DNA of 64,000 bases from an uncultured Chloroflexia bacterium (GCA_963734535.1 CAVTHS010000003.1:224001-288000); one strand, 5' to 3'. Shown: positions 1 to 64,000, counted from the first letter of the stretch. The notes: generated from the sequence alone by a model not told the origin. Program-made: numbers and translations.

Positions 1-1518
1 CACCTGCCGGTGGTCGTGGCGGTGAACAAGATCGACCGCGGCGACGCGCGTCCCGTGGAGGTGCTCGACGACATCTACGAGCTCTTCATGGACCTGGGCG
101 CGACCGCCGGTCAGATCGAGTTCCCGGTCGTCTACACCAACGCGAAGAGCGGCACCGCGACGCGTGCGCTCGCGGTGCCCGGCACCAGCCTCCGGCCGCT
201 CCTGGAGCTGCTCGTGTCGGTCACGCCGGCGCCCACCTACGAGCCGGGACACCCGCTGCAGCTGCTCGTGACGAACCTGTCCGCGAACGAGTACGTCGGC
301 CGGATGGCCGTGGGTCGCGTGATGAACGGCACGATCCGCGTCGGGCAGCGGATCGTGGTCGTCCGCGAGGAGCCCGACGATCCGAGTGGCGTCGTCGAGC
401 CGGGGCGGACCGTGACCCTGTCCGGGACGGTGACCGCGCTGCAGACCGCCCGCGGGATCGAGCGCGCCGACATCGAGGAGGCCGGCCCCGGCGACATCGT
501 CTCGGTGGCCGGGCTGCCCGAGGTCACGATCGGCGACACGCTCACCGACCCGGCCGACCCGCGCCCGCTCCCGCGTCTCGAGGTGGACGAGCCGACGCTG
601 CGAATGACGTTCGGCGTCAACACCTCGCCGATCTCCGGACGCGACGGGAAGTACCTGACGAGCCGCCAGCTCCGGGCGCGCCTGGAGAAGGAGATCCTGG
701 GCAACGTCGCGATCCAGTTCTTCCCGACGGAATCGGCCGACACGTTCGAGGTGCGCGGTCGCGGCGAGCTCCAGCTCGCCGTCCTCGTCGAGCAGATGCG
801 ACGCGAGGGCTTCGAGCTCCAGGTGAGCCGCCCGGAGGTGATCCTGCGGACCGAGGGCGGCGTGCTCCAGGAGCCGTACGAGCGGATCACCCTCGACATC
901 CCGCCCGAGTACATCGGCACGATCCAGACCGCGCTGGCGGGCCGCAAGGGGCGGCTCGAGCAGATGTCGACCGATGCCGACGGCCGCGTCCGCCTCGAAT
1001 ACGTCCTGCCTGTGCGCGGCCTCATCGGCTATCGCGGCCAGCTGATGACCGAGACGCGCGGAACGGCGCTGCTCCACCAGATCGGCGAGGGCTACGGCCC
1101 CTACGCCGGCGACGTGACGCATCGGACGAACGGCGTGCTCGTGGCGGACCGCCAGGGAACGTCCAACGCCTATGGCCTCTTCAACCTCCAGGAACGAGCG
1201 GAGATGCTCATCGGTGCCGGGCAGGAAGTCTACGAGGGGATGGTCGTCGGCGAGAACGCCCGATCCGGGGACATGGACGTGAACGTCACGAAAGAGAAGA
1301 AGCTCACGAACATCCGGACCCACGCTCACGACGAGGCGCTGCGGCTGACCCCGCCCCGGCCGATGACCCTCGAGACGGCGATCGAGTTCATCGGTGAGGA
1401 CGAGCTGGTCGAGGTCACGCCCAACCAGATCCGGCTGCGCAAGCGGCTCCTTTCGTCGCATGACCGGCACCGCCAGGCCGGCGCCCGCGAGGACGCGCGG
1501 TCGGTCGCCGAGCGCTGA
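1..1518 (+). CDS. typA: Translational GTPase TypA/BipA (5'-truncated by window edge)
   Basis: NKID G4 motif, VRGRGELQL, MRREGFEL, C-terminal KEKKLTNIR and DELVEVTP..IRLRK. Confidence 0.97.
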   Translation, partial: HLPVVVAVNKIDRGDARPVEVLDDIYELFMDLGATAGQIEFPVVYTNAKSGTATRALAVPGTSLRPLLELLVSVTPAPTYEPGHPLQLLVTNLSANEYVGRMAVGRVMNGTIRVGQRIVVVREEPDDPSGVVEPGRTVTLSGTVTALQTARGIERADIEEAGPGDIVSVAGLPEVTIGDTLTDPADPRPLPRLEVDEPTLRMTFGVNTSPISGRDGKYLTSRQLRARLEKEILGNVAIQFFPTESADTFEVRGRGELQLAVLVEQMRREGFELQVSRPEVILRTEGGVLQEPYERITLDIPPEYIGTIQTALAGRKGRLEQMSTDADGRVRLEYVLPVRGLIGYRGQLMTETRGTALLHQIGEGYGPYAGDVTHRTNGVLVADRQGTSNAYGLFNLQERAEMLIGAGQEVYEGMVVGENARSGDMDVNVTKEKKLTNIRTHAHDEALRLTPPRPMTLETAIEFIGEDELVEVTPNQIRLRKRLLSSHDRHRQAGAREDARSVAER

Positions 1519-1625
1519 CAAACGGAGGACGGACGCGCCCGCCCGGGAGCCGCTGACGACCTGACGCGCCGATGCTGTCGCCCCCGCGGTGTCGCGCGCC
1601 GCCGCCGCGCCGCTACCATCTGGTG

Positions 1626-3227
1626 ATGGACCGGTTCAGGTCGGCGCCCGTGCGCACGGTGGCCGGTGCGCTCGCGGTGATGGGTGCGGCGCTGGCGTTG
1701 ACGACGCTCGCCGTGGCGGCCCTCGAAGGCGTCCTGCAGATCCCGGACGCATCCGCGACGTACCTGCTCGCGGTGGTCTCGGTCGCCGTGGCATTCGGCA
1801 CGGCGGCGGCCGTCGCAACGGCGATCGGCTCGTTCCTCCTGTACGACTTCCTGTTCGTCGCGCCGACGGGCGCGCTCATCGTCGCAAACGCAGAGGAGCT
1901 CCTCAACCTCCTGCTGCTGCTGGCGCTCGGCGTCGTCGTCGGGCAGCTGGCCGGGATGCAGCGACGCCGGGCCGAAACGGCCGTGCTCCGCGAGCGCCAG
2001 GCGCGGACCCAGTACCAGGTGGGCCGCGAGCTCGCCACCGCGGCGACCGCCCGCGAGGCGCTGCCGGGCCTCGTGAAGATCGTGGGCCAGGAGGTGGAGG
2101 CGACGCGCACGTGGATCGGGCTGGGCGGGGAGGTGGGGCAGGAGCGCGTGGCGGCCGACAGCGACCCTGCGCCGGGACGGCCGGCACCCGCGTCATACCA
2201 GGTCATGCAGCGCATGCCCGGCGACGAGGGGACCGCGTGGGTGCGCGTCCACGACCCACGCCCGGCCTCCGGAGAGCGGCGCGAGGCGGGTGGCGTCTGC
2301 TACCGGATCCCGATCACGGCAGCGGGAATCCCACTCGGGTCCCTGTGGGTCGTCCGCCGCAGGAGCGACGGGCCGCCCGGCCGGGGCCACACGCGCGTGC
2401 TCGCCGCTGCGGCCGACCAGGTCGGCCAGGCGCTCGAGCGGGATCGCCTGGCCGAGGAGGCTACCGGAGCGGAGATCGCCCGGCGCAGCGAGGCAGCCAA
2501 GACCGCCCTTCTCGACTCGGTCTCGCACGACCTGCGGACGCCCCTGGCCTCGATCCGCGCGGCGGCGGGGAGCCTGATGGACCCGACCGTGCCGCTCGAC
2601 GACGCGGCCCGGATGGAGCGCGCGGCGTCGATCGACGGCCAGGCGGAGCGCCTCAACCGACTCGTGACCAACCTGCTCGACATGAGCCGCATCGAGGCGG
2701 GCGGCCTTCGTGCGCGGCTCGAGGTCTTCCCACTGGAGGACCTGGTCCGAGCGACGATCGCGCGGTCCGCCGGCCAGCTCGACGGCCGGACGGTGGCAGT
2801 CTCGATGCCGTCGGACCTGCCGCCCGTCTCGGTCGACGACATCTTCATCGACGAGGTCGTGACCAACCTCCTGGAGAACGCGATCCGCCATGCGCCGCCG
2901 GTCGTGCCGATCCAGGTGAGCGCCGTCGCCCAGGCGGATGGGACCGTCCGGTTGCGCGTCGAAGATGGCGGGCCCGGCGTGCCCGCCGCGGTGCTCGAGC
3001 GCGTCTTCGACAAGTTCTACCGCGTCCCGACGACGACCGACCGCGCGCAACGTGGAAGCGGCCTCGGCCTCGCCGTCGTCCGCGGGTTCGTCGAGGCGAT
3101 GGGCGGGCGCGTCTCGGCCCACCCGAGCGACCTCGGCGGCCTCGCGGTGGACGTCATCCTCCAGCCGGCCGTGAGTCCGGCAGCGCCGCCGGCGCCCGAG
3201 GGACCGGGATCGGAGGGCGGGACGTGA
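1626..3227 (+). CDS. kdpD: KdpD-like sensor histidine kinase (DUF4118 TM region, GAF-like, HisKA, HATPase_c), lacking the N-terminal KdpD/Usp domains
   Basis: LLYDFLFVAP TM motif, SVSHDLRTPL H-box, NLLENAIRH N-box, DGGPGV, GSGLGL; ATG 1626 lies 6 nt after TACCAT. Confidence 0.85.
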   Translation: MDRFRSAPVRTVAGALAVMGAALALTTLAVAALEGVLQIPDASATYLLAVVSVAVAFGTAAAVATAIGSFLLYDFLFVAPTGALIVANAEELLNLLLLLALGVVVGQLAGMQRRRAETAVLRERQARTQYQVGRELATAATAREALPGLVKIVGQEVEATRTWIGLGGEVGQERVAADSDPAPGRPAPASYQVMQRMPGDEGTAWVRVHDPRPASGERREAGGVCYRIPITAAGIPLGSLWVVRRRSDGPPGRGHTRVLAAAADQVGQALERDRLAEEATGAEIARRSEAAKTALLDSVSHDLRTPLASIRAAAGSLMDPTVPLDDAARMERAASIDGQAERLNRLVTNLLDMSRIEAGGLRARLEVFPLEDLVRATIARSAGQLDGRTVAVSMPSDLPPVSVDDIFIDEVVTNLLENAIRHAPPVVPIQVSAVAQADGTVRLRVEDGGPGVPAAVLERVFDKFYRVPTTTDRAQRGSGLGLAVVRGFVEAMGGRVSAHPSDLGGLAVDVILQPAVSPAAPPAPEGPGSEGGT

Positions 3228-3952
3228 TGCCCGCATCCGCGCCCGGCGCGGCCGTCCTGCTCGTGGAGGACGATGCGGCGACGCGGCGGGAGGTCGCCAC
3301 GTTCCTGCGCGGCCACGGCTTCCGGGTCGACGAGGCGGGCAACGGCGCGACGGCCTGGGAACGCTGGGCGGCGCAGCGGCCCGACCTGGTCGTGCTGGAC
3401 CTGGGCCTGCCCGACCTGGACGGGGTGGTCCTGATCCGGCGCCTGCGGCGCGATTCGACGACCCCGATCCTTGTCCTGTCGGCGCGCGACCGGGAGGCGG
3501 AGAAGGTGGCCGCGCTCGAGTCGGGCGCGGACGATTACGTGACCAAGCCGTTCGGGGCGGCCGAGCTGCTCGCCCGGATCCGGGCGGTCCTGCGCCGTGC
3601 GGCCGGGCCCGCGGCCGAGCCGGCCGGGGCGGTCACGGTCGGACAGCTCCGGCTGGACGTCGCGCGTCACGAGGTGACGGTGTCTGGCCGGCCTGTCCAG
3701 CTGACGCCCCGCGAGTTCGAGGTCCTGAAGGTCCTGCTGGCGTCGGCCGGCCGCCTGGTCACGCACGGGCGGCTGCTCCGTGCCGTGTGGGGCACCGCCT
3801 ACTCGGACGAGGCCCACTACCTGCACGTCTACGTGAGCCAGATCCGGCGCAAGATCGCGGCCGTGGACCCGTCCGGCGATCTCGCCGGCCTGATCGCCGC
3901 CGAGCCCGGCGTCGGCTACCGGGTGCGCCTCCCCGAGGCGGATCGATCCTGA
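3227..3952 (+). CDS. kdpE: KdpE-like OmpR-family response regulator
   Basis: LLVEDD, LDLGLPDLDG, GADDYVTKPF, YLHVYVSQIRRKI, EPGVGYR; TGATG overlap with the kinase. Confidence 0.9.
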   Translation: MPASAPGAAVLLVEDDAATRREVATFLRGHGFRVDEAGNGATAWERWAAQRPDLVVLDLGLPDLDGVVLIRRLRRDSTTPILVLSARDREAEKVAALESGADDYVTKPFGAAELLARIRAVLRRAAGPAAEPAGAVTVGQLRLDVARHEVTVSGRPVQLTPREFEVLKVLLASAGRLVTHGRLLRAVWGTAYSDEAHYLHVYVSQIRRKIAAVDPSGDLAGLIAAEPGVGYRVRLPEADRS

Positions 3953-3965
3953 GCGATCCTTGAGC
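3945..3965 (+). promoter_or_regulatory. Candidate OmpR/KdpE-type tandem direct-repeat binding site
   Basis: GATCCTGAGC followed directly by GATCCTTGAGC (10-bp period) upstream of the ORF4021-kimA unit. Confidence 0.3.
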
Positions 3966-4020
3966 GCGGGGCGGGCTCCCGAGGCTGGCTGACCTTGGAA
4001 CGCGCTGCCATCGTGGTGGC

Positions 4021-4275
4021 ATGAACCTCGAAGGACGCCGGAGCGGGGCACGTCCGACGCCCGGCGCGGTCTTGCCCTGGGACTGGGAGCGGGAGATCAA
4101 CGCGGCGATCGCCATGGTCGCCCGCAACCCCCGGTATCGCGTGGTCCTCTGCGGGAGCGCGCTTCGCGCCGGCGTCGTGGCGCGGCTCGACGCGGCCGCG
4201 GCGAGCGCGGGCGTCGTGCTCGAACGGCAGATCCGGCGCGGCGGAGGCTGGGACGTCGAGGTGCGCGCCGGGTGA
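4021..4275 (+). CDS. Small hypothetical protein (84 aa)
   Basis: Fills the gap between kdpE and kimA; GTGA overlap with kimA start; CATCGT 6 nt before ATG. Confidence 0.6.
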   Translation: MNLEGRRSGARPTPGAVLPWDWEREINAAIAMVARNPRYRVVLCGSALRAGVVARLDAAAASAGVVLERQIRRGGGWDVEVRAG

Positions 4276-6329
4276 GTCACGCACTGCCGCGGCCCGCGCC
4301 GCGTGAGCATCGTCACGCGGCGAGCGAGGACCCAGGTCTGCTCCACGGCCAGAAGCCCGCCGACCGCCGCGTCCGCGTCAGCCGACCGGAGTCCCGCTAC
4401 TTCCGGTATGCCGGGCCGGGCGTGGTGGTCGCCCGCGCGGCGGCCAGCGAGGCGCGAACGCCGATCGGGCGCGCGTGGATCGGAGCTCGCAGGGTCCTGT
4501 TCGGCAGCCCGCTCGCCACCGCCCAGGAGATCGAGCAGCGCCTTCCGAAGTGGAAGGCGCTGGCGGTCTTCTCGAGCGACGTCCTGTCCTCGGTGGCGTA
4601 CGCGACCGAGGCCAGCATGTTCACGCTCCTCGCGGTCGGCACCATCGCCTTCAGCTACCTGATGCCCATCGCGATCGTGATCGTGGCGCTGCTCGTTCTC
4701 GTCACGTTCTCGTACCGCCAGACGATCCGGGCCTATCCGAGCGGCGGCGGCAGCTACATCGTCGCGCGCGCAAATCTCGGCGTCCTTCCCGGGCTGGTTG
4801 CGGCGGCCGCCCTCCTCACGGACTACGTGCTGACGGTCTCGGTGAGCGTGTCGAGTGGCGTCTTCAACCTCGCGTCGGCGTTCCCGGCCCTCCACGCCGT
4901 GACCGTCCCGCTCATCGTCGTCGCGATCCTGCTCGTGATGGCGGTGAACCTGCGCGGGCTCCGGGAGAGCGGCACGATCTTCGCGCTCCCGACGTACATC
5001 TTCATGTTCAGCGTCATCCTCCTCGTGGTGGTCGGCGTGATCCGGACGGCATTGGGTGACACGCCGCGAGTCACGGACGTGGTGCCGATCTCGGTCCAGG
5101 CCGAGACGATGAGCCTCCTCCTCCTCATGCGGGCGTTCGCCGACGGCTGCAGCGCGATGACGGGCACGGAGGCGATCTCGAACGGCACCCCTGCGTTCAA
5201 GCCGCCGGAGTGGAAGAACGCCCAGCGGACGATGGTGGCGATGGCCTCCATCCTGGGCTTCGTCTTCCTGGGGATCTCATTCCTCGCAAAGGGCGCCGGG
5301 GCGGTCCCGTCCCATGACGAATCCGTGCTCTCGCAGGTCGGCCGTGCCACGTTCGGGCAGGGCCCCATCTGGTACATCCTGCTGATTTCCACGATGGGGA
5401 TCCTGGTCCTGGCCGCCCAGACCAGCTTCGCGGACTTCCCACGCCTCGCGTCGATCCTGTCCCGTGACGGGTTCATGCCGCGCGGCTTCGCCTATCGCGG
5501 CGAGCGTCTTGCCTTCAATGCCGGAATCGTGGCGCTGGCGGTGCTCGCGATCATCGTCGCGGTCGCCTTCGGCGGACGCGTGGAGTCGCTCATTCCGCTC
5601 TACGCGATCGGCGTCTTCACCGCGTTCACGCTCTCGCAGGCGGGCATGGTCCGCCATTGGTTCTCCGAGAAGGGTCCGGGGTGGCGGCGGAGCGCCATCA
5701 TCAACGGGGTCGGGGCGATCGCCACGGCCATCGTCGCGGTGGTGTTCGCGGTCGCCAAGTTCGCGCTCGGCGCCTGGATCGTCCTCGTCATCGTGCCGGT
5801 CCTCGTCGCGATCATGCTGCTCATCCGTCGCCAATACAGCTTCGGGATGTCGGGGCTGAGCGTGGCCCCCGACCTCGTCTGGGGCGCCCCGGTGCACCGT
5901 CGGCGCGTCGTGATCCCGGTCGCCGACGTCCAGTGGGACGTCATCCAGGCGGTCCGTTTCGGGCGGTCGATGAGCGACGACATCACCGCGGTCCACGTCA
6001 CCGACGATGTCGCGGCGGGCGAGCGCGTCCGCGAGCGGTTCGAACGCCAGCTGCCCGGGATCCGATTCGTGATCGTGGAATCGCCGTACCGGAACCTCGT
6101 CGACCCGCTGATCCGGTACCTCGAGGTGACCGCGGAGCAGGACCCGAACAGCGTCACCGTGGTCCTCCTGCCCGAGCGGGTATCGCGCCACTGGTGGGAG
6201 AAGCTCCTGTTCAACCAGAACGTCCACCGCATCCGCGAGGCGTTGACCGGCCGCTCGGACATCCTGGTCGCCGACGTCCCATTCCGCTCACGCGAGAGCG
6301 GCCACAGCGGTCGCAGGCCCGGGGCGTGA
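4272..6329 (+). CDS. kimA: APC-superfamily K+/H+ symporter, KimA (YdaO)-like
   Basis: FSSDVLSSVAYATE, SYRQTIRAYPSGGGSYIVA, DYVLTV, GTEAISNG, LIPLYAIGVFTAFTLSQ, C-terminal cytoplasmic ESPYR..WWE.LL.NQ. Confidence 0.88.
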   Translation: MSHALPRPAPREHRHAASEDPGLLHGQKPADRRVRVSRPESRYFRYAGPGVVVARAAASEARTPIGRAWIGARRVLFGSPLATAQEIEQRLPKWKALAVFSSDVLSSVAYATEASMFTLLAVGTIAFSYLMPIAIVIVALLVLVTFSYRQTIRAYPSGGGSYIVARANLGVLPGLVAAAALLTDYVLTVSVSVSSGVFNLASAFPALHAVTVPLIVVAILLVMAVNLRGLRESGTIFALPTYIFMFSVILLVVVGVIRTALGDTPRVTDVVPISVQAETMSLLLLMRAFADGCSAMTGTEAISNGTPAFKPPEWKNAQRTMVAMASILGFVFLGISFLAKGAGAVPSHDESVLSQVGRATFGQGPIWYILLISTMGILVLAAQTSFADFPRLASILSRDGFMPRGFAYRGERLAFNAGIVALAVLAIIVAVAFGGRVESLIPLYAIGVFTAFTLSQAGMVRHWFSEKGPGWRRSAIINGVGAIATAIVAVVFAVAKFALGAWIVLVIVPVLVAIMLLIRRQYSFGMSGLSVAPDLVWGAPVHRRRVVIPVADVQWDVIQAVRFGRSMSDDITAVHVTDDVAAGERVRERFERQLPGIRFVIVESPYRNLVDPLIRYLEVTAEQDPNSVTVVLLPERVSRHWWEKLLFNQNVHRIREALTGRSDILVADVPFRSRESGHSGRRPGA

Positions 6330-6442
6330 CGCTCGTCCGAACGAGGACCCCTCTCCGACGTCGGTGAGCGGGGGCAGCACGGCCGCGAGGACGGGGCCCC
6401 GCGCTGCAGCGTCGACCGGAGCGCCGCGTCGGGTGCGATGGC

Positions 6443-6544
6443 GGGATGCCGTCGTGCCTGGCGAGACAGGTGACCGCACCGGTCAGGAATCGAGAAGCGC
6501 GGGGCATCGAGCGGCACCTAGAGTCACGGCCATGGACATCACCA
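6443..6544 (+). repeat. Copy 1 of a ~102 bp direct repeat (AraC 3'-end/promoter/ATG module; copy 2 at 10499-10600)
   Basis: Ungapped manual alignment shows 14 mismatches in 102 bp. Confidence 0.92.
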
Positions 6545-7044
6545 CCACGACGCCAGGAGTGACCATGACCAACTCGGCTGCTCCAGGACCGGTGATCACC
6601 GAGCCCCGCTCCCGCCGCGTCCGTCGTCGCGACACCGAGCATCGGTTGACCCACGATATCGATGTCTGGGTGGCCAGTGCCTCGGCCGACGGTGCGCCGC
6701 ACCTTGTGCCGCTGTCGTTCGACTGGGACGGCGAGGCGCTGCTGGTGGCGACGCCGGCGGACAGCGCCACCGGCAGGAACCTGGCCACCACCCGAACCGT
6801 GAGGCTGGGGCTGGGCCAAACGCGCGACGTGTCGATGATCGCGGGCGACGTCGAGACCCTCGAGATCGACGCGCTCCCTCGGGAGCAGGGTGACCGGTTC
6901 GCTGCGCGAACGGGCTTCGACCCGCGGGAGCTGGTCACGCCGTACCGCTGGTACCGTATCGTTCCGCGCCACATTCAGGCCTGGCGCGAGGTGAACGAGC
7001 TGCCCGACCGCGAGCTCATGCGCGACGGCCGCTGGTTGGTCTGA
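6532..7044 (+). CDS. Pyridoxamine 5'-phosphate oxidase-like (split-barrel flavin-binding) protein
   Basis: DVWVASA..DGAPHLVPLSFDWDG, TGRNL, IQAWREVNEL; alternative start at 6565 with AGGAG RBS. Confidence 0.8.
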   Translation: MDITTTTPGVTMTNSAAPGPVITEPRSRRVRRRDTEHRLTHDIDVWVASASADGAPHLVPLSFDWDGEALLVATPADSATGRNLATTRTVRLGLGQTRDVSMIAGDVETLEIDALPREQGDRFAARTGFDPRELVTPYRWYRIVPRHIQAWREVNELPDRELMRDGRWLV

Positions 7045-7131
7045 CATTCAACAGGGCGCACCACGCCGCCGAAGCGAGCGACCCCGGCGCGAGGGTCGTC
7101 CCAGCCAAGATTCCCAGGGGAGGAAGCCGCG

Positions 7132-7602
7132 ATGACTGACATGAAGAGCTCCGCCAGGAACAGCACCACGATCGACAAGGCGCCCGGGAAGTGGACCGAT
7201 GACGAAGTCGCCGCGATGAAGGCTCGCGCCCGCGAGCTGAAAGCAGAAGAGCGCGCGAACAAGGACAGAGCGCAGGGCGAGCGCGACCTGCTTGCGGCAA
7301 TCGCCGCGATGAAGGGACCGGATCGCATCCTGGCCGAGAAGCTCCATGCGATCGTCGAAGCAACCGCGCCGGCCCTCTGGCCGAAGACGTGGTACGGGAT
7401 GCCTGCCTACGCGAAGGACGGCAAGGTGGTCTGCTTCTTCAAGAGCGCGGCCAAGTTCAACTCGAGGTACGCGACGCTCGGCTTCGAAGAAGCGGCGCAC
7501 CTCGACGACGGCTCCATGTGGTCGACCTCCTTCGCCCTGACGGACTTGACCCCCGCCGAGGAGACGCGGATCTCCGCGCTCGTGAAGAAGGCCGTCGGCT
7601 GA
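7132..7602 (+). CDS. DUF1801 (YdhG-like) domain protein
   Basis: PKTWYGMPAYAKDGKVVCFF, KFNSRYATLGF, LDDGSMW; GGAGG RBS. Confidence 0.85.
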   Translation: MTDMKSSARNSTTIDKAPGKWTDDEVAAMKARARELKAEERANKDRAQGERDLLAAIAAMKGPDRILAEKLHAIVEATAPALWPKTWYGMPAYAKDGKVVCFFKSAAKFNSRYATLGFEEAAHLDDGSMWSTSFALTDLTPAEETRISALVKKAVG

Positions 7603-7696
7603 GGAACGAGGTCGCCATTGGGCCAGGCCTGGTCGGGACGGACCGAGCCGTCGCGCCCGGCTTCTACGGTCACCACACATGGACGGCGAACCCACG

Positions 7697-10084
<2,388 letters not shown>

Positions 10085-10132
10085 CCGAGGCCACGGCGGC
10101 GCCCGCACGTCGCATGTGGCACGATCTCGCAG

Positions 10133-10582
10133 GTGACCACCAGGCCCGCCGCGGCGCAGCACCTGCGCGACCTCGCGTGGTTGCGCCGCGTCCGCGACCG
10201 CATCGACCGGGAGTACGAGCAGCCGCTCGACGTCGAGGCGCTTGCGCGCGGCGCGCACATGTCGGCCGGGCACCTCAGCCGCGAGTTCCGGCTCGCCTAT
10301 GGCGAGTCGCCGTACAGCTACCTGATGACACGGCGCATCGAGCGCGCGATGGCGCTCCTGCGTCGCGGCGACCTGAGCGTTACCGACGTCTGCTTCGCGG
10401 TCGGCTGCTCGTCGCTGGGCACCTTCAGCACCCGCTTCACCGAGCTTGTCGGCGTGGCGCCCAGCACGTACCGGCGCGACGCCGCGCGCGCGACGGCGGG
10501 GATGCCGTCGTGCGTGGCGAAACAGGTGACGAGACCGGTCAGGAACCGAGAAGCGCGGGCCACCGAGCCGCACGTAGCATGA
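10133..10582 (+). CDS. Stand-alone AraC-family HTH transcriptional regulator
   Basis: LDVEALAR.AHMSAGHLSREF..AYGESPY, SVTDVCFAVGCSSLGTFSTRF. Confidence 0.92.
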   Translation: MTTRPAAAQHLRDLAWLRRVRDRIDREYEQPLDVEALARGAHMSAGHLSREFRLAYGESPYSYLMTRRIERAMALLRRGDLSVTDVCFAVGCSSLGTFSTRFTELVGVAPSTYRRDAARATAGMPSCVAKQVTRPVRNREARATEPHVA

Positions 10583-10600
10583 CCGCCATGGACATCACCA
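10499..10600 (+). repeat. Copy 2 of the ~102 bp direct repeat (native AraC 3' end plus VOC start)
   Basis: Matches 6443-6544. Confidence 0.92.
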
Positions 10601-10998
10601 TTCACACGGCCTCCCTCCCGCACGATGACCCGGACGCCTCCCTGGCCTTCTATCGCGACGTCCTCGGCTTCGAGGTCCGCGGCGACGTCGGAAAGGGCAG
10701 GATGCGCTGGATCACGGTCGGCCCCGCCAACCAGCCAGGCACGTCGATCCTCCTGGCTCCGCCGGCCGTCGACCCCGGCATCACCGACGACGAGCGCCGC
10801 ACCATCGCCGAGATGATGGCGAAGGGCACCTACGGCTGGATCCTCCTGGCCACCAGCGACCTCGACGGCACCTTCGAGCGGCTGGAGGCCGGCGGGGCCG
10901 AGGTCGTCCAGGAGCCGACCGAGCAGCCGTACGGCATTCGCGACTGCGCCTTCCGCGATCCGGCCGGCAACCTGATCCGCATCAGCGAGCTGCGCTGA
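10588..10998 (+). CDS. VOC/glyoxalase/bleomycin-resistance family protein
   Basis: DPDASLAFYRDVLGFEV, QEPTEQPYGIRDCAFRDPAGNLIRI; alternative ATG at 10579. Confidence 0.92.
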   Translation: MDITIHTASLPHDDPDASLAFYRDVLGFEVRGDVGKGRMRWITVGPANQPGTSILLAPPAVDPGITDDERRTIAEMMAKGTYGWILLATSDLDGTFERLEAGGAEVVQEPTEQPYGIRDCAFRDPAGNLIRISELR

Positions 10999-11047
10999 GC
11001 CATCCGGCGACCGCAGCGATGACCTGCACGCGGGTGGATCGCCGAAC

Positions 11048-11083
11048 CGGCAGCCACTCCTGGATCGGCAGCCACTCCTAGAT
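11048..11083. repeat. Tandem 18-bp repeat CGGCAGCCACTCCT(G/A)GAT x2
   Basis: Read directly between convergent genes. Confidence 0.85.
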
Positions 11084-11581
11084 CGGGAGATCGCCCTCGT
11101 CGGGTCCCGTGAACGGATCAAGGGTCTCGGTGTAGAAGCGGCCGTAGAAGTTGATGAAGTGCGCGCCGTGGCGCCGAAGGACCGCCCGGACCTGCCGGCG
11201 ACGGGCCGGATCGGTCTCCCGGACGGCGATCACCGGATGGCCGCGCCGCACTTCCAGCTCGTAGCGCCGGAAGTCGGGCGCCTGGTCCATCTGCGTGAAC
11301 TGGACCAGGCGGTAGATGCGCGCCAGCAGCCCGTGGTGCTTCCCGCGGCCATCGATCCGAAGCGCGGCATCCTCACCGACAAGGACCCGGATCGCGTCGA
11401 GGTCGACCCCGTCGCCGCGCAGCTCCGAGATCGCCGCGTCGACCGCGGCGCGGGACGGCAGGATGCCCATCAGGTGATCCGTGGGATAGCCAAGGAGCCA
11501 GCCCGACGGCCGGGCCGCGGGGCCGGGCGCACTCGGTCCGGGGGCAGCGCTCGGTCCGGGCGGGCGTGGTCGATCGGTCAC
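11078..11581 (-). CDS. Conserved hypothetical protein
   Basis: Globular-looking 167 aa ORF; GTG start 6 nt after TATCCT; divergent from iscS. Confidence 0.7.
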   Translation of the reverse strand: MTDRPRPPGPSAAPGPSAPGPAARPSGWLLGYPTDHLMGILPSRAAVDAAISELRGDGVDLDAIRVLVGEDAALRIDGRGKHHGLLARIYRLVQFTQMDQAPDFRRYELEVRRGHPVIAVRETDPARRRQVRAVLRRHGAHFINFYGRFYTETLDPFTGPDEGDLPI

Positions 11582-11636
11582 GGTGAAAGGATAGCCAGCA
11601 GGCCTTCGGGCGATCCCGCCGTACAATCCCGCTCTG

Positions 11637-12821
11637 ATGGCCATCTACCTCGACCACGCGGCCACCACGCCGCTCCGCCACGAAGCGCTCGAGGCGATGC
11701 TCCCGTACCTTGGCGGCGCGTTCGGCAACCCGTCGTCCGCCCACTCGTTCGGACGCGCCGCCCGCAACGCGCTCGACGAGGCGCACGAGCGGCTGGCGAC
11801 GGCGCTGGGCGGCACCGCCCGCGAGATCGTGGTCACCTCCGGGGGAACCGAGGCCAACAACCTCGCGATCAAGGGGGCCGCATGGGCAGGCAAGGCGCGC
11901 GGCCATCGCCTGGTCACGAGTGCCGTGGAACACCACGCCGTCGGCCACACGATGCGGCACCTCGAGAAGTTCGGCTTCGAGGTCGTCGAGGTGCGGGTCG
12001 ACCGCCAGGGCCGCGTGGATCCCGACGAGCTGGACGCCGCGATCGACGATCGGACCATCCTGGTCTCGGTGATGCTCGCCAACAACGAGGTCGGCACGCT
12101 CCAACCGATCCGCGAGATCGCCGAACGGGTCCGGGCGCGGCGCGGCATCCTCCTCCACGTCGACGCCGTCCAGGCCGCCCCGACGCTCGATCTCGACGTG
12201 GGCGAGCTCGGGGCGGACCTCGTCACGATCTCGGCCCACAAGTTCGAGGGCCCCAAGGGCATCGGCGCGCTCTGGATCCGGCGCGGCACGCAGCTCATCG
12301 CGCAGCTCCACGGGGGAAGCCAGGAGCGGCACCGGCGGGCAGGCACCGAGAACGTTGCCGGTACCGTGGGCATGGCCGTCGCCTACGAGTGTGCCTGCGC
12401 GGACCGCCCCACGACCGCGATCCGGCTGCGCGCCCTGCGCTCGCGGCTTGCGGCCGCCTGCCTCGCGGTCGACGGCGTCGAGGTGACGGGCCACCCGACG
12501 GAGCGCCTTCCCGGTCTTCTCTCCCTGCGTGTGCAGGGCGCCGACGGCGTGGCGATCAGCGTCGCGCTCGACCTCGACGGGATCGCCGCCTCCACCGGGT
12601 CCGCCTGTTCGACGGGTTCTCCCGAGCCGTCTCACGTCCTCACCGCGATGGGCTACACGGACGCGGAGGCGCTCGGCGCGCTGCGCCTCTCGCTGGGCCG
12701 CGCGACCACGGACGCGGAGGTGAGCGAGGCGTGCCTCGTGGTGCCTCGGGTGATCGCCGAGATTCGCGCCGGATCGGTCGAACAGGCCGCGGATCCGCTC
12801 GGTGTACGGCTGGGGGCCTGA
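11637..12821 (+). CDS. iscS: Cysteine desulfurase (IscS/NifS type)
   Basis: YLDHAATTP, GNPSSAH, SAHKFEGPKG PLP lysine, STGSACS catalytic Cys. Confidence 0.95.
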   Translation: MAIYLDHAATTPLRHEALEAMLPYLGGAFGNPSSAHSFGRAARNALDEAHERLATALGGTAREIVVTSGGTEANNLAIKGAAWAGKARGHRLVTSAVEHHAVGHTMRHLEKFGFEVVEVRVDRQGRVDPDELDAAIDDRTILVSVMLANNEVGTLQPIREIAERVRARRGILLHVDAVQAAPTLDLDVGELGADLVTISAHKFEGPKGIGALWIRRGTQLIAQLHGGSQERHRRAGTENVAGTVGMAVAYECACADRPTTAIRLRALRSRLAAACLAVDGVEVTGHPTERLPGLLSLRVQGADGVAISVALDLDGIAASTGSACSTGSPEPSHVLTAMGYTDAEALGALRLSLGRATTDAEVSEACLVVPRVIAEIRAGSVEQAADPLGVRLGA

Positions 12822-12827
12822 GGCGCC

Positions 12828-13994
12828 GTGGCGCGCGTGCTCGTCGCGATGTCGGGCGGGGTGGACAGCTCCGTCGCCGCGGCGCTCGTGGCCGAGGCGG
12901 GGCACGACGTCGTCGGCGTGTGGATGCGCGTCCACGACGGAGCGGACGCATACTCGGAGCTGAAGAAGAGCTGCTGCTCGGCCGACGCGGCGGAGGACGC
13001 CCGGCGGGTGGCGGCACAGCTCGACGTCCCGTTCTACATCCTGAACCTGGAGCGGGAGTTCGAGGCGGGCGTCATCCGGCCGTTCCTCGCCGCGTACCTC
13101 GGCGGCGAGACGCCCAGCCCATGCGTCGACTGCAACAGCTACGTCAAGTTCGGGGCGCTCCTGGGGCGCGCACGCCGGCTCTACGGGTGCGATGCGGTGG
13201 CGACGGGGCACTACGCCCGCCGCGACACCGTGGCGGGCCCCGACGGCAGTCCCGTCCACCGGCTGCGGCGCGGCGCCGACCGGGCGAAGGACCAGGCCTA
13301 CTTCCTCTACGGCCTGCGCCAGGACCAGCTGGCGCATGCCTGGTTCCCGCTCGGCGAGCTGACGAAGGCGGAGGTCCGAGACCTTGCCCGGGAGCGCGGG
13401 CTGGCGACCGCGGAGAAGCCCGAGAGCATGGAGATCTGCTTTGTACCGACGGGTGACCCTCGCGACGCCTTGCGGGCGCGGACCGCCTGGCTGCCGGTCT
13501 CGGGCCCGGCGCTCGACGCGGAGGACGGACGGGTCGTCGGTTCGCACCAGGGCGCGGCTGGCTTCACGGTCGGGCAGCGTCGCGGACTGGGCATCGCCCT
13601 CGGCGAGCCCCGCTACGTGAGCCGGGTGGACCCGGGGGCGAACACGATCGTCCTGGCACGCCGTGCCGACCTCGAGACGCGCCGCTTCGCGATCGCCGAC
13701 GTGACGTTCCCGGCGGGACGGCCGCCCACCCCCGACGGCGGGTCGTTCGCCGCCCGCGCCCAGGTCCGCCACCGCGCGGAGGCGGTCCGGGCAACGGTAA
13801 GCCCGGCGGCCGACGCCCTCGGCGCGGCACAGTCCGGAGCCGGGGGTGCGCCATCCGGCAACGGGGCGCGCTGGGTCGTGGAGACCGAGGTCCCCGTGTG
13901 GGCCGCAGCGCCGGGCCAGGCGTGCGTCCTCTACGATCCCGATGACCCGGACCTCGTGGTGGGCGGCGGCCGGATCGTGCGCGACGACGGGTAG
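12828..13994 (+). CDS. mnmA: tRNA 2-thiouridylase MnmA
   Basis: [52 protein letters not shown]. Confidence 0.97.
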
Positions 13995-14004
13995 GGGAGG
14001 GGAC

Positions 14005-14310
14005 GTGCCGGAGATCGGGCCCTCGCTCGTCCTCGCGGTTCTGCTCGGGATCTTCTGGACCGCGGCGGCCGTGCTCGTCCGTGGCGCTGCCGGTGCCCGT
14101 CTGCCGTTCGTGATCCTGCTCGCGATCACGGGTGCGTGGGCCGGAGACGCAGTCGGCGGCCGAATCGGCGGCCCGTTCGATCTCCTGCGGATCGGCGACT
14201 TCCGGCTGCTGCCGGCCTCGCTCGGCGCGCTCGGCGGGATCCTCCTCGTGGTCCTCGTCTCCGTCCTCGGGCCGACACGGGCCGAAAGCGGTCCGGGACC
14301 GGATCGATGA
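14005..14310 (+). CDS. Small membrane protein (3 TM, GlsB/YeaQ-like)
   Basis: Hydrophobic segments; GGAGG RBS before GTG. Confidence 0.65.
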   Translation: MPEIGPSLVLAVLLGIFWTAAAVLVRGAAGARLPFVILLAITGAWAGDAVGGRIGGPFDLLRIGDFRLLPASLGALGGILLVVLVSVLGPTRAESGPGPDR

Positions 14311-14576
14311 GCCGCTGGTCCCCGGACAAACGCCCATCGCGGGATCGGCGATCGGGCGATGACGACCCGTTGGCGGACTTCGTCCGCGGCGCGACCGTCG
14401 GTGCGTTCGTGGGCGCGGCGATCGCCGGCTCGGCGGCCTGGCACCGCGTTCGGAAGCGCGTCGCGGCCGGGCGCGCGGGCTCCGCGGCCCAGCCGGCGGA
14501 CACGGCAGCCGTGGCAGAGACGTCAGCCGTGCCAGGGCCGCCCGCCCACGGTCACGTCGAGGTGCGCGGCCGCTAG
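14307..14576 (+). CDS. Small hypothetical protein with one TM segment
   Basis: ATGA overlap with upstream gene; FVRGATVGAFVGAAIAGS. Confidence 0.55.
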   Translation: MSRWSPDKRPSRDRRSGDDDPLADFVRGATVGAFVGAAIAGSAAWHRVRKRVAAGRAGSAAQPADTAAVAETSAVPGPPAHGHVEVRGR

Positions 14577-14631
14577 GCAGACAGGGACGCGGCCCGGGTC
14601 GACCCGGCGGGACGCGGGCCGCCGCCGATTC

Positions 14632-15123
14632 CTAGTTGCAGATCACCTTGCCTTCAACGGACTTGCCGGTCTCGGAATCGCTGCCGTTGAACGTCCAGGC
14701 ATGCGCGCTCGCGAACGAGATGCTGGCATTCAGGTCGGGCGCCTTCCACGTGACGCCGTCCATGACGCCCGAGGCCTCCGGCATGGTCGGCGGCGTGGAG
14801 TGCAGCCAGGCGAAGCTGGCCGAGTCGGAACCGTCGCGGCCGTCGACCTTGACGTTGATCGTCCCGTCAGCGATCGTCCCGTCGACCGCACAGGTCGCCG
14901 GATAGGTCTTCTCCTTCCCGTCGAGCGTCACGGTGATCGTCTCGGCCTGGCCGGAACCGCCGACCGCTGGCGAAGCGGCATCCTCCGTGGGTGTCGCCGC
15001 AACGCCGGCCGGGCTGGGTGAGGCGCCCTGACCTCCGCCGCTTGCCGGGGCCGGGGTCGAGCCGCCCCCGCATCCCGCCATGACGCCCGCCACCAGGAGA
15101 GCGACGCCGATTCTCCGAAACAC
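14632..15123 (-). CDS. Putative lipoprotein
   Basis: MFRRIGVALLVAGVMAGC lipobox, Pro/Ala/Ser linker, GGAGG RBS. Confidence 0.75.
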   Translation of the reverse strand: MFRRIGVALLVAGVMAGCGGGSTPAPASGGGQGASPSPAGVAATPTEDAASPAVGGSGQAETITVTLDGKEKTYPATCAVDGTIADGTINVKVDGRDGSDSASFAWLHSTPPTMPEASGVMDGVTWKAPDLNASISFASAHAWTFNGSDSETGKSVEGKVICN

Positions 15124-15290
15124 GTGAACCTCCGTCCCGGGTCCGTCCACGGACACCCCCGCGGCCAACCCCCCACGACAGGCTGATGATAGGCGGATCG
15201 CGGGACGTTCCGGGGGTCCCCGGCCCCCGTCGCAGATGACCCGCGGCACGGGTCGGGATCGCCGCGCGGCGTTCGCTACCATTACGCTCG

Positions 15291-18056
15291 ATGCCGACCC
15301 CGCCCGACATGCCCGATCGCGACCCCCGGATTGCGCCGCTCCCCGCGGCCGAGGTGCGCCGTCGGTTCCTCGCGTTCTTCGCCGCCCGGGGCCACACGGT
15401 GGTGCCGAGCGCGAGCCTCGTGCCGGCCGGCGACCAGACGCTCCTCTTCACGAACTCGGGCATGGTCCAGTTCAAGGAGGTCTTCACCGGCGTCGACAAG
15501 CGCAGCTACACGCGCGCCGTCGACGTCCAGCGCTGCCTGCGCGTGGCCGGCAAGCACAACGACTTCGAGGAGGTGGGTCGCTCGCCGCGCCACCACACGC
15601 TCTTCGAGATGATGGGCAACTGGAGCTTCGGCGACTACTTCAAGCGCGAGGCGATCCACTGGGCCTGGGAGTTCCTCACCGTCGAGATGGGAATCCCGGG
15701 CGAACGCCTGGCCGCCACGACCTACACGGACGACGAGGTTGCCTGGGCGATCTGGCGCGACGAGATCGGCCTGCCGCCCGAGCGGATGGCACGCTGGGGG
15801 AACGTCGAGGCCGGCGACGACAAGAACTTCTGGCGGATGGCCGAGACCGGGCCGTGCGGCCCGTGCAGCGAGGTTCATTACGACCGGGGCGCCCACCTCT
15901 CCGAGGGTCCCGAGTGCGTGCCGGACCACTCCGAGACGTGCCCGCGCTGGACGGAGATCTGGAACCTCGTGTTCCTGGAGTTCGACCAGCTGCCCGACGG
16001 CGCGCGCGTCCCGCTCCCGTTCACGAGCGTCGACACCGGACTCGGGCTGGAGCGCCTCGCGACCGTGCTCCAGGGCGTGCTCTCCAACTACGACACGGAC
16101 CTGTTCACGCCGATCCACGAGACGCTGCGACGGCTCCTGGGGCACGATCCCGAGATCTTCGAGGCCGAGCGCTTCAGCTACCAGGTGATCGCGGACCACA
16201 GCCGGGCGATGACGTTCCTGATCGCCGACGGGGTCCTCCCCGCGAACGAGGGCCGGGGTTACGTCCTGCGCCGGATCATCCGCCGCGCCGTCCGCCACGG
16301 CCGGCTCCTCGGGCGGCGCGAGCCGTTCCTCGTCGAGACCGCGGCCACGGTCGTCGAGGTGATGGGCGAGGCGTACCCGCTGCTGCGTGACGAACGCGCA
16401 CGCATCCTCGCCGCCATCTCGCGCGAGGAGGTGCAGTTCGCCCGGACGCTCGACGCCGGGACGGCCCAGCTCGAGGAGGCGCTCATTCCCCTGACAGACG
16501 CCGAGCGCGTGGTTGGCCGCCGGCCCGAGGACGTCGCACCCGACGCGCCGGTGCTGGCGGGCGGCTTCGCGTTCCGGCTCCACGACACGTACGGCTTCCC
16601 GATCGACCTCACGATCGAGCTCGCCGCCGAGCATGGCGTTCGCGTGGACCGCGCCGGCTTCGAGGTCGCGCTCGCCGAGCAGCGCGAGCGCAGCCGGGGC
16701 GGCCGCAAGGCCGAGCTGGCGCGGCACGCCCAGCTGACGGCGCAATACGAGGAGATCCTGCGCCGGGCGGGGGCGACGAGGTTCGACGGCTACGAGACGA
16801 CCACGGCAGAGGGCCGCGTGCTTGCGATCCTCCGCAACGGCACGGCGTACGACGAGCTCACCGGCTCCGGCGAGGCGGAGGTGATCCTGGACCGCACGCC
16901 GTTCTACGCGGAGGGCGGCGGGCAGGTCGGCGACGTCGGCGAGCTTCGCGAAGCGGGCGGCGGCTCGCCGCTCTTCGCGGTCGAGGAGACGTTCCGGCCG
17001 GCCGGGTCCCTCGTCGTCCACCGCGGAACCCTTCACGGCCGCATTCGTGTCGGCGAGACCGTGAGCGCCGTGGTCGACGCGGAGCGCCGGGCCCGCACGA
17101 TGCGCAACCATACCGGCACGCACCTGCTCCACCGCGCCCTGCGCAACGTCGCGGGGCCCGCGGCGCGGCAGGCCGGCTCGCTCGTCTCGCCCGACTACCT
17201 GCGGTTCGACTACCCGTTCGAGCGCGCCCTCACGGACGACGAGCGGCGCCGGATCGAGGACGAGGTCCGCCGGGTCATCCGCGAGGATCGCCCGGTGACC
17301 GTAGCCAACCTCGCGATGGCCGCCGCCATCGACGCTGGTGCGGACGCGTTCTTCGACGAGAAGTACGGCGAGACGGTCCGGACCGTGCGCGTCGCGGACT
17401 ACAGCTTCGAGCTCTGCGGCGGAACGCACTGCCGCGCATCCGGCCAGGTCGGAAGCTTCGTGATCACCGCGGACCGGAGCATCGGCTCGGGGATGCGGAG
17501 GATCGAGGCCCTCACCGGCGACGCGGCCGACGATCACCTGCGCGCCCGCGCCGATCTCCTCGAGAACGTCGCGGAGCGCCTCGGCGCGCAGACCGTGGAC
17601 GCCGTGCCGGAACGGATCGCCGCGCTGGAGACGGAGCTCCGCGAGGCGAAACGGCGGTTGCGGGCGGGTGCGGGCGCCGCCCTCCCGAAGCCGGCCGAGC
17701 TCGCGGCGGCGGCGCGGGAGGTCGCGCCCGGCGTCCGGCTGGTCCTGCATGCGGCCCCATGGACCTCGATCGAGGAGCTCAAGGCGGCCGCCAAGGAGAC
17801 CCGCGGCCTCCTGCCCTCGGGCGTGATCGCGCTCGGGCTCGATGCGGACGAGCCGCAGCTCTTCGTGGGCGTCTCGGACGACCTCGTGGCGCGAGGCGTC
17901 GCGGCCGGGGACCTCGTTCGGGCTGCGATGGCGCACCTCGACGGGAAGGGCGGCGGTCGACCCGAGATGGCCCAGGGCCGCGGCTCGCGGCGCGACGGCC
18001 TTCCCGCCGCGCTGGAGGCGATCGGCGCGGCGCTCGCCGCGATCGGCGGCGGCTAA
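15291..18056 (+). CDS. alaS: Alanine--tRNA ligase
   Basis: LLFTNSGMVQFK, HHTLFEMMGNWSFGDYFK, DTYGFP, editing domain NHTGTHLLH and ELCGGTH, C-terminal GGGRPEMAQG. Confidence 0.98.
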   Translation: MPTPPDMPDRDPRIAPLPAAEVRRRFLAFFAARGHTVVPSASLVPAGDQTLLFTNSGMVQFKEVFTGVDKRSYTRAVDVQRCLRVAGKHNDFEEVGRSPRHHTLFEMMGNWSFGDYFKREAIHWAWEFLTVEMGIPGERLAATTYTDDEVAWAIWRDEIGLPPERMARWGNVEAGDDKNFWRMAETGPCGPCSEVHYDRGAHLSEGPECVPDHSETCPRWTEIWNLVFLEFDQLPDGARVPLPFTSVDTGLGLERLATVLQGVLSNYDTDLFTPIHETLRRLLGHDPEIFEAERFSYQVIADHSRAMTFLIADGVLPANEGRGYVLRRIIRRAVRHGRLLGRREPFLVETAATVVEVMGEAYPLLRDERARILAAISREEVQFARTLDAGTAQLEEALIPLTDAERVVGRRPEDVAPDAPVLAGGFAFRLHDTYGFPIDLTIELAAEHGVRVDRAGFEVALAEQRERSRGGRKAELARHAQLTAQYEEILRRAGATRFDGYETTTAEGRVLAILRNGTAYDELTGSGEAEVILDRTPFYAEGGGQVGDVGELREAGGGSPLFAVEETFRPAGSLVVHRGTLHGRIRVGETVSAVVDAERRARTMRNHTGTHLLHRALRNVAGPAARQAGSLVSPDYLRFDYPFERALTDDERRRIEDEVRRVIREDRPVTVANLAMAAAIDAGADAFFDEKYGETVRTVRVADYSFELCGGTHCRASGQVGSFVITADRSIGSGMRRIEALTGDAADDHLRARADLLENVAERLGAQTVDAVPERIAALETELREAKRRLRAGAGAALPKPAELAAAAREVAPGVRLVLHAAPWTSIEELKAAAKETRGLLPSGVIALGLDADEPQLFVGVSDDLVARGVAAGDLVRAAMAHLDGKGGGRPEMAQGRGSRRDGLPAALEAIGAALAAIGGG

Positions 18057-18066
18057 GGCCGCGCCG

Positions 18067-19329
18067 ATGGCCTTCCTGCGCCGGTTCTGGCAGCGCGACA
18101 GCAGCGCCCAGCTCGCCGCATGCACCGCGCTCGACATCGGGACCGAGTTCGCGAAGGCGCTCGTCTTCGAGATCGATGCCGAGAGTCGCGGCACGGTGCG
18201 CGGTGTGGGCCGCAAGCGCCAGGGCCTCGCCCACATGCAGTCGGGAACGGTGGCGGACATCGCTGCGGTCGTCGACAACTGTGCCGTCGCACTCCAGGAG
18301 GCCGAGGAGATGGCCGGCTTCCGGCCCACGCAGGTCGTGATCGGGATCGCCGGCGAGCTCGTCAAGGGGTTCACGACGTCGCATACCCAGGAGCGCCGGA
18401 AGCCGGACGTCGCGATCACGGACGCCGAGCTGCAGAAGCTCATCGACGGGGTGCAGCGCGCCGCGCTCATCGAGGCGGAACGGGCGATCACCTGGGAGAC
18501 CGGCCTGCCCAACGTCGACGTGCGGCTGGTCCACGCCGCGGTCACGTCGGCGAGCATCGACGGGTATGCCGTCACGAACCCGGTGGGCTTCCAGGGCCGC
18601 CACGTGAAGATCGGGATCTTCAACGCCTTTGCCCCGCTGGTCCACCTCGGCGCGCTGGAGAGCGTGGCCGCCCAGCTCGACCTGGAGCTGCTCGAGATCG
18701 TCGCCGAGCCGTACGCGGTCGCCCGGGTGCTCGCCTCGGAGCAGGTCCAGCAGGCGGGCGCCCTCTTCGTCGACATCGGGGGCGGCACGACCGACGTCGC
18801 GCTGGTCCGGGCCGGTGGCATCGAGGGAACCCGGATGTTCGCCCTCGCCGGCCGGGCCTTCACGAAATCGCTCGCCGACCGCCTGGACCTGCCGTTCCCG
18901 CGCGCCGAGGCGCTCAAGGTCGACTACGCGCGCGGGCTGGCGATGCCCGAGCACGACGCGATCGCGGAGATCGTGGGCGACGACGTCGCGGTATGGGCCG
19001 CCGGCGTCGAGCTGGTCCTCGACGAGCTCGCCGGGGGCGATCTCCTGCCGGGACGGATCTACCTCTGCGGGGGCGGCTCGCGACTGCCCGAGACCGCGAC
19101 CGCGCTGCGCGATCCCCGTTTCTGGAAGCGCCTGCCGTTCAGCCGGCCGCCGGAGGTCGTGGTGATGCAGCCCGCGATGGTGGAATCGATCACCGACGCC
19201 ACGAAGCTCCTCGTCGACCAGCAGGACGTCACGCCGCTGGGGCTTGCCTACCAGGCGATCGAGCTCCAGGCGGAGCAGGATGCGCTCGACGCCGCCCTCC
19301 GGCGGGTCCTGCGCGCCATGAAGCTGTAG
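18067..19329 (+). CDS. FtsA-like actin-fold ATPase (paralogue outside the dcw cluster)
   Basis: ALDIGT (phosphate 1), EAEEMAG..VVIGIAGE, VDIGGGTTD (phosphate 2), LCGGGSRL (adenosine). Confidence 0.85.
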   Translation: MAFLRRFWQRDSSAQLAACTALDIGTEFAKALVFEIDAESRGTVRGVGRKRQGLAHMQSGTVADIAAVVDNCAVALQEAEEMAGFRPTQVVIGIAGELVKGFTTSHTQERRKPDVAITDAELQKLIDGVQRAALIEAERAITWETGLPNVDVRLVHAAVTSASIDGYAVTNPVGFQGRHVKIGIFNAFAPLVHLGALESVAAQLDLELLEIVAEPYAVARVLASEQVQQAGALFVDIGGGTTDVALVRAGGIEGTRMFALAGRAFTKSLADRLDLPFPRAEALKVDYARGLAMPEHDAIAEIVGDDVAVWAAGVELVLDELAGGDLLPGRIYLCGGGSRLPETATALRDPRFWKRLPFSRPPEVVVMQPAMVESITDATKLLVDQQDVTPLGLAYQAIELQAEQDALDAALRRVLRAMKL

Positions 19330-19339
19330 CGTCGCCACG

Positions 19340-21181
19340 ATGGCCACCTTCTATCTCGACATCGACGACGAGATCACGTCCGCCGCCGCCCGCATCCGCG
19401 GGACCGCGGACCTCGTCGTGGTGCTGGTGCTGCCGGCCGGCTCGCGCATCGCGACCAGCCGGATCAACTTCCGGCTCCTAGCGCGGGAGGCACAGGAGCG
19501 GAGCCGGCGGCTGTCGATCGTGGCGCCCGATGCGGCGGCCCGCGCGCTCGCGGCGACCGCAGGGCTGCCCGTCTTCGCGTCCACGATGGAGTACGAGGCG
19601 TCCCTGCCCGGCCGGCCCGACGGTGGGGATGCGGCCGCAGAGCCGATGCAGCGGGCCACGCCCGCGCCTGGGCTGCCTGCCGCGGGAGCTGCTGCGGGAG
19701 CCCCTGCTGCGGGCGCCACCGGCGCGGGAGCTCCTGCCGGGGGCACGTCCCCCCGGGCGGGCAGCGCGGCTCGCGCGGCAACGACCGTCGCGCCGCCAGC
19801 CCTCACGCCACACGTGCCCGCGTCCGATACGGGGAAGTCCTTCGAAGCGTCACACGCCGGCCCGACCCGCCTGGGCCCGACCACGGGGCTCGGCGCGGAA
19901 CGAGGCCAGGGCGCGGCGCCGCGACCACGCCACCGCCGCCGGACTGCCGTCCTCGTCGGGCTGCTCGTCCTGGCATTCCTCGGTGTCGCAGGGGGCGCGG
20001 CGGCCTACCTGCTCTTGCCCACGGCGTCGATCGTGCTGACCGTCCGGTCTGCGCCGCTTCCACCGGTCACCTTCGTCGTCACGGCTGACCCCGACGTCAC
20101 GGCCCCGGACCCTGCCGCGGCCGTCGTCCCGGCGACTCGCCTGGAGCTCCCGCTCGCGGCGAACGGCACGTTCAAGGCGTCGGGCAAACGGGTCGACGAG
20201 GCGGCCGCCGTCGGCAGCGTGCGTTGGACGAACTGCGATCCGACGCGGTCCTACACGATTCCCCGCGGCACGCTGGTTCGCACCGCGGCGGGCGTCGCGT
20301 TCGCGATCGACGAGGCTGTCTTCCTGCCGGTGGCGATCCTCAACCCCCCGCAGATCACCTGCCAGAACCGGACCGTGACCATCACCGCGTCGAAGGCCGG
20401 CCCGGATTCGAACGTCGCCGCCGGGACGATCTCGGTCATCCCCGGGCAGTACAACAGCGTGGTGATCTCCGTCCGGAACCCGGCCCCGACCAGCGGCGGG
20501 AAACGGGACGAGTTCCCGAAGGTCGTCCAGAAGGACGTCACGGCGGCGCTTGCCGCCCTCGGAAAGCAGATCGACGCGCAGCTCGCGACAGCCGCCGCCG
20601 CACCGGCAGGGCTGCCCGCCGGGAGCACGCCGTTCCCCGAGACGGCGACGCGCGGCGCGGCCACGGCGACCGTGGACCCCGCCACGCTCATCGACCAGGA
20701 GGTCCCGCAGTTCGACCTTGGCGTGACGGCGACCGGGACCGTCGTCACCGTCGACCAGGCACCGATCCTCGCGCTCGGCCAGGCGCGTGTTGCGGCCGCC
20801 GTCCCCGCCGAGCGGGACCTGGTCGCCGGCTCGGCGGTGGTAACCCTCGGACCCGGCACCGTCGACGGGCAGCGCGTTCGCTTCGGCGTGACGGCCCGCG
20901 CCGACACCGCGCCGCGCATCGACGAGGCGGCCCTCCGGACCGAGCTGAAGGGACGCTCGAAGGTGGAGGCCGAGGCGATGCTCGGCCCCCTCGGTGATGC
21001 GACCGTGACGCTCTGGCCCGGCTGGGCGACGACGATCCCGACGTTCGACGCGCGGGTGGACCTGCGCGTGGAAGGGCTTCCCGGCCCGAACGCGACGGCG
21101 TCGCCGGCCGTGACCCCGACCCCGACCCCGGCGCCGACCCCGACCCCGACCCCGGCGCCACCGGCGACGACGGCTCCGTGA
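19340..21181 (+). CDS. Single-pass membrane protein with an extracytoplasmic baseplate J/gp47-like domain
   Basis: N-terminal YLDIDDEITS..INFRLL domain, Ala/Pro linker, TM segment, then A.GSVRWTN..TIPRGTLV.T..GVAF..VTITASKAGPDSNVAAGTI..VRNPAPTSGG, matching the baseplate-J pattern; PT-repeat tail. Confidence 0.7.
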   Translation: MATFYLDIDDEITSAAARIRGTADLVVVLVLPAGSRIATSRINFRLLAREAQERSRRLSIVAPDAAARALAATAGLPVFASTMEYEASLPGRPDGGDAAAEPMQRATPAPGLPAAGAAAGAPAAGATGAGAPAGGTSPRAGSAARAATTVAPPALTPHVPASDTGKSFEASHAGPTRLGPTTGLGAERGQGAAPRPRHRRRTAVLVGLLVLAFLGVAGGAAAYLLLPTASIVLTVRSAPLPPVTFVVTADPDVTAPDPAAAVVPATRLELPLAANGTFKASGKRVDEAAAVGSVRWTNCDPTRSYTIPRGTLVRTAAGVAFAIDEAVFLPVAILNPPQITCQNRTVTITASKAGPDSNVAAGTISVIPGQYNSVVISVRNPAPTSGGKRDEFPKVVQKDVTAALAALGKQIDAQLATAAAAPAGLPAGSTPFPETATRGAATATVDPATLIDQEVPQFDLGVTATGTVVTVDQAPILALGQARVAAAVPAERDLVAGSAVVTLGPGTVDGQRVRFGVTARADTAPRIDEAALRTELKGRSKVEAEAMLGPLGDATVTLWPGWATTIPTFDARVDLRVEGLPGPNATASPAVTPTPTPAPTPTPTPAPPATTAP

Positions 21182-21795
21182 GGCGGCTCCTCGGGATCGA
21201 CCTCGGAACGCGACGGATCGGACTGGCAATCGCCGAGGCCGGTGCGCTCCGCGCGCGCCCGCTCGCGACGCTCGGCCGTGGCCGCTCGATCGACGCCGAC
21301 ACAGACGCGGTCGGTCAGGTGGCAGCCGCCAACGGCATCGGGGAGCTGGTCGTGGGCCTGCCCCTGGACATGTCCGGGGAGGAAGGGCCGGCAGCCCTCG
21401 CCGCCCGGCAGTGGGCGGTCGCGATCGCGGACGCCACGGGCCTGCCCGTCACGCTGCGCGACGAGCGCCTCTCCAGCCACGTGGCGGAGGGCCGCGTCGG
21501 TCGGGCGAAGCGCGGGCCCTCCGGAGGCCCGCCCGGCCCGGTCCGTCGGGCGGCGAATCGGGCCCGGATCGATCGCGAGGCGGCGGGCGTGATCCTCGAG
21601 GACGAGCTCGCGGCCCGGGAGCTGGGGCTGCCCGGGGAGCGGATCGTGGCGGCGGACGCCCGGGGGGATCGCTCGGGCCGCGCTCCGGCGGAGTCGGGTA
21701 CCCTTGGGGTGCATCCGGACGACGCCGAAGGCCATGCCCGCGGTCCCTCCCGGTCTCCCGGGACCGGGCCTGGCCCCCACGAGGAAACCCGATGA
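21178..21795 (+). CDS. ruvX: Putative pre-16S rRNA nuclease / Holliday junction resolvase RuvX (YqgF)
   Basis: LLGIDLGTRRIGLA, VVGLPLDMSG, DERLSS, IDREAAGVIL. Confidence 0.92.
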   Translation: MRRLLGIDLGTRRIGLAIAEAGALRARPLATLGRGRSIDADTDAVGQVAAANGIGELVVGLPLDMSGEEGPAALAARQWAVAIADATGLPVTLRDERLSSHVAEGRVGRAKRGPSGGPPGPVRRAANRARIDREAAGVILEDELAARELGLPGERIVAADARGDRSGRAPAESGTLGVHPDDAEGHARGPSRSPGTGPGPHEETR

Positions 21796-23195
21796 CGATC
21801 CGCGGCGGCGGCAGTCCGCGAGACGACCGCGACGCAGCGCCGGAACGCACCTCGATGGCGCATCGCCTGGGCGACGCGGCGGTGCGGTCCCGACCCGCCC
21901 GCACGGCCGGCGCGGCCCCGGGCCGCTCGGGCACGATCTCCGCCTCCGAGATGGTCGGTCGGGGACCCCGCGGACGGGGATCCGGGTCCCTCCGGTTCAT
22001 CCTGTTCCTGCTGCTGGGCGCAGGGCTCGTGCTCGCCCTCCTCGCGACGATCGGACGTCCGCTCGTGCGCGGCGTCGTCGTCGACCTGGCGGGCGACAAC
22101 CCGGGCGCGCTCGGCATCGGGTTCGTGGCGGACATGGTGCGCGAGGACCTGGGCAGCGCCCTGACGGACCCCGCGGGGTCGAACGCGACGGACGTCCCCT
22201 TCGCCGTCGCGACCGGCGACACCGCGACCACGATCGCCTCGCGGCTCGCCGAAGTGGGAGTGCTCCGCGATCCGCGCGCCTTCGTGCTCATCTCCCTCGA
22301 ACGGAACGCGACCACGAGCTACCGGGCCGGCGACTTCGTGGTCCGCCAGACGATGACGCCGGAACAGCTGTCCGCGGCGCTCCTGGCGCCGCCGGCGCCG
22401 GACCTGCACATCGTGCTGTCGATCCGAACCGGGCTTCGCCTCGAGCAGATCGCGGCGCTCATCCAGGCAAAGCCCGCGGACCGCGGGCTCGCCTCTCTTG
22501 CCATGTCCGCCTCCGCGTTCCTGGACCTGGTCCGCACGCCGCCGGCGTCACTCCTGCGGGATTACCCGTGGCTGCAGATCCCCAAAGGGGGAACGCTCGA
22601 GGGCTACCTGGCAGCGGGCGACTACCCGATCCTCCCCGACGTGACGCCGGACCAGCTGGTCCGAATGATGCTCGACCGGTTCATCAGCGAGGTCGGGGCG
22701 GAGCGCATGAACGTCGCCGCGTCCCGCGGGCTCACCTGGTACCAGGTCCTCAGCCTGGCTTCGATCGTCGAGCAGGAGGCGGCCGTCGACTCCGAGCGCC
22801 CGCTGATCGCGGGCGTCTACCAGAACCGCATCCTCAGGGGCATGATCCTCAACGCGGACCCAACCGTCATCTACGGAAACGACACCCTGAACCTTGCCGA
22901 CCTCGCGATGCCCGCATGGGCGACCTACAGCTTCTGGAACCTGGTCGGGTCCCCGCTTGCCAGCGTGAAATTCCCGCCGGCGCTGGCGGGCTTCCAGACG
23001 TACCAGCACCCGGGCCTGATCCCCGCGCCGATCTGCACGCCAACCGTGGCTTCCATCGACGCCGCGCTCGCGCCCAACACCAAGGCCGGCTACCTCTACT
23101 TCGTGGCCAAGCAGGACGGCAGCAGGACGCACGCCTTCGCGAAGACCGCTGCCGAGCACGAAGCCAACCTGCGGAAATACGGGTACATCAAGTGA
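21792..23195 (+). CDS. mltG: Endolytic transglycosylase MltG
   Basis: N-terminal TM, LEGYL, LASIVEQEA, IAGVYQNR..GM.LNADPTV.Y, YLYFVA, HAFAKT..EH. Confidence 0.93.
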   Translation: MTIRGGGSPRDDRDAAPERTSMAHRLGDAAVRSRPARTAGAAPGRSGTISASEMVGRGPRGRGSGSLRFILFLLLGAGLVLALLATIGRPLVRGVVVDLAGDNPGALGIGFVADMVREDLGSALTDPAGSNATDVPFAVATGDTATTIASRLAEVGVLRDPRAFVLISLERNATTSYRAGDFVVRQTMTPEQLSAALLAPPAPDLHIVLSIRTGLRLEQIAALIQAKPADRGLASLAMSASAFLDLVRTPPASLLRDYPWLQIPKGGTLEGYLAAGDYPILPDVTPDQLVRMMLDRFISEVGAERMNVAASRGLTWYQVLSLASIVEQEAAVDSERPLIAGVYQNRILRGMILNADPTVIYGNDTLNLADLAMPAWATYSFWNLVGSPLASVKFPPALAGFQTYQHPGLIPAPICTPTVASIDAALAPNTKAGYLYFVAKQDGSRTHAFAKTAAEHEANLRKYGYIK

Positions 23196-24418
23196 CCCGG
23201 GGCGGACCGGACGGCCTGCCGGTCGCGGCCGATTTCGCGCCGCCGCCCGGCCCCCGCCGGAGACGGGCCTGGGACGAGGCGGACAGGGCGGCCCGTCCTG
23301 CCAGGCTCGCGCGCCTTCGTGCTCACCTCTCCGCGGAGGGGATCGATGCGTACTTCGGCCTCGGCCGCGAGGAGATCCGGTACCTGGCCGGGGTCGCCCT
23401 CGGCGACGGCGAGGAGAAGGTCGCCGGCCATTCCGGCCGGTTCCTCGTGTCCGCGGAGGCAGTGGTCGTGCTCGCCGACAGCCGCTACACGCTCCAGGCC
23501 CGCCGCGAGGCACCCGATGCGCGCGTCGAGGTGGTGACCTACGACCTGGCCGCCCGGTGGGCCGAGCTGTGCGGCTCGATCGGCGCCCGCCGGGTTGCGG
23601 TGCCCGCCGCCGACATCAGCCATGCGCTCTGGGGAGAGCTGGCCGCGGCCGCCCCCGGCGTGGAGCTGGTGCCTGCCGGCCCCTGGGTCGCCGAGGATCG
23701 CGCGGTCAAGGAGCCGGCCGAGATCGAGCGGATCGCGGCCGCCTGCGCCGTCGCGGATCGCGCGCTCGCGATGCTCCTGCCCGAGATCCGCCCCGGCGTG
23801 ACCGAGGCATCGCTCGCGTGGCGCCTGGAGACGATGATGCGGGAGGGTGGCGCCGAGGCGCTCGCCTTCGATGTGGCGGCGCTCGCTGGCCCCCAGGCCG
23901 CGCTGCCCCACGGATCACCGGGCGAGCGGCGCGTTCGCACGGGCCAGGTGCTGCTCTTCGACTTCGGGGCGCAGGTCGCGGGTTATCGGAGCGACATGAC
24001 GCGGACGCTCTTCGTCGGCGAGCCGCGACCGCGCGACCTGGCGGTCCACGAGCTGGTGGCGCGCGCCCAGGCGGCCACGATCGCGTACCTGGAGGCATCG
24101 CTGGCGGCCGGGACCGTCCCGAACGGGCGGGCGGCCGACGCGGCGGCGCGCGACGTCATCGCCGCGGCCGGCCACGGGCACCACTTCGGGCATGGCACCG
24201 GGCACGGGATCGGCCTCGCCACGCACGAGGCGCCGTCGCTCTCGCGCGTGGCGTCGGACGCGCCGCTGCCGAGCCCGACCGTCTTCTCCGTGGAGCCCGG
24301 CGTCTACCTCGACGGCCGGACGGGCGTCCGGATCGAGGATCTCGTCCACTTCGATGTGGCCGCGGGCCGGGTCGACCGTCTCACGCGCTTCCCTCGCGAG
24401 GTGCTCGTCGTCGGGTGA
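23192..24418 (+). CDS. Xaa-Pro aminopeptidase (M24B family)
   Basis: DSRY, LPHG, DFGA...GYRSDMTRT, HGTGHGIGL..HEAP, SVEPGVY, GVRIED. Confidence 0.93.
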   Translation: MTRGGPDGLPVAADFAPPPGPRRRRAWDEADRAARPARLARLRAHLSAEGIDAYFGLGREEIRYLAGVALGDGEEKVAGHSGRFLVSAEAVVVLADSRYTLQARREAPDARVEVVTYDLAARWAELCGSIGARRVAVPAADISHALWGELAAAAPGVELVPAGPWVAEDRAVKEPAEIERIAAACAVADRALAMLLPEIRPGVTEASLAWRLETMMREGGAEALAFDVAALAGPQAALPHGSPGERRVRTGQVLLFDFGAQVAGYRSDMTRTLFVGEPRPRDLAVHELVARAQAATIAYLEASLAAGTVPNGRAADAAARDVIAAAGHGHHFGHGTGHGIGLATHEAPSLSRVASDAPLPSPTVFSVEPGVYLDGRTGVRIEDLVHFDVAAGRVDRLTRFPREVLVVG

Positions 24419-24586
24419 CCGGGCCCGCTCGCCGGGGCGGCCGCGAGGCTCGTCCGGCAGGCACCCGGGTGCGTCGGGTCGGCCGGCGCGGGGAGTGGGT
24501 CGGCCCGTCTGCTACGATCCATCGCACCATCACGATCAGCTGCGCCGGCGCGCGCCCATTCCCGCCGGCCCCCGAGGGAGCCTTCC

Positions 24587-25144
24587 ATGATCTCCACCGG
24601 CGAGCTGCACAAGGGCGTCGTCATCGAGCTCGACGGCGACCTCTGGCAGATTCTCGACTACCACCACATCAAGATGGGCCGTGGATCGGCCCAGGTCCGG
24701 ATCAAGCTCAAGAACGTGAAGAAGGGCTCGATCGTCGAGAAGTCCTTCCAGGCAGGCGAGCGGTGGCCGCGGGCACAGCTCGATCGGCGCCCGATCCAGT
24801 TCATGTACCGCGACGGCGACGCCTTCCACTTCATGGAGATGGAGACGTACGAGCAGTTCCACCTCAACGCGGACCAGCTCGAGGACGCCGTCAACTACAT
24901 GAAGGACGGCATGACGCTCGACCGGATCAGCTATGACGGTGAGACGCTCGGCGTGGAGCTCCCGATCACGGTGGACCTCCTGGTCGTCGGGACGGATCCC
25001 GGCTTCGCCGGCGACACCGCGACAGGCGCCCGCAAGCCCGCCACGACCGAGTCCGGCCTGATCGTGCAGGTGCCGCTCTTCGTGACCGAGGGCGACACCA
25101 TCCGCGTCGACACGCGCACTGGCGAGTACCAGACCCGGCTCTAG
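24587..25144 (+). CDS. efp: Translation elongation factor P
   Basis: HIKMGRGSAQVRIKLKN, TDPGFAGDT, VQVPLFV, VDTRTGEY. Confidence 0.97.
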   Translation: MISTGELHKGVVIELDGDLWQILDYHHIKMGRGSAQVRIKLKNVKKGSIVEKSFQAGERWPRAQLDRRPIQFMYRDGDAFHFMEMETYEQFHLNADQLEDAVNYMKDGMTLDRISYDGETLGVELPITVDLLVVGTDPGFAGDTATGARKPATTESGLIVQVPLFVTEGDTIRVDTRTGEYQTRL

Positions 25145-25194
25145 CTGCCTCCCCGGGCCGCCGCGAACCCCAGCCGAACGCCGGAGCTGCGTGC

Positions 25195-26634
25195 GTGCCC
25201 GACGACGAGCCGCCGGACTGGGCGCTCCCCGCGTGGGACGCGATCGACCTCGGGACGCGGCCCCCCGACCGATCGCGACCCGGCCGCCCCGCCGGCACGT
25301 TCGGGCTCCGGATCCTGGCCGTCACCGAGGTCACCCACGCGGTCCGCGACGCGCTTCGCGAGGATCCGCGGCTCGCCGACCTGTGGGTCGAGGGCGAGGT
25401 GGGCCGCGTGACGGTCAGCTCGGCAGGCCACGCCTACTTCACCCTGCGCGACGAGAAGAGCCAGCTCGCCTGCGTCTTCTTCCGCGAGGACCGACAGGCC
25501 AGCGCGTTCGAGCCGCAGTCAGGGATGCGGGTGATCGTGCATGGCCGGATCGACGTCTTCGACGCGCAGGGCGTCTACCAGTGCTATGTCGCCGCGATCC
25601 AGCCGGCGGGCTTCGGTGACCTGGCCCTCCGATTCGAGCAGACGAAGGCGCGCCTCGCGGCGGAGGGGCTGTTCGACGCGAGGCGCAAGCGGCCGCTCCC
25701 CGTGCGTCCGGCGACGATCGCCGTCGTCACCAGCCTGTCGGGCGCGGTGATCCACGACATCCGGCGCGTGCTGGCGCGGCGCTGGCCCCTTGTCCGCGTC
25801 GTCGTGAGCGCCTGTCGCGTCCAGGGGGACGGCGCCGCCGAGACGATCGTGGCGGCGCTTGGCCGGCTGGCCCGCTACGACGCCGCCTGCCGCGCGAACG
25901 ACCGGGCGGCGGATGCCCCGGGGCTCGTCATCGTTGCCCGCGGCGGCGGTTCGCTCGAGGATCTCTTCGCCTTCAATGACGAGCGCGTCGTGCGTGCCAT
26001 CGCCGGCCATCCGGTGCCGGTGGTGAGCGGCATCGGCCACGAGACGGACGTGACGCTCTCGGACTTCGCGGCCGACCTCCGTGCGCCGACGCCGTCGGCG
26101 GCCGCCGAGCTCGCCGTGCCCGACCGGCTCGAGGTCGTGATGGCGCTCCGCGGGCGGCGTCGCAGGCTCGACGAGGCGGCGACGCGCGCCCTTGCCGGTT
26201 CCTCCCGTCGGGTGGCCGCGGAACGGCGCGCACTCGAGGGGCTGCGGCCCGCGACGCGGCTGGCGGCCGCCCGGGAGCGGGCCGGGTACCTCCTGGACCG
26301 CGCGACCGCTGCCATCTCGGGGCGGATTGCCGTCGATCGCCGCGCCACCGAGCACGCCGCGCGCGACCTCGGGCCACTCGTCGGGGGACGCCTCCGGCGC
26401 GAACGCGGGCGGCTCGCGACGGCGTCGGCAGCCCTCGGCGCGCTGGGTCCGGAGGCCACCCTCGCCCGCGGCTACGCGATCGTGCGGCGCGCGGAGGATG
26501 GAGCGATCCTCCGCGATCCCGCCGAGTCGCCGGCCGGGACGCGGCTCCGCCTGCGCCTGGCCCGGGGCGAGCTGGCCGCCCGCGCCGAGAGCGTCGAGCC
26601 TGCCGCCCATTCGGGGGGCGAAGCACGTGGCTGA
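25195..26634 (+). CDS. xseA: Exodeoxyribonuclease VII large subunit
   Basis: WVEGEV, GHAYFTLRD, RGGGSLEDLFAFNDE, SGIGHETD, RAPTPSAAAE. Confidence 0.95.
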   Translation: MPDDEPPDWALPAWDAIDLGTRPPDRSRPGRPAGTFGLRILAVTEVTHAVRDALREDPRLADLWVEGEVGRVTVSSAGHAYFTLRDEKSQLACVFFREDRQASAFEPQSGMRVIVHGRIDVFDAQGVYQCYVAAIQPAGFGDLALRFEQTKARLAAEGLFDARRKRPLPVRPATIAVVTSLSGAVIHDIRRVLARRWPLVRVVVSACRVQGDGAAETIVAALGRLARYDAACRANDRAADAPGLVIVARGGGSLEDLFAFNDERVVRAIAGHPVPVVSGIGHETDVTLSDFAADLRAPTPSAAAELAVPDRLEVVMALRGRRRRLDEAATRALAGSSRRVAAERRALEGLRPATRLAAARERAGYLLDRATAAISGRIAVDRRATEHAARDLGPLVGGRLRRERGRLATASAALGALGPEATLARGYAIVRRAEDGAILRDPAESPAGTRLRLRLARGELAARAESVEPAAHSGGEARG

Positions 26635-26824
26635 CCTGGTGGTCTTCGTCGCGCTCGTCGGGCTCATCGGTGCGGCCGGGGTCCTGCTTGGTATGCTCGC
26701 GGCGCGGCGGCTTGGCGCCTGGGACGACCGGCGATCCGCCGCCGCGGACGCAGCCACGGCCCCGGGCATCTTCGGGCCGGCGATCGACGACCTGGGCCAG
26801 GATGGAGGCGAGACCCTTGACTGA
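26627..26824 (+). CDS. Small single-TM hypothetical protein (65 aa) between xseA and xseB
   Basis: LVVFVALVGLIGAAGVLLGMLAARR; overlaps both neighbours. Confidence 0.55.
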   Translation: MADLVVFVALVGLIGAAGVLLGMLAARRLGAWDDRRSAAADAATAPGIFGPAIDDLGQDGGETLD

Positions 26825-27110
26825 GGCGCTCGTGGCGCTCGAGACCCTGACCTTCGACGCGGCCCTGGCCGAGCTCGAGCGGACCGTCGCGGAGCTCGAG
26901 GCGGGCGGCCTGCCGCTGGAGCAGACGATCGCCCGCTACGAGCGGGGCGTCGCCCTGGAGCAGCGCTGCGAGCAGCTCCTCGCCGATGCCGAGCTGCGCG
27001 TCCGGCGACTCGTCGAGGGGGCGCGAGGGGCGCTGGAGGTGGCCGAGCTCCGGCTCGACCCCGACGCGGCGGAGACGCCGTCGGGCGCCCTCCCGGGGGC
27101 CGGAGAGTAG
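26817..27110 (+). CDS. xseB: Exodeoxyribonuclease VII small subunit
   Basis: TFDAALAELERTVAELEAG.LPLE..IARYERG..L...C...L..AE. Confidence 0.92.
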   Translation: MTEALVALETLTFDAALAELERTVAELEAGGLPLEQTIARYERGVALEQRCEQLLADAELRVRRLVEGARGALEVAELRLDPDAAETPSGALPGAGE

Positions 27111-27223
27111 ACTCGCGGGATCGCCCGGCGGGCACCAACGAGGGTCTCCGTCCTCGGCGAGCGTCATTCGATACGAAGCCGCGTCCCGCGGCGTACGAGC
27201 ACGCCGAACCAAGGAGCCAGCGC

Positions 27224-29275
27224 GTGGCGATCCTGCCGACTCTCCACGGCCCGGGCGATCTTCGCGGCATGAGCGAGACCCGGCTCGCGGAGCTTGCCGA
27301 AGAGATCCGCCGGGCAATCATCTCCACCGTCGCCACGACCGGGGGCCACCTTGGCTCTTCGCTCGGCGTGGTGGAGATCACCCTTGCCCTCCACCGTATT
27401 CTCGAGTCGCCCCGCGACCGGATCGTCTGGGACACCGGGCACCAGGCCTACCCGCACAAGCTGCTCACCGGGCGCTACGCGCGCTTCGGGACGCTTCGCC
27501 AGCTCGGCGGGATCGGGGGCTTCCCGCGCCGCAGCGAGTCGGACCACGATGTCTTCGACGGCGGCCACGCGGGGACGGGCCTCTCGATCGCGGCGGGGCT
27601 TGCGACCGCGCGGGACGTCCGCCACGGGATGGAGCGCATCGCCGTCATCGTCGGCGACGCGGCGCTCATGAGCGGGCTCTCGCTCGAGGCGCTCAACGAC
27701 CTGGGTCATCGCCACACGCCGGTTCTCATCATCCTCAATGACAACGAGATGTCGATCAGCCCATCGGTGGGCGCGCTCTCGAAGTACCTCTCGGAGATCA
27801 AGCTCTCCACCGCATGGCAGCAGTCGAAGCGCGGCTACGACCAGTTCGTCGAGCGGGTGCCGATGGTCGGGCCGACTGCCCTCGAGTTCAGCCGGCGCGT
27901 CCGCAAGTCGGTGGTCAGCTTCGCCCAGCCCGGTCAGCTCTTCGAGGATCTCGGGATCACGTACATCGGGGTCGTTCCCGGCCACGACCTGCGGACGCTC
28001 GAGCATACGTTCCGCAGCGCCCTCGCCCTCGACGCGCCGGTCCTGGTCCACGTCCGGACCCAGAAGGGCCGCGGCTACCACCCGGCGGAGAAGGATCAGG
28101 TCGGCTTCCACGGCGCCGCGCTGCCGCCCATGACGGACTCCCACGAGGCGCGCCGGGGCAGGTCGGCCAGCCCGTTCGGGGCCGGCGAGATCAGCGCCGT
28201 CTCGACCGGGACGGGTGCACGAAACGGCGGCGCAGTGCGTCCGGCGGCGGAGCAGGCGGCCCAGGCGAAGCAGCCGAACTACACCTATCACTTCGCGCAG
28301 GAGATCGTCGCCGCCGCCCGCGAGGATCGCCGGATCGTCGCGATCACGGCCGGAATGCCGACCGGGACCGGGCTCAACCGGTTCCAGGCGGAGTTCCCGG
28401 ACCGCTTCATCGACGTCGGGATCGCGGAGCAGCACGCAGTCGCGCTCGCGACGGGGATCGCCCTCGGCGGAGGGCGCCCGGTCGTCGCGATCTACGCCAC
28501 CTTCCTCCAGCGCGCGTTCGACCAGATCGTGCACGACGCAGCACAGAACGACCAGCCGATCCTGATCGGCGTGGACCGTGCCGGCCTCGTGGGCGAGGAC
28601 GGGACCAGTCACCAGGGGATGTTCTCGTACCCGGCCCACCGCCAGATCCCGAACCTCGTCATCGCCGCGCCGAAGGACGAGCAGGAGCTGCGCTCGCTGG
28701 TCCGGACCGCGCTCGCCCAGGAGCACCCGTTCGCCCTCAACTACCCGCGCGACGCCGGCTTCGGTGTGCCCGAGCGGACGCCGGAGGTCCTCCCGGTGGG
28801 GCGTGGCGAGGTCCTTCGCGAAGGGACGGACATCCTCCTTGTCGGGTTCGGGCCGATCGTCGCCCGGGGACTCGAGGTCGCCGACGCGCTTGCCGCCGGC
28901 GGATGGTCGGTCGGCGTGATCAACGCCCGCTTCCTCAAGCCGATGGACCGCCAGCTGATCCTGGACCAGGCGCGCGGGAAGCGCCTCGTGGTCACGCTCG
29001 AAGAGAGCACCGTGATCGGCGGGTTCGGCTCCGCGATCCTCGAGGTGCTCGAGGAGGCGCGGCTGGCCGATCCGGCATACCGCGAGGTGGCCCTCCGGAT
29101 CGTGGGCATCCCGGGCGATCGGTTCATCGACCACGGGTCGGTGGGCGATCTGCGAAGGCTCATCCGCCTGGACACTCCCGGGATCCTTGCCCAGGTGCAC
29201 GAGACCCTGGACCTGCTCCGCGCCACGCCGCCTGCCGCGACTGTCCGCCCACCCTCGGCGACGGCGCCTGCCTGA
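27224..29275 (+). CDS. dxs: 1-deoxy-D-xylulose-5-phosphate synthase
   Basis: GGHLGSSLG, WDTGHQAYPHK, LNDNEMSIS, DVGIAEQHAV, FLQRAFDQ, DRAGLVGEDG. Confidence 0.97.
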   Translation: MAILPTLHGPGDLRGMSETRLAELAEEIRRAIISTVATTGGHLGSSLGVVEITLALHRILESPRDRIVWDTGHQAYPHKLLTGRYARFGTLRQLGGIGGFPRRSESDHDVFDGGHAGTGLSIAAGLATARDVRHGMERIAVIVGDAALMSGLSLEALNDLGHRHTPVLIILNDNEMSISPSVGALSKYLSEIKLSTAWQQSKRGYDQFVERVPMVGPTALEFSRRVRKSVVSFAQPGQLFEDLGITYIGVVPGHDLRTLEHTFRSALALDAPVLVHVRTQKGRGYHPAEKDQVGFHGAALPPMTDSHEARRGRSASPFGAGEISAVSTGTGARNGGAVRPAAEQAAQAKQPNYTYHFAQEIVAAAREDRRIVAITAGMPTGTGLNRFQAEFPDRFIDVGIAEQHAVALATGIALGGGRPVVAIYATFLQRAFDQIVHDAAQNDQPILIGVDRAGLVGEDGTSHQGMFSYPAHRQIPNLVIAAPKDEQELRSLVRTALAQEHPFALNYPRDAGFGVPERTPEVLPVGRGEVLREGTDILLVGFGPIVARGLEVADALAAGGWSVGVINARFLKPMDRQLILDQARGKRLVVTLEESTVIGGFGSAILEVLEEARLADPAYREVALRIVGIPGDRFIDHGSVGDLRRLIRLDTPGILAQVHETLDLLRATPPAATVRPPSATAPA

Positions 29276-29347
29276 CGGCGATGCGGCGCCGGATGCGTCA
29301 CGGGCCGGGATGCGCCGGAGTGCAGCGGTGCGTGGCATGATCGCGCG

Positions 29348-30229
29348 GTGAGCACCGCCGGCCGCGTGGATCCCCCGACCTCGATGGCCAGCCCGGCGCG
29401 CCCGCGGCGTGCGCGGCGCGTCCGGCTGGACCAGCTGCTCGTGGAGCGCGGGCTCGTCGAGACCCGGAGCCGGGCGCAGGCGCTCCTCCTCGCCGGCCGC
29501 GTGCGCGTGGGGGCGGGTGACGCGGCCCGGTTTGACCGGAAGCCCGGGGACCTGGTCGACGGCTCCCTCGCGCTGGAGGTCGCCACGCCCATGCCCTTCG
29601 TCTCGCGGGGCGGGGAGAAGCTCGCCGGCGCCCTCGACGCGTTCCGGGTGGATCCGTCGGGCCTGGTCTGCCTGGACGCCGGCGCGTCGACCGGTGGGTT
29701 CACGGACGCGCTGCTGCAGCGCGGCGCCGCCCGGGTTCACGCCGTGGACGTCGGTCGCGGACAGCTCGCGGCATCGCTCGTCCGCAACCCGCGGGTGATC
29801 GTCCACGACCGGGTCAACGCGCGCCACCTGGAGCCCGCCATGCTGGGCGAGCCGGTGTCGCTTGCAGTCGTCGACGTCTCGTTCATCTCGCTGGCGCTGG
29901 TGCTCGGGCCGGTGGCACGCTGCGTCACCGCCGGCGGCCGGATCGTCGCGCTCGTGAAGCCCCAGTTCGAGGCCGGGCGAGGTGAGGTGCCGGGCGGGGT
30001 CGTGCGTGATCCCGCGGTCCATCATGCCGTCCTGGCGCGAGCCCTCGCGACTGCCCGGGGCCTCGGCCTCGTCCCGCTCGACGTCACGCGGTCGACCCTG
30101 ATCGGTCCCGCGGGCAATCGCGAGTTCTTCGTGCACCTCGGCGTGCCGGACCCCGCAGCCCCGGACGCCCTGGGCCGCGACGCGCGACCGGACCTGGCCG
30201 CCCGCGTCGCGGGATGCACCGCCCCATGA
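29348..30229 (+). CDS. tlyA: TlyA-family rRNA 2'-O-methyltransferase
   Basis: S4 domain RLDQLLVERGL, FVSRGGEKL, DAGASTGGFTD, DVSFISL, LVKPQFE, GPAGNREF. Confidence 0.95.
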   Translation: MSTAGRVDPPTSMASPARPRRARRVRLDQLLVERGLVETRSRAQALLLAGRVRVGAGDAARFDRKPGDLVDGSLALEVATPMPFVSRGGEKLAGALDAFRVDPSGLVCLDAGASTGGFTDALLQRGAARVHAVDVGRGQLAASLVRNPRVIVHDRVNARHLEPAMLGEPVSLAVVDVSFISLALVLGPVARCVTAGGRIVALVKPQFEAGRGEVPGGVVRDPAVHHAVLARALATARGLGLVPLDVTRSTLIGPAGNREFFVHLGVPDPAAPDALGRDARPDLAARVAGCTAP

Positions 30230-31074
30230 CCGAGATCCGGCGGATCGGCTTCGCCTACAACCCGACGAAGGACGACGCGGTCGAGCTCTCGGCTCGCGCC
30301 ACCGGCTGGTGCGCCGTGCGCGGCATCGAGTCGTGGACCCTCGCCTCCGCGGACCACGAGCGCCTCGTGCGCGCACTGCCCGGGACGCAGGTTCTCGTCG
30401 TGCTCGGCGGCGACGGCACGTTCCTGCGTGCGGCCCGGGCGGTCACCGAGGTCGACGTGCCGATCGTGGGCGTGAACCTCGGCAAGGTCGGCTTCCTCTC
30501 CAAGGCCGAGGCGCACGAGCTCGAGCCACTCCTCGAGAAGCTTCGGACGGGCGCATACACGCTCGAGCCGCGGATGGCGCTCCGAGGGTCGATCCACGGC
30601 CCCGGCGGCGGCGCACCGCGACGCACGTTCGTCGCGCTCAACGACGTGGTCATCGCGCGCGGATCGCTCGCCCGCGTCGTCCGGCTGGAGGTGGACATCG
30701 GACCGTCGCACCTCGCCACGTACGTGGCCGACGGGCTGGTGGTGGCCAGCCCGACCGGCTCCACGGGTTACTCCTTCTCGGCCGGTGGGCCGATCCTCGA
30801 CCCGCTGAGCCGGAATCTCGTCGTCTCGCCGATCGCCGCCTACCTCTCGGCAATTCGCTCGGTCGTGGTGAGCCCCGACCACGTGGTCAGCTGTCGCGTC
30901 GCGGAGGCACACGAGGCGCTCGTCTCGATCGATGGGCGCGAGGACGTCCGCTTGTCTGTGGGCGACGTGGTCACGGTGGCAGCGCTCCAGCGGCCGGTCC
31001 GCTTCCTCGAGCCCGATGGCGCCCTGCCGTTCTGGGACCTCCTGCGCCAGAAGGCGCAGCTGCTGCCCTCCTGA
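30226..31074 (+). CDS. nadK: NAD(+) kinase
   Basis: LGGDGTFL, GVNLGKVGFL, ALNDV, DGLVVASPTGSTGYSFSAGGP. Confidence 0.96.
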   Translation: MTEIRRIGFAYNPTKDDAVELSARATGWCAVRGIESWTLASADHERLVRALPGTQVLVVLGGDGTFLRAARAVTEVDVPIVGVNLGKVGFLSKAEAHELEPLLEKLRTGAYTLEPRMALRGSIHGPGGGAPRRTFVALNDVVIARGSLARVVRLEVDIGPSHLATYVADGLVVASPTGSTGYSFSAGGPILDPLSRNLVVSPIAAYLSAIRSVVVSPDHVVSCRVAEAHEALVSIDGREDVRLSVGDVVTVAALQRPVRFLEPDGALPFWDLLRQKAQLLPS

Positions 31075-31076
31075 GC

Positions 31077-32831
31077 ATGGCCGACCCGCGCGGCCCCGGG
31101 CTCGCCGCCGGGCGCCTCCTCGAGCTGGCGGTCGCCGACTTCGCGCTGATCGAGCGCGTCCGGATCACGTTCGCGGCGGGATTCAACGTGCTGACCGGCG
31201 AGACGGGCGCCGGGAAGAGCCTGCTGATCGACGCGCTCGGCCTCGCCCTCGGGGCGCGCGCGGACCCGGGCCTCGTGCGCCACGGCGCGGACGCCGCCCG
31301 TGTCGAGGCGCTCTTCGACCGGCTGCCAGAGGCGCTCGTGTGCGTTCGCGAGGTCGGCGTGAACGGCCGATCGGTCGCGCGGGTCGACGACGAGACGCTG
31401 ACAGCCGGCCGGCTGGCGGCCATCGCCGGCCCGCTCGTGGAGATCCACGGGCAGCGGGACCAGGGCCGCCTCCTCGACGAGCGCTGGCAGCGCGAGCTGC
31501 TCGACGGCTACGGGGGCCACGCCGCGGAGCGCGCCGCGGTTGCCGGCTCCGTGGGGGCCTGGCGGGACAACGAGGCCGCGCTGGCGTCGCTCGCCATCGA
31601 CCCGCTGGAGCTGGAGCGCCGGGTCGCCCTCCTGGAGCACGAGGTCGAGGAGATCACCGGCGCCCGGCTCGTCCCCGGCGAGGCGGTCGCGATCCGGGCC
31701 CGTCTCGATGCGTCGCGGCACGGCGAGGCGATCGCGCGCGGGTCGGCGGCGCTCGCCGGCCTCCTCGCCGGCGACGACGGGGCAGCGGAGGCGTCGCTGG
31801 GCGCACGCGAGCAGGCGTCACGCGCGGCGTCGGAGGCGGCGGCGCTCGCCCGTCTCGATGCACGTTACGGGCCGCTCGTGGAGCGCCTGGCCGGCGCGGC
31901 CGCGGAGCTCGAGGACGTCGCGTCGGAGGCGCGTCGCCTTGCGGAGACGGTCGACCACGATCCAGCCGCGCTCGCGACCCTGGAGGCGCGCCTGTCGGTG
32001 CTGTATAGCCTGGAGCGGCGCTACGGGACCGATGTCGACGGTCTCGTCGGACGGGCCGGGGAAGCGGCCGCGGAGATCGATCGCCTGCGCGATCTGGGCA
32101 CCGAGCGCGAGCGGCGACGCCTCGACGCCGAGCGGCTCCTCGCCGACGTGGCCAGCACCTGCGTCGTCCTCTCGGCGCGCCGCGCGCGGGCTGCGACTGA
32201 GCTCGGGACGGCGATCGAGACCGCGGTCGCCGAGCTCGGCCTGCGCGGGACGCGCGTCGAGATCGCGGTCGGCCGGCGGATCGCGGCTCCGGATGAGCCC
32301 GCCATCGAGCTCGGCGGGGACGCCGTGGCGTTCGACGCGACCGGTGCGGACGTCGTCGTCTTCCTGATCGCGCCGAACCCGGGCGAGCCGGCGCGGCCGC
32401 TCGCGAAGATCGCGTCGGGCGGCGAGCTGTCGCGGCTCGCCCTCGCGATCGAGGAGGTGCTGGCCGCGGCGGACGCGACCCCGACCCTCGTCTTCGACGA
32501 GATCGACGCGGGGATCGGCGGCCGGAGCGCGGACCCTGTCGCGCGGACGCTCTGGCTCCTGGGACGCCGGCACCAGGTCCTGTGCGTGACGCACCTGCCC
32601 CAGATCGCCGCCCACGCCGACGCGCATTTCGGGATTCGAAAGGTCGAGCGCGCCGGCCGGACCGTGACCGAGGTATGCCGGTTGACCGACGACGACCGCG
32701 TCGTGGAGCTCGCCGCGATGATCGGCGGTCCTGCGGCCGGCTCGGCAGCCACCGCGTCGGCGCGGGACCTCCTCGCGCGAGCGGCCGCGTTTCGAGCCTC
32801 CCGGGCGGCACCGGCCCGCACGCGACGATGA
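31077..32831 (+). CDS. recN: DNA repair protein RecN
   Basis: LTGETGAGKS, EIHGQ, ASGGELSR, FDEIDAGIGG, VTHLPQIAA. Confidence 0.95.
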   Translation: MADPRGPGLAAGRLLELAVADFALIERVRITFAAGFNVLTGETGAGKSLLIDALGLALGARADPGLVRHGADAARVEALFDRLPEALVCVREVGVNGRSVARVDDETLTAGRLAAIAGPLVEIHGQRDQGRLLDERWQRELLDGYGGHAAERAAVAGSVGAWRDNEAALASLAIDPLELERRVALLEHEVEEITGARLVPGEAVAIRARLDASRHGEAIARGSAALAGLLAGDDGAAEASLGAREQASRAASEAAALARLDARYGPLVERLAGAAAELEDVASEARRLAETVDHDPAALATLEARLSVLYSLERRYGTDVDGLVGRAGEAAAEIDRLRDLGTERERRRLDAERLLADVASTCVVLSARRARAATELGTAIETAVAELGLRGTRVEIAVGRRIAAPDEPAIELGGDAVAFDATGADVVVFLIAPNPGEPARPLAKIASGGELSRLALAIEEVLAAADATPTLVFDEIDAGIGGRSADPVARTLWLLGRRHQVLCVTHLPQIAAHADAHFGIRKVERAGRTVTEVCRLTDDDRVVELAAMIGGPAAGSAATASARDLLARAAAFRASRAAPARTRR

Positions 32832-32962
32832 CCGGTCGAGGCGGCCTGGGGCCGACGGACGCAGGGGCGATCCGCACCGAAGCCGGCCGCTCCGGGGCAG
32901 ACCGGCGTCATCCCGCGGCGCGGCCGCCGGGAAGCGCGCGGCGACAGCGCCGGCCGCGCCTG

Positions 32963-33919
32963 ATGCCTGCCGGGACCCCGCCGGACCTGGTTGCCGCGAT
33001 CGAGGCGTTCCTGCTCCATCTCCAGGTCGAGCGCGGGCTCTCCCCGGCGACCCTCTCCGCGTACGGCGCCGACCTGCGCGACTTTGCGGGCAGCCCGGAG
33101 GCGCTCGGCGGCTGGGAACGCTCTCCCGACCCGGCCATCGCCTACCTGGGCCGCCTGGCGAGCACGGCCGGCCCGTCCGGCGTCCGTCTCCGCGCGACGA
33201 GCCGCCGCCGCCGCACCGCGGCGATCCGGGCCTTCTACCGCTTCGCGCTCGCAGAAGACCTGGCCCGGGTGGACGTTGCCGCCCATCTTGATCTGCCGCG
33301 CGAGCCGCGGCTCCTGCCCGACCCGCTCGGGATCGAGGAGGTGGCGCGGCTCCTCGAGGCAGCGGGGCCGCTCGGGCCCGCGGACCCGGCGCACGATGCC
33401 GCCCCGATTCGGTCACGCGCGCTGCTGGAGCTGCTCTACGCAGCGGGTCTGCGGGTAAGCGAGGCGACCGGGCTCGACGTGGATGACCTGGACCTCGACG
33501 GGGCGACGGTGCGGGTGATCGGCAAGGGCGACAAGGAGCGCCTCCTGCCCGTCGGCGATGTCGCGATCGACTGGCTGCGCCGCTACGAATCCGCGGTCCG
33601 CCCGGCCCTGCTGGCGCTGCATGCCGTTCCCGTCCACCGCGGTGGCCCGGTCTTCCTGGGGAGCCGGGGACGCCGCCTGACGCGCCAGCAGGCGTGGGAC
33701 GTCGTGACGCGGGCGGCCGCGGCCGCGGGCCTGGCCGGGCGGGCGACGCCTCACACGCTCCGCCACTCGTTCGCGACGCACCTGCTGGAGGGCGGAGCCG
33801 ACCTGCGCATCGTCCAGGAGCTGCTCGGACATGCGAGCATCAGCACGACACAGATCTACACGCATCTCACCGGCGAGCGTGTCCGGGAGGTGTACGCTCG
33901 GGCGCATCCGCGCGCCTGA
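32963..33919 (+). CDS. xerD: Tyrosine recombinase XerD
   Basis: ELLYAAGLRVSE, GKGDKER, TPHTLRHSFATHLLEGGADLRIVQELLGHASISTTQIYTH, AHPRA; alternative ATG at 32828. Confidence 0.92.
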   Translation: MPAGTPPDLVAAIEAFLLHLQVERGLSPATLSAYGADLRDFAGSPEALGGWERSPDPAIAYLGRLASTAGPSGVRLRATSRRRRTAAIRAFYRFALAEDLARVDVAAHLDLPREPRLLPDPLGIEEVARLLEAAGPLGPADPAHDAAPIRSRALLELLYAAGLRVSEATGLDVDDLDLDGATVRVIGKGDKERLLPVGDVAIDWLRRYESAVRPALLALHAVPVHRGGPVFLGSRGRRLTRQQAWDVVTRAAAAAGLAGRATPHTLRHSFATHLLEGGADLRIVQELLGHASISTTQIYTHLTGERVREVYARAHPRA

Positions 33920-33946
33920 GGGCCGCGACGAAGGAGGAAGGATCGG

Positions 33947-34705
33947 ATGGGGCGCTATACCGACTCGCTGCTCATGGACGGGGAGCATGTCCTCTACCGG
34001 ACGCGCCAGCACCCGCTCGGCCGGATCGTCGCCGCCCGGTGGGGGATCGTGATGGTCGGCGTCGCGATCGCCGCGCTGCTCGCGATCCTGATCGGGAACC
34101 CCGGCGAACCGCTGCGCGGGATCCTGGGCTGGGTCACGCTCGCGCTGCTCGTGCTCGGCGCCGTGGACATCGTCTGGATCTACCTTCATTGGTGGGCCGA
34201 GGATTACGTCATCACGAACCGCAGGATCCTCAAGGTGGAGGGTCTCTTCAACAAGCGGGCCGCCGACAGCAGCCTGGAGAAGATCAATGACGCCATCCTC
34301 GAGCAGAGCGTCTTCGGGCGGATGTTCGACTGGGGCGATCTCAGGGTCCTGACCGCGGCCGAGGAGAACGCCGACGACTACCACCTCCTCCACCACGCCC
34401 CGACGTTCAAGAAGACGATGCTCCTCGCCAAGCAGGACATCGAGGACGAGCTCGCCCGCCGGATCACGGCACCGCTCGAGGCGCTCAACGCCCGCGAGTC
34501 CGAGCAGGACCGGAGGGAGGCCGAGGCCCAGGCGTCCGCGAGGACGGCACCCCCGCCGCAGGCCGCCCCGCCGGTGGTCCCGGCCGCACCCGCCCAGAAG
34601 ACGGCGGAGGAGAAGCTCCGCGAGCTCGCTGCGCTCCGCGACGCGGGCCTCATCACGCCGGAGGACTTCGAGGCGAAGAAGACGACGATCCTCGCCACGA
34701 TGTAG
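33947..34705 (+). CDS. Membrane protein with bacterial PH (bPH_2) and C-terminal SHOCT domains
   Basis: Two TMs, YVITNRRILKVEG, QSVFGRMFDWGDL, LRELAALRDAGLITPEDFEAKK. Confidence 0.8.
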   Translation: MGRYTDSLLMDGEHVLYRTRQHPLGRIVAARWGIVMVGVAIAALLAILIGNPGEPLRGILGWVTLALLVLGAVDIVWIYLHWWAEDYVITNRRILKVEGLFNKRAADSSLEKINDAILEQSVFGRMFDWGDLRVLTAAEENADDYHLLHHAPTFKKTMLLAKQDIEDELARRITAPLEALNARESEQDRREAEAQASARTAPPPQAAPPVVPAAPAQKTAEEKLRELAALRDAGLITPEDFEAKKTTILATM

Positions 34706-34759
34706 CGCGGCGCGCACTGGCTACCATATGCGGGATCCCCGCCCGCACCCGGAGTTTCC

Positions 34760-35422
34760 GTGCTCGGACTGAACCTCGATCCTGCCACGCTCGTCGCCGT
34801 GGCAATCTTCCTCCTCGTCGGCTTCCCGGTCCACGAGTTCAGCCACGCGCTGGCGGCCTACCGGCTCGGCGACGGCACGGCCAAGCTGTTCGGGCGCCTG
34901 ACGCTGAACCCGCTCGTCCACCTGGACCCGTACGGATCGCTGCTGCTCGTCGCATCCGCGGTCCTCGGGGGGTTCATCATCGGCTGGGCCAAGCCCACGC
35001 CCGTCAACCCGTCGATGCTCCGCGGCGGCCGCCGGGCGGAGGCCTGGGTGGCGGCCGCCGGGCCTGTCTCGAACCTCGTGATGGCGGTCCTGGCGGCCAT
35101 CGTGCTTCGCCTGATCGTCGCGCTGGACCTCGCGAGCAGCGACGCCGCGCTCTTCGTCGCCAGCGTGATCTTCATGTTTGTCTTCATCAACGTCGCGCTG
35201 TTCATCTTCAACCTGATCCCGATCCCGCCGCTCGACGGCTCGAAGGTGATGTTCGCGCTCATGAACCCGCGAACCGTCTGGCGGATTCGACCGACGCTGG
35301 AGCAGTGGGGTTTCCTCATCCTGATCGTGGTCATGATCATCCCGCTCAACGGGATCTCGATCGGCGGGCGGGTGATCGGCCCGCTCCTCAATGGGCTTGT
35401 CTCCGTCCTGGTGGGCTTCTAA
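34760..35422 (+). CDS. Site-2 protease (M50 family)
   Basis: HEFSH, GRLTLNPLVHLDP, GWAKPTPVN, AAGPVSN, FNLIPIPPLDG. Confidence 0.93.
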   Translation: MLGLNLDPATLVAVAIFLLVGFPVHEFSHALAAYRLGDGTAKLFGRLTLNPLVHLDPYGSLLLVASAVLGGFIIGWAKPTPVNPSMLRGGRRAEAWVAAAGPVSNLVMAVLAAIVLRLIVALDLASSDAALFVASVIFMFVFINVALFIFNLIPIPPLDGSKVMFALMNPRTVWRIRPTLEQWGFLILIVVMIIPLNGISIGGRVIGPLLNGLVSVLVGF

Positions 35423-35894
35423 GGCCCGCCAGCTCGGCCGTCATCTCGTCGCCCGCGTGGCGCCGGGGGAGCGGGCCGCGCTGGCCGGCTGGCTGACGCC
35501 CGCCCAGCTGTCGCTCTTCGACGGCATGCCGACCGCGGACCGCCGGCATGGCCTCGACGTGATGCAGCGCCTCCGTTCACGCGGCAGCGACGATCGCGAC
35601 CTCCTCCTTGCCGGTCTCTTCCACGACGCCGGCAAGGGACACTCGATCCGGCTCTGGCACCGGGTCGCATGGTCGCTCGGGGAGCGCCTGGGGCCCTGGG
35701 CGCATCGCCTCGCGGGTCGCCTCCCGGGCGGTGGTGATGCCATGGCGCGGCTCAGCGACCACGCCGACCGATCGGCATCCCTCGCCCTCGCGGCAGGCTG
35801 CGGGCGCCGCACGGCGGACCTGATCCGGGGTGACGTGCCCGGGGCCGACGCCGCGGCAGCAGCGCTCCTGCACCAGGCCGACGAGGCCGGCTGA
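35391..35894 (+). CDS. HD-domain protein
   Basis: DRRHG, AGLFHDAGK, DH, ADE; start uncertain. Confidence 0.7.
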   Translation: MGLSPSWWASKARQLGRHLVARVAPGERAALAGWLTPAQLSLFDGMPTADRRHGLDVMQRLRSRGSDDRDLLLAGLFHDAGKGHSIRLWHRVAWSLGERLGPWAHRLAGRLPGGGDAMARLSDHADRSASLALAAGCGRRTADLIRGDVPGADAAAAALLHQADEAG

Positions 35895-35900
35895 CCACTC

Positions 35901-36836
35901 ATGGCAGGGTCGTCGATCGAACGGGGAGCCGGCGCGGCGACGATCTCGGCCGCCGGAGCGGCGACGACCTCGACCGCCGGCGTGGCGACCTCGGTCGTCT
36001 TCGGCGCTCGTCGGCGGCCGGAGGACGCCACCGAGATCCACCTGCCCGAATGGGACGGCCCGCTCGGGCTCCTGCTCTCCCTCGTGGAGGCACGCCGGCT
36101 CGATGTCCTGAGCGTGCCGCTCGGCGCGCTCGCCGAGGCCTACCTCGACGCCCTTGCGACCCTCGAGGGCGATCGCCTCGGCAGCATCTCCGCGTTCGTG
36201 GGCGTGGCGAGCCAGCTGATCCTCATCAAGAGCCGCGCCCTGCTGCCGCGTCAGCTCGCCACGGGCGTGCCGCTCGCCGACGAGGGAATGGACCCGGAGG
36301 CGGAGCTGCGGGCGCGCCTCCTGCTCTACCGCGCGTTCCGGGATGCGGGTGCCGTGCTCCAGGCGCGCGCCCTGGCCGGCGCGCTCTCGGTTCGCCGCGA
36401 GCCTGGGGTTGCCGCGGCGGCCGGCCGAACCCACGCGGTCGCGCCGGATGCGCCGCCACTGGACGTGACGCTCCTGGTCCGCGCGCTCGACCGGCTGGCT
36501 GCCGTGGTGCCCGCGCCGCCGGTGCCTCCCGAGGTTGTCCCGCGGACCATGACCCTGGCCGAGCGTGCCCGTCTCATCCGCGCCGCGCTCGAGGAGGCGA
36601 GCCCGGTCGTCCTGCAGGACCTGCTGGCAGGCGTTCGCGACCGGGTGGTCATCGCCGTCACGTTCCTCGCCCTCCTGGAGCTCGTGAAGCGCCGCGAGGT
36701 GACCGTGGAGCAGGACCGCCCGTGGGGCCCCATCCTTGTGCGATCGGTCCCGCAGCCGCCGGCGTGGCCGGGGCAGGGGAGTGGGCGCGCGACGGGTGAT
36801 GATCCGCTCGACGAGACGCTGGAGGACGACGCATGA
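35901..36836 (+). CDS. scpA: Segregation/condensation protein A
   Basis: WDGPLGLLLSL, ASQLILIKSRALLP, VTFLALLELVK..V.VEQ. Confidence 0.92.
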   Translation: MAGSSIERGAGAATISAAGAATTSTAGVATSVVFGARRRPEDATEIHLPEWDGPLGLLLSLVEARRLDVLSVPLGALAEAYLDALATLEGDRLGSISAFVGVASQLILIKSRALLPRQLATGVPLADEGMDPEAELRARLLLYRAFRDAGAVLQARALAGALSVRREPGVAAAAGRTHAVAPDAPPLDVTLLVRALDRLAAVVPAPPVPPEVVPRTMTLAERARLIRAALEEASPVVLQDLLAGVRDRVVIAVTFLALLELVKRREVTVEQDRPWGPILVRSVPQPPAWPGQGSGRATGDDPLDETLEDDA

Positions 36837-37561
36837 GCGACGGCGATCCGCTCGAGCCCGAAGCCGCCGCGACGCCCGATGCCACGGCCGGCGGGGCGGA
36901 TGATGCTGCGGAGGGGGCGGATGCCCGGGACGGCCTGCCGGGCGACGCGTTGACCGACGCGCAGCTGGAGGCGCTGCTCTTCGTCGCCGAGCGACCGCTT
37001 TCCCGGCGCGAGCTCGGCGCCATCACGGGCGCTTCCCCGGAAACGATCGACGGCCGGCTCGGCGACCTCCAGGTCGTGCTCGAATCGCGCGGGCTGCGCC
37101 TGATCGTCGACGGGGAGCGGGTGGCGCTCGCCACGGCGCCGGAGGCGGGACGCCTGATCGGCCGGTACATCGGCCGGGAGCCGACCCGGCTCTCGCCCGC
37201 CACGCTCGAGACGCTCGCGATCGTCGCGTACCGGCAGCCGGCCACGAAGAGCGTCATCGAGCGGATCCGCGGCGTCGACGCTGACTACGCGATCCGGAGC
37301 CTCCTCCATCGCAGGCTCGTGGTGGAGCTGGGTCGCTCTGACGCGCCCGGCCGGCCGATCCTCTACGGCACCGGCGTGGAGTTCCTCGAGAGGTTCGGGC
37401 TCACGAGCATCGACGACCTTCCGGTCGTGGACGCGGCGATCGCCGAGCGGCTGACGCTCGCCGATGGGGACGCGGCCGCCGGCCCAGCCGCGGCCGCCAT
37501 GACGGCTGGCGGCGCGGCAATCGACGCGGGCGCGCGCAGGCCCGCCGGCCGGCCTCGCTGA
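36833..37561 (+). CDS. scpB: SMC-Scp complex subunit ScpB
   Basis: LEALLFVA, LSPATLETLAIVAYRQP, IRGVD, PGRPILYGT..FLERFGL. Confidence 0.95.
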   Translation: MSDGDPLEPEAAATPDATAGGADDAAEGADARDGLPGDALTDAQLEALLFVAERPLSRRELGAITGASPETIDGRLGDLQVVLESRGLRLIVDGERVALATAPEAGRLIGRYIGREPTRLSPATLETLAIVAYRQPATKSVIERIRGVDADYAIRSLLHRRLVVELGRSDAPGRPILYGTGVEFLERFGLTSIDDLPVVDAAIAERLTLADGDAAAGPAAAAMTAGGAAIDAGARRPAGRPR

Positions 37562-38382
37562 TGCCGGAGGAGCGGGTCGCCAAGCTGCTGGCGGCCGCGG
37601 GGGTGGCAAGCCGGCGCGGCGCCGACGTCCTGATCGGCGCCGGCCGCGTGACGCTCGACGGCCGCGTGGCCACGCTCGGGGAGAAGGCGGACCCGGCCGT
37701 CACGGCCATCGCCGTGGACGGTCGTCCGATCGACGTGGTCGCGGCGCTCGTCGCCCCGGCCGTGCACCTCGCCCTCCACAAGCCCGCGGGCGTGACCAGC
37801 ACGGTCGCGGACCGGCACGCGGATCGCACCGTGCTGGACCTGGTCGCGGCCCGTCTCATCCCACCGGGTGTGCGCCTCTACCCGGTCGGCCGCCTGGACC
37901 TCGACTCCGAGGGCCTGCTCATCCTGACGAACGACGGCGCCTGGACGGATCGCGTGCTCCATCCGCGCCATGGCGTCGAGCGCGAGTACGCGGTCGCGCT
38001 GGCGGTGCCCCTCGAAACGGAGCAGCGCACGGCGCTCGCGGCGGGCATCGCGATGGAGGAGGGGACCGCGCGCCTCGGGGCGCTTCGGCCTGCGACCAGG
38101 ACCGAGACAACCAGCCTCGCGCGCCTCCTGGACCCCCGCCCGGTTCCGACGCTCACCTGGTACCGGGTGATCCTGGGCCAGGGCTGGAAGCGGCAGCTGC
38201 GCCGGATGTTCGGGGCGGTGGGCGCCCCGGTCGCCCGCCTGGTCCGCGTCCGGGTCGGGTCGCTCCGGCTGGATCTCGCCACCGGCGCCGTGCGGCCGCT
38301 GACGGCCGCGGAGGTGCGCCGACTCGGGGCGTCCATCTACAACCCGGACGCCGGGAGCGGCGAGCGACGGCGGCGGCAATGA
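37561..38382 (+). CDS. rluB: rRNA pseudouridine synthase (RluB/RsuA family)
   Basis: S4 domain AAAGVASRR, LHKPAG, PVGRLDLDSEGLLILTNDG, HPR..V.REY. Confidence 0.9.
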   Translation: MPEERVAKLLAAAGVASRRGADVLIGAGRVTLDGRVATLGEKADPAVTAIAVDGRPIDVVAALVAPAVHLALHKPAGVTSTVADRHADRTVLDLVAARLIPPGVRLYPVGRLDLDSEGLLILTNDGAWTDRVLHPRHGVEREYAVALAVPLETEQRTALAAGIAMEEGTARLGALRPATRTETTSLARLLDPRPVPTLTWYRVILGQGWKRQLRRMFGAVGAPVARLVRVRVGSLRLDLATGAVRPLTAAEVRRLGASIYNPDAGSGERRRRQ

Positions 38383-40076
38383 GAGACGCCGCCCCGGCCT
38401 CGACGCTCCGGCGCGTCCACCCGTCCAAGGGACCGGCAGACCTGCTAATCACCGGAGCTTCGGTTCGAACGCTCGACCGGGACGGGACGGTGGCCGAGGC
38501 GCTGGCAGTCACGGGCGGGAGGATCGCCGCCGTCGGCGCCGCGCCGGCGCTGCGCCGGCTGGTCGGCCCCCGGACGCGCGTCCTGGAGCTCCGCGGCGAG
38601 ACCGTCCTCCCAGGCTTCCACGATGCCCACGTCCACCCGCCGACGGGCGGGCGACATCTCCTCCTGTGCAATCTCCACGACCTGGCGTGGGACCGGGAGG
38701 CATACCTCGGACGGATCCGGGAGTACGCCGGCATGCATCCGTCCGAGGCGTGGATCGTCGGCGGCGGCTGGGCCATGCCCGCATTCAGTGGCGGGACCCC
38801 GTCACGCCGGGACCTGGATGCAATCGTCCCCGACCGGCCCGTCTACCTCGAGAACCGGGATGCCCACGGCGGGTGGGCGAATTCCGCGGCGCTCGCGCTC
38901 GCCGGCGTCACGGCGACCACGCCCGACCCGCCCGACGGCAGGATCGAGCGCGAACCGGACGGCAGCCCGCAGGGAACGCTCCACGAAGGTGCCACGCGCC
39001 TGGTCGAGCGCCTCCTGCCCCCGGTCACGCAGGAGCAGTGGGAGGAGGCGCTTCGCCGCGCCCAGGCGTACCTGCACCTGTTCGGCATCACGGCGATCAC
39101 CGACGCGTGGGTCACGCCCGAGCACGTGCCCGCCTACCGCGCCCTGGCCGAGCGCGGCGAGCTGACCCTCCGGACGAGCCTCTCGCTCTGGTGGGACCGG
39201 GCGGGTGGCCTCGACCAGCTGGCCTGGTTCGAACAGGCCCGCCGCGACAGCCACGTGGGGAGGCTGCGGGCCACCAGCGTCAAGCTCATGCTCGACGGCG
39301 TGCTGGAGAACGGAACCGGCGCACTGCTCGAGCCGTACCTCGATCGGACAGGTCGCCCGACCGACAACCGGGGGATTGCGTTCATCGACGCCAACAACCT
39401 CGCGGGCGAGATCGCTCCCGCGCTCGACCGCGCCGGGTTCGATCTCCACATGCACGCGATCGGCGACCGCGCGGTGCGGACCGGGCTGGATGCGGTCGCG
39501 GCGGTCCTGGCGGGGAACGGGCCGGCTGATCGCCGCCCGCACATCGCCCATCTCCAGGTGGTCCACCCGGACGACATCCCGCGGTTCGCCGAGCTCGGCG
39601 TGGCGGCGACGATCCAGCCACTCTGGGCCGGCTGGGAAGCCCAGATGCGCGACCTCACCGTCCCGTTCCTCGGGCCGGCGCGAACCGCCTGGCAGTACCC
39701 GTTCGCGAGCCTTGCGCGTTCGGGGGCCCGCCTCGTCGGCGGCAGCGACTGGTCGGTCTCCACGCCGAACGTCGTCGCGGAGGTCGAGGTCGCCGTGAAC
39801 CGGGTCGTGCCGGGATCCCGGGGCGTGGAGCCGCCGTTCCTTCCCGACGAGCGCATCGACCTCGAGGCCGCCCTCCGTGCATTCACGTCGGGCGGCGCGT
39901 GGATCCATCGCCTCGACGGTGTGGCCGGCTCGCTCGAGCCGGGCATGCTCGCGGACCTCGTCGTCCTCGATCGCGACCTCTTCGACCGCGGAGCCGGCGA
40001 GATCGGTGACGCGCGTGTCGTCCTGACCGTGGTGGAGGGCGCGGCCGTCTTCGCGAACCCGGCGCTCGCATGGTGA
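38379..40076 (+). CDS. Metal-dependent amidohydrolase (family 3, YtcJ-like)
   Basis: PGFHDAHVH, KLMLDG, HAIGDRA, HIAHLQ, GSDW, LADLVVLD. Confidence 0.9.
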   Translation: MRDAAPASTLRRVHPSKGPADLLITGASVRTLDRDGTVAEALAVTGGRIAAVGAAPALRRLVGPRTRVLELRGETVLPGFHDAHVHPPTGGRHLLLCNLHDLAWDREAYLGRIREYAGMHPSEAWIVGGGWAMPAFSGGTPSRRDLDAIVPDRPVYLENRDAHGGWANSAALALAGVTATTPDPPDGRIEREPDGSPQGTLHEGATRLVERLLPPVTQEQWEEALRRAQAYLHLFGITAITDAWVTPEHVPAYRALAERGELTLRTSLSLWWDRAGGLDQLAWFEQARRDSHVGRLRATSVKLMLDGVLENGTGALLEPYLDRTGRPTDNRGIAFIDANNLAGEIAPALDRAGFDLHMHAIGDRAVRTGLDAVAAVLAGNGPADRRPHIAHLQVVHPDDIPRFAELGVAATIQPLWAGWEAQMRDLTVPFLGPARTAWQYPFASLARSGARLVGGSDWSVSTPNVVAEVEVAVNRVVPGSRGVEPPFLPDERIDLEAALRAFTSGGAWIHRLDGVAGSLEPGMLADLVVLDRDLFDRGAGEIGDARVVLTVVEGAAVFANPALAW

Positions 40077-40846
40077 CGGGTCGCGCTCCCGTGATCGCGC
40101 TCGACGGACCGGCGTCGTCCGGCAAGAGCAGCGTGGGTGCGGCGGTCGCGGCTGCAATCGGGCTGCGCTTCTTCGACTCCGGGCTCCTCTACCGGGCGCT
40201 CGCGTTCGCCGCACTCGATCATGGCGTCGACCCGGCCGACGGGCCCGCCGTCGCCGCGCTCGCGCCCTCGGTGTCCGTCGAGCCGGACGCAGAGGGCAGG
40301 CTCGATCGCGTCCACATCGACGGTCGGGATGTCGGCGCGCAGGTCCGAACGCCCGAGGTGGACCGGGTGGTCTCGGCCGTGGCGCAGGCACCAGAGGTTC
40401 GCGCTGCGCTGCTCATCCGCCAGCGCGCGCTCGCGGCGGGCGGAGGGATTGTCGTCGCGGGCCGCGACATCGGCACCGTGGTCCTGCCGCAGGCCGACGT
40501 GAAGATCTGGCTGGACGCGAGCGCCGAGGAGCGCGCGGGCCGCCGCGCGCTGGAGCGCGGCATCGACCCCGCGAGCGCCGCGGGCCAGGGGATCCTCGAC
40601 GAGATGCGCCGGCGCGACGGCGCAGACGGGGGCCGTTCCATTGCACCGGCGCGACCCGCGGACGACGCGATCCACGTCCGGACGGATGGGAACACGCTGG
40701 AGCAGACGATTGCCGCGGTCGTGGCCGCGGTCGTGGCCGGCTTCGCCGCAGGCGCGGCAGGCCGGACGACCACCGCGGCCGACCCTGGAGGCATCACGGC
40801 CGCCGGTGGGAGTCTCGCGGTCGGTGCGGAGGACGACGAGCGATGA
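40070..40846 (+). CDS. cmk: Cytidylate kinase
   Basis: IALDGPASSGKSS, DSGLLYR, GRDIGTVVLP.ADVKIWLDAS. Confidence 0.95.
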   Translation: MVTGRAPVIALDGPASSGKSSVGAAVAAAIGLRFFDSGLLYRALAFAALDHGVDPADGPAVAALAPSVSVEPDAEGRLDRVHIDGRDVGAQVRTPEVDRVVSAVAQAPEVRAALLIRQRALAAGGGIVVAGRDIGTVVLPQADVKIWLDASAEERAGRRALERGIDPASAAGQGILDEMRRRDGADGGRSIAPARPADDAIHVRTDGNTLEQTIAAVVAAVVAGFAAGAAGRTTTAADPGGITAAGGSLAVGAEDDER

Positions 40847-41619
40847 GCCAGACACCGCCGCGCCATTCCCGCTCGGACGCGGAGGTCGCGGCCTTCTCGC
40901 TGCCGCGCGATCGCCTGCCCTGGACGATCCGCGCGTCCAACCAGTTCGGGCGCCTGCTCCTTGGCAGCTCCACGCGCGTGAGCGTCAGCGGGCTCGAGCA
41001 CGTCCCGAAGCACGGTGCGCTGATCCTCGCCTCCAACCACGTCTCGAACGCGGACCCGCCGCTGATTGCCAACTGGCTCACCTCCAGCCTGGGCCGGCCG
41101 GTCCACTGGATGGCGAAGGCAGAGGCGCTGGAATGGCCGATCGCCGGCCCGTTCATGCGGATGAACGGCGCCTTCGGCATCCGGCGGGGCGCCGCCGACA
41201 CCGAGGCGTTCCGGCTCGCCAAGTCGGTCCTCGACGACGGCCGTGTGCTCGGCACGTTCCCGGAGGGGACCCGCAGCCCGACGGGCGCCCTCCAGGTGGC
41301 GAAGGAGGGCGTCACGCTCCTTGCGCTCAGGACCGGCGCCCCGATCCTGCCGATCGGGTGCATCGACACGGACCTGTTCTGGCCACGAGACCGGAAGCTG
41401 TGGCGGGTCGGCGGGCGGATCCGGATGCAGGTCGGGGAGCCGTTCGTGCTCGAGCGCGTCACCGGCCCCGACGGCCGAAAGGAGTCCCTGCAGGACGTGA
41501 CGACGCGCCTGATGCTCCATATCGCGGCCCTGCTCCCGTCACGGCAGCAGGGCGTCTACGGGCCGTTGCTGGTGCCCGGCGGGTCGCCGGGCGGGGTTTC
41601 CGACAGCCCCGTGCGATAA
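40843..41619 (+). CDS. plsC: 1-acyl-sn-glycerol-3-phosphate acyltransferase
   Basis: NHVSNAD (HX4D), MAKAE, FPEGTRS. Confidence 0.9.
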   Translation: MSQTPPRHSRSDAEVAAFSLPRDRLPWTIRASNQFGRLLLGSSTRVSVSGLEHVPKHGALILASNHVSNADPPLIANWLTSSLGRPVHWMAKAEALEWPIAGPFMRMNGAFGIRRGAADTEAFRLAKSVLDDGRVLGTFPEGTRSPTGALQVAKEGVTLLALRTGAPILPIGCIDTDLFWPRDRKLWRVGGRIRMQVGEPFVLERVTGPDGRKESLQDVTTRLMLHIAALLPSRQQGVYGPLLVPGGSPGGVSDSPVR

Positions 41620-41626
41620 TCCCTGC

Positions 41627-42592
41627 ATGGGCACGGTGCGGGAGGTGCGGATCGCGAAGCGGACGGGGTTCTGCTACGGCGTTCGCGAAGCCGTCGACAA
41701 GGCGAAGGAATCCGCCGACGCGGGCAAGCGCACCCAGACGCTCGGCCAGGTTGTCCACAACGAGGGCGTGATCGCGGAGCTCGGCGCGCGCGGCGTCGTG
41801 AGCATCGCGGAGCTCTCCGAGGCCGATGCCGGCTCGACGGTCGTGATCCGTGCGCACGGGGTGACGCCTGCCGTCCGCTCCGCCGCTGCCGACCGCGGCC
41901 TGGAGATGATCGACGGGACCTGCTCGTGGGTGATCGGCGAGCAGCGCCAGCTCCAGGGGCTGGTCGCCGACGGGTACACGATCGTCCTCCTCGGAACGCC
42001 CAACCACCCGGAGGTCGTCGGCCTGCTGGGCTTCGCGCCGGACGCGATCGTCGTCGACGACGAATCCGACTGGGACCGGATTCCGCGCAAGAAGCGGATG
42101 GCGCTCATCACCCAGTCGACCCAGCCTCCCTGGAAGTTCGAGCGGCTGGCCGCCTTCATGGTGGGCCGCGCCCACGAGCTGAAGATCATCAACAGCGTCT
42201 GCCCGGTGACGATCCGTCGCCAGGAGGACACCGTGGAGCTGGCCCGGGCCGTCGACTTCATCGTGGTGGTGGGCGGGCGTCAGTCGGCCAACACGCGCGA
42301 GCTCACCCGGCTCTGCGAGATCGTCGGGACGCCCGCGATCCAGGTGGAGCGCTCCGACGACCTCACCGACGCGTCCGTGTTCGGCTCTTCCGGGGTCGTC
42401 GGCGTGACCGGCGGGACCTCGACGCCGATCGAGGACCTGGAGGCCGTTGCCGAGCGAATCCTCACGCTGGCCGGAACCCCCGACGCTGTCGCGCACGCCC
42501 ACGCGCTCGCCGTCGCGGCGCTCGGTGCGGCCGCGACCCCTGCCGGGCGTACGACGTCGCTGCCGAGCCCCGTGCTCGCGGCGGCTCGCTGA
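41627..42592 (+). CDS. ispH: 4-hydroxy-3-methylbut-2-enyl diphosphate reductase
   Basis: GFCYGV, VVHN, IRAHG, DGTC, HPEV, NSVC, SANT, GVTGGTSTP. Confidence 0.95.
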   Translation: MGTVREVRIAKRTGFCYGVREAVDKAKESADAGKRTQTLGQVVHNEGVIAELGARGVVSIAELSEADAGSTVVIRAHGVTPAVRSAAADRGLEMIDGTCSWVIGEQRQLQGLVADGYTIVLLGTPNHPEVVGLLGFAPDAIVVDDESDWDRIPRKKRMALITQSTQPPWKFERLAAFMVGRAHELKIINSVCPVTIRRQEDTVELARAVDFIVVVGGRQSANTRELTRLCEIVGTPAIQVERSDDLTDASVFGSSGVVGVTGGTSTPIEDLEAVAERILTLAGTPDAVAHAHALAVAALGAAATPAGRTTSLPSPVLAAAR

Positions 42593-42599
42593 GCGGCGG

Positions 42600-44138
42600 G
42601 TGGCATCCCTCCCCGTCGTCGCGCTCGTCGGCCGTCCGAACGTCGGCAAGAGCACGCTCTTCAACCGGATCGTCGGCGACCCGCGCGCCGCGATCGTCGA
42701 GGATCGCGCCCGGACCACCCGCGACCGCCTCTACGCCGAGGCTGACTGGAACGGGCGCTCGTTCCTCGTCGTCGACACCGGCGGGCTCGAGACGACGCCC
42801 GGCAACGCCATCGAGGAGAAGGTCCAGGAGCAGGCGCGCCTCGCGATCGCCGAAGCGGACGTGATCGTCTTCCTCCTCGACGCGACGACCGGCATCACGC
42901 CCTCCGACCAGGAGGCCGCCGAGATGCTGCGGCGCGCATCTGCGCCCGTCATCCTCGCGCCCAACAAGGCCGACAACGCGAAGCGCGAGCTCGATGCAGT
43001 CGAGTTCTGGGCACTCGGCTGGCCCGAGTCGTGGCCGATCTCGGCCGCCCACGGCCGGGGTGTCGCGGACCTCCTCGACGCGATCGTCACCGCGCTGCCA
43101 CCCGAGAGCGCCGAGGAGCGGACCCGCAAGACCCGCCTTGAGCGCCAGGACCTCGCGGCCGCCCACGTGGCAGATGCGCTCGCCGAAGGGATCGTCCCAT
43201 TCGAGCAGGATTCAGCCGACGCGGACCTGGCCGGTGACGAGTTCGACGCAGACCACGTCCCTGGTCCCGTGACGATCGCGCTCGTCGGACGGCCCAACGT
43301 CGGCAAGTCGAGCCTCCTCAATGCGCTCCTCGGCGAGGAGCGGATGATCGTCAGCGAGATCCCCGGCACCACCCGCGACGCGATCGACACGCGGATGGCG
43401 TTCGGCCAGGGCGAGATCGTGCTCGTCGACACGGCGGGGATCCGGCGCCGCGGGAAGGTTGCCTCCGGGCCGGACGCCGATCGCTATTCGACGCTCCGTG
43501 CGCTCAAGGCGGTCGATCGCGCCGACGTGGTCGTGCTGGTGGTCGACGCCGTGGACGGGCTCACCGCGCAGGACGCGCACGTCGCCGGGTACGCGGTGGA
43601 CGCGGGCAAGGGGCTGGTCCTCGCGATCAACAAGTGGGACCTGGTCCAGGAGAAGACCGACAGGACGTTCGACCAGTACGTGACGTGGATCCAGCGCGAC
43701 GCGCCGTTCCTGGACTTCGCGCCGGCGGTCTCCATCAGCGCGAAGACCGGACAGCGGGTGGAGCGAGTGCTCGAGCTGGCCGTGGACGTGTGGGGCGAGC
43801 GCCGCAAGCGCATCGGCACGGGCGAGCTGAACCGGCTCCTGACCGAGGCGGTCGCGCGCCAGGCGCCGCCGGCCGTCAAGAACCGCCGGCCGCGGCTCTA
43901 CTACGCCACGCAGGCGGGAATCGAGCCGCCCACCTTCATCTTCTTCGCGAACGACGCCGCCCTGATCCACTTCTCCTACCGGCGCTACCTGGAGAACCGG
44001 ATCCGCGACGTGCTCGGCTTCCACGGCGCACCGATCAAGCTGGTCTTCCGCGATCGCGGAACCGAACGGCCGCGACGTGCACGTCCGGCTGCGCGGGCGC
44101 GCGCGAGCGCACGTCCGGGGACGCGCCGACCGAGCTGA
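42600..44138 (+). CDS. der: Ribosome biogenesis GTPase Der (EngA)
   Basis: Two GRPNVGKS motifs, DTGG/DTAG, NKAD/NKWD, C-terminal KH-like PPTF..F.N...HFSY.RYLEN. Confidence 0.97.
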   Translation: MASLPVVALVGRPNVGKSTLFNRIVGDPRAAIVEDRARTTRDRLYAEADWNGRSFLVVDTGGLETTPGNAIEEKVQEQARLAIAEADVIVFLLDATTGITPSDQEAAEMLRRASAPVILAPNKADNAKRELDAVEFWALGWPESWPISAAHGRGVADLLDAIVTALPPESAEERTRKTRLERQDLAAAHVADALAEGIVPFEQDSADADLAGDEFDADHVPGPVTIALVGRPNVGKSSLLNALLGEERMIVSEIPGTTRDAIDTRMAFGQGEIVLVDTAGIRRRGKVASGPDADRYSTLRALKAVDRADVVVLVVDAVDGLTAQDAHVAGYAVDAGKGLVLAINKWDLVQEKTDRTFDQYVTWIQRDAPFLDFAPAVSISAKTGQRVERVLELAVDVWGERRKRIGTGELNRLLTEAVARQAPPAVKNRRPRLYYATQAGIEPPTFIFFANDAALIHFSYRRYLENRIRDVLGFHGAPIKLVFRDRGTERPRRARPAARARASARPGTRRPS

Positions 44139-44209
44139 GCGCCGTCGGCGGGCGGGCCGAGTCGGCCGCGTCCGGGTAACGGACCGGGCGTCTGGTATTC
44201 TCTCCGGGT

Positions 44210-44286
44210 CGGGGCGTGGCGCAGCTTGGTAGCGCACCTGAATGGGGTTCAGGAGGTCGAGCGTTCGAATCGCTCCGCCCCGACCA
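44210..44286 (+). tRNA. tRNA-Pro (anticodon GGG)
   Basis: CGGGGCG/CGCCCCG acceptor stem, D-arm GCGCAGCTTGGTAGCGC, anticodon stem CCTGA/TCAGG with loop ATGGGGT, GTTCGAATC T-loop, encoded CCA. Confidence 0.97.
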
Positions 44287-44301
44287 TCGCCTGAACACGA
44301 C

Positions 44302-44332
44302 GATGGCCTCCGGTACGCCGCCGGAGGCCATC
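44302..44332 (+). terminator. Stem-loop downstream of tRNA-Pro (probable intrinsic terminator)
   Basis: GATGGCCTCCGG-N7-CCGGAGGCCATC perfect 12-bp stem. Confidence 0.7.
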
Positions 44333-44441
44333 TGATTCGGCCCCAGGTCCCCGTTTGATCCCTTCCGGTCCCCAGGCGCGGCGGGCGAGATACCCCTCCC
44401 CGCGGTCGGCGGCGCTCAGGTCCTGGGCGAGGGGCTGCTGT

Positions 44442-45059
44442 TCAGCGTTGTGCCGGCCGGACCAGGACCCAGACCCGCAACCCGCCGTCAGGCGCGGTGC
44501 GGTCGCCGGCGGCCTGGAAGCCCAGGCGCTCGTAGAGGCGGCAGTTCGCTTCGTTCGAGGTTTCGACCGCCGCCGGGAGGCCGGCCTCGTCGCAGGCGGC
44601 CAGGCCGGCGCGGATGACAAGCGAGGCCAGTCCCTCGCGCCGGCGGTCCGGTCGCGTGCCGACGGTCGCGAGGTACCAGTGAGACCCGGCGGGGCGGAGC
44701 GGCGCTGTCTCCGCGTCGAGGGCGTCGACCGCCTCGAGCCGGTCACCGAAGAGGGCGGCCGATTCTTCGTTGAGACGGGTGCGAAGGACGTCGCTGATCG
44801 GGGTCCGGCCGGGCTTGACCCAGCCGGCAACGGAGCTGATGTCGTCGGTCACCCACGTGCTGCCCGCCTCGGCGCCGACCAGCCCGGCGTAGAGCAGGTG
44901 GAGGCCGCGGAGGCGCTCACGGCGGTTGTCGGCGGGAACGGCCCAGCGAGACCATTCGTAGTCGATAAACGCGTCGGCGAGCAGGTCGGCGATCGGCCCG
45001 GCATCCTCGAAGGTCGCCAACCGAACGGCGGGGCGGGGCATCGTCATCGCCGAACTCAT
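44442..45059 (-). CDS. GNAT-family N-acetyltransferase (puromycin acetyltransferase-like)
   Basis: LADAF.DY.W, HWYLATVGTRPDRRREGLAS, ETSNEAN.RLYERLGF; GAGGAG RBS. Confidence 0.85.
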   Translation of the reverse strand: MSSAMTMPRPAVRLATFEDAGPIADLLADAFIDYEWSRWAVPADNRRERLRGLHLLYAGLVGAEAGSTWVTDDISSVAGWVKPGRTPISDVLRTRLNEESAALFGDRLEAVDALDAETAPLRPAGSHWYLATVGTRPDRRREGLASLVIRAGLAACDEAGLPAAVETSNEANCRLYERLGFQAAGDRTAPDGGLRVWVLVRPAQR

Positions 45060-45384
45060 TCGGGTCTCCTCTCCCGTCAAGACCGAGCTGCCTGGCCCGT
45101 GCCGCGGTGGTCGGGGGCCCTGGTTCGACAGGATTGACCGAGACCAGGGGCATACCCAGATCGCGGACTCTCCTGAGCAGTCCGTGCAAGGCGGCCTGGT
45201 CGACGACCGGACCGGTGATGAGCGTGTCGCCACCGTCGAGTGCGATCGTCAGGCCCGCGAACCAGTCCGCCCATCGAGAATTGAGCTGGCCGGTGATCCG
45301 GATCTGATAGACCGTCGGTTGGCTCGATTCGAGGTGTGGGTCGAGCCCTGGTGACATCGCTCGGTGCCGGTTGCGGCTCATCAT
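44917..45384 (-). CDS. Small conserved hypothetical protein of the YxIRxxGxL..W..WF..DQAALHGLL type; 3' end uncertain
   Basis: YQIRITGQLNSRWADWFAGLTI..T.ITGPVVDQAALHGLLRRVRDLGMPLVSVN; as sequenced the frame overruns the GNAT start by 143 bp. Confidence 0.7.
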   Translation of the reverse strand: MMSRNRHRAMSPGLDPHLESSQPTVYQIRITGQLNSRWADWFAGLTIALDGGDTLITGPVVDQAALHGLLRRVRDLGMPLVSVNPVEPGPPTTAARARQLGLDGRGDPNEFGDDDAPPRRSVGDLRGCRADRRPARRRVYRLRMVSLGRSRRQPP

Positions 45385-45391
45385 TGCCAGC

Positions 45392-46132
<741 letters not shown>

Positions 46133-46144
46133 TGTCCGTCGCTC

Positions 46145-47308
46145 CTATTCGTAGCGGAGGGCCGCGACCGGGTCGAGGCGCGCCGCGTTCCAGGCGGGGA
46201 TGATTCCGGCGACGACGCCGAGAATGGTCGAGAAGAGAACGGCGAAGACTGCGGTCTGCGGGGTGAGCTGGAAGAGGATCATCCCCGAGCTCCGGCCGGC
46301 CTCGTTGGCGAGGACCACGACCACCGAGCCGAGGCCCAGTCCGAGCATGCCACCCAGCAGGCCGATCAGCCCGGCCTCACTCACGAGCTCACGGACGACG
46401 CGGGTCCGCGAGCCGCCGATCGCCCGCTTGATCCCGATCTCCCGGGTCCGCTCGGCGACAGACATGGCCATCGTGTTGATGACCGAGAGGCCGCCGACGA
46501 TCAGGCTGATCAGGGCCACGCCGACGATGATCGCGTTGAAGATCGCGACCGAAGAGCCCACGACCCCGTCGAACTCGGTTCCGGTCATCGCCGAGGCGTT
46601 CGGGATGTCGGCCTCGATCCGTGCGGCAAGGGCTTCGACGTCGGTTCCCTCCGCGGGATAGACCGTGATGTCGGTCACGATCTGGTCCGCCCGGATGTTC
46701 TCGCGGACGACCGGGGGCAGATCCTGGACGAAGATGTCCTGGGCCGCCGCGAGCGGCACGATCGCCGTCGCATCGGGCGCGGTCAGGGTCGGCTCGAGGG
46801 TCCCGACCACCTCGAACGTCATGCCCCGGATCTTGAGCGTGTCGCCGATGCCCTTGCCGAGCTTGCGGGCGAGGTCGGAACCGAGGACGGCCACGAGGGA
46901 ATCGGCGTCTTCGGCGGCGAGCGCCCGGCCCCGGGCGACCTGGGCGTCATACATGTTGCCGTGATCTGCTCCGGGCAGGTCCCCGACGACCATGTCGGGC
47001 ATGCTGATCCCGCTCGCCGACGCGGGATCGAGGAGGGTGCTGACGCCAGGAACGGCCGCAGCCACCCCTGGGATCGCGGCGATATCCTCAACCAGGGCGA
47101 TCGCCATGGGGCTGTCTCCGGACAGCCCACCGGATTTGTCGGTGACGACGATCTTGCCCGCGTAGTAGTCGCTGCCGATGGCGACGATCGAGCTGATCTT
47201 GTTGGCCATCGAGCCGAACACGACGAGGGCCCAGATGCCGATCGTGATGCCGGTGACGGTCAGGGCGGTCCGAAGCCGCCGTCGGGCGAGATTGCGCAAC
47301 AGGCTCAT
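46145..47308 (-). CDS. ABC transporter permease (FtsX/MacB type)
   Basis: RNLARRRLRTALT, MSVAERTREIGIKRAIG, PAWNAARLDPVAALRYE. Confidence 0.93.
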   Translation of the reverse strand: MSLLRNLARRRLRTALTVTGITIGIWALVVFGSMANKISSIVAIGSDYYAGKIVVTDKSGGLSGDSPMAIALVEDIAAIPGVAAAVPGVSTLLDPASASGISMPDMVVGDLPGADHGNMYDAQVARGRALAAEDADSLVAVLGSDLARKLGKGIGDTLKIRGMTFEVVGTLEPTLTAPDATAIVPLAAAQDIFVQDLPPVVRENIRADQIVTDITVYPAEGTDVEALAARIEADIPNASAMTGTEFDGVVGSSVAIFNAIIVGVALISLIVGGLSVINTMAMSVAERTREIGIKRAIGGSRTRVVRELVSEAGLIGLLGGMLGLGLGSVVVVLANEAGRSSGMILFQLTPQTAVFAVLFSTILGVVAGIIPAWNAARLDPVAALRYE

Positions 47309-47408
47309 GCGTGATTCTCCTGGATGCTGCTGACGGTCCCCGACGCCACGGCTCGGGCAGGGAGTGCCGCGACCTGTCGAGACAGCGGGAGGTGTGGCCA
47401 CCTGACCC

Positions 47409-48386
47409 TCAGACGGTGATGACGACCTTCCCCCGAGCATGTCCGGCTTCGAGATAGCGGATCGCGTCCGGGCTTTCAGGCAGCGGATAGGTCCGATCGA
47501 TGACCGGTGTGACCTTCCCGCCCTCGGCGAGCTCCTTGAGGACGACCAGGTCCTCCTTCGTGACATGAGCCGTGAACGCGAACAGCTTCTGGGTTCCGAA
47601 CCTGGACGCGACGACCGCGCGGAGGATCTGACCGAAGGGTCCGATCCACTTGCTGCGGCCGCCGTGGGAGAGCAGCAGCGTCCCCCGCGGTTCCAGAGCG
47701 CGCCGGCAGTCCGACACCGAGTGGTTGCCGACGAGATCGAGGATCAGGTCGTACCGGTTCGGACCTCGCGTGAAGTCCTCCGCGGTGTAGTCGATGACGT
47801 GGTCGGCGCCGATCGCGTGGACCATCTCCACGTTCTGCGTGCTGCACACGCCGGTCACGTTGGCGCCGAACGCCTTCGCGATCTGCACGGCGAAGGTCCC
47901 CACGCCGCCCGACGCCCCGTTGACCAGGACCGTCTGGCCAGGCTTGACGCGTCCGTGGTCGCGGATCGCCCGGAGCGCGGTCGTGGCCGCGATGGGCATC
48001 GAGGCAGCCTGTGCGAACGTGAGGTTCGCCGGCCTGGGCGCCAGTTCGCGCTCGGAAGCGCACGCGTATCCGGCGAAGGTGCCCTGCCCCACGCCATAGA
48101 CCTCGTCGCCCGGGCGAAGCTGCGTCACGTTCTTGCCGACCGCCTCGACCTGGCCCGCGAGATCCCTGCCCCGGATGGGGAGCTTCGGGCCGCGGATCCC
48201 GAACCCGGCGGACGCGGCGCCCCGCACGATGTAGGGCAGCCCTCGCATGAAGTGCAGGTCGTATGGATTGGCGGAGGCCGCGTGGACGCGGACCAGCACG
48301 TCATCGTCCCCGACGATCGGCCTGTCGAGCTCTCGGAGCGCAAGCGCATCCGCCGCGCCGTATCTGTCCTGGGCGATTGCCTTCAT
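47409..48386 (-). CDS. NAD(P)-dependent MDR oxidoreductase (quinone oxidoreductase-like)
   Basis: MKAIAQDRYG, G.DLAG.VE.VG, VNGASGGVGTFAVQIAK, PVIDRTYPL, HARGKVVI. Confidence 0.92.
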   Translation of the reverse strand: MKAIAQDRYGAADALALRELDRPIVGDDDVLVRVHAASANPYDLHFMRGLPYIVRGAASAGFGIRGPKLPIRGRDLAGQVEAVGKNVTQLRPGDEVYGVGQGTFAGYACASERELAPRPANLTFAQAASMPIAATTALRAIRDHGRVKPGQTVLVNGASGGVGTFAVQIAKAFGANVTGVCSTQNVEMVHAIGADHVIDYTAEDFTRGPNRYDLILDLVGNHSVSDCRRALEPRGTLLLSHGGRSKWIGPFGQILRAVVASRFGTQKLFAFTAHVTKEDLVVLKELAEGGKVTPVIDRTYPLPESPDAIRYLEAGHARGKVVITV

Positions 48387-48506
48387 CGTGTCCCCTTCGA
48401 TCCGTCGCGTCGGTTGACGCGCCGTCCGAGCCTCTGCCGCCCGGTCCCTGGCAGCCCCTGTCGCTGGTCTGCACGGGCAGCGTGTCCCCTCGACGGGATG
48501 AGTGTC

Positions 48507-48524
48507 ATACCTCCCACGAGGTAT
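48507..48524. promoter_or_regulatory. Perfect palindrome, candidate LuxR/NarL-type operator
   Basis: ATACCTC-CCAC-GAGGTAT in the intergenic region upstream of the MDR-ABC unit. Confidence 0.55.
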
Positions 48525-48759
48525 TCAGGGGACTATTCGCGGACGGCCGGAAGCGCGGAGGGGAGCCTGCGGACCGCCTCCCGCCGAGCAGCGTCCCGGA
48601 GGCTGTGGGGCCCAGTCGTCGGGGCGGTGAAGCGGGCAGGAGCCCCGGGGCCATCTCGTGGCGACCCCCTGCGTGCGGCTGCCGACGCGGAGGTTGGGGT
48701 AGATCGAGCGGTCTGAGCGCGATGATGGCTCGGCGAACAGCCTGCACTCGCGGTCGCAA

Positions 48760-49740
48760 CTATGCGACGACGACCACGACGTTCCCCAGCTTCTGGCCGG
48801 TTTCGGCGTACGTGTGTGCCTCGACCATCCGCTCGAGCGGGAAGCTCCGGCCGATGACCGGGTGCAGCCGTCCCGCTTCGACCAGGCCTCGCAGGTAGGC
48901 CAGGTCCTCGCCCGTTCCGCTCGATCCTGCGAATGACACCCGCTTCCTGCTTCCCCTCGACGCCCACTTGGCGCGAACGATCTGCAGGAAGCCCGGATTG
49001 GCCATGAGGAGACATCCGTTCTCAGTCAGCAACCTCACCATGCGACCAGACGGCGTGTTGCGGACGACGTCGAAGATGACGTCGTAGGTCTCGGGCCTGT
49101 CGGTGAAGTCCTCCTGGGCGTAGTCGATGACGCGATCTGCGCCGATCGTGCGCAGCATCTCCAGCTTCGGCCCACTGTCCACCGCGGTCACGTGCGCCCC
49201 GAGGACCTTGGCGAGCTGGACAGCGAACGTGCCGAAGCTTCCTCCCGCTCCGTTGACCAGGACCCTTTGCCCGCTCCGGAGGTTCGCCTTCCGCAGGAAC
49301 TGCAATGCCTCGCCTCCCCCATAGGGCACGGCCGCAGCTTCCTCGTAGCCCAGGTTCGCGGGCATCGTCGTGATCGCCCCGGTCCTGGGGTTCTCGCGCA
49401 GGCAGATGTACTCCGCGTAGGCTCCCAGCCCGATGCCCGTTGCCGCGAAGATCCGGTCGCCCTGTTTGAGCGACCTGACCAGTCTGCCTACCGACTCGAC
49501 GTCACCGGCAAGCTCCTGCCCGAGCACGGGTTGTCTCGGTCTGCGGATGCCGAACGCGAGCCGGATAGGCACCCAGATCCAGGGGGCGAAGTCGAACCTA
49601 CGCAGCTCGCAATCGGCCGCGCTGACCGTCGTGGCGCGGATCCGGACCAGCACCTCGTCGTCCTTCGGGACGGGCTTCGGCACCTCTCTGAGTTGAAGGA
49701 CATCCGGGGGCCCGTAGGCCGTGCAGACGATCGCTCTCAT
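48760..49740 (-). CDS. NAD(P)-dependent MDR oxidoreductase (second paralogue)
   Basis: MRAIVCTAYGPPDVL, G.ELAG.VE.VG, VNGAGGSFGTFAVQLAK, GQKLGNVVV; ATGA overlap with the regulator. Confidence 0.92.
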   Translation of the reverse strand: MRAIVCTAYGPPDVLQLREVPKPVPKDDEVLVRIRATTVSAADCELRRFDFAPWIWVPIRLAFGIRRPRQPVLGQELAGDVESVGRLVRSLKQGDRIFAATGIGLGAYAEYICLRENPRTGAITTMPANLGYEEAAAVPYGGGEALQFLRKANLRSGQRVLVNGAGGSFGTFAVQLAKVLGAHVTAVDSGPKLEMLRTIGADRVIDYAQEDFTDRPETYDVIFDVVRNTPSGRMVRLLTENGCLLMANPGFLQIVRAKWASRGSRKRVSFAGSSGTGEDLAYLRGLVEAGRLHPVIGRSFPLERMVEAHTYAETGQKLGNVVVVVA

Positions 49741-52430
49741 GGGTCTCCGTCGGGGCGACGGCCCTCGGACAGGTAGCCCAGGGCTCGTCCCCCGGCGACT
49801 GCCTGCGTGCGACTGCTGACGCCGAGCTTGGCGTAGATGGTGCGGGCGTGCGCCTTCACCGTGTGGAGCGACAGATACAGCCTGGCTGCGATCTCCTGGT
49901 TGGTGAGCCCCGTGGCGATGAGAGCGAGCACTTCGAGCTCGCGGCAGCTGAGCGGTTCGGCGAGACGCCTTCCGGCCACTCTCGTCGCGGGTGATGCGGC
50001 CCGTCGCGCGTCATCGACGGGAAACGCGGCCAGCAATCGCCGCACGTACTCCGGACGAACCCCTCGAGACAACGCCTCGAGGAGCAGGCGAGCCATCGGC
50101 GCGCCTTCGTCGACGAAGATGCGGATGAAGCCGCCCGGCTCGGCCACCGCCAGTGCTGCGTCCAGCAGGTCCACGGCCGTGGCCCGCTCGCCAAGGGCAT
50201 CGAAGGCGACGGCGCGCAGGATCATGGTCTTGAGCTGCTCATCCGCCCAAGCCCGTTCCTCCACCCGCCGGAGATATGGCTCCAGCACCGCCAGTGCTGT
50301 CGAGGGCTCTCCCTGGGCGAGGTGGACCCGAGCGCGGGCAAGGGGAAGGTCGTGCGTCTCGGCCAGGTGAGCGGCACCCGCCAGATTGCCCTGCCGGAGC
50401 AACGTCAGCACCTGGGCAGCAGCGATCTCGGGCACGCGATGTACGAAGCTGTTCTCGCGCACAGACTGCTCGGTCTCCGCCAGCATGGCGGCCGCGCCGG
50501 CCACATCTCCCCGGGCCAGCTTCAGGCGAGCCAGGAACACTTCGCAGAAGACGTATCGATCAATCGCGCGATCGTATTGCCGCGCCAGTTGAAGGCTCTG
50601 CTGCCCGTACTGTTGAGCGGCATCCAAATCGTTCCATTCATAGAAGATGCGAGCCAGGCCAATAAACTCCTGATCAGCAGTCGAGGGTGCCTGATTTCCA
50701 AGCAGCTGCAAGGAGCAACGGTAGGTTTCGGCCGCCTGGTAGAGCTGGTTTTCAGATTCCTGCACATTGCCGAATCCGGTTGTGGCCAACACGGTGATGT
50801 TGATATTCCCGAATGTCTGCCTGATCGCTTTGGCTTCCATATAGGCCTGACGGGCCGCGGCACGGTCACCCTGGAGCTGGTGGGCAAACCCCAGCGCCCG
50901 GAGAGCTCTACCGCGGGAAGGCAGGTTATCGGGTTGCAGGTACCCCAGGGCGCGGTGCGCCTGGTTGATCATGGCTTCGGGCTCGTAGCCGGCGAGCGCC
51001 AGGGTGGCTCTGGCGGCGGCAATCTGTCCCAGCAGGTCGCGGGTCTTGTCATCGAGATCGGCATCTTGCAGAGCGCTTTCAGCGGCTTGGAGCTTCTCTT
51101 CCACACCGGTTGTCCGTCCCGCGTCCAGCGCCACCGTGGCAGACCTCACCCACAACCAGGGCCTGGCATCCAATACGGTCCTTGGCAGCGAATCCAGCCA
51201 TTCGAATTCGGCTGTCACTGCTGCGCGTGAGTGCTGGGGGATCCGCCCACTGATGATCAGCCGCTCGGCGCGTTCAATGTCATTGGCGGCGGCCGCATGG
51301 TGGAAGGCTTCGACCTCCAGGGCATTGTCTTCGTACCATTGGCTGGCACGGATGTGGAATTCGGCCATGCTCCTTCCTTCATCCCCTCCTGAAGAAGCGA
51401 GGCTCTGGTGCAACCGCTGCCGCAGAAGCTCGGCGAAGAGATGGTGATAGCGGCACCATCGCCGCTCGTTGTCCAGGGGGACGATGAACAGGTTCGCTCG
51501 CTCGAGATACTCCAGGGTCTCCTGGCCGGAAGCTACGGACTCGGACATCACGGCATCACAGAGCGGGCCGCAGAGCCGATCCAGGATGGACGTCCGCAGC
51601 AGGAAGGTCTGGATTGATTCGGGCTGCCGCTGGAGGACTTCTTCGACCAGATAGTCGAGCACGAAGTGGTGGCTGCCGGCGAACGACCTGATGAATCCTG
51701 CGACGTCGTCACGGCCCTGCAGTGAGATCGCGGCCAGCTGCAGGCCCGCGATCCAACCTTCGGTACGAGTTTCCAGGGCGGCGATGTCGTCCGCCGTGAG
51801 GTCCAGGCCCATCACCTGGTTGAGAAAGCTCGGCGGCCTCGGACGGGGTGAAGCGCAGGTCGACGGCTCGCAGTTCGGTCAGCTGGCCCCGGGCGCGCAG
51901 TCGGGCCAGGGGCAGCGCGGGATCCTCACGGGTGGCGATGACCAGGTGCAGCTGCGGCGGCAGGTGCTCGACCAGGAAGGCCAGCGCATCGTCCACCGGC
52001 TTTGCGTCGAGGACGTGGTAGTCGTCGAGGACGAGGACGACGATCGCTCGGGATGGTCGGCGACGTCGTTGAGCAGGGCCGTCAGCGTCGACTCGGGTGA
52101 CGGGGGCTGCGGCGATTGGAGCACGGCCAGCACCCCTGTCTCCGATCCCGGGCGCGATCGTCTGCAGAGCCGCGATCAGGTAGGTCAGGAAGCGGTTGGG
52201 ATCGCTGTCGCCTTCGATCGAGCGACAGCCATGCCACCGGTCGCCCGCAGCCCGCGACCCATTCACTGACCAGCGTCGTCTTGCCAAAGCCGGCAGGGGC
52301 GGAGACCAGGGTCAGCCTGTGGCCGGCAGCGAGGCCCTCGTTCAGCCGCTCGATCAGTCGCGGACGGAGGACGACCCGTTCGCCGCGAGGGTGGGATGTA
52401 GAGCTTGGTGGCCAGGAGCGCCGCGGGCAC
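49737..52430 (-). pseudogene. MalT-like (STAND ATPase-TPR-LuxR) transcriptional regulator, interrupted by six apparent +1 insertions (likely consensus artefacts)
   Basis: LLATKLYIP, RPRLIERL, SAPAGFGKTT, WLSLD, LVLDDYH, TREDP.LPLARLR, RTEGWIAGLQL, YHHLF, C-terminal LS.RELEVL..TVK.H..IY.KL; these motifs lie in shifting frames between 52390 and 51825. Confidence 0.88.
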
Positions 52431-52921
52431 GGATCAACTATAGAGACGCAGGTCCCGGGAATTGCCGTCTCCAGTGCGGGGATGGGACGTATGACAAGGA
52501 CGTAGCAGGGGGCAGCACCGGGCGCCATTCCGCCCGATCGGCCGGATGACGGGCCGTCATGACAGGTCTCGCGCCTCGAGGGAACAGTCGGCAGGATGGT
52601 AGGGCGTTCACGGCCCTCCTCGCCCGATCTCAGCGGGCTCGAAATGCTGCGAGGAGCTGCGCCCGATGAACGCCACGGCCGCCTTGATCCAGACGGTCCG
52701 CCACCTGCCTCCCGTCAAGGCCCTCCCGTCTTTCAACCCTCTGCGGCGGCTCGCACCCAGGATGACCGACGCCCAGCTGGCAGCGCGGCGCGGCTACCAG
52801 CGTCCGGCACCGCCAGGCAAACGCCGATAGCCTCGTCAATGGCGACACCCTCCCTCGCGTCCATCTCGGGGATGGGGGCGCATCGGGAGGTCCCTGCGGC
52901 AAGCGTGCCACCGCGGCTCCC

Positions 52922-53182
52922 TTACAGGCGCCTCGTCCGCGCGACCCACCTGCTCCAAGCCTGGTCGGCCGCAGCGAGAGCCTCGTCGGCGGCGGCCTTC
53001 AGCTCGTCGTAGCGATCAAACCACGCCGGGTCGACCGGGGTGTCGGCGCTTCCCATCCATGGCCCACTCTCGGTCTCGACGGCTGCCCCGCCGTAGAGGT
53101 GCTCCTGGACGGCCTTCCTCGCCGCTTCGAGGTTGGCCTCCAGCTGGAGGTTCGCCTCCAGCACGCCGTCGATCTCGTCCAC
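52922..53182 (-). CDS. Small hypothetical protein (86 aa, helical)
   Basis: Natural-looking composition; AAGGTG upstream of GTG. Confidence 0.5.
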   Translation of the reverse strand: MDEIDGVLEANLQLEANLEAARKAVQEHLYGGAAVETESGPWMGSADTPVDPAWFDRYDELKAAADEALAAADQAWSRWVARTRRL

Positions 53183-53434
53183 GCGTCACGCTCACCTTGC
53201 TGAGACACCTTCCCGAGACAGTGAACCGCATCGTACGGCCGATGAGGCTCGGCGCCGCGCCGACCGTGCAGGTCGCGCCCTCGGCGACCAGTCGACATCA
53301 GCAGAGCCTTTGCGCATCGGGCCACCCTCGCGGGCGACGCGGGTCGATGTCGCCTGCCGGTCCGCCCATTCTCGCCGGGTTCGAGGTTGGCGCGACCAGC
53401 ACGTGCAATCCGGCACGGCTCGCCGAAGGTAGCG

Positions 53435-55375
53435 CTACTGGACCGAGTACCGCTCCACCGGGCTCCACGCGCTGTTCGCGTTCGTCAGCGTGGGATCGGC
53501 GACGGCCCGCACGTACCACTGGCCGCGGAGCGAGAAGCGCCACGTCGTGCTGGCCCGCCCGCCGGAGTCCGCGGGGACGTCGCGCTTCGCGACGGAGACC
53601 CAGCGGCCACTCACGAGGCGCCAGAACTGGAACGTCACCTTCGCCGGTGCGAGCGTGGGTCCGATCGGCCGGACGGTAGCCGTGAAGGTGATCGACGATC
53701 CCGCGGTCACGTTCCTGACGTGGCCGAGGTTGGTGGGCCGCAGCAGGGCGAGCTGCCGGATCACGACGCGGACGGCCGGGCTCGTCGCAGGGCCGAGGTC
53801 CGGGTCGCCGGCGTAGACCGCCTGGAACCGCGTGTTCACCGGCGGCCTGTATTGCATCGAGGCGTGGCCGGACGCGTCGGTTGTCATGGTGGCGATGTCG
53901 GACCACTGGGTCTCGTTGGCCTGCATGCGCTGGAGCGTCACGGAGCGGTTGGCGCCCGACGTCGCGCCCGACGTGGCGACCTGGACGTCCAGTGTCACGG
54001 TCTGGCCCCAGGCGGCGACGGCGGTGCTGGGCTTCACGCTCAGCTGCGCGGCGGGGAGCGTGATGCTGAAGGTGACGGGCGTGCTCGTGCCGCCTCCCGG
54101 CGGTTGGTTGAGGACGGTCACGGAGCCCGTCCCGGGCGTGCCGGTCAGGCTGCCTGGCACGACTGCCGTGAGCGCCGTCGGCGAGACGTACGTCGTGACC
54201 AGCGGCGATCCGTTCCAGTAGGCCGTCGAGATGCCGGCCGCGAAGTCGGCGCCCTGGATCGCGAGGTTCAGGTCGCCACCGCCTGCCGCGACCGTGGCGG
54301 GCGTGACCCCGGCAAGGATCGGCGGTGCGTTGGGCGGGACGACGGGAGGTGCGACGGGCGGCAGCGGCAGGTAGTTGAAGGTCATGCCGGTCAGGTCGCT
54401 GCCGTTGTACCGGTCCAGGTCCACGCACCCGGAGATGCCCGCTACGGTGCCGCAGTTGCTGTACTGCCAGAAGGTCCAGCCGTGGCCACCCCAGTTGTTG
54501 CCCGGGGCTGTCGGGCTCGACGTGAACCAGTGGGCGACCCAGAGGACCGAATAGCCCTGGTCGGCGAACATCGACGTATCGCCCATCGAGTTCGCCCAGA
54601 AGTTCGGGCTTGTGTAGATCATCGGCCGGACCCCGAGCTTCGCGTAGACCTCGCCGAGCCATGCGCCGACCCATGCCTGCAGGGCGGCCGTGGACAGCCC
54701 ACCGGTCTGCTCGAGGTCGAGGGCCGGGATGAGGTCGCCGGGGAGCAGCGCAGCATTCTGGGCGAACCAGTCGGCCTGGATGACCGCATCGTTGGGGAGA
54801 TCCAGGGGCCACGCGAAGTGGTACGCGGCGATCGGCAGCCCGACGGCCCGGGCGCCGGCGTGGTTCGTGGCGTAGGTCGGATCGACGTACGTCTCGCCCA
54901 CCGTGGCCTGGATCACGACGAAACGCCTGCCGGAACCGGGCACCTGCGTCCAATCGATCGTGCCCTGGTAGTGGCTGACGTCGATCCCCTCGAGGTAGAC
55001 GGGGGGCGGCGGTGGTGCGGCCGAGGGCTGGAAGAGACCGGTGGCGGCATAGGCCACACTCACGCCGTAGAGCGTCGCGACGCTCGTGCCGCCGACCGCG
55101 GTGATGGCGTACCAGGTGCTCCCCGACTCGGACGGCGTGCACGTGGCGGTCCAGGCATCGCCGATCACCGTGCCCGTCGTGGTCACCACCGTCCCCGTGG
55201 GCATGCTGATGATCGACGTGCCGGACGTTGAGGGTGTCTGGCGGAGCCGGGCCGTGCAGGCGGCGGCGTAGTACGTGTCGGCGGCAGCGACGCCGTCAGG
55301 AGCGAGCGGCGCGAGCGCCAGTGCGACGAGGAGCGCGATGACGGCCGGGACAGACCGGCGATGCACGGACTGCAT
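53435..55375 (-). CDS. Secreted GH25 (lysozyme M1-type) muramidase with N-terminal SH3-like, IPT/TIG-like and C-terminal beta-sandwich domains
   Basis: Signal peptide, GIDVSHYQG.IDW, AYHF, PALDLE, PMIYT, LWVAHW, WTFWQYS, V.GISG.VDLD. Confidence 0.88.
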   Translation of the reverse strand: MQSVHRRSVPAVIALLVALALAPLAPDGVAAADTYYAAACTARLRQTPSTSGTSIISMPTGTVVTTTGTVIGDAWTATCTPSESGSTWYAITAVGGTSVATLYGVSVAYAATGLFQPSAAPPPPPVYLEGIDVSHYQGTIDWTQVPGSGRRFVVIQATVGETYVDPTYATNHAGARAVGLPIAAYHFAWPLDLPNDAVIQADWFAQNAALLPGDLIPALDLEQTGGLSTAALQAWVGAWLGEVYAKLGVRPMIYTSPNFWANSMGDTSMFADQGYSVLWVAHWFTSSPTAPGNNWGGHGWTFWQYSNCGTVAGISGCVDLDRYNGSDLTGMTFNYLPLPPVAPPVVPPNAPPILAGVTPATVAAGGGDLNLAIQGADFAAGISTAYWNGSPLVTTYVSPTALTAVVPGSLTGTPGTGSVTVLNQPPGGGTSTPVTFSITLPAAQLSVKPSTAVAAWGQTVTLDVQVATSGATSGANRSVTLQRMQANETQWSDIATMTTDASGHASMQYRPPVNTRFQAVYAGDPDLGPATSPAVRVVIRQLALLRPTNLGHVRNVTAGSSITFTATVRPIGPTLAPAKVTFQFWRLVSGRWVSVAKRDVPADSGGRASTTWRFSLRGQWYVRAVADPTLTNANSAWSPVERYSVQ

Positions 55376-55589
55376 TCGGTTCTCCCCGTGCTCAAGGTCC
55401 GCGTCGACACGGCAACGCCGCGCGCGAGGACCATCCTGGGCGGAGGGGCGCGCGCCTGGCACGAGCGGGTGTGCCAGGGCCTCGAAGCACGCGCGCTGCG
55501 AGGCAGCCTCGAGGGATGCTACCAACTCACGGCAACTCGTGTCATGCGGCCGGCAGCGGATGACCAGCGCGGGTGATGCCGGCGAGGGT

Positions 55590-55750
55590 GTCAACCTCGC
55601 CCGGGGGGAGTGGTAGTGCTGCCGCGTCTACGCGGTCCTCGGACTTGCGGAGCCCGCCCTCTGGCACGCCAGGCGCTGCCTCGACATCGACGAGGCGAAC
55701 GGGATCGCCGGCTGGGACATGGCGAGCGCCTGCGAGGCGATCTCGCGACG
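55590..55750 (+). pseudogene. Gene remnant of a conserved hypothetical protein family (NLARGEWxxSRVYA type)
   Basis: VNLARGEW*CCRVYAVLGLAEPALWHARRCLDIDEANGIAGWDMASACEAISR with an in-frame TAG at 55614; no recognisable 5' or 3' part. Confidence 0.65.
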
Positions 55751-55938
55751 CTCGCGCTCAGCTGACGCGCGGCCAGACGTCGCCCGACAACGGGCAACGA
55801 GACGAAGGCAGTCCTCGGTCACCTCTGGACAGGTGGGAACCCCGAGTCATCGCCGCGGGAGAACGGGACGCCGAGATGCGGGCCAGCCGACCCGGCTATC
55901 GTTGCCCCGACGGCCCCCGGCGGCCCGAGGCGGTCGGC

Positions 55939-55984
55939 CGGGGTCGTTCAGGCACTGGAGACGGGGTCGTTCAGGCACTGGAGA
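55939..55984 (+). repeat. Perfect 23-bp tandem duplication CGGGGTCGTTCAGGCACTGGAGA x2
   Basis: Read directly; includes the GGAG just upstream of the pckG start. Confidence 0.92.
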
Positions 55985-55990
55985 CGGACC

Positions 55991-57853
55991 ATGGGCGCGA
56001 TGCACACACGATCAGGCGGCGGGCTCGCGGACCGTGCGGTTCCGGGCACGACGGGTGGGGACCGACCGACCGACATCCCGGCGCTGACCAGCTGGGTCGA
56101 CGAGATCGCGGCGCTGACGGAGCCCGAGGCCATCCACTGGTGCGACGGCTCCGATGCCGAGTACGACGCTCTCTGCGACCGCCTCGTCGAATCCGGCACG
56201 TTCACACGCCTCGATCCAGTCCTGCGGCCGGACAGCTTCCTGGCCCGCTCCGATCCGAGCGATGTCGCGCGGGTGGAGGACCGGACATTCATCTGCTCGC
56301 GCGACGCCATCGACGCCGGCCCGACCAACAACTGGCGCGACCCGGACGAGATGCGCACAACCCTCACCGACCTCTTTCGCGGCTGCATGCGGGGCCGGAC
56401 CCTCTACGTGATCCCGTTCTCGATGGGCCCCATCGGGTCGCCGATCAGCCGGCTGGGGGTCGAGATCACGGACTCGGCCTACGTCGTCGTCAACATGAAG
56501 ATCATGACCCGGATGGGCACCGCCGCCCTCGACGCCATCCGCGCGGCGGGCGACTTCGTCAAGTGCCTGCACTCGGTCGGGGCGCCGCTCGCGGCCGGCC
56601 AGGCCGACGTGCCGTGGCCCTGCGACGCGGCAACGAAGTACATCGTCCAGTTCCCGGAGCCCCGCGAGATCTGGTCGTACGGCTCGGGCTACGGCGGCAA
56701 CGCGCTGCTCGGGAAGAAGTGCTACGCGCTGCGGATCGCGTCGGTGATCGCGCGCGACGAGGGCTGGCTCGCCGAGCACATGCTGATCATCAAGGTCACC
56801 AACCCGGACGGGCGGAGCAAGAACGTTGCCGGCGCGTTTCCGTCCGCGTGCGGCAAGACGAACCTGGCGATGCTCGTCCCGACGCTGCCCGGCTGGCGGG
56901 TGGAGACCGTCGGCGACGACATCTGCTGGATGCGCCCCGGCCCGGACGGCCGTCTCTACGCGATCAACCCGGAGGCGGGGTTCTTCGGCGTCGCCCCGGG
57001 TACCAACACGAAGACCAACCCGAACGCGATCCGCTCGGTGGAGCGCAACACCATCTTCACGAACACGGCGCTGACGGACGACGGCGACGTGTGGTGGGAA
57101 GGCCTCACCGAGACGCCGCCGGCCCACCTGATCGACTGGACGGGCAAGGACTGGACGCGCGATTCCGGCCGCGTGGCGGCCCACCCGAACTCCCGGTTCA
57201 CCGCGCCTGCTGGCCAGGACCCGGCGATCGCGCCCGAATGGCAGGACCCGGCAGGCGTTCCGATCGACGCGATCATGTTCGGAGGGCGCCGGTCAACCGT
57301 CGTGCCGCTCGTTCGCGAGGCGTTCGACTGGACGCACGGCGTCTTCCTGGGCTCGATCATGAGCTCCGAGACGACCGCCGCGGCGATGGGCGAGGTCGGG
57401 AAGCTGCGCTTCGACCCGTTCGCCATGCTCCCGTTCTGCGGCTACAACATGGCCGACTACTGGGCCCACTGGCTGGAGGTCGGCGCCGCGAGCAGCCCGG
57501 AGCTGCTGCCCCGGATCTACTACGTGAACTGGTTCCGGCGCGACGCCCAGGGAAGGTTCCTGTGGCCCGGATTCGGCGAGAACAGCCGCGTCCTCGAGTG
57601 GATCTTCCGGCGCGGCGACGGTGAGGCCCGGGCGGTCGAGACCCCGATCGGGTTCCTGCCGGAGCCGAGCGACATTGACACCACGGGCCTCGACATGGCG
57701 CCGGCGGACCTCACCGAGCTCCTCCGGGTTGACAGCTCCGCCATCGTTGCCGAGCTGCCGCAGTTCGAGCAGCACTACGCGCGCTTCGGCGACCGCCTGC
57801 CCGCCGCCCTTCGAACCGAGCTCGATCGGATGGCGGAGCGCCTCCAGGCGTGA
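55991..57853 (+). CDS. pckG: Phosphoenolpyruvate carboxykinase (GTP)
   Basis: [60 protein letters not shown]. Confidence 0.97.
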
Positions 57854-59382
57854 CGCCGCCGATCGACGACGGGGACCTTCTCGCGACGCTCGACGACCTG
57901 GACCCCGCCCAGCTCGGCGGGCTCGGCGACATGAGCCCGGGGCAGTTCCGGGCCGCCGCCCACGCGACGGTCGACGTGCTCGCGGACTACCTGGAGCACG
58001 TCGAGGACTTCGCGATCCTGCCGCGGATCGAGCCGGGCACGCTCCGCGACCAGCTGCCGCAGGCGCCGCCGGACGGCCCGGAGCCGGTTGGCGCCATCCT
58101 GGCCGACGTGGCGCGACTGGTGGAGCCGAACGCCACGCACTGGCAGCACCCCGGCTTCCTTGCCTACTTCGCGACGACCGCCTCGGGCCCGGGGATCCTC
58201 GGCGAGTTCGTGACGGCCGTGCTGGGCCAGAACCCGATGTTGTGGCGGACGTCGCCGGTGGGCACGGAGCTGGAGGAGGTGGTCGTCGGCTGGCTTCGCC
58301 GCGCGCTCCGTCTGCCTGACGCGTTCGACGGGCTTCTGACCGACACGGCCTCGACGTCGTCGCTCATCGCGATCGCGGCGGCGCGAGAGGCCGCCGGCCT
58401 GGACGCGGCTGCCCTCGGGCTGGCAGGTCGCCCGGAGATCGGCGCGCCCGCCGTCTACGCGTCGGAGGAGGCGCACAGCAGCATCGAGAAGGCCTGCATG
58501 ACGCTGGGCCTGGGCCGCAGCGCCTGTCGCAGGATCCCGACCGACGACGTGTACGCCATGCGGACCGACGCGCTGGAGGCGGCGCTCGCGGCCGACCGGG
58601 CAGCCGGGCGCCTGCCCATCGCGGTGGTGGCGACGATCGGGACGACCTCGTCGACGGCTGTGGACCCCGTGCCGGCGATCGCGGACGTCGCGGAGCGCGA
58701 GGGGCTCTGGCTGCACGTCGATGCGGCGTATGGCGGCGCGGCGGCGCTCCTGCCCGGGCGCCGGCATCTCTTCGCCGGCTGGGAGCGAGCGGACTCGATC
58801 GTGGTGAATCCCCACAAGTGGTTCTTCACGCCCCTCGACGCGTCGCTCCTGCTCAGCCGGCGAATGCCTTCGGTCCGTGCGGCCTTCAGCCTCGTGCCGG
58901 AGTACCTGCGCACCCTGGATCGCGAGCGGCCGGTCCACGACTTCAACGAGTATCAACCCCAGCTCGGGCGGCGGATGCGTGCCCTCAAGCTGTGGTTCCT
59001 CGTCCGATACTTCGGGCTCGAGGGGCTGCGCCGTCGGATCGACGCGCACTGCCGGATGGCGGCGGACCTTGCCGCGCAGGTCGACGCCGACCCGGATTTC
59101 GAGCGCCTGGCACCCGTCCCGTTCTCGACCGTCTGCCTGCGCTGGCGCCCGGCGGCGCTCGCCGGCCGCGAGGACGACCCGGAGGTCCGGGCTCGCCTGG
59201 ATGCCGCGAACGAGCGGCTGATGGCGGCCGTCAACGCCTCGGGCGAGATCTTCCTCTCGCACACGCGGCTTCGGGATCGATTCGCGATCCGCGTCTCGAT
59301 CGGCAACCTCCGCACGGAGCCGCGCCACGTTGCGCGCGCCTGGGCGCTTCTCCAGTCGGAGGCGGCGCGGCTCCCCGGGTGA
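57850..59382 (+). CDS. Group II PLP-dependent decarboxylase (aromatic L-amino acid decarboxylase-like)
   Basis: [60 protein letters not shown]. Confidence 0.9.
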
Positions 59383-59395
59383 CGCGCAGGCGCCG

Positions 59396-60145
59396 TCAGT
59401 GTGCCGGAACGGCGAGCGCGGGGAATGTCCTGGCGTAATCGAACGCGTAGGTGGTGGTGCCGGTCGGGTCGGTTCGCTGCGCCGTCAGGATCCGGTTCGT
59501 CGCGGGGTCAAGGCTGACACGGGCAGTGACCCGGCCGCCAAGGAAAGCGGAGGTCCCCAGGTAGGCCCACGTCCACGATCCGTCGGGTCCCACCGTCACG
59601 GACTCGCTGATCGAGCCGTCGCCCGGGCTGCCCAGGCTCCACGAGTCGGCGGGCTGGCCGATCTGCCGGAACCCGCTGACGAGCGCCGCCGCGCCGCAGG
59701 TCCATTTCCCCGGGACGCGGGCGAAGCCGGACTGCCCGTCATATGCTGCGCCGCCGATGCAGACGAAGACGAGCGTGCCGTTCACCAGCGTTGCCGAGGC
59801 GCTCGGCTCGAACCGGACCACGCCGGGACGTGGACCGGACGCGGTCACCTGCAGGTGCCGCGCCGCGGTCAGGCCGCGCGTGACGGCGGCCCAGAAGGAC
59901 GACGGCGTCGCGGCTGGCGTGCAGCAGGGCGGCTTCGCCGACGGGGTAGGGGAGAGGGCGGGGCTTGGCGTCGGCGCCGCGACGGACGCCGACGGCGCTG
60001 CGGTCCGGGTTCCCGGCTGGGCGTCTGTCGGCAGGAGGGTCGCCGACGCGCCCGACGTCCCCCCACACGCGGCCGTCGCGATCACCACCAGGAGGAGGCC
60101 GGCAAGCCGTGATCGCGAGCGCAGGCGGCCGGTGCGGCGCAACAT
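59396..60145 (-). CDS. Putative lipoprotein
   Basis: Basic N-terminus, LLLVVIATAAC lipobox, P/T/S linker; TACGAT 6 nt before ATG. Confidence 0.7.
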   Translation of the reverse strand: MLRRTGRLRSRSRLAGLLLVVIATAACGGTSGASATLLPTDAQPGTRTAAPSASVAAPTPSPALSPTPSAKPPCCTPAATPSSFWAAVTRGLTAARHLQVTASGPRPGVVRFEPSASATLVNGTLVFVCIGGAAYDGQSGFARVPGKWTCGAAALVSGFRQIGQPADSWSLGSPGDGSISESVTVGPDGSWTWAYLGTSAFLGGRVTARVSLDPATNRILTAQRTDPTGTTTYAFDYARTFPALAVPAH

Positions 60146-60240
60146 CGGTCGATCGTACCGGGTTCGCGCGCTAGACTCCCCGCCACACCGACGCCGCCCG
60201 CGCGCCGCACGTCCGGCGGCACGCCAATCGAGGAATCCGC

Positions 60241-61761
60241 ATGGTCACCCAGGCTGCCCGCGACTACCCGATGTTCATCGACGGCGCCGCGGTCGACGCC
60301 ACCGGTGGGGCGTGGCTCGAGGTCCACAGCCCCGCGACCGGGGCGCTGGTCGGGCGCGTCCCGGCGGGCGCGGAATCGGACGTGGACCGGGCAGTCGCGG
60401 CGGCGCGGGCGGCCTTCCGTGACGGGCGCTGGAGCCGGCGCTACCTGCCCGAGCGAGCGGCGATCCTGGGCCGCCTGGCCGACCTGATCGAGTCCAACGC
60501 CGATGAGCTTGCGCTCCTCGAGACGCTCCAGACCGGCTCCGCGTACAAGCTTCGGCGCGACTCTGACCTTCCTTTCACGGTCGACAACCTGCGTTTCTTC
60601 GCGGGTGCGGTCCGGCACCTGGAGGGGAAGGCGGCGTACGAGTACTCGGGCAGCCACACCAGCTTCGTGCGCCGCGAGCCGCTGGGCGTCGTGGGGCAGG
60701 TGAGCCCCTGGAACTACCCGCTCTGGATGGCCATCTGGAAGATGGGCCCGGCGCTGGCCGCGGGCAACTGCGTCATCCTCAAGCCCGCCTCGTCCACGCC
60801 CCTGACCACGATTCGGCTCGCCGAGCTGGCCGCCGAGGCGGGCCTGCCCGCCGGCGTTCTCAACGTCATCACGGGTCGCGGCGACGTTGTCGGCGCTGCG
60901 CTCGCTGCCCACCCGGACGTGGACCTGATCTCACTGACGGGCGACTCGGAGACCGGGCGCCGGATCCAGGCGCTCGCCGCCGGCAACCTCAAGCGGACGC
61001 ACCTGGAGCTGGGCGGGAAGGCGCCCGTGATCGTGCACGCGGATGCCGATCTCGAGGCTGCGGCGCGGGGCGCCACCGCGGGCGCGCTCATCAACGGCGG
61101 GCAGGATTGCACCGCCGCGACACGCCTCTACGTCGACCGGCGCGTGCTCGAACCCTTGACGGCACGCCTCGTCGAGCTGTTTGCCTCGGTTCGCGTCGGC
61201 GATCCGCTGGATCCCGCGACTGATCTCGGGACGCTCATCAGCCCCGCGCAGGTGGAACGTGTCGACGGCTTCGTGCAGCGGGCGGTCGCCGCTGGCGCAC
61301 GCGTCCTCGTCGGGGGCACGCGCGCCGCGATCACGAGCCTGCCCGGTGGTGCCTTCTACCTGCCGACCGTGATCGTCGACGCGACGCAGGACAGCGAGAT
61401 CGTCCAGCAGGAGGTCTTCGGGCCTGTCCTCGTGGTTCTCCCGTTCGAGACGGAGGAGGATGCGCTGCGGATGGCGAACAACACCCGCTACGGCCTCGCG
61501 AGCTCCGTCTGGACGAGCGACCTTCGGACCGCGATGCGGGCGACGATCGAGCTCAACTTCGGCCACGTCCTGGTCAACGACCACCTGATGGTCACCAGCG
61601 AGATGCCGCACGGCGGCTTCCGCCAGTCGGGCTTCGGCAAGGACATGTCGATGTACTCGTTCGAGGAGTACACGCGCGTCAAGCACGTGATGATCGAGCT
61701 CACGGGCGAGGCCGAGAAGCCCTGGCACTACACGATCTTCGGTGACAAGCGGGCCGAGTAG
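60241..61761 (+). CDS. Aldehyde dehydrogenase (aminobutyraldehyde/betaine aldehyde type)
   Basis: RREPLGVVGQVSPWNYPL, LELGGKAP, NGGQDCTA, EVFGPV, EMPHGGFRQSGFGKDMSMYS. Confidence 0.93.
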   Translation: MVTQAARDYPMFIDGAAVDATGGAWLEVHSPATGALVGRVPAGAESDVDRAVAAARAAFRDGRWSRRYLPERAAILGRLADLIESNADELALLETLQTGSAYKLRRDSDLPFTVDNLRFFAGAVRHLEGKAAYEYSGSHTSFVRREPLGVVGQVSPWNYPLWMAIWKMGPALAAGNCVILKPASSTPLTTIRLAELAAEAGLPAGVLNVITGRGDVVGAALAAHPDVDLISLTGDSETGRRIQALAAGNLKRTHLELGGKAPVIVHADADLEAAARGATAGALINGGQDCTAATRLYVDRRVLEPLTARLVELFASVRVGDPLDPATDLGTLISPAQVERVDGFVQRAVAAGARVLVGGTRAAITSLPGGAFYLPTVIVDATQDSEIVQQEVFGPVLVVLPFETEEDALRMANNTRYGLASSVWTSDLRTAMRATIELNFGHVLVNDHLMVTSEMPHGGFRQSGFGKDMSMYSFEEYTRVKHVMIELTGEAEKPWHYTIFGDKRAE

Positions 61762-62166
61762 GGAAGAGTCCGAGCCCGAAACAGGCATCTGGCGGGCCTC
61801 CAGCCAGGGCCCTGACCGCAGTGCCGACCGCTGTCCGTAGCTGGGTCAGACCACTTCGGCGCGGCCGAGGATCTTCGAGATGCCGCCGAGCTCCTCGAGC
61901 TCGGCGGCCAAGCGGGCGACAAGCGCCGGGGTTCATCCTGACGGGCGCCCCGGCAACGCGCCGCCCGTGACGATCTCGCCTTTGGACGACCAGTCGACGG
62001 CTGGGCGACCGGGGGAACTTCACATCCAAAGGCTCTTGCCGCCGGTGGTAACGGCCACCACCCTGTACGGTCACGCGGGAGGCTCTGACACGCGGCCCAC
62101 ACCCAGGCCACCGGAGCCAGCCGAGCCACTGGCGAGACCGAGACGCGGGGAAGAAAGGCGACGCAG

Positions 62167-62832
62167 ATGCGAAGTCGACCACTCGCCGTCGCCGTCCTGA
62201 TGGTGCTGGCTGGCTGTGGCGGAACGCCGCCGGTTGCACAGGTGGACACGCCCGCGCCATCCGCTCCCCGCGTACGTTCCCACGCTTCCGCGCCACCACC
62301 GACTCCGATGCCGACTCCGACGCCGACGCGTCGGTGACCGAAGCGGAGCTGGCTGCCGTCTGTTCGGGAAGAGCAATCTCGTCGGCAGCGCCCTACGCAG
62401 GCAAGGTCCATCCGTTGGTCGTCATCGACGAGTGGCTGGGCCGCTACGTCGATTCGGTCTACGTCATCAACAAGAAGCTCGACAACGGCACGTGGCAGAG
62501 CTCGCAGATCCAGCTTGTCGTGTGCGTTCCATTCGATCACGAAAGCCAGCGTGAACGTGGGCTCATGCGGTCGAACCTGGAAGAGGAAGAGCGACGGTGT
62601 GACCGGCGAGCTCCTCCTGCAGCGCTACAAGATGACGATCCGAGTGGTGGTCGCCAGGACGGGCAAGACCCTCCAGACGAAGGTGCTCGTCGGCTCCCTC
62701 CCGACCTGTGGGGGGAAGTTCTCCTCCCTCGACCTGAGCGTCGAGCCGCCCTGGAAGGGATACGGCTCCGAGGTCACGGTCTCGCAGATCAATCAATACG
62801 CCACGGCCGTGTCGAACCAGCCGGTGAAGTAG
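62167..62832 (+). pseudogene. Putative lipoprotein interrupted by at least two frameshifts
   Basis: MRSRPLAVAVLMVLAGC lipobox and PT linker; continues in frame 62334 (VTEAELAAVC..) then frame 62515 (KASVNVGSC..QPVK). Confidence 0.6.
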
Positions 62833-62972
62833 CCCATGCCCTGGCGACGGCTTGGGTCAAGATCGAGCAGACTCCTGGTGGGCCGGCCGCGCAGACGACG
62901 TGTAGGACCGACCCACAGTCGTGACTGACCCAGCGAGGCGCGCCGGCACGGTGAGCGACGGGGCCTGAGCCG

Positions 62973-63341
62973 ATGTTCTTCCCAGCGGCGGGTTGGTTCG
63001 CCGCGTTTCTCCTGACCCTCGCGATCGAGATCCCCATCGCCGGATACCTCCTGCGACGGGTCGAGCGCGACCGCGTCCGCCTGGTGATCCTCCTCATCTT
63101 CGCGAACCTCGCGACGCACCCGGTCGTGTGGTACGTGATGACGCAGCTCTTCCTCGTCGGGACCTGGGAGTACTTCCTCGCGGCCGAGTCGTGGGCCGTT
63201 GCCGTGGAGGCGCTCTTCTATGCCGCCGCCTTCCGCGGTCTCGATCCCCGACGCGCCATCGCGGTCGCGGTGCTCGCGAACGCGGCTTCGTTTGTCGCCG
63301 GCTGGATCGCCGGCAACCTGTGGCCTGAGGTGTTCGGATGA
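62973..63341 (+). CDS. Small integral membrane protein
   Basis: LLTLAIE, ANLATHPVVW, AE.WAV.VE, LANAASF; about 4 TMs. Confidence 0.75.
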   Translation: MFFPAAGWFAAFLLTLAIEIPIAGYLLRRVERDRVRLVILLIFANLATHPVVWYVMTQLFLVGTWEYFLAAESWAVAVEALFYAAAFRGLDPRRAIAVAVLANAASFVAGWIAGNLWPEVFG

Positions 63342-64000
63342 ACGACGGGAGCCGCCTCCGCGCGCTCGGTGCGCTCGGAATCGTCATGAGCATGGTCGCT
63401 GCCGCATGCGGAGCCGCAACCGTGGCGCCATCGCCGAGTGGCGTGTCGACGCCGACGGAGTCCGCATCTGCGTCGTTGGCCGCGGGCAGCGCGGCGCTCA
63501 CGCCCACCGGTGTCGTGTCCCCGACCGTGTCGGCGCAGCCCGCGCCCACGGCCACACCCGTCCCGTCAGGCTCGGCGAGCGGTCCTTCGCCCGCACCCGG
63601 AGGCCAGTGGGTCGCGGCCGGCTCCCTGGCTTCGCTCCCGTGGTCGGTCGGGGTCGCGGTGCCCCTTCGCGACGGAGGAGCCCTCGTCCTCGGCCTCGAA
63701 GGCACCGTTGCGGAGCGCTGGAACCCGGCGGCCACGACGTGGCAGACTGCCGCAGCGCTGACCGCCTCCCGCCGGGATTTCGCGGCGGTACCGCTCCGGG
63801 ATGGACGCGTCCTCGTGGCAGGCGGCCTCGATGCGCACGACCCGGACCGCTGGCAGGCCTACTCGAGCTCGTATCTGTACGACCCATCGACGCCGGCTGG
63901 GAGCTGGACCAGGGCGGGCCTCCTCGGGACGGCGCGCGTGTCGCCGGCAGCGGCCGTCCTCCCCGACGGGCGCGTGCTCGTGGCGGGCGGAGCCTACAAG
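63338..64000 (+). CDS. Kelch-repeat lipoprotein (3'-truncated by window edge)
   Basis: VAAAC lipobox, S/P/T linker, repeated L.DGRVLVAGG...YDP..W Kelch motifs; ATGA overlap. Confidence 0.85.
   Translation, partial: MNDGSRLRALGALGIVMSMVAAACGAATVAPSPSGVSTPTESASASLAAGSAALTPTGVVSPTVSAQPAPTATPVPSGSASGPSPAPGGQWVAAGSLASLPWSVGVAVPLRDGGALVLGLEGTVAERWNPAATTWQTAAALTASRRDFAAVPLRDGRVLVAGGLDAHDPDRWQAYSSSYLYDPSTPAGSWTRAGLLGTARVSPAAAVLPDGRVLVAGGAYK

Follow-up and report, generated by a model that had tools for sequence, protein, structure and literature searches.

A divergent FtsA paralogue encoded next to a membrane-anchored, baseplate-J-like protein in Chloroflexota: a candidate cell-envelope cassette

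Introduction

Pairing of an actin-fold ATPase with a bitopic membrane partner is a theme represented by FtsA/FtsN (PDB 7q6f, 7q6g, and 7q6d), PilM/PilN (2ych and 3jc8), and MreB/RodZ. FtsA has an inserted 1C/SHS2 subdomain, uses subdomain 2B to bind the FtsZ C-terminal peptide, and ends in an amphipathic helix; bitopic FtsN keeps its N-terminus in the cytoplasm and exposes a domain outside the membrane. The gene for PilM, an SHS2-type ATPase, lies directly 5' of that for bitopic PilN, which uses a short N-terminal peptide, and MreB is a membrane actin homologue with a bitopic partner, RodZ. Very high conservation is typical of cytoskeletal proteins. On the outer side of the membrane, PASTA repeats form the external part of wall-sensing kinases (PknB, StkP, and PrkC).

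Little is known about the cell biology of Chloroflexota, a phylum plentiful in soils, sediments, and waters. Here, we report a widespread, uncharacterised variant of the actin-ATPase and bitopic-partner theme from this phylum, in which a divergent FtsA-type ATPase (FtsAL) is encoded next to a bitopic protein with a Baseplate-J-type barrel (BpJ-like protein). A literature search found no paper on the pair.

Materials and Methods

The window is a 64,000-nucleotide stretch from an uncultured Chloroflexia bacterium (GCA_963734535.1, CAVTHS010000003.1:224001-288000) with a Limnocylindria-type genome; positions are counted from the first letter of the stretch. Distribution was surveyed in a phylum-wide sample of 301 Chloroflexota genomes. 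FtsAL orthologs were defined by the A2 profile (E ≤ 1e-50), and the external-domain profile was built from columns of the A1 alignment.

Results

Features of the locus are given in Table 1. Both open reading frames lie where a sequence-only reading of the window had located them, with FtsAL starting 10 nt past the alaS stop and the 613-residue gene 10 nt past the FtsAL stop. The overlaps that it described were also found: the ruvX GTG start and the BpJ-like stop share GTGA, and the ATG at 21792, a candidate start for mltG, overlaps the stop codon that closes ruvX at 21795. As it had remarked, the window holds no dcw genes, ftsZ matches being confined to contig C10 of the same genome. Among related loci, alaS was upstream of the cassette in 73/80 and ruvX was the downstream neighbour in 78/80 (16/20 and 19/20, respectively, in phylum-wide loci), and the alaS...xseA block was syntenic throughout (80/80 related loci).

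Table 1. Positions of the cassette, its protein domains, and neighbouring genes in the window
Feature	Coordinates	Strand	Description
alaS	15291..18056	+	921-aa ORF; alanyl-tRNA synthetase; conserved neighbour 5' of cassette
FtsAL	18067..19329	+	420-aa divergent FtsA-type actin-fold ATPase (P0001)
FtsAL C-terminal amphipathic basic helix	19276..19326	+	Residues 404-420, ...ALRRVLRAMKL; from hydrophobic moment
BpJ-like bitopic protein	19340..21181	+	613 aa (P0002); N-domain, linker, TM, external domain
Cytoplasmic N-domain (predicted)	19340..19603	+	Residues 1-88; most conserved part of BpJ-like protein
Low-complexity linker, Ala/Gly/Pro-rich	19604..19939	+	Residues 89-200; A30 G19 P17 of 112 residues
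Single TM span	19946..20017	+	Residues ~203-226; preceded by RPRHRRR
External domain (predicted)	20018..21070	+	Residues 227-577; two Cys only, 299 and 341
Baseplate-J-type beta-barrel	20201..20503	+	Residues 288-388; PF04865, PHROG 6
C-terminal tail, Pro/Thr-rich	21071..21178	+	Residues 578-613; variable among homologs
ruvX	21178..21795	+	YqgF-type nuclease; PF03652, 93.3 bits
mltG	21792..23195	+	YceG family; PF02618, 209.7 bits; candidate ATG 21792

FtsAL carries the nucleotide-binding motifs of an actin-fold ATPase (phosphate 1, phosphate 2, and adenosine), all three of which the sequence-only reading had picked out: ALDIGTE (residues 21 to 27), VDIGGGTTD (235 to 243), and LCGGGSRLPE (333 to 342). 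Within them, D23-G25-T26, D236-G238-G239-G240-T241-T242-D243, and G335-G336 are invariant in an alignment of 20 orthologs. The best model and solved matches are to FtsA. Pfam FtsA (PF14450) scored 50.7 bits (cut-off, 31.8), and the closest solved relative was FtsA 7q6f (E 5e-15, residues 20 to 292). Alignments to 7q6f and to NCBIfam ftsA (TIGR01174) ran unbroken through residues 20 to 292, including the region of the inserted 1C/SHS2 subdomain (Pfam SHS2_FTSA, 13.6 bits, under its cut-off of 25.4). FtsAL also shares with FtsA a C-terminal amphipathic helix: the four top helical hydrophobic-moment windows (14 residues, of 407 windows) all fell in residues 404 to 420. The helix motif is kept across families in the ortholog alignment, and the tail is a candidate for membrane targeting or partner binding.

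FtsAL differs from FtsA in that its TIGR01174 score (107.4 bits; 106.1 in the genome search) lies below the whole-protein equivalog cut-off of 175.85, residues 293 to 420 do not align to FtsA models, and the gene sits between alaS and the BpJ-like gene, outside a dcw cluster and away from ftsZ. It also coexists with canonical FtsA. The same genome has ftsQ-ftsA-ftsZ on contig C10, with an FtsA of 397.4 bits against TIGR01174, and two MreB genes elsewhere (479 to 481 bits); FtsAL is therefore a paralogue and not the sole FtsA, which bears out the earlier suggestion. Canonical FtsA was above cut-off in 7/7 FtsAL-positive genomes tested. In a quick maximum-likelihood tree, canonical FtsA formed one clade (SH-aLRT, 97), a branch with support of 98 and ~4.3 changes per site parted it from every FtsAL row, and FtsAL was closer to FtsA than to MreB. 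Existing annotation names FtsAL merely "cell division protein FtsA" or "FtsA domain-containing."

Constraint on FtsAL is strong. Across 80 loci, its median identity was 82% (AlaS, 72%; EF-P, 78%), exceeding AlaS in 62/62 loci and EF-P in 42/50, and no other gene of the locus is as well conserved. FtsAL is an ancient, very slowly evolving FtsA paralogue with a putatively SHS2-type actin fold. Such conservation is shared with MreB/RodZ, as is the combination of a putative membrane actin homologue with a bitopic protein that would dock to it through a cytoplasmic domain. Unlike in that system, MreB models gave only 24 to 30 bits on FtsAL (TIGR00904, 24.2 bits; cut-off, 365.75), and Pfam found no RodZ-type helix-turn-helix in the partner.

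The gene order (a putatively SHS2-type ATPase gene directly 5' of that for a bitopic protein with PilN-like topology) might instead indicate a platform of the PilM/PilN kind that assembles a type IV pilus or a similar filament, and weak PilM similarity (TIGR01175, 27.1 bits; PF11104, 13.3 bits) and the frequency of PilM_2 matches in Atlas clusters of FtsAL look-alikes fit that idea. However, these scores do not come near the PilM cut-offs (133 and 27 bits), the FtsA models score higher, and no pilus genes flanked 124 loci inspected with nine window-gene probes (alaS, ruvX, mltG, and others), the neighbours being alaS and ruvX. The genome of the window yielded no true PilM and just two T2SSF genes, both single-domain, on another contig, and presumably Tad-like. 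The partner's N-domain is moreover a folded 88-residue unit, not a short peptide as in PilN, and we regard a pilus platform as very improbable.

The BpJ-like protein (N-terminus, MATFYLDIDDEITS...SRINFRLL) has one hydrophobic span, with a peak Kyte-Doolittle window of 2.42 at residues 203 to 204. Given the RPRHRRR stretch before the span (positive-inside), the N-terminus is predicted to be cytoplasmic and the C-terminal domain external, in agreement with the bitopic topology first proposed. FtsN has the same arrangement; in place of its short tail and SPOR domain, the partner has the 88-residue N-domain, which has no Pfam match and no PDB match at E ≤ 10, and the Baseplate-J-type barrel. The family counts 3,819 representatives at E ≤ 0.001 in a 50%-identity library.

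The likeness to baseplate J, which the sequence-only reading had assigned to the external domain, is a true match limited to a barrel of ~100 residues. PF04865 (Baseplate_J) scored 27.4 bits (cut-off, 21.1), its match confined to residues 288 to 387, and matched 42/48 family members (best E, 4e-15), and PHROG 6 ("baseplate wedge subunit") hit the same residues at E 2.1e-12. The top PDB profile matches were gp47 9ki1_H (E 0.024) and ORF62 9euf_C (E 0.046), confined to query positions 281 to 388. The barrel shares with J/gp47/gp6 wedge proteins the motif ...A.G.V.f...tIPaGT...F.t...v.V.A...G..GNV..., and covers profile positions 21 to 109 of 255, about one-third of the Pfam profile, so that the "baseplate J" part is a single domain and not a full wedge protein. 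The GlxA beta-barrel (PF21110) was also matched, by 9/48 members.

In three Chloroflexota proteins (836 to 920 aa), the ectodomain is fused to a Pkinase domain. For the kinase-ectodomain fusion, there is likewise an Atlas lead. The extracytoplasmic position of the ectodomain on a Hanks kinase is analogous to that of PASTA repeats, although credible PASTA homology was absent (1/48 members, at E 0.007, with no PDB support) and the window protein has the N-domain instead of a kinase. Since other Chloroflexota fuse it to Ser/Thr kinase domains, the ectodomain looks like a reusable, envelope-facing module rather than a baseplate, and the proposal of a domesticated baseplate fold forming a ring or sheet was overstated.

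The Pfam and PHROG 6 matches, together with the name "baseplate J/gp47 family protein" that NCBI gives to relatives, could also mean that the 613-residue gene was left behind by the baseplate of a prophage or contractile injection system, with the ATPase as unrelated cargo. Against this, the gene lies between alaS and ruvX in every one of 120 loci inspected from around the phylum (80/80, 20/20, and 20/20), with no phage-tail or contractile-injection context and no other tail genes seen with the probes used. Its GC content is the same as that of its flanks, and the encoded protein combines a TM span with a cytoplasmic domain. A real baseplate-J gene on contig C8 of the same genome (56 bits, Pfam; 74 bits, PHROG 6) has no pairwise similarity to P0002. 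We regard such a baseplate remnant as scarcely credible.

In the survey, FtsAL occurred in 92/301 genomes, single copy in 91 and as two contig-split fragments in G084. A gene with the N-domain was immediately 3' of FtsAL on the same strand in 85 of the 92 (60 by coordinates, 20 by fetched loci, and 5 by further survey matches, related genomes being non-independent samples), the other 7 being not settled; in no genome did FtsAL turn up at a distance from the partner. The median stop-to-start gap was 10 nt in 55 related loci, and the partner was present in 12/12 FtsAL-positive families identified. Both genes are missing together from G133 and G269 (same order) and from G046 and G106 (same class), two separate genera in which alaS abuts ruvX and mnmA-alaS-ruvX-pepP-efp-xseA is kept; neither was found at the locus (no HMM match, E ≤ 1) or genome-wide. 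The claim that the two genes belong together is upheld by this adjacency and joint absence, which point away from a phage remnant and towards a cell-envelope module that has gone unstudied.

The partner is more widespread. It was found in at least 183/301 genomes, between alaS and ruvX in the loci examined, and many families have it with a recognisable N-domain and without FtsAL (f9, f12, f15, f20, f36, and f47). In five partner-positive, FtsAL-negative genomes, the best FtsAL match was 28 to 32% identical, and in four of them (G206, G278, G267, and G228) it coincided with the coordinates of canonical FtsA. Insertion of the pair into alaS-ruvX-mltG, as first read, is not borne out: the partner is an old resident of the slot in most of the phylum, and FtsAL alone is restricted to certain lineages, apparently as an addition to a position that the partner had long held. 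An Atlas lead only was obtained for occurrence in Patescibacteria.

The same counts bear on whether the two proteins are mere neighbours in an old, packed housekeeping cluster (alaS-...-ruvX-mltG-pepP-efp), without contact, FtsAL serving elsewhere (e.g., in the divisome or elongasome) and the bitopic protein acting unaided or with a different partner, for example canonical FtsA. Occurrence of the partner and N-domain in FtsAL-less families fits this and means that the N-domain has a role independent of FtsAL; the block is wholly syntenic, so adjacency is partly inherited and does not favour the partner over alaS or ruvX. The small size of the N-domain conservation difference given below also fits. 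The 10-nt gap, the joint absence with intact flanks, and the lack of any FtsAL seen apart from its partner speak against it, as does retention of the N-domain beside FtsAL where the ectodomain has diverged past recognition by its profile (L115, L116, L125, L126, and L094). We consider simple neighbourhood unlikely, while giving it appreciable weight.

Conservation within the partner is concentrated in the N-domain: mean pairwise identity was 63.7% there (12 invariant columns), 39 to 46% in the external parts, and 21.6% in the linker. The N-domain was found in 19/20 phylum-wide loci and in 20/20 loci 3' of FtsAL. Between families, N-domain identity was 31.4% in FtsAL-positive versus 25.0% in FtsAL-negative families, a difference that is small and confounded by phylogeny and lends weak support to the pairing, and ectodomain identity was similar (23.1% versus 24.0%).

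A peptidoglycan link is circumstantial, suggested by gene order and phyletic pattern. Among 20 MltG-negative genomes listed, only G213 had the partner gene, its MltG missing because of a contig end, and the MltG-less family f19 had the partner in 0/9 genomes. Many MltG-positive families (f2, f4, f6, f8, f16, f25, f27, and f30) are without the partner and f13 has it in 1/18, so it is no general MltG cofactor.

Discussion

We slightly favour the reading that FtsAL and the BpJ-like protein are a conserved two-gene Chloroflexota cassette, an ATPase and a bitopic partner that would work together at the envelope. That they form a functional pair is probable. FtsAL has intact nucleotide motifs and ends in an amphipathic basic helix, so its most likely site of action would be the cytoplasmic side of the membrane. 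The partner may recruit or regulate FtsAL through its N-domain, or FtsAL may position the partner, whose ectodomain would read or bind something in the cell envelope, an arrangement akin to FtsN/FtsA, PilN/PilM, and RodZ/MreB. Direct binding of FtsAL to the N-domain stands at a little under an even chance, and action of the module on wall growth or division is a still more tentative proposal.

A bolder version, which we consider improbable, would add FtsAL to FtsA and MreB as the third actin-like protein of a membrane-bound cytoskeleton in Chloroflexota, perhaps also present in Patescibacteria (Saccharimonadota and Peregrinibacteriota). It would polymerise under the membrane and be coupled via the 88-residue N-domain to a wall-reading ectodomain, in a trans-envelope system unknown until now that sets where glycan strands finish or insert (mltG lies two genes downstream) or where cells divide.

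FtsAL occurs in about a third of the phylum sample, yet FtsA-type annotation hides a distinct protein family, and the baseplate J/gp47 name of the partner can suggest a prophage gene. The pair is a testable candidate for a new coupling between an actin-like protein and the envelope. Two carriers (G111 and G138) have closed genomes of one contig each, and genetics and imaging would be feasible if these are cultured strains. The pair would give the Baseplate-J-type barrel its first functional context outside phage tails, Ser/Thr kinases included, and, if the Atlas leads hold, the module would have implications for minimal cell biology in Patescibacteria as well.

Gene pair and locus

The genes for a 420-aa FtsA-like actin-fold ATPase (P0001, here FtsAL) and for a 613-aa bitopic protein with a baseplate-J-like external domain (P0002, here the partner) lie between alaS and ruvX (see table). 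The coordinates and motifs that the sequence-only reading had given for both open reading frames were correct when the sequence was reread. P0001 has a 10-nt gap on both sides, the P0002 stop overlaps the GTG of ruvX, and the ruvX stop overlaps the candidate mltG ATG. GC content of the region is ~0.74, with a composition like that of the flanks. A promoter and terminator scan (12000 to 27500) gave 0 promoter-like sites and 0 forward-strand terminators, no more than in shuffled sequence and uninformative in this GC-rich genome. Between mnmA and alaS, a reverse-strand 216-aa open reading frame has a Gly/Ser/Pro-rich stretch after an N-terminus that resembles a lipoprotein signal (LLVAGVMAGCGGG).

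Positions of the features of the locus, of the partner protein and of related or side loci
Feature	Position	Strand	Remarks
mnmA	window 12828-13994	+	
216-aa ORF	window 14632-15282	-	
alaS	window 15291-18056	+	
P0001 (FtsAL)	window 18067-19329	+	
P0002 (partner)	window 19340-21181	+	
ruvX	window 21178-21795	+	
mltG	window 21792-23195	+	candidate start
M24 peptidase, efp, xseA	downstream in same block	+	
Partner N-domain	residues 1-88		compact
Partner linker	residues 89-200		Ala/Gly/Pro-rich
Partner single TM span	residues 203-226		
Partner external domain	residues 227-577		two Cys
Partner C-terminal tail	after residue 577		Pro/Thr-rich
Kinase-ectodomain fusion	L127:2298-4808	+	family f23
Kinase-ectodomain fusion	L128:2845-5607	-	family f23
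Kinase-ectodomain fusion	L129:2635-5217	-	family f23
Long partner of family f23	L107:7343-10060		other f23 loci similar
Divergent actin-fold gene	L089:5291-6559	+	422 aa; genome G210, family f53
Second Baseplate_J protein	L005:1270-3219 (C8, ~389.3-391.3 kb)	-	649 aa; outside window
Second FtsZ-like stretch	C10:364695-365663		outside window
Two T2SSF genes	C14:231-236 kb (L150/L151)		outside window

FtsAL is a paralogue of FtsA

FtsAL scored 50.7 bits against Pfam FtsA and 107.4 bits against the ftsA equivalog TIGR01174, below the cut-off of 175.85; models for PilM, MreB, and EutJ gave far lower scores than the FtsA models. By their curated models, FtsAL falls outside FtsA, PilM, and MreB. The nearest solved structure was FtsA 7q6f (E, 5e-15; residues 20 to 292), in an alignment that also spans where FtsA has its SHS2/1C insert; by itself, the Pfam SHS2 model gave no significant match to FtsAL. 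Across 20 orthologs drawn from 7 GTDB families, the three nucleotide-binding motifs did not vary. FtsA binds the membrane through a C-terminal amphipathic helix, and the last 17 residues of FtsAL, which are conserved, form its most amphipathic helix.

The proposal that the ATPase is a paralogue held when the genome (G000) was searched for a separate ftsA-ftsZ: contig C10 carries a canonical ftsQ-ftsA-ftsZ cluster (FtsA, 397 bits). Two MreB genes are also present, and canonical FtsA was found in 7/7 FtsAL-positive genomes tested. In a quick maximum likelihood tree, built with no PilM or EutJ rows, canonical FtsA formed a clade (support, 97), with a long branch (support, 98; ~4.3 changes per site) between it and every FtsAL sequence; FtsAL was closer to FtsA than to MreB. 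A genome search of G000 found no true PilM; the readings of FtsAL as PilM, or as a substitute for a missing PilM, were rejected on scores and gene context.

Two side observations concern the same genome. A second FtsZ-like stretch, ~100 kb from canonical ftsZ on C10, is split over different frames into three pieces (191, 75, and 42 bits) and may be a pseudogene, a frameshifted paralogue, or an artifact of assembly. On contig C14, ~10 kb from one mreB, are two adjoining T2SSF genes, each with a single domain (scores, 81 and 74 bits) and taken here to be Tad-like.

Public records name FtsAL "cell division protein FtsA" or "FtsA domain-containing protein" and the partner "baseplate J/gp47 family protein" or "hypothetical protein." Full-text literature searches, with supplementary files outside their reach, found no paper on the pair, and the papers listed for Baseplate_J (PF04865) were mostly on phages or CIS, with none on this pair. 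FtsA is scored with TIGR01174 in PMC10608941, the available passages of which do not mention an FtsAL paralogue, while its supplementary files might list such genes.

Partner protein and ectodomain

The partner's N-terminus is predicted to be cytoplasmic because of the RPRHRRR run just before the single TM span. No part of the family is better conserved than its N-domain (mean pairwise identity, 63.7% versus 39 to 46% for the external parts), the invariant residues of which include E11, T13, R36, R41, and N43. No Pfam family covers this domain, and a search with it (97 aa) gave 0 matches at E ≤ 10 among PDB sequences. Among shorter proteins, 464 matched the N-domain; the 120 of them that were listed resembled fragmentary or partially called members of this family and included no new architecture. 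Family f23 partners are longer (873 to 1018 aa), with ~400 extra residues between N-domain and ectodomain, for which a Pfam scan of a single f23 partner (L107) found no match.

The Baseplate J match covers partner residues 288 to 387 and profile positions 21 to 109 of 255 (27.4 bits) and was found in 42/48 family members. PHROG 6 (E, 2.1e-12) and the two best PDB profile matches (gp47 9ki1_H, E, 0.024; ORF62 9euf_C, E, 0.046) were consistent with it, and the next-best match of the barrel after baseplate proteins was the GlxA beta-barrel. The homology is that of one barrel domain, not of a baseplate wedge protein, and the "domesticated baseplate" that the sequence-only reading had envisaged is not supported. 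For the C-terminal external subdomain, a PASTA identity was rejected (1/48 members matched, E, 0.007), and a PDB search of residues ~501 to 582 gave only chance metallo-beta-lactamase matches (E, 0.37).

Three proteins of other Chloroflexota (836 to 920 aa; larger genomes of family f23), also a lead in the Atlas cluster listings, join an N-terminal Ser/Thr kinase domain to the same ectodomain and have no N-domain, which marks the ectodomain as an extracytoplasmic module that is portable. Some f23 genomes had up to 4 partner-profile matches.

Contig C8 of G000 encodes a second Baseplate_J protein, which matches far more strongly and over more of the profile than P0002 does (Baseplate_J, 56 bits, profile positions 73 to 238; PHROG 6, 74 bits) and has a neighbor with a zinc-ribbon match. 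Its probable setting is a phage-tail-like or contractile-injection cluster; it was rejected as a P0002 paralogue because the two have no pairwise similarity.

Distribution in Chloroflexota

The partner family had at least 1269 matches among 8000 scored candidates and 3819 representatives (E ≤ 0.001) in a 50%-identity library. By record titles its relatives were from Chloroflexota, mostly Candidatus Limnocylindrales, and the best 80 of 525 matches in a contig scan were from Chloroflexota only. All 80 related loci have both genes, in an alaS-FtsAL-partner-ruvX arrangement, with alaS itself detected in 73, ruvX in 78, pepP in 73, efp in 64, xseA in 51, mnmA in 47, and mltG in 44; missing flank genes are largely due to contig ends or divergence. 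Median identity over these loci was highest for FtsAL (82%), followed by EF-P (78%), AlaS (72%), and the partner (43%); FtsAL exceeded AlaS in 62/62 loci and EF-P in 42/50.

Across a 301-genome Chloroflexota sample (including the unpublished genomes G038, G145, G173, G227, and G272, which enter the genome tallies only and supplied none of the fetched loci), the partner was found in at least 183 genomes, a floor from a stricter first look, FtsAL orthologs in 92, and MltG in 264. Each FtsAL-positive genome had one place for the gene, except G084, with two contig-split fragments. Among 20 phylum-wide loci, hand-chosen rather than random as long contigs spread over families, the ectodomain and N-domain profiles each matched in 19, ruvX was next in 19, and alaS was present in 16; only 8 had a close FtsAL ortholog. 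In a ninth (G210), the alaS-partner slot is occupied by a highly divergent actin-fold gene that is 28% identical to FtsAL, differs at its C-terminus, and has a very long tree branch. In five genomes without FtsAL, the best P0001 matches were only 28 to 32% identical, and in 4/5 (G206, G278, G267, and G228) their coordinates were those of canonical FtsA. As an occupant of the alaS-ruvX slot, the partner gene is older and more widespread than FtsAL, which is either a lineage-restricted addition or was lost elsewhere. The Atlas listings point to clusters resembling FtsAL in Saccharimonadota and Peregrinibacteriota and to clusters resembling the partner in Saccharimonadota and Minisyncoccota; these are only leads to a possible link of the pair with CPR/Patescibacteria.

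Of the 20 MltG-negative genomes listed, the partner occurs in G213 alone, where MltG is missing because of a contig end. In family f19 (closed genomes, 1.4 to 1.9 Mb), neither MltG nor the partner was found (0/9 each). The partner is absent from many MltG-positive families (f2, f4, f6, f8, f16, f25, f27, and f30) and occurs in 1/18 genomes of f13. It is not a general MltG cofactor; circumstantially, its phyletic pattern fits a role needing a wall.

Probable coupling of the two genes

An N-domain gene lies directly downstream of FtsAL on the same strand in 85/92 FtsAL-positive genomes: 60 by coordinates (G000 included), 20/20 fetched loci (chosen, not random, from FtsAL-positive genomes with no partner coordinate listed until then), and 5 by combined profile searches. 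The remaining 7 comprise contig breaks or unlisted places (G084, G127, G172, G183, and G192) and the unpublished genomes G173 and G272; none of the 92 demonstrably has FtsAL without the partner. Two genera near the window's genome, g9 from the same order and g12 from the same class (two genomes each), lack both genes genome-wide; there ruvX directly follows alaS in an otherwise intact block. Wherever FtsAL could be placed, the two genes are co-conserved, as the sequence-only reading requires.

In 4/20 fetched loci and in locus L094, the N-domain matched and the ectodomain profile failed. Between families, N-domain identity was 31.4% with FtsAL versus 25.0% without, a small difference confounded by phylogeny; ectodomain identity did not differ.

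The closest likeness is to FtsA-FtsN, PilM-PilN, and MreB-RodZ, in which, as in this pair, an actin-fold ATPase at the membrane has a bitopic partner. The genomic evidence supports FtsAL and the partner as a putative functional pair, with the N-domain likely its interface. The sequence-only interpretation is partly borne out: a module of two parts at the membrane is likely, with a circumstantial link to peptidoglycan and without the domesticated baseplate.
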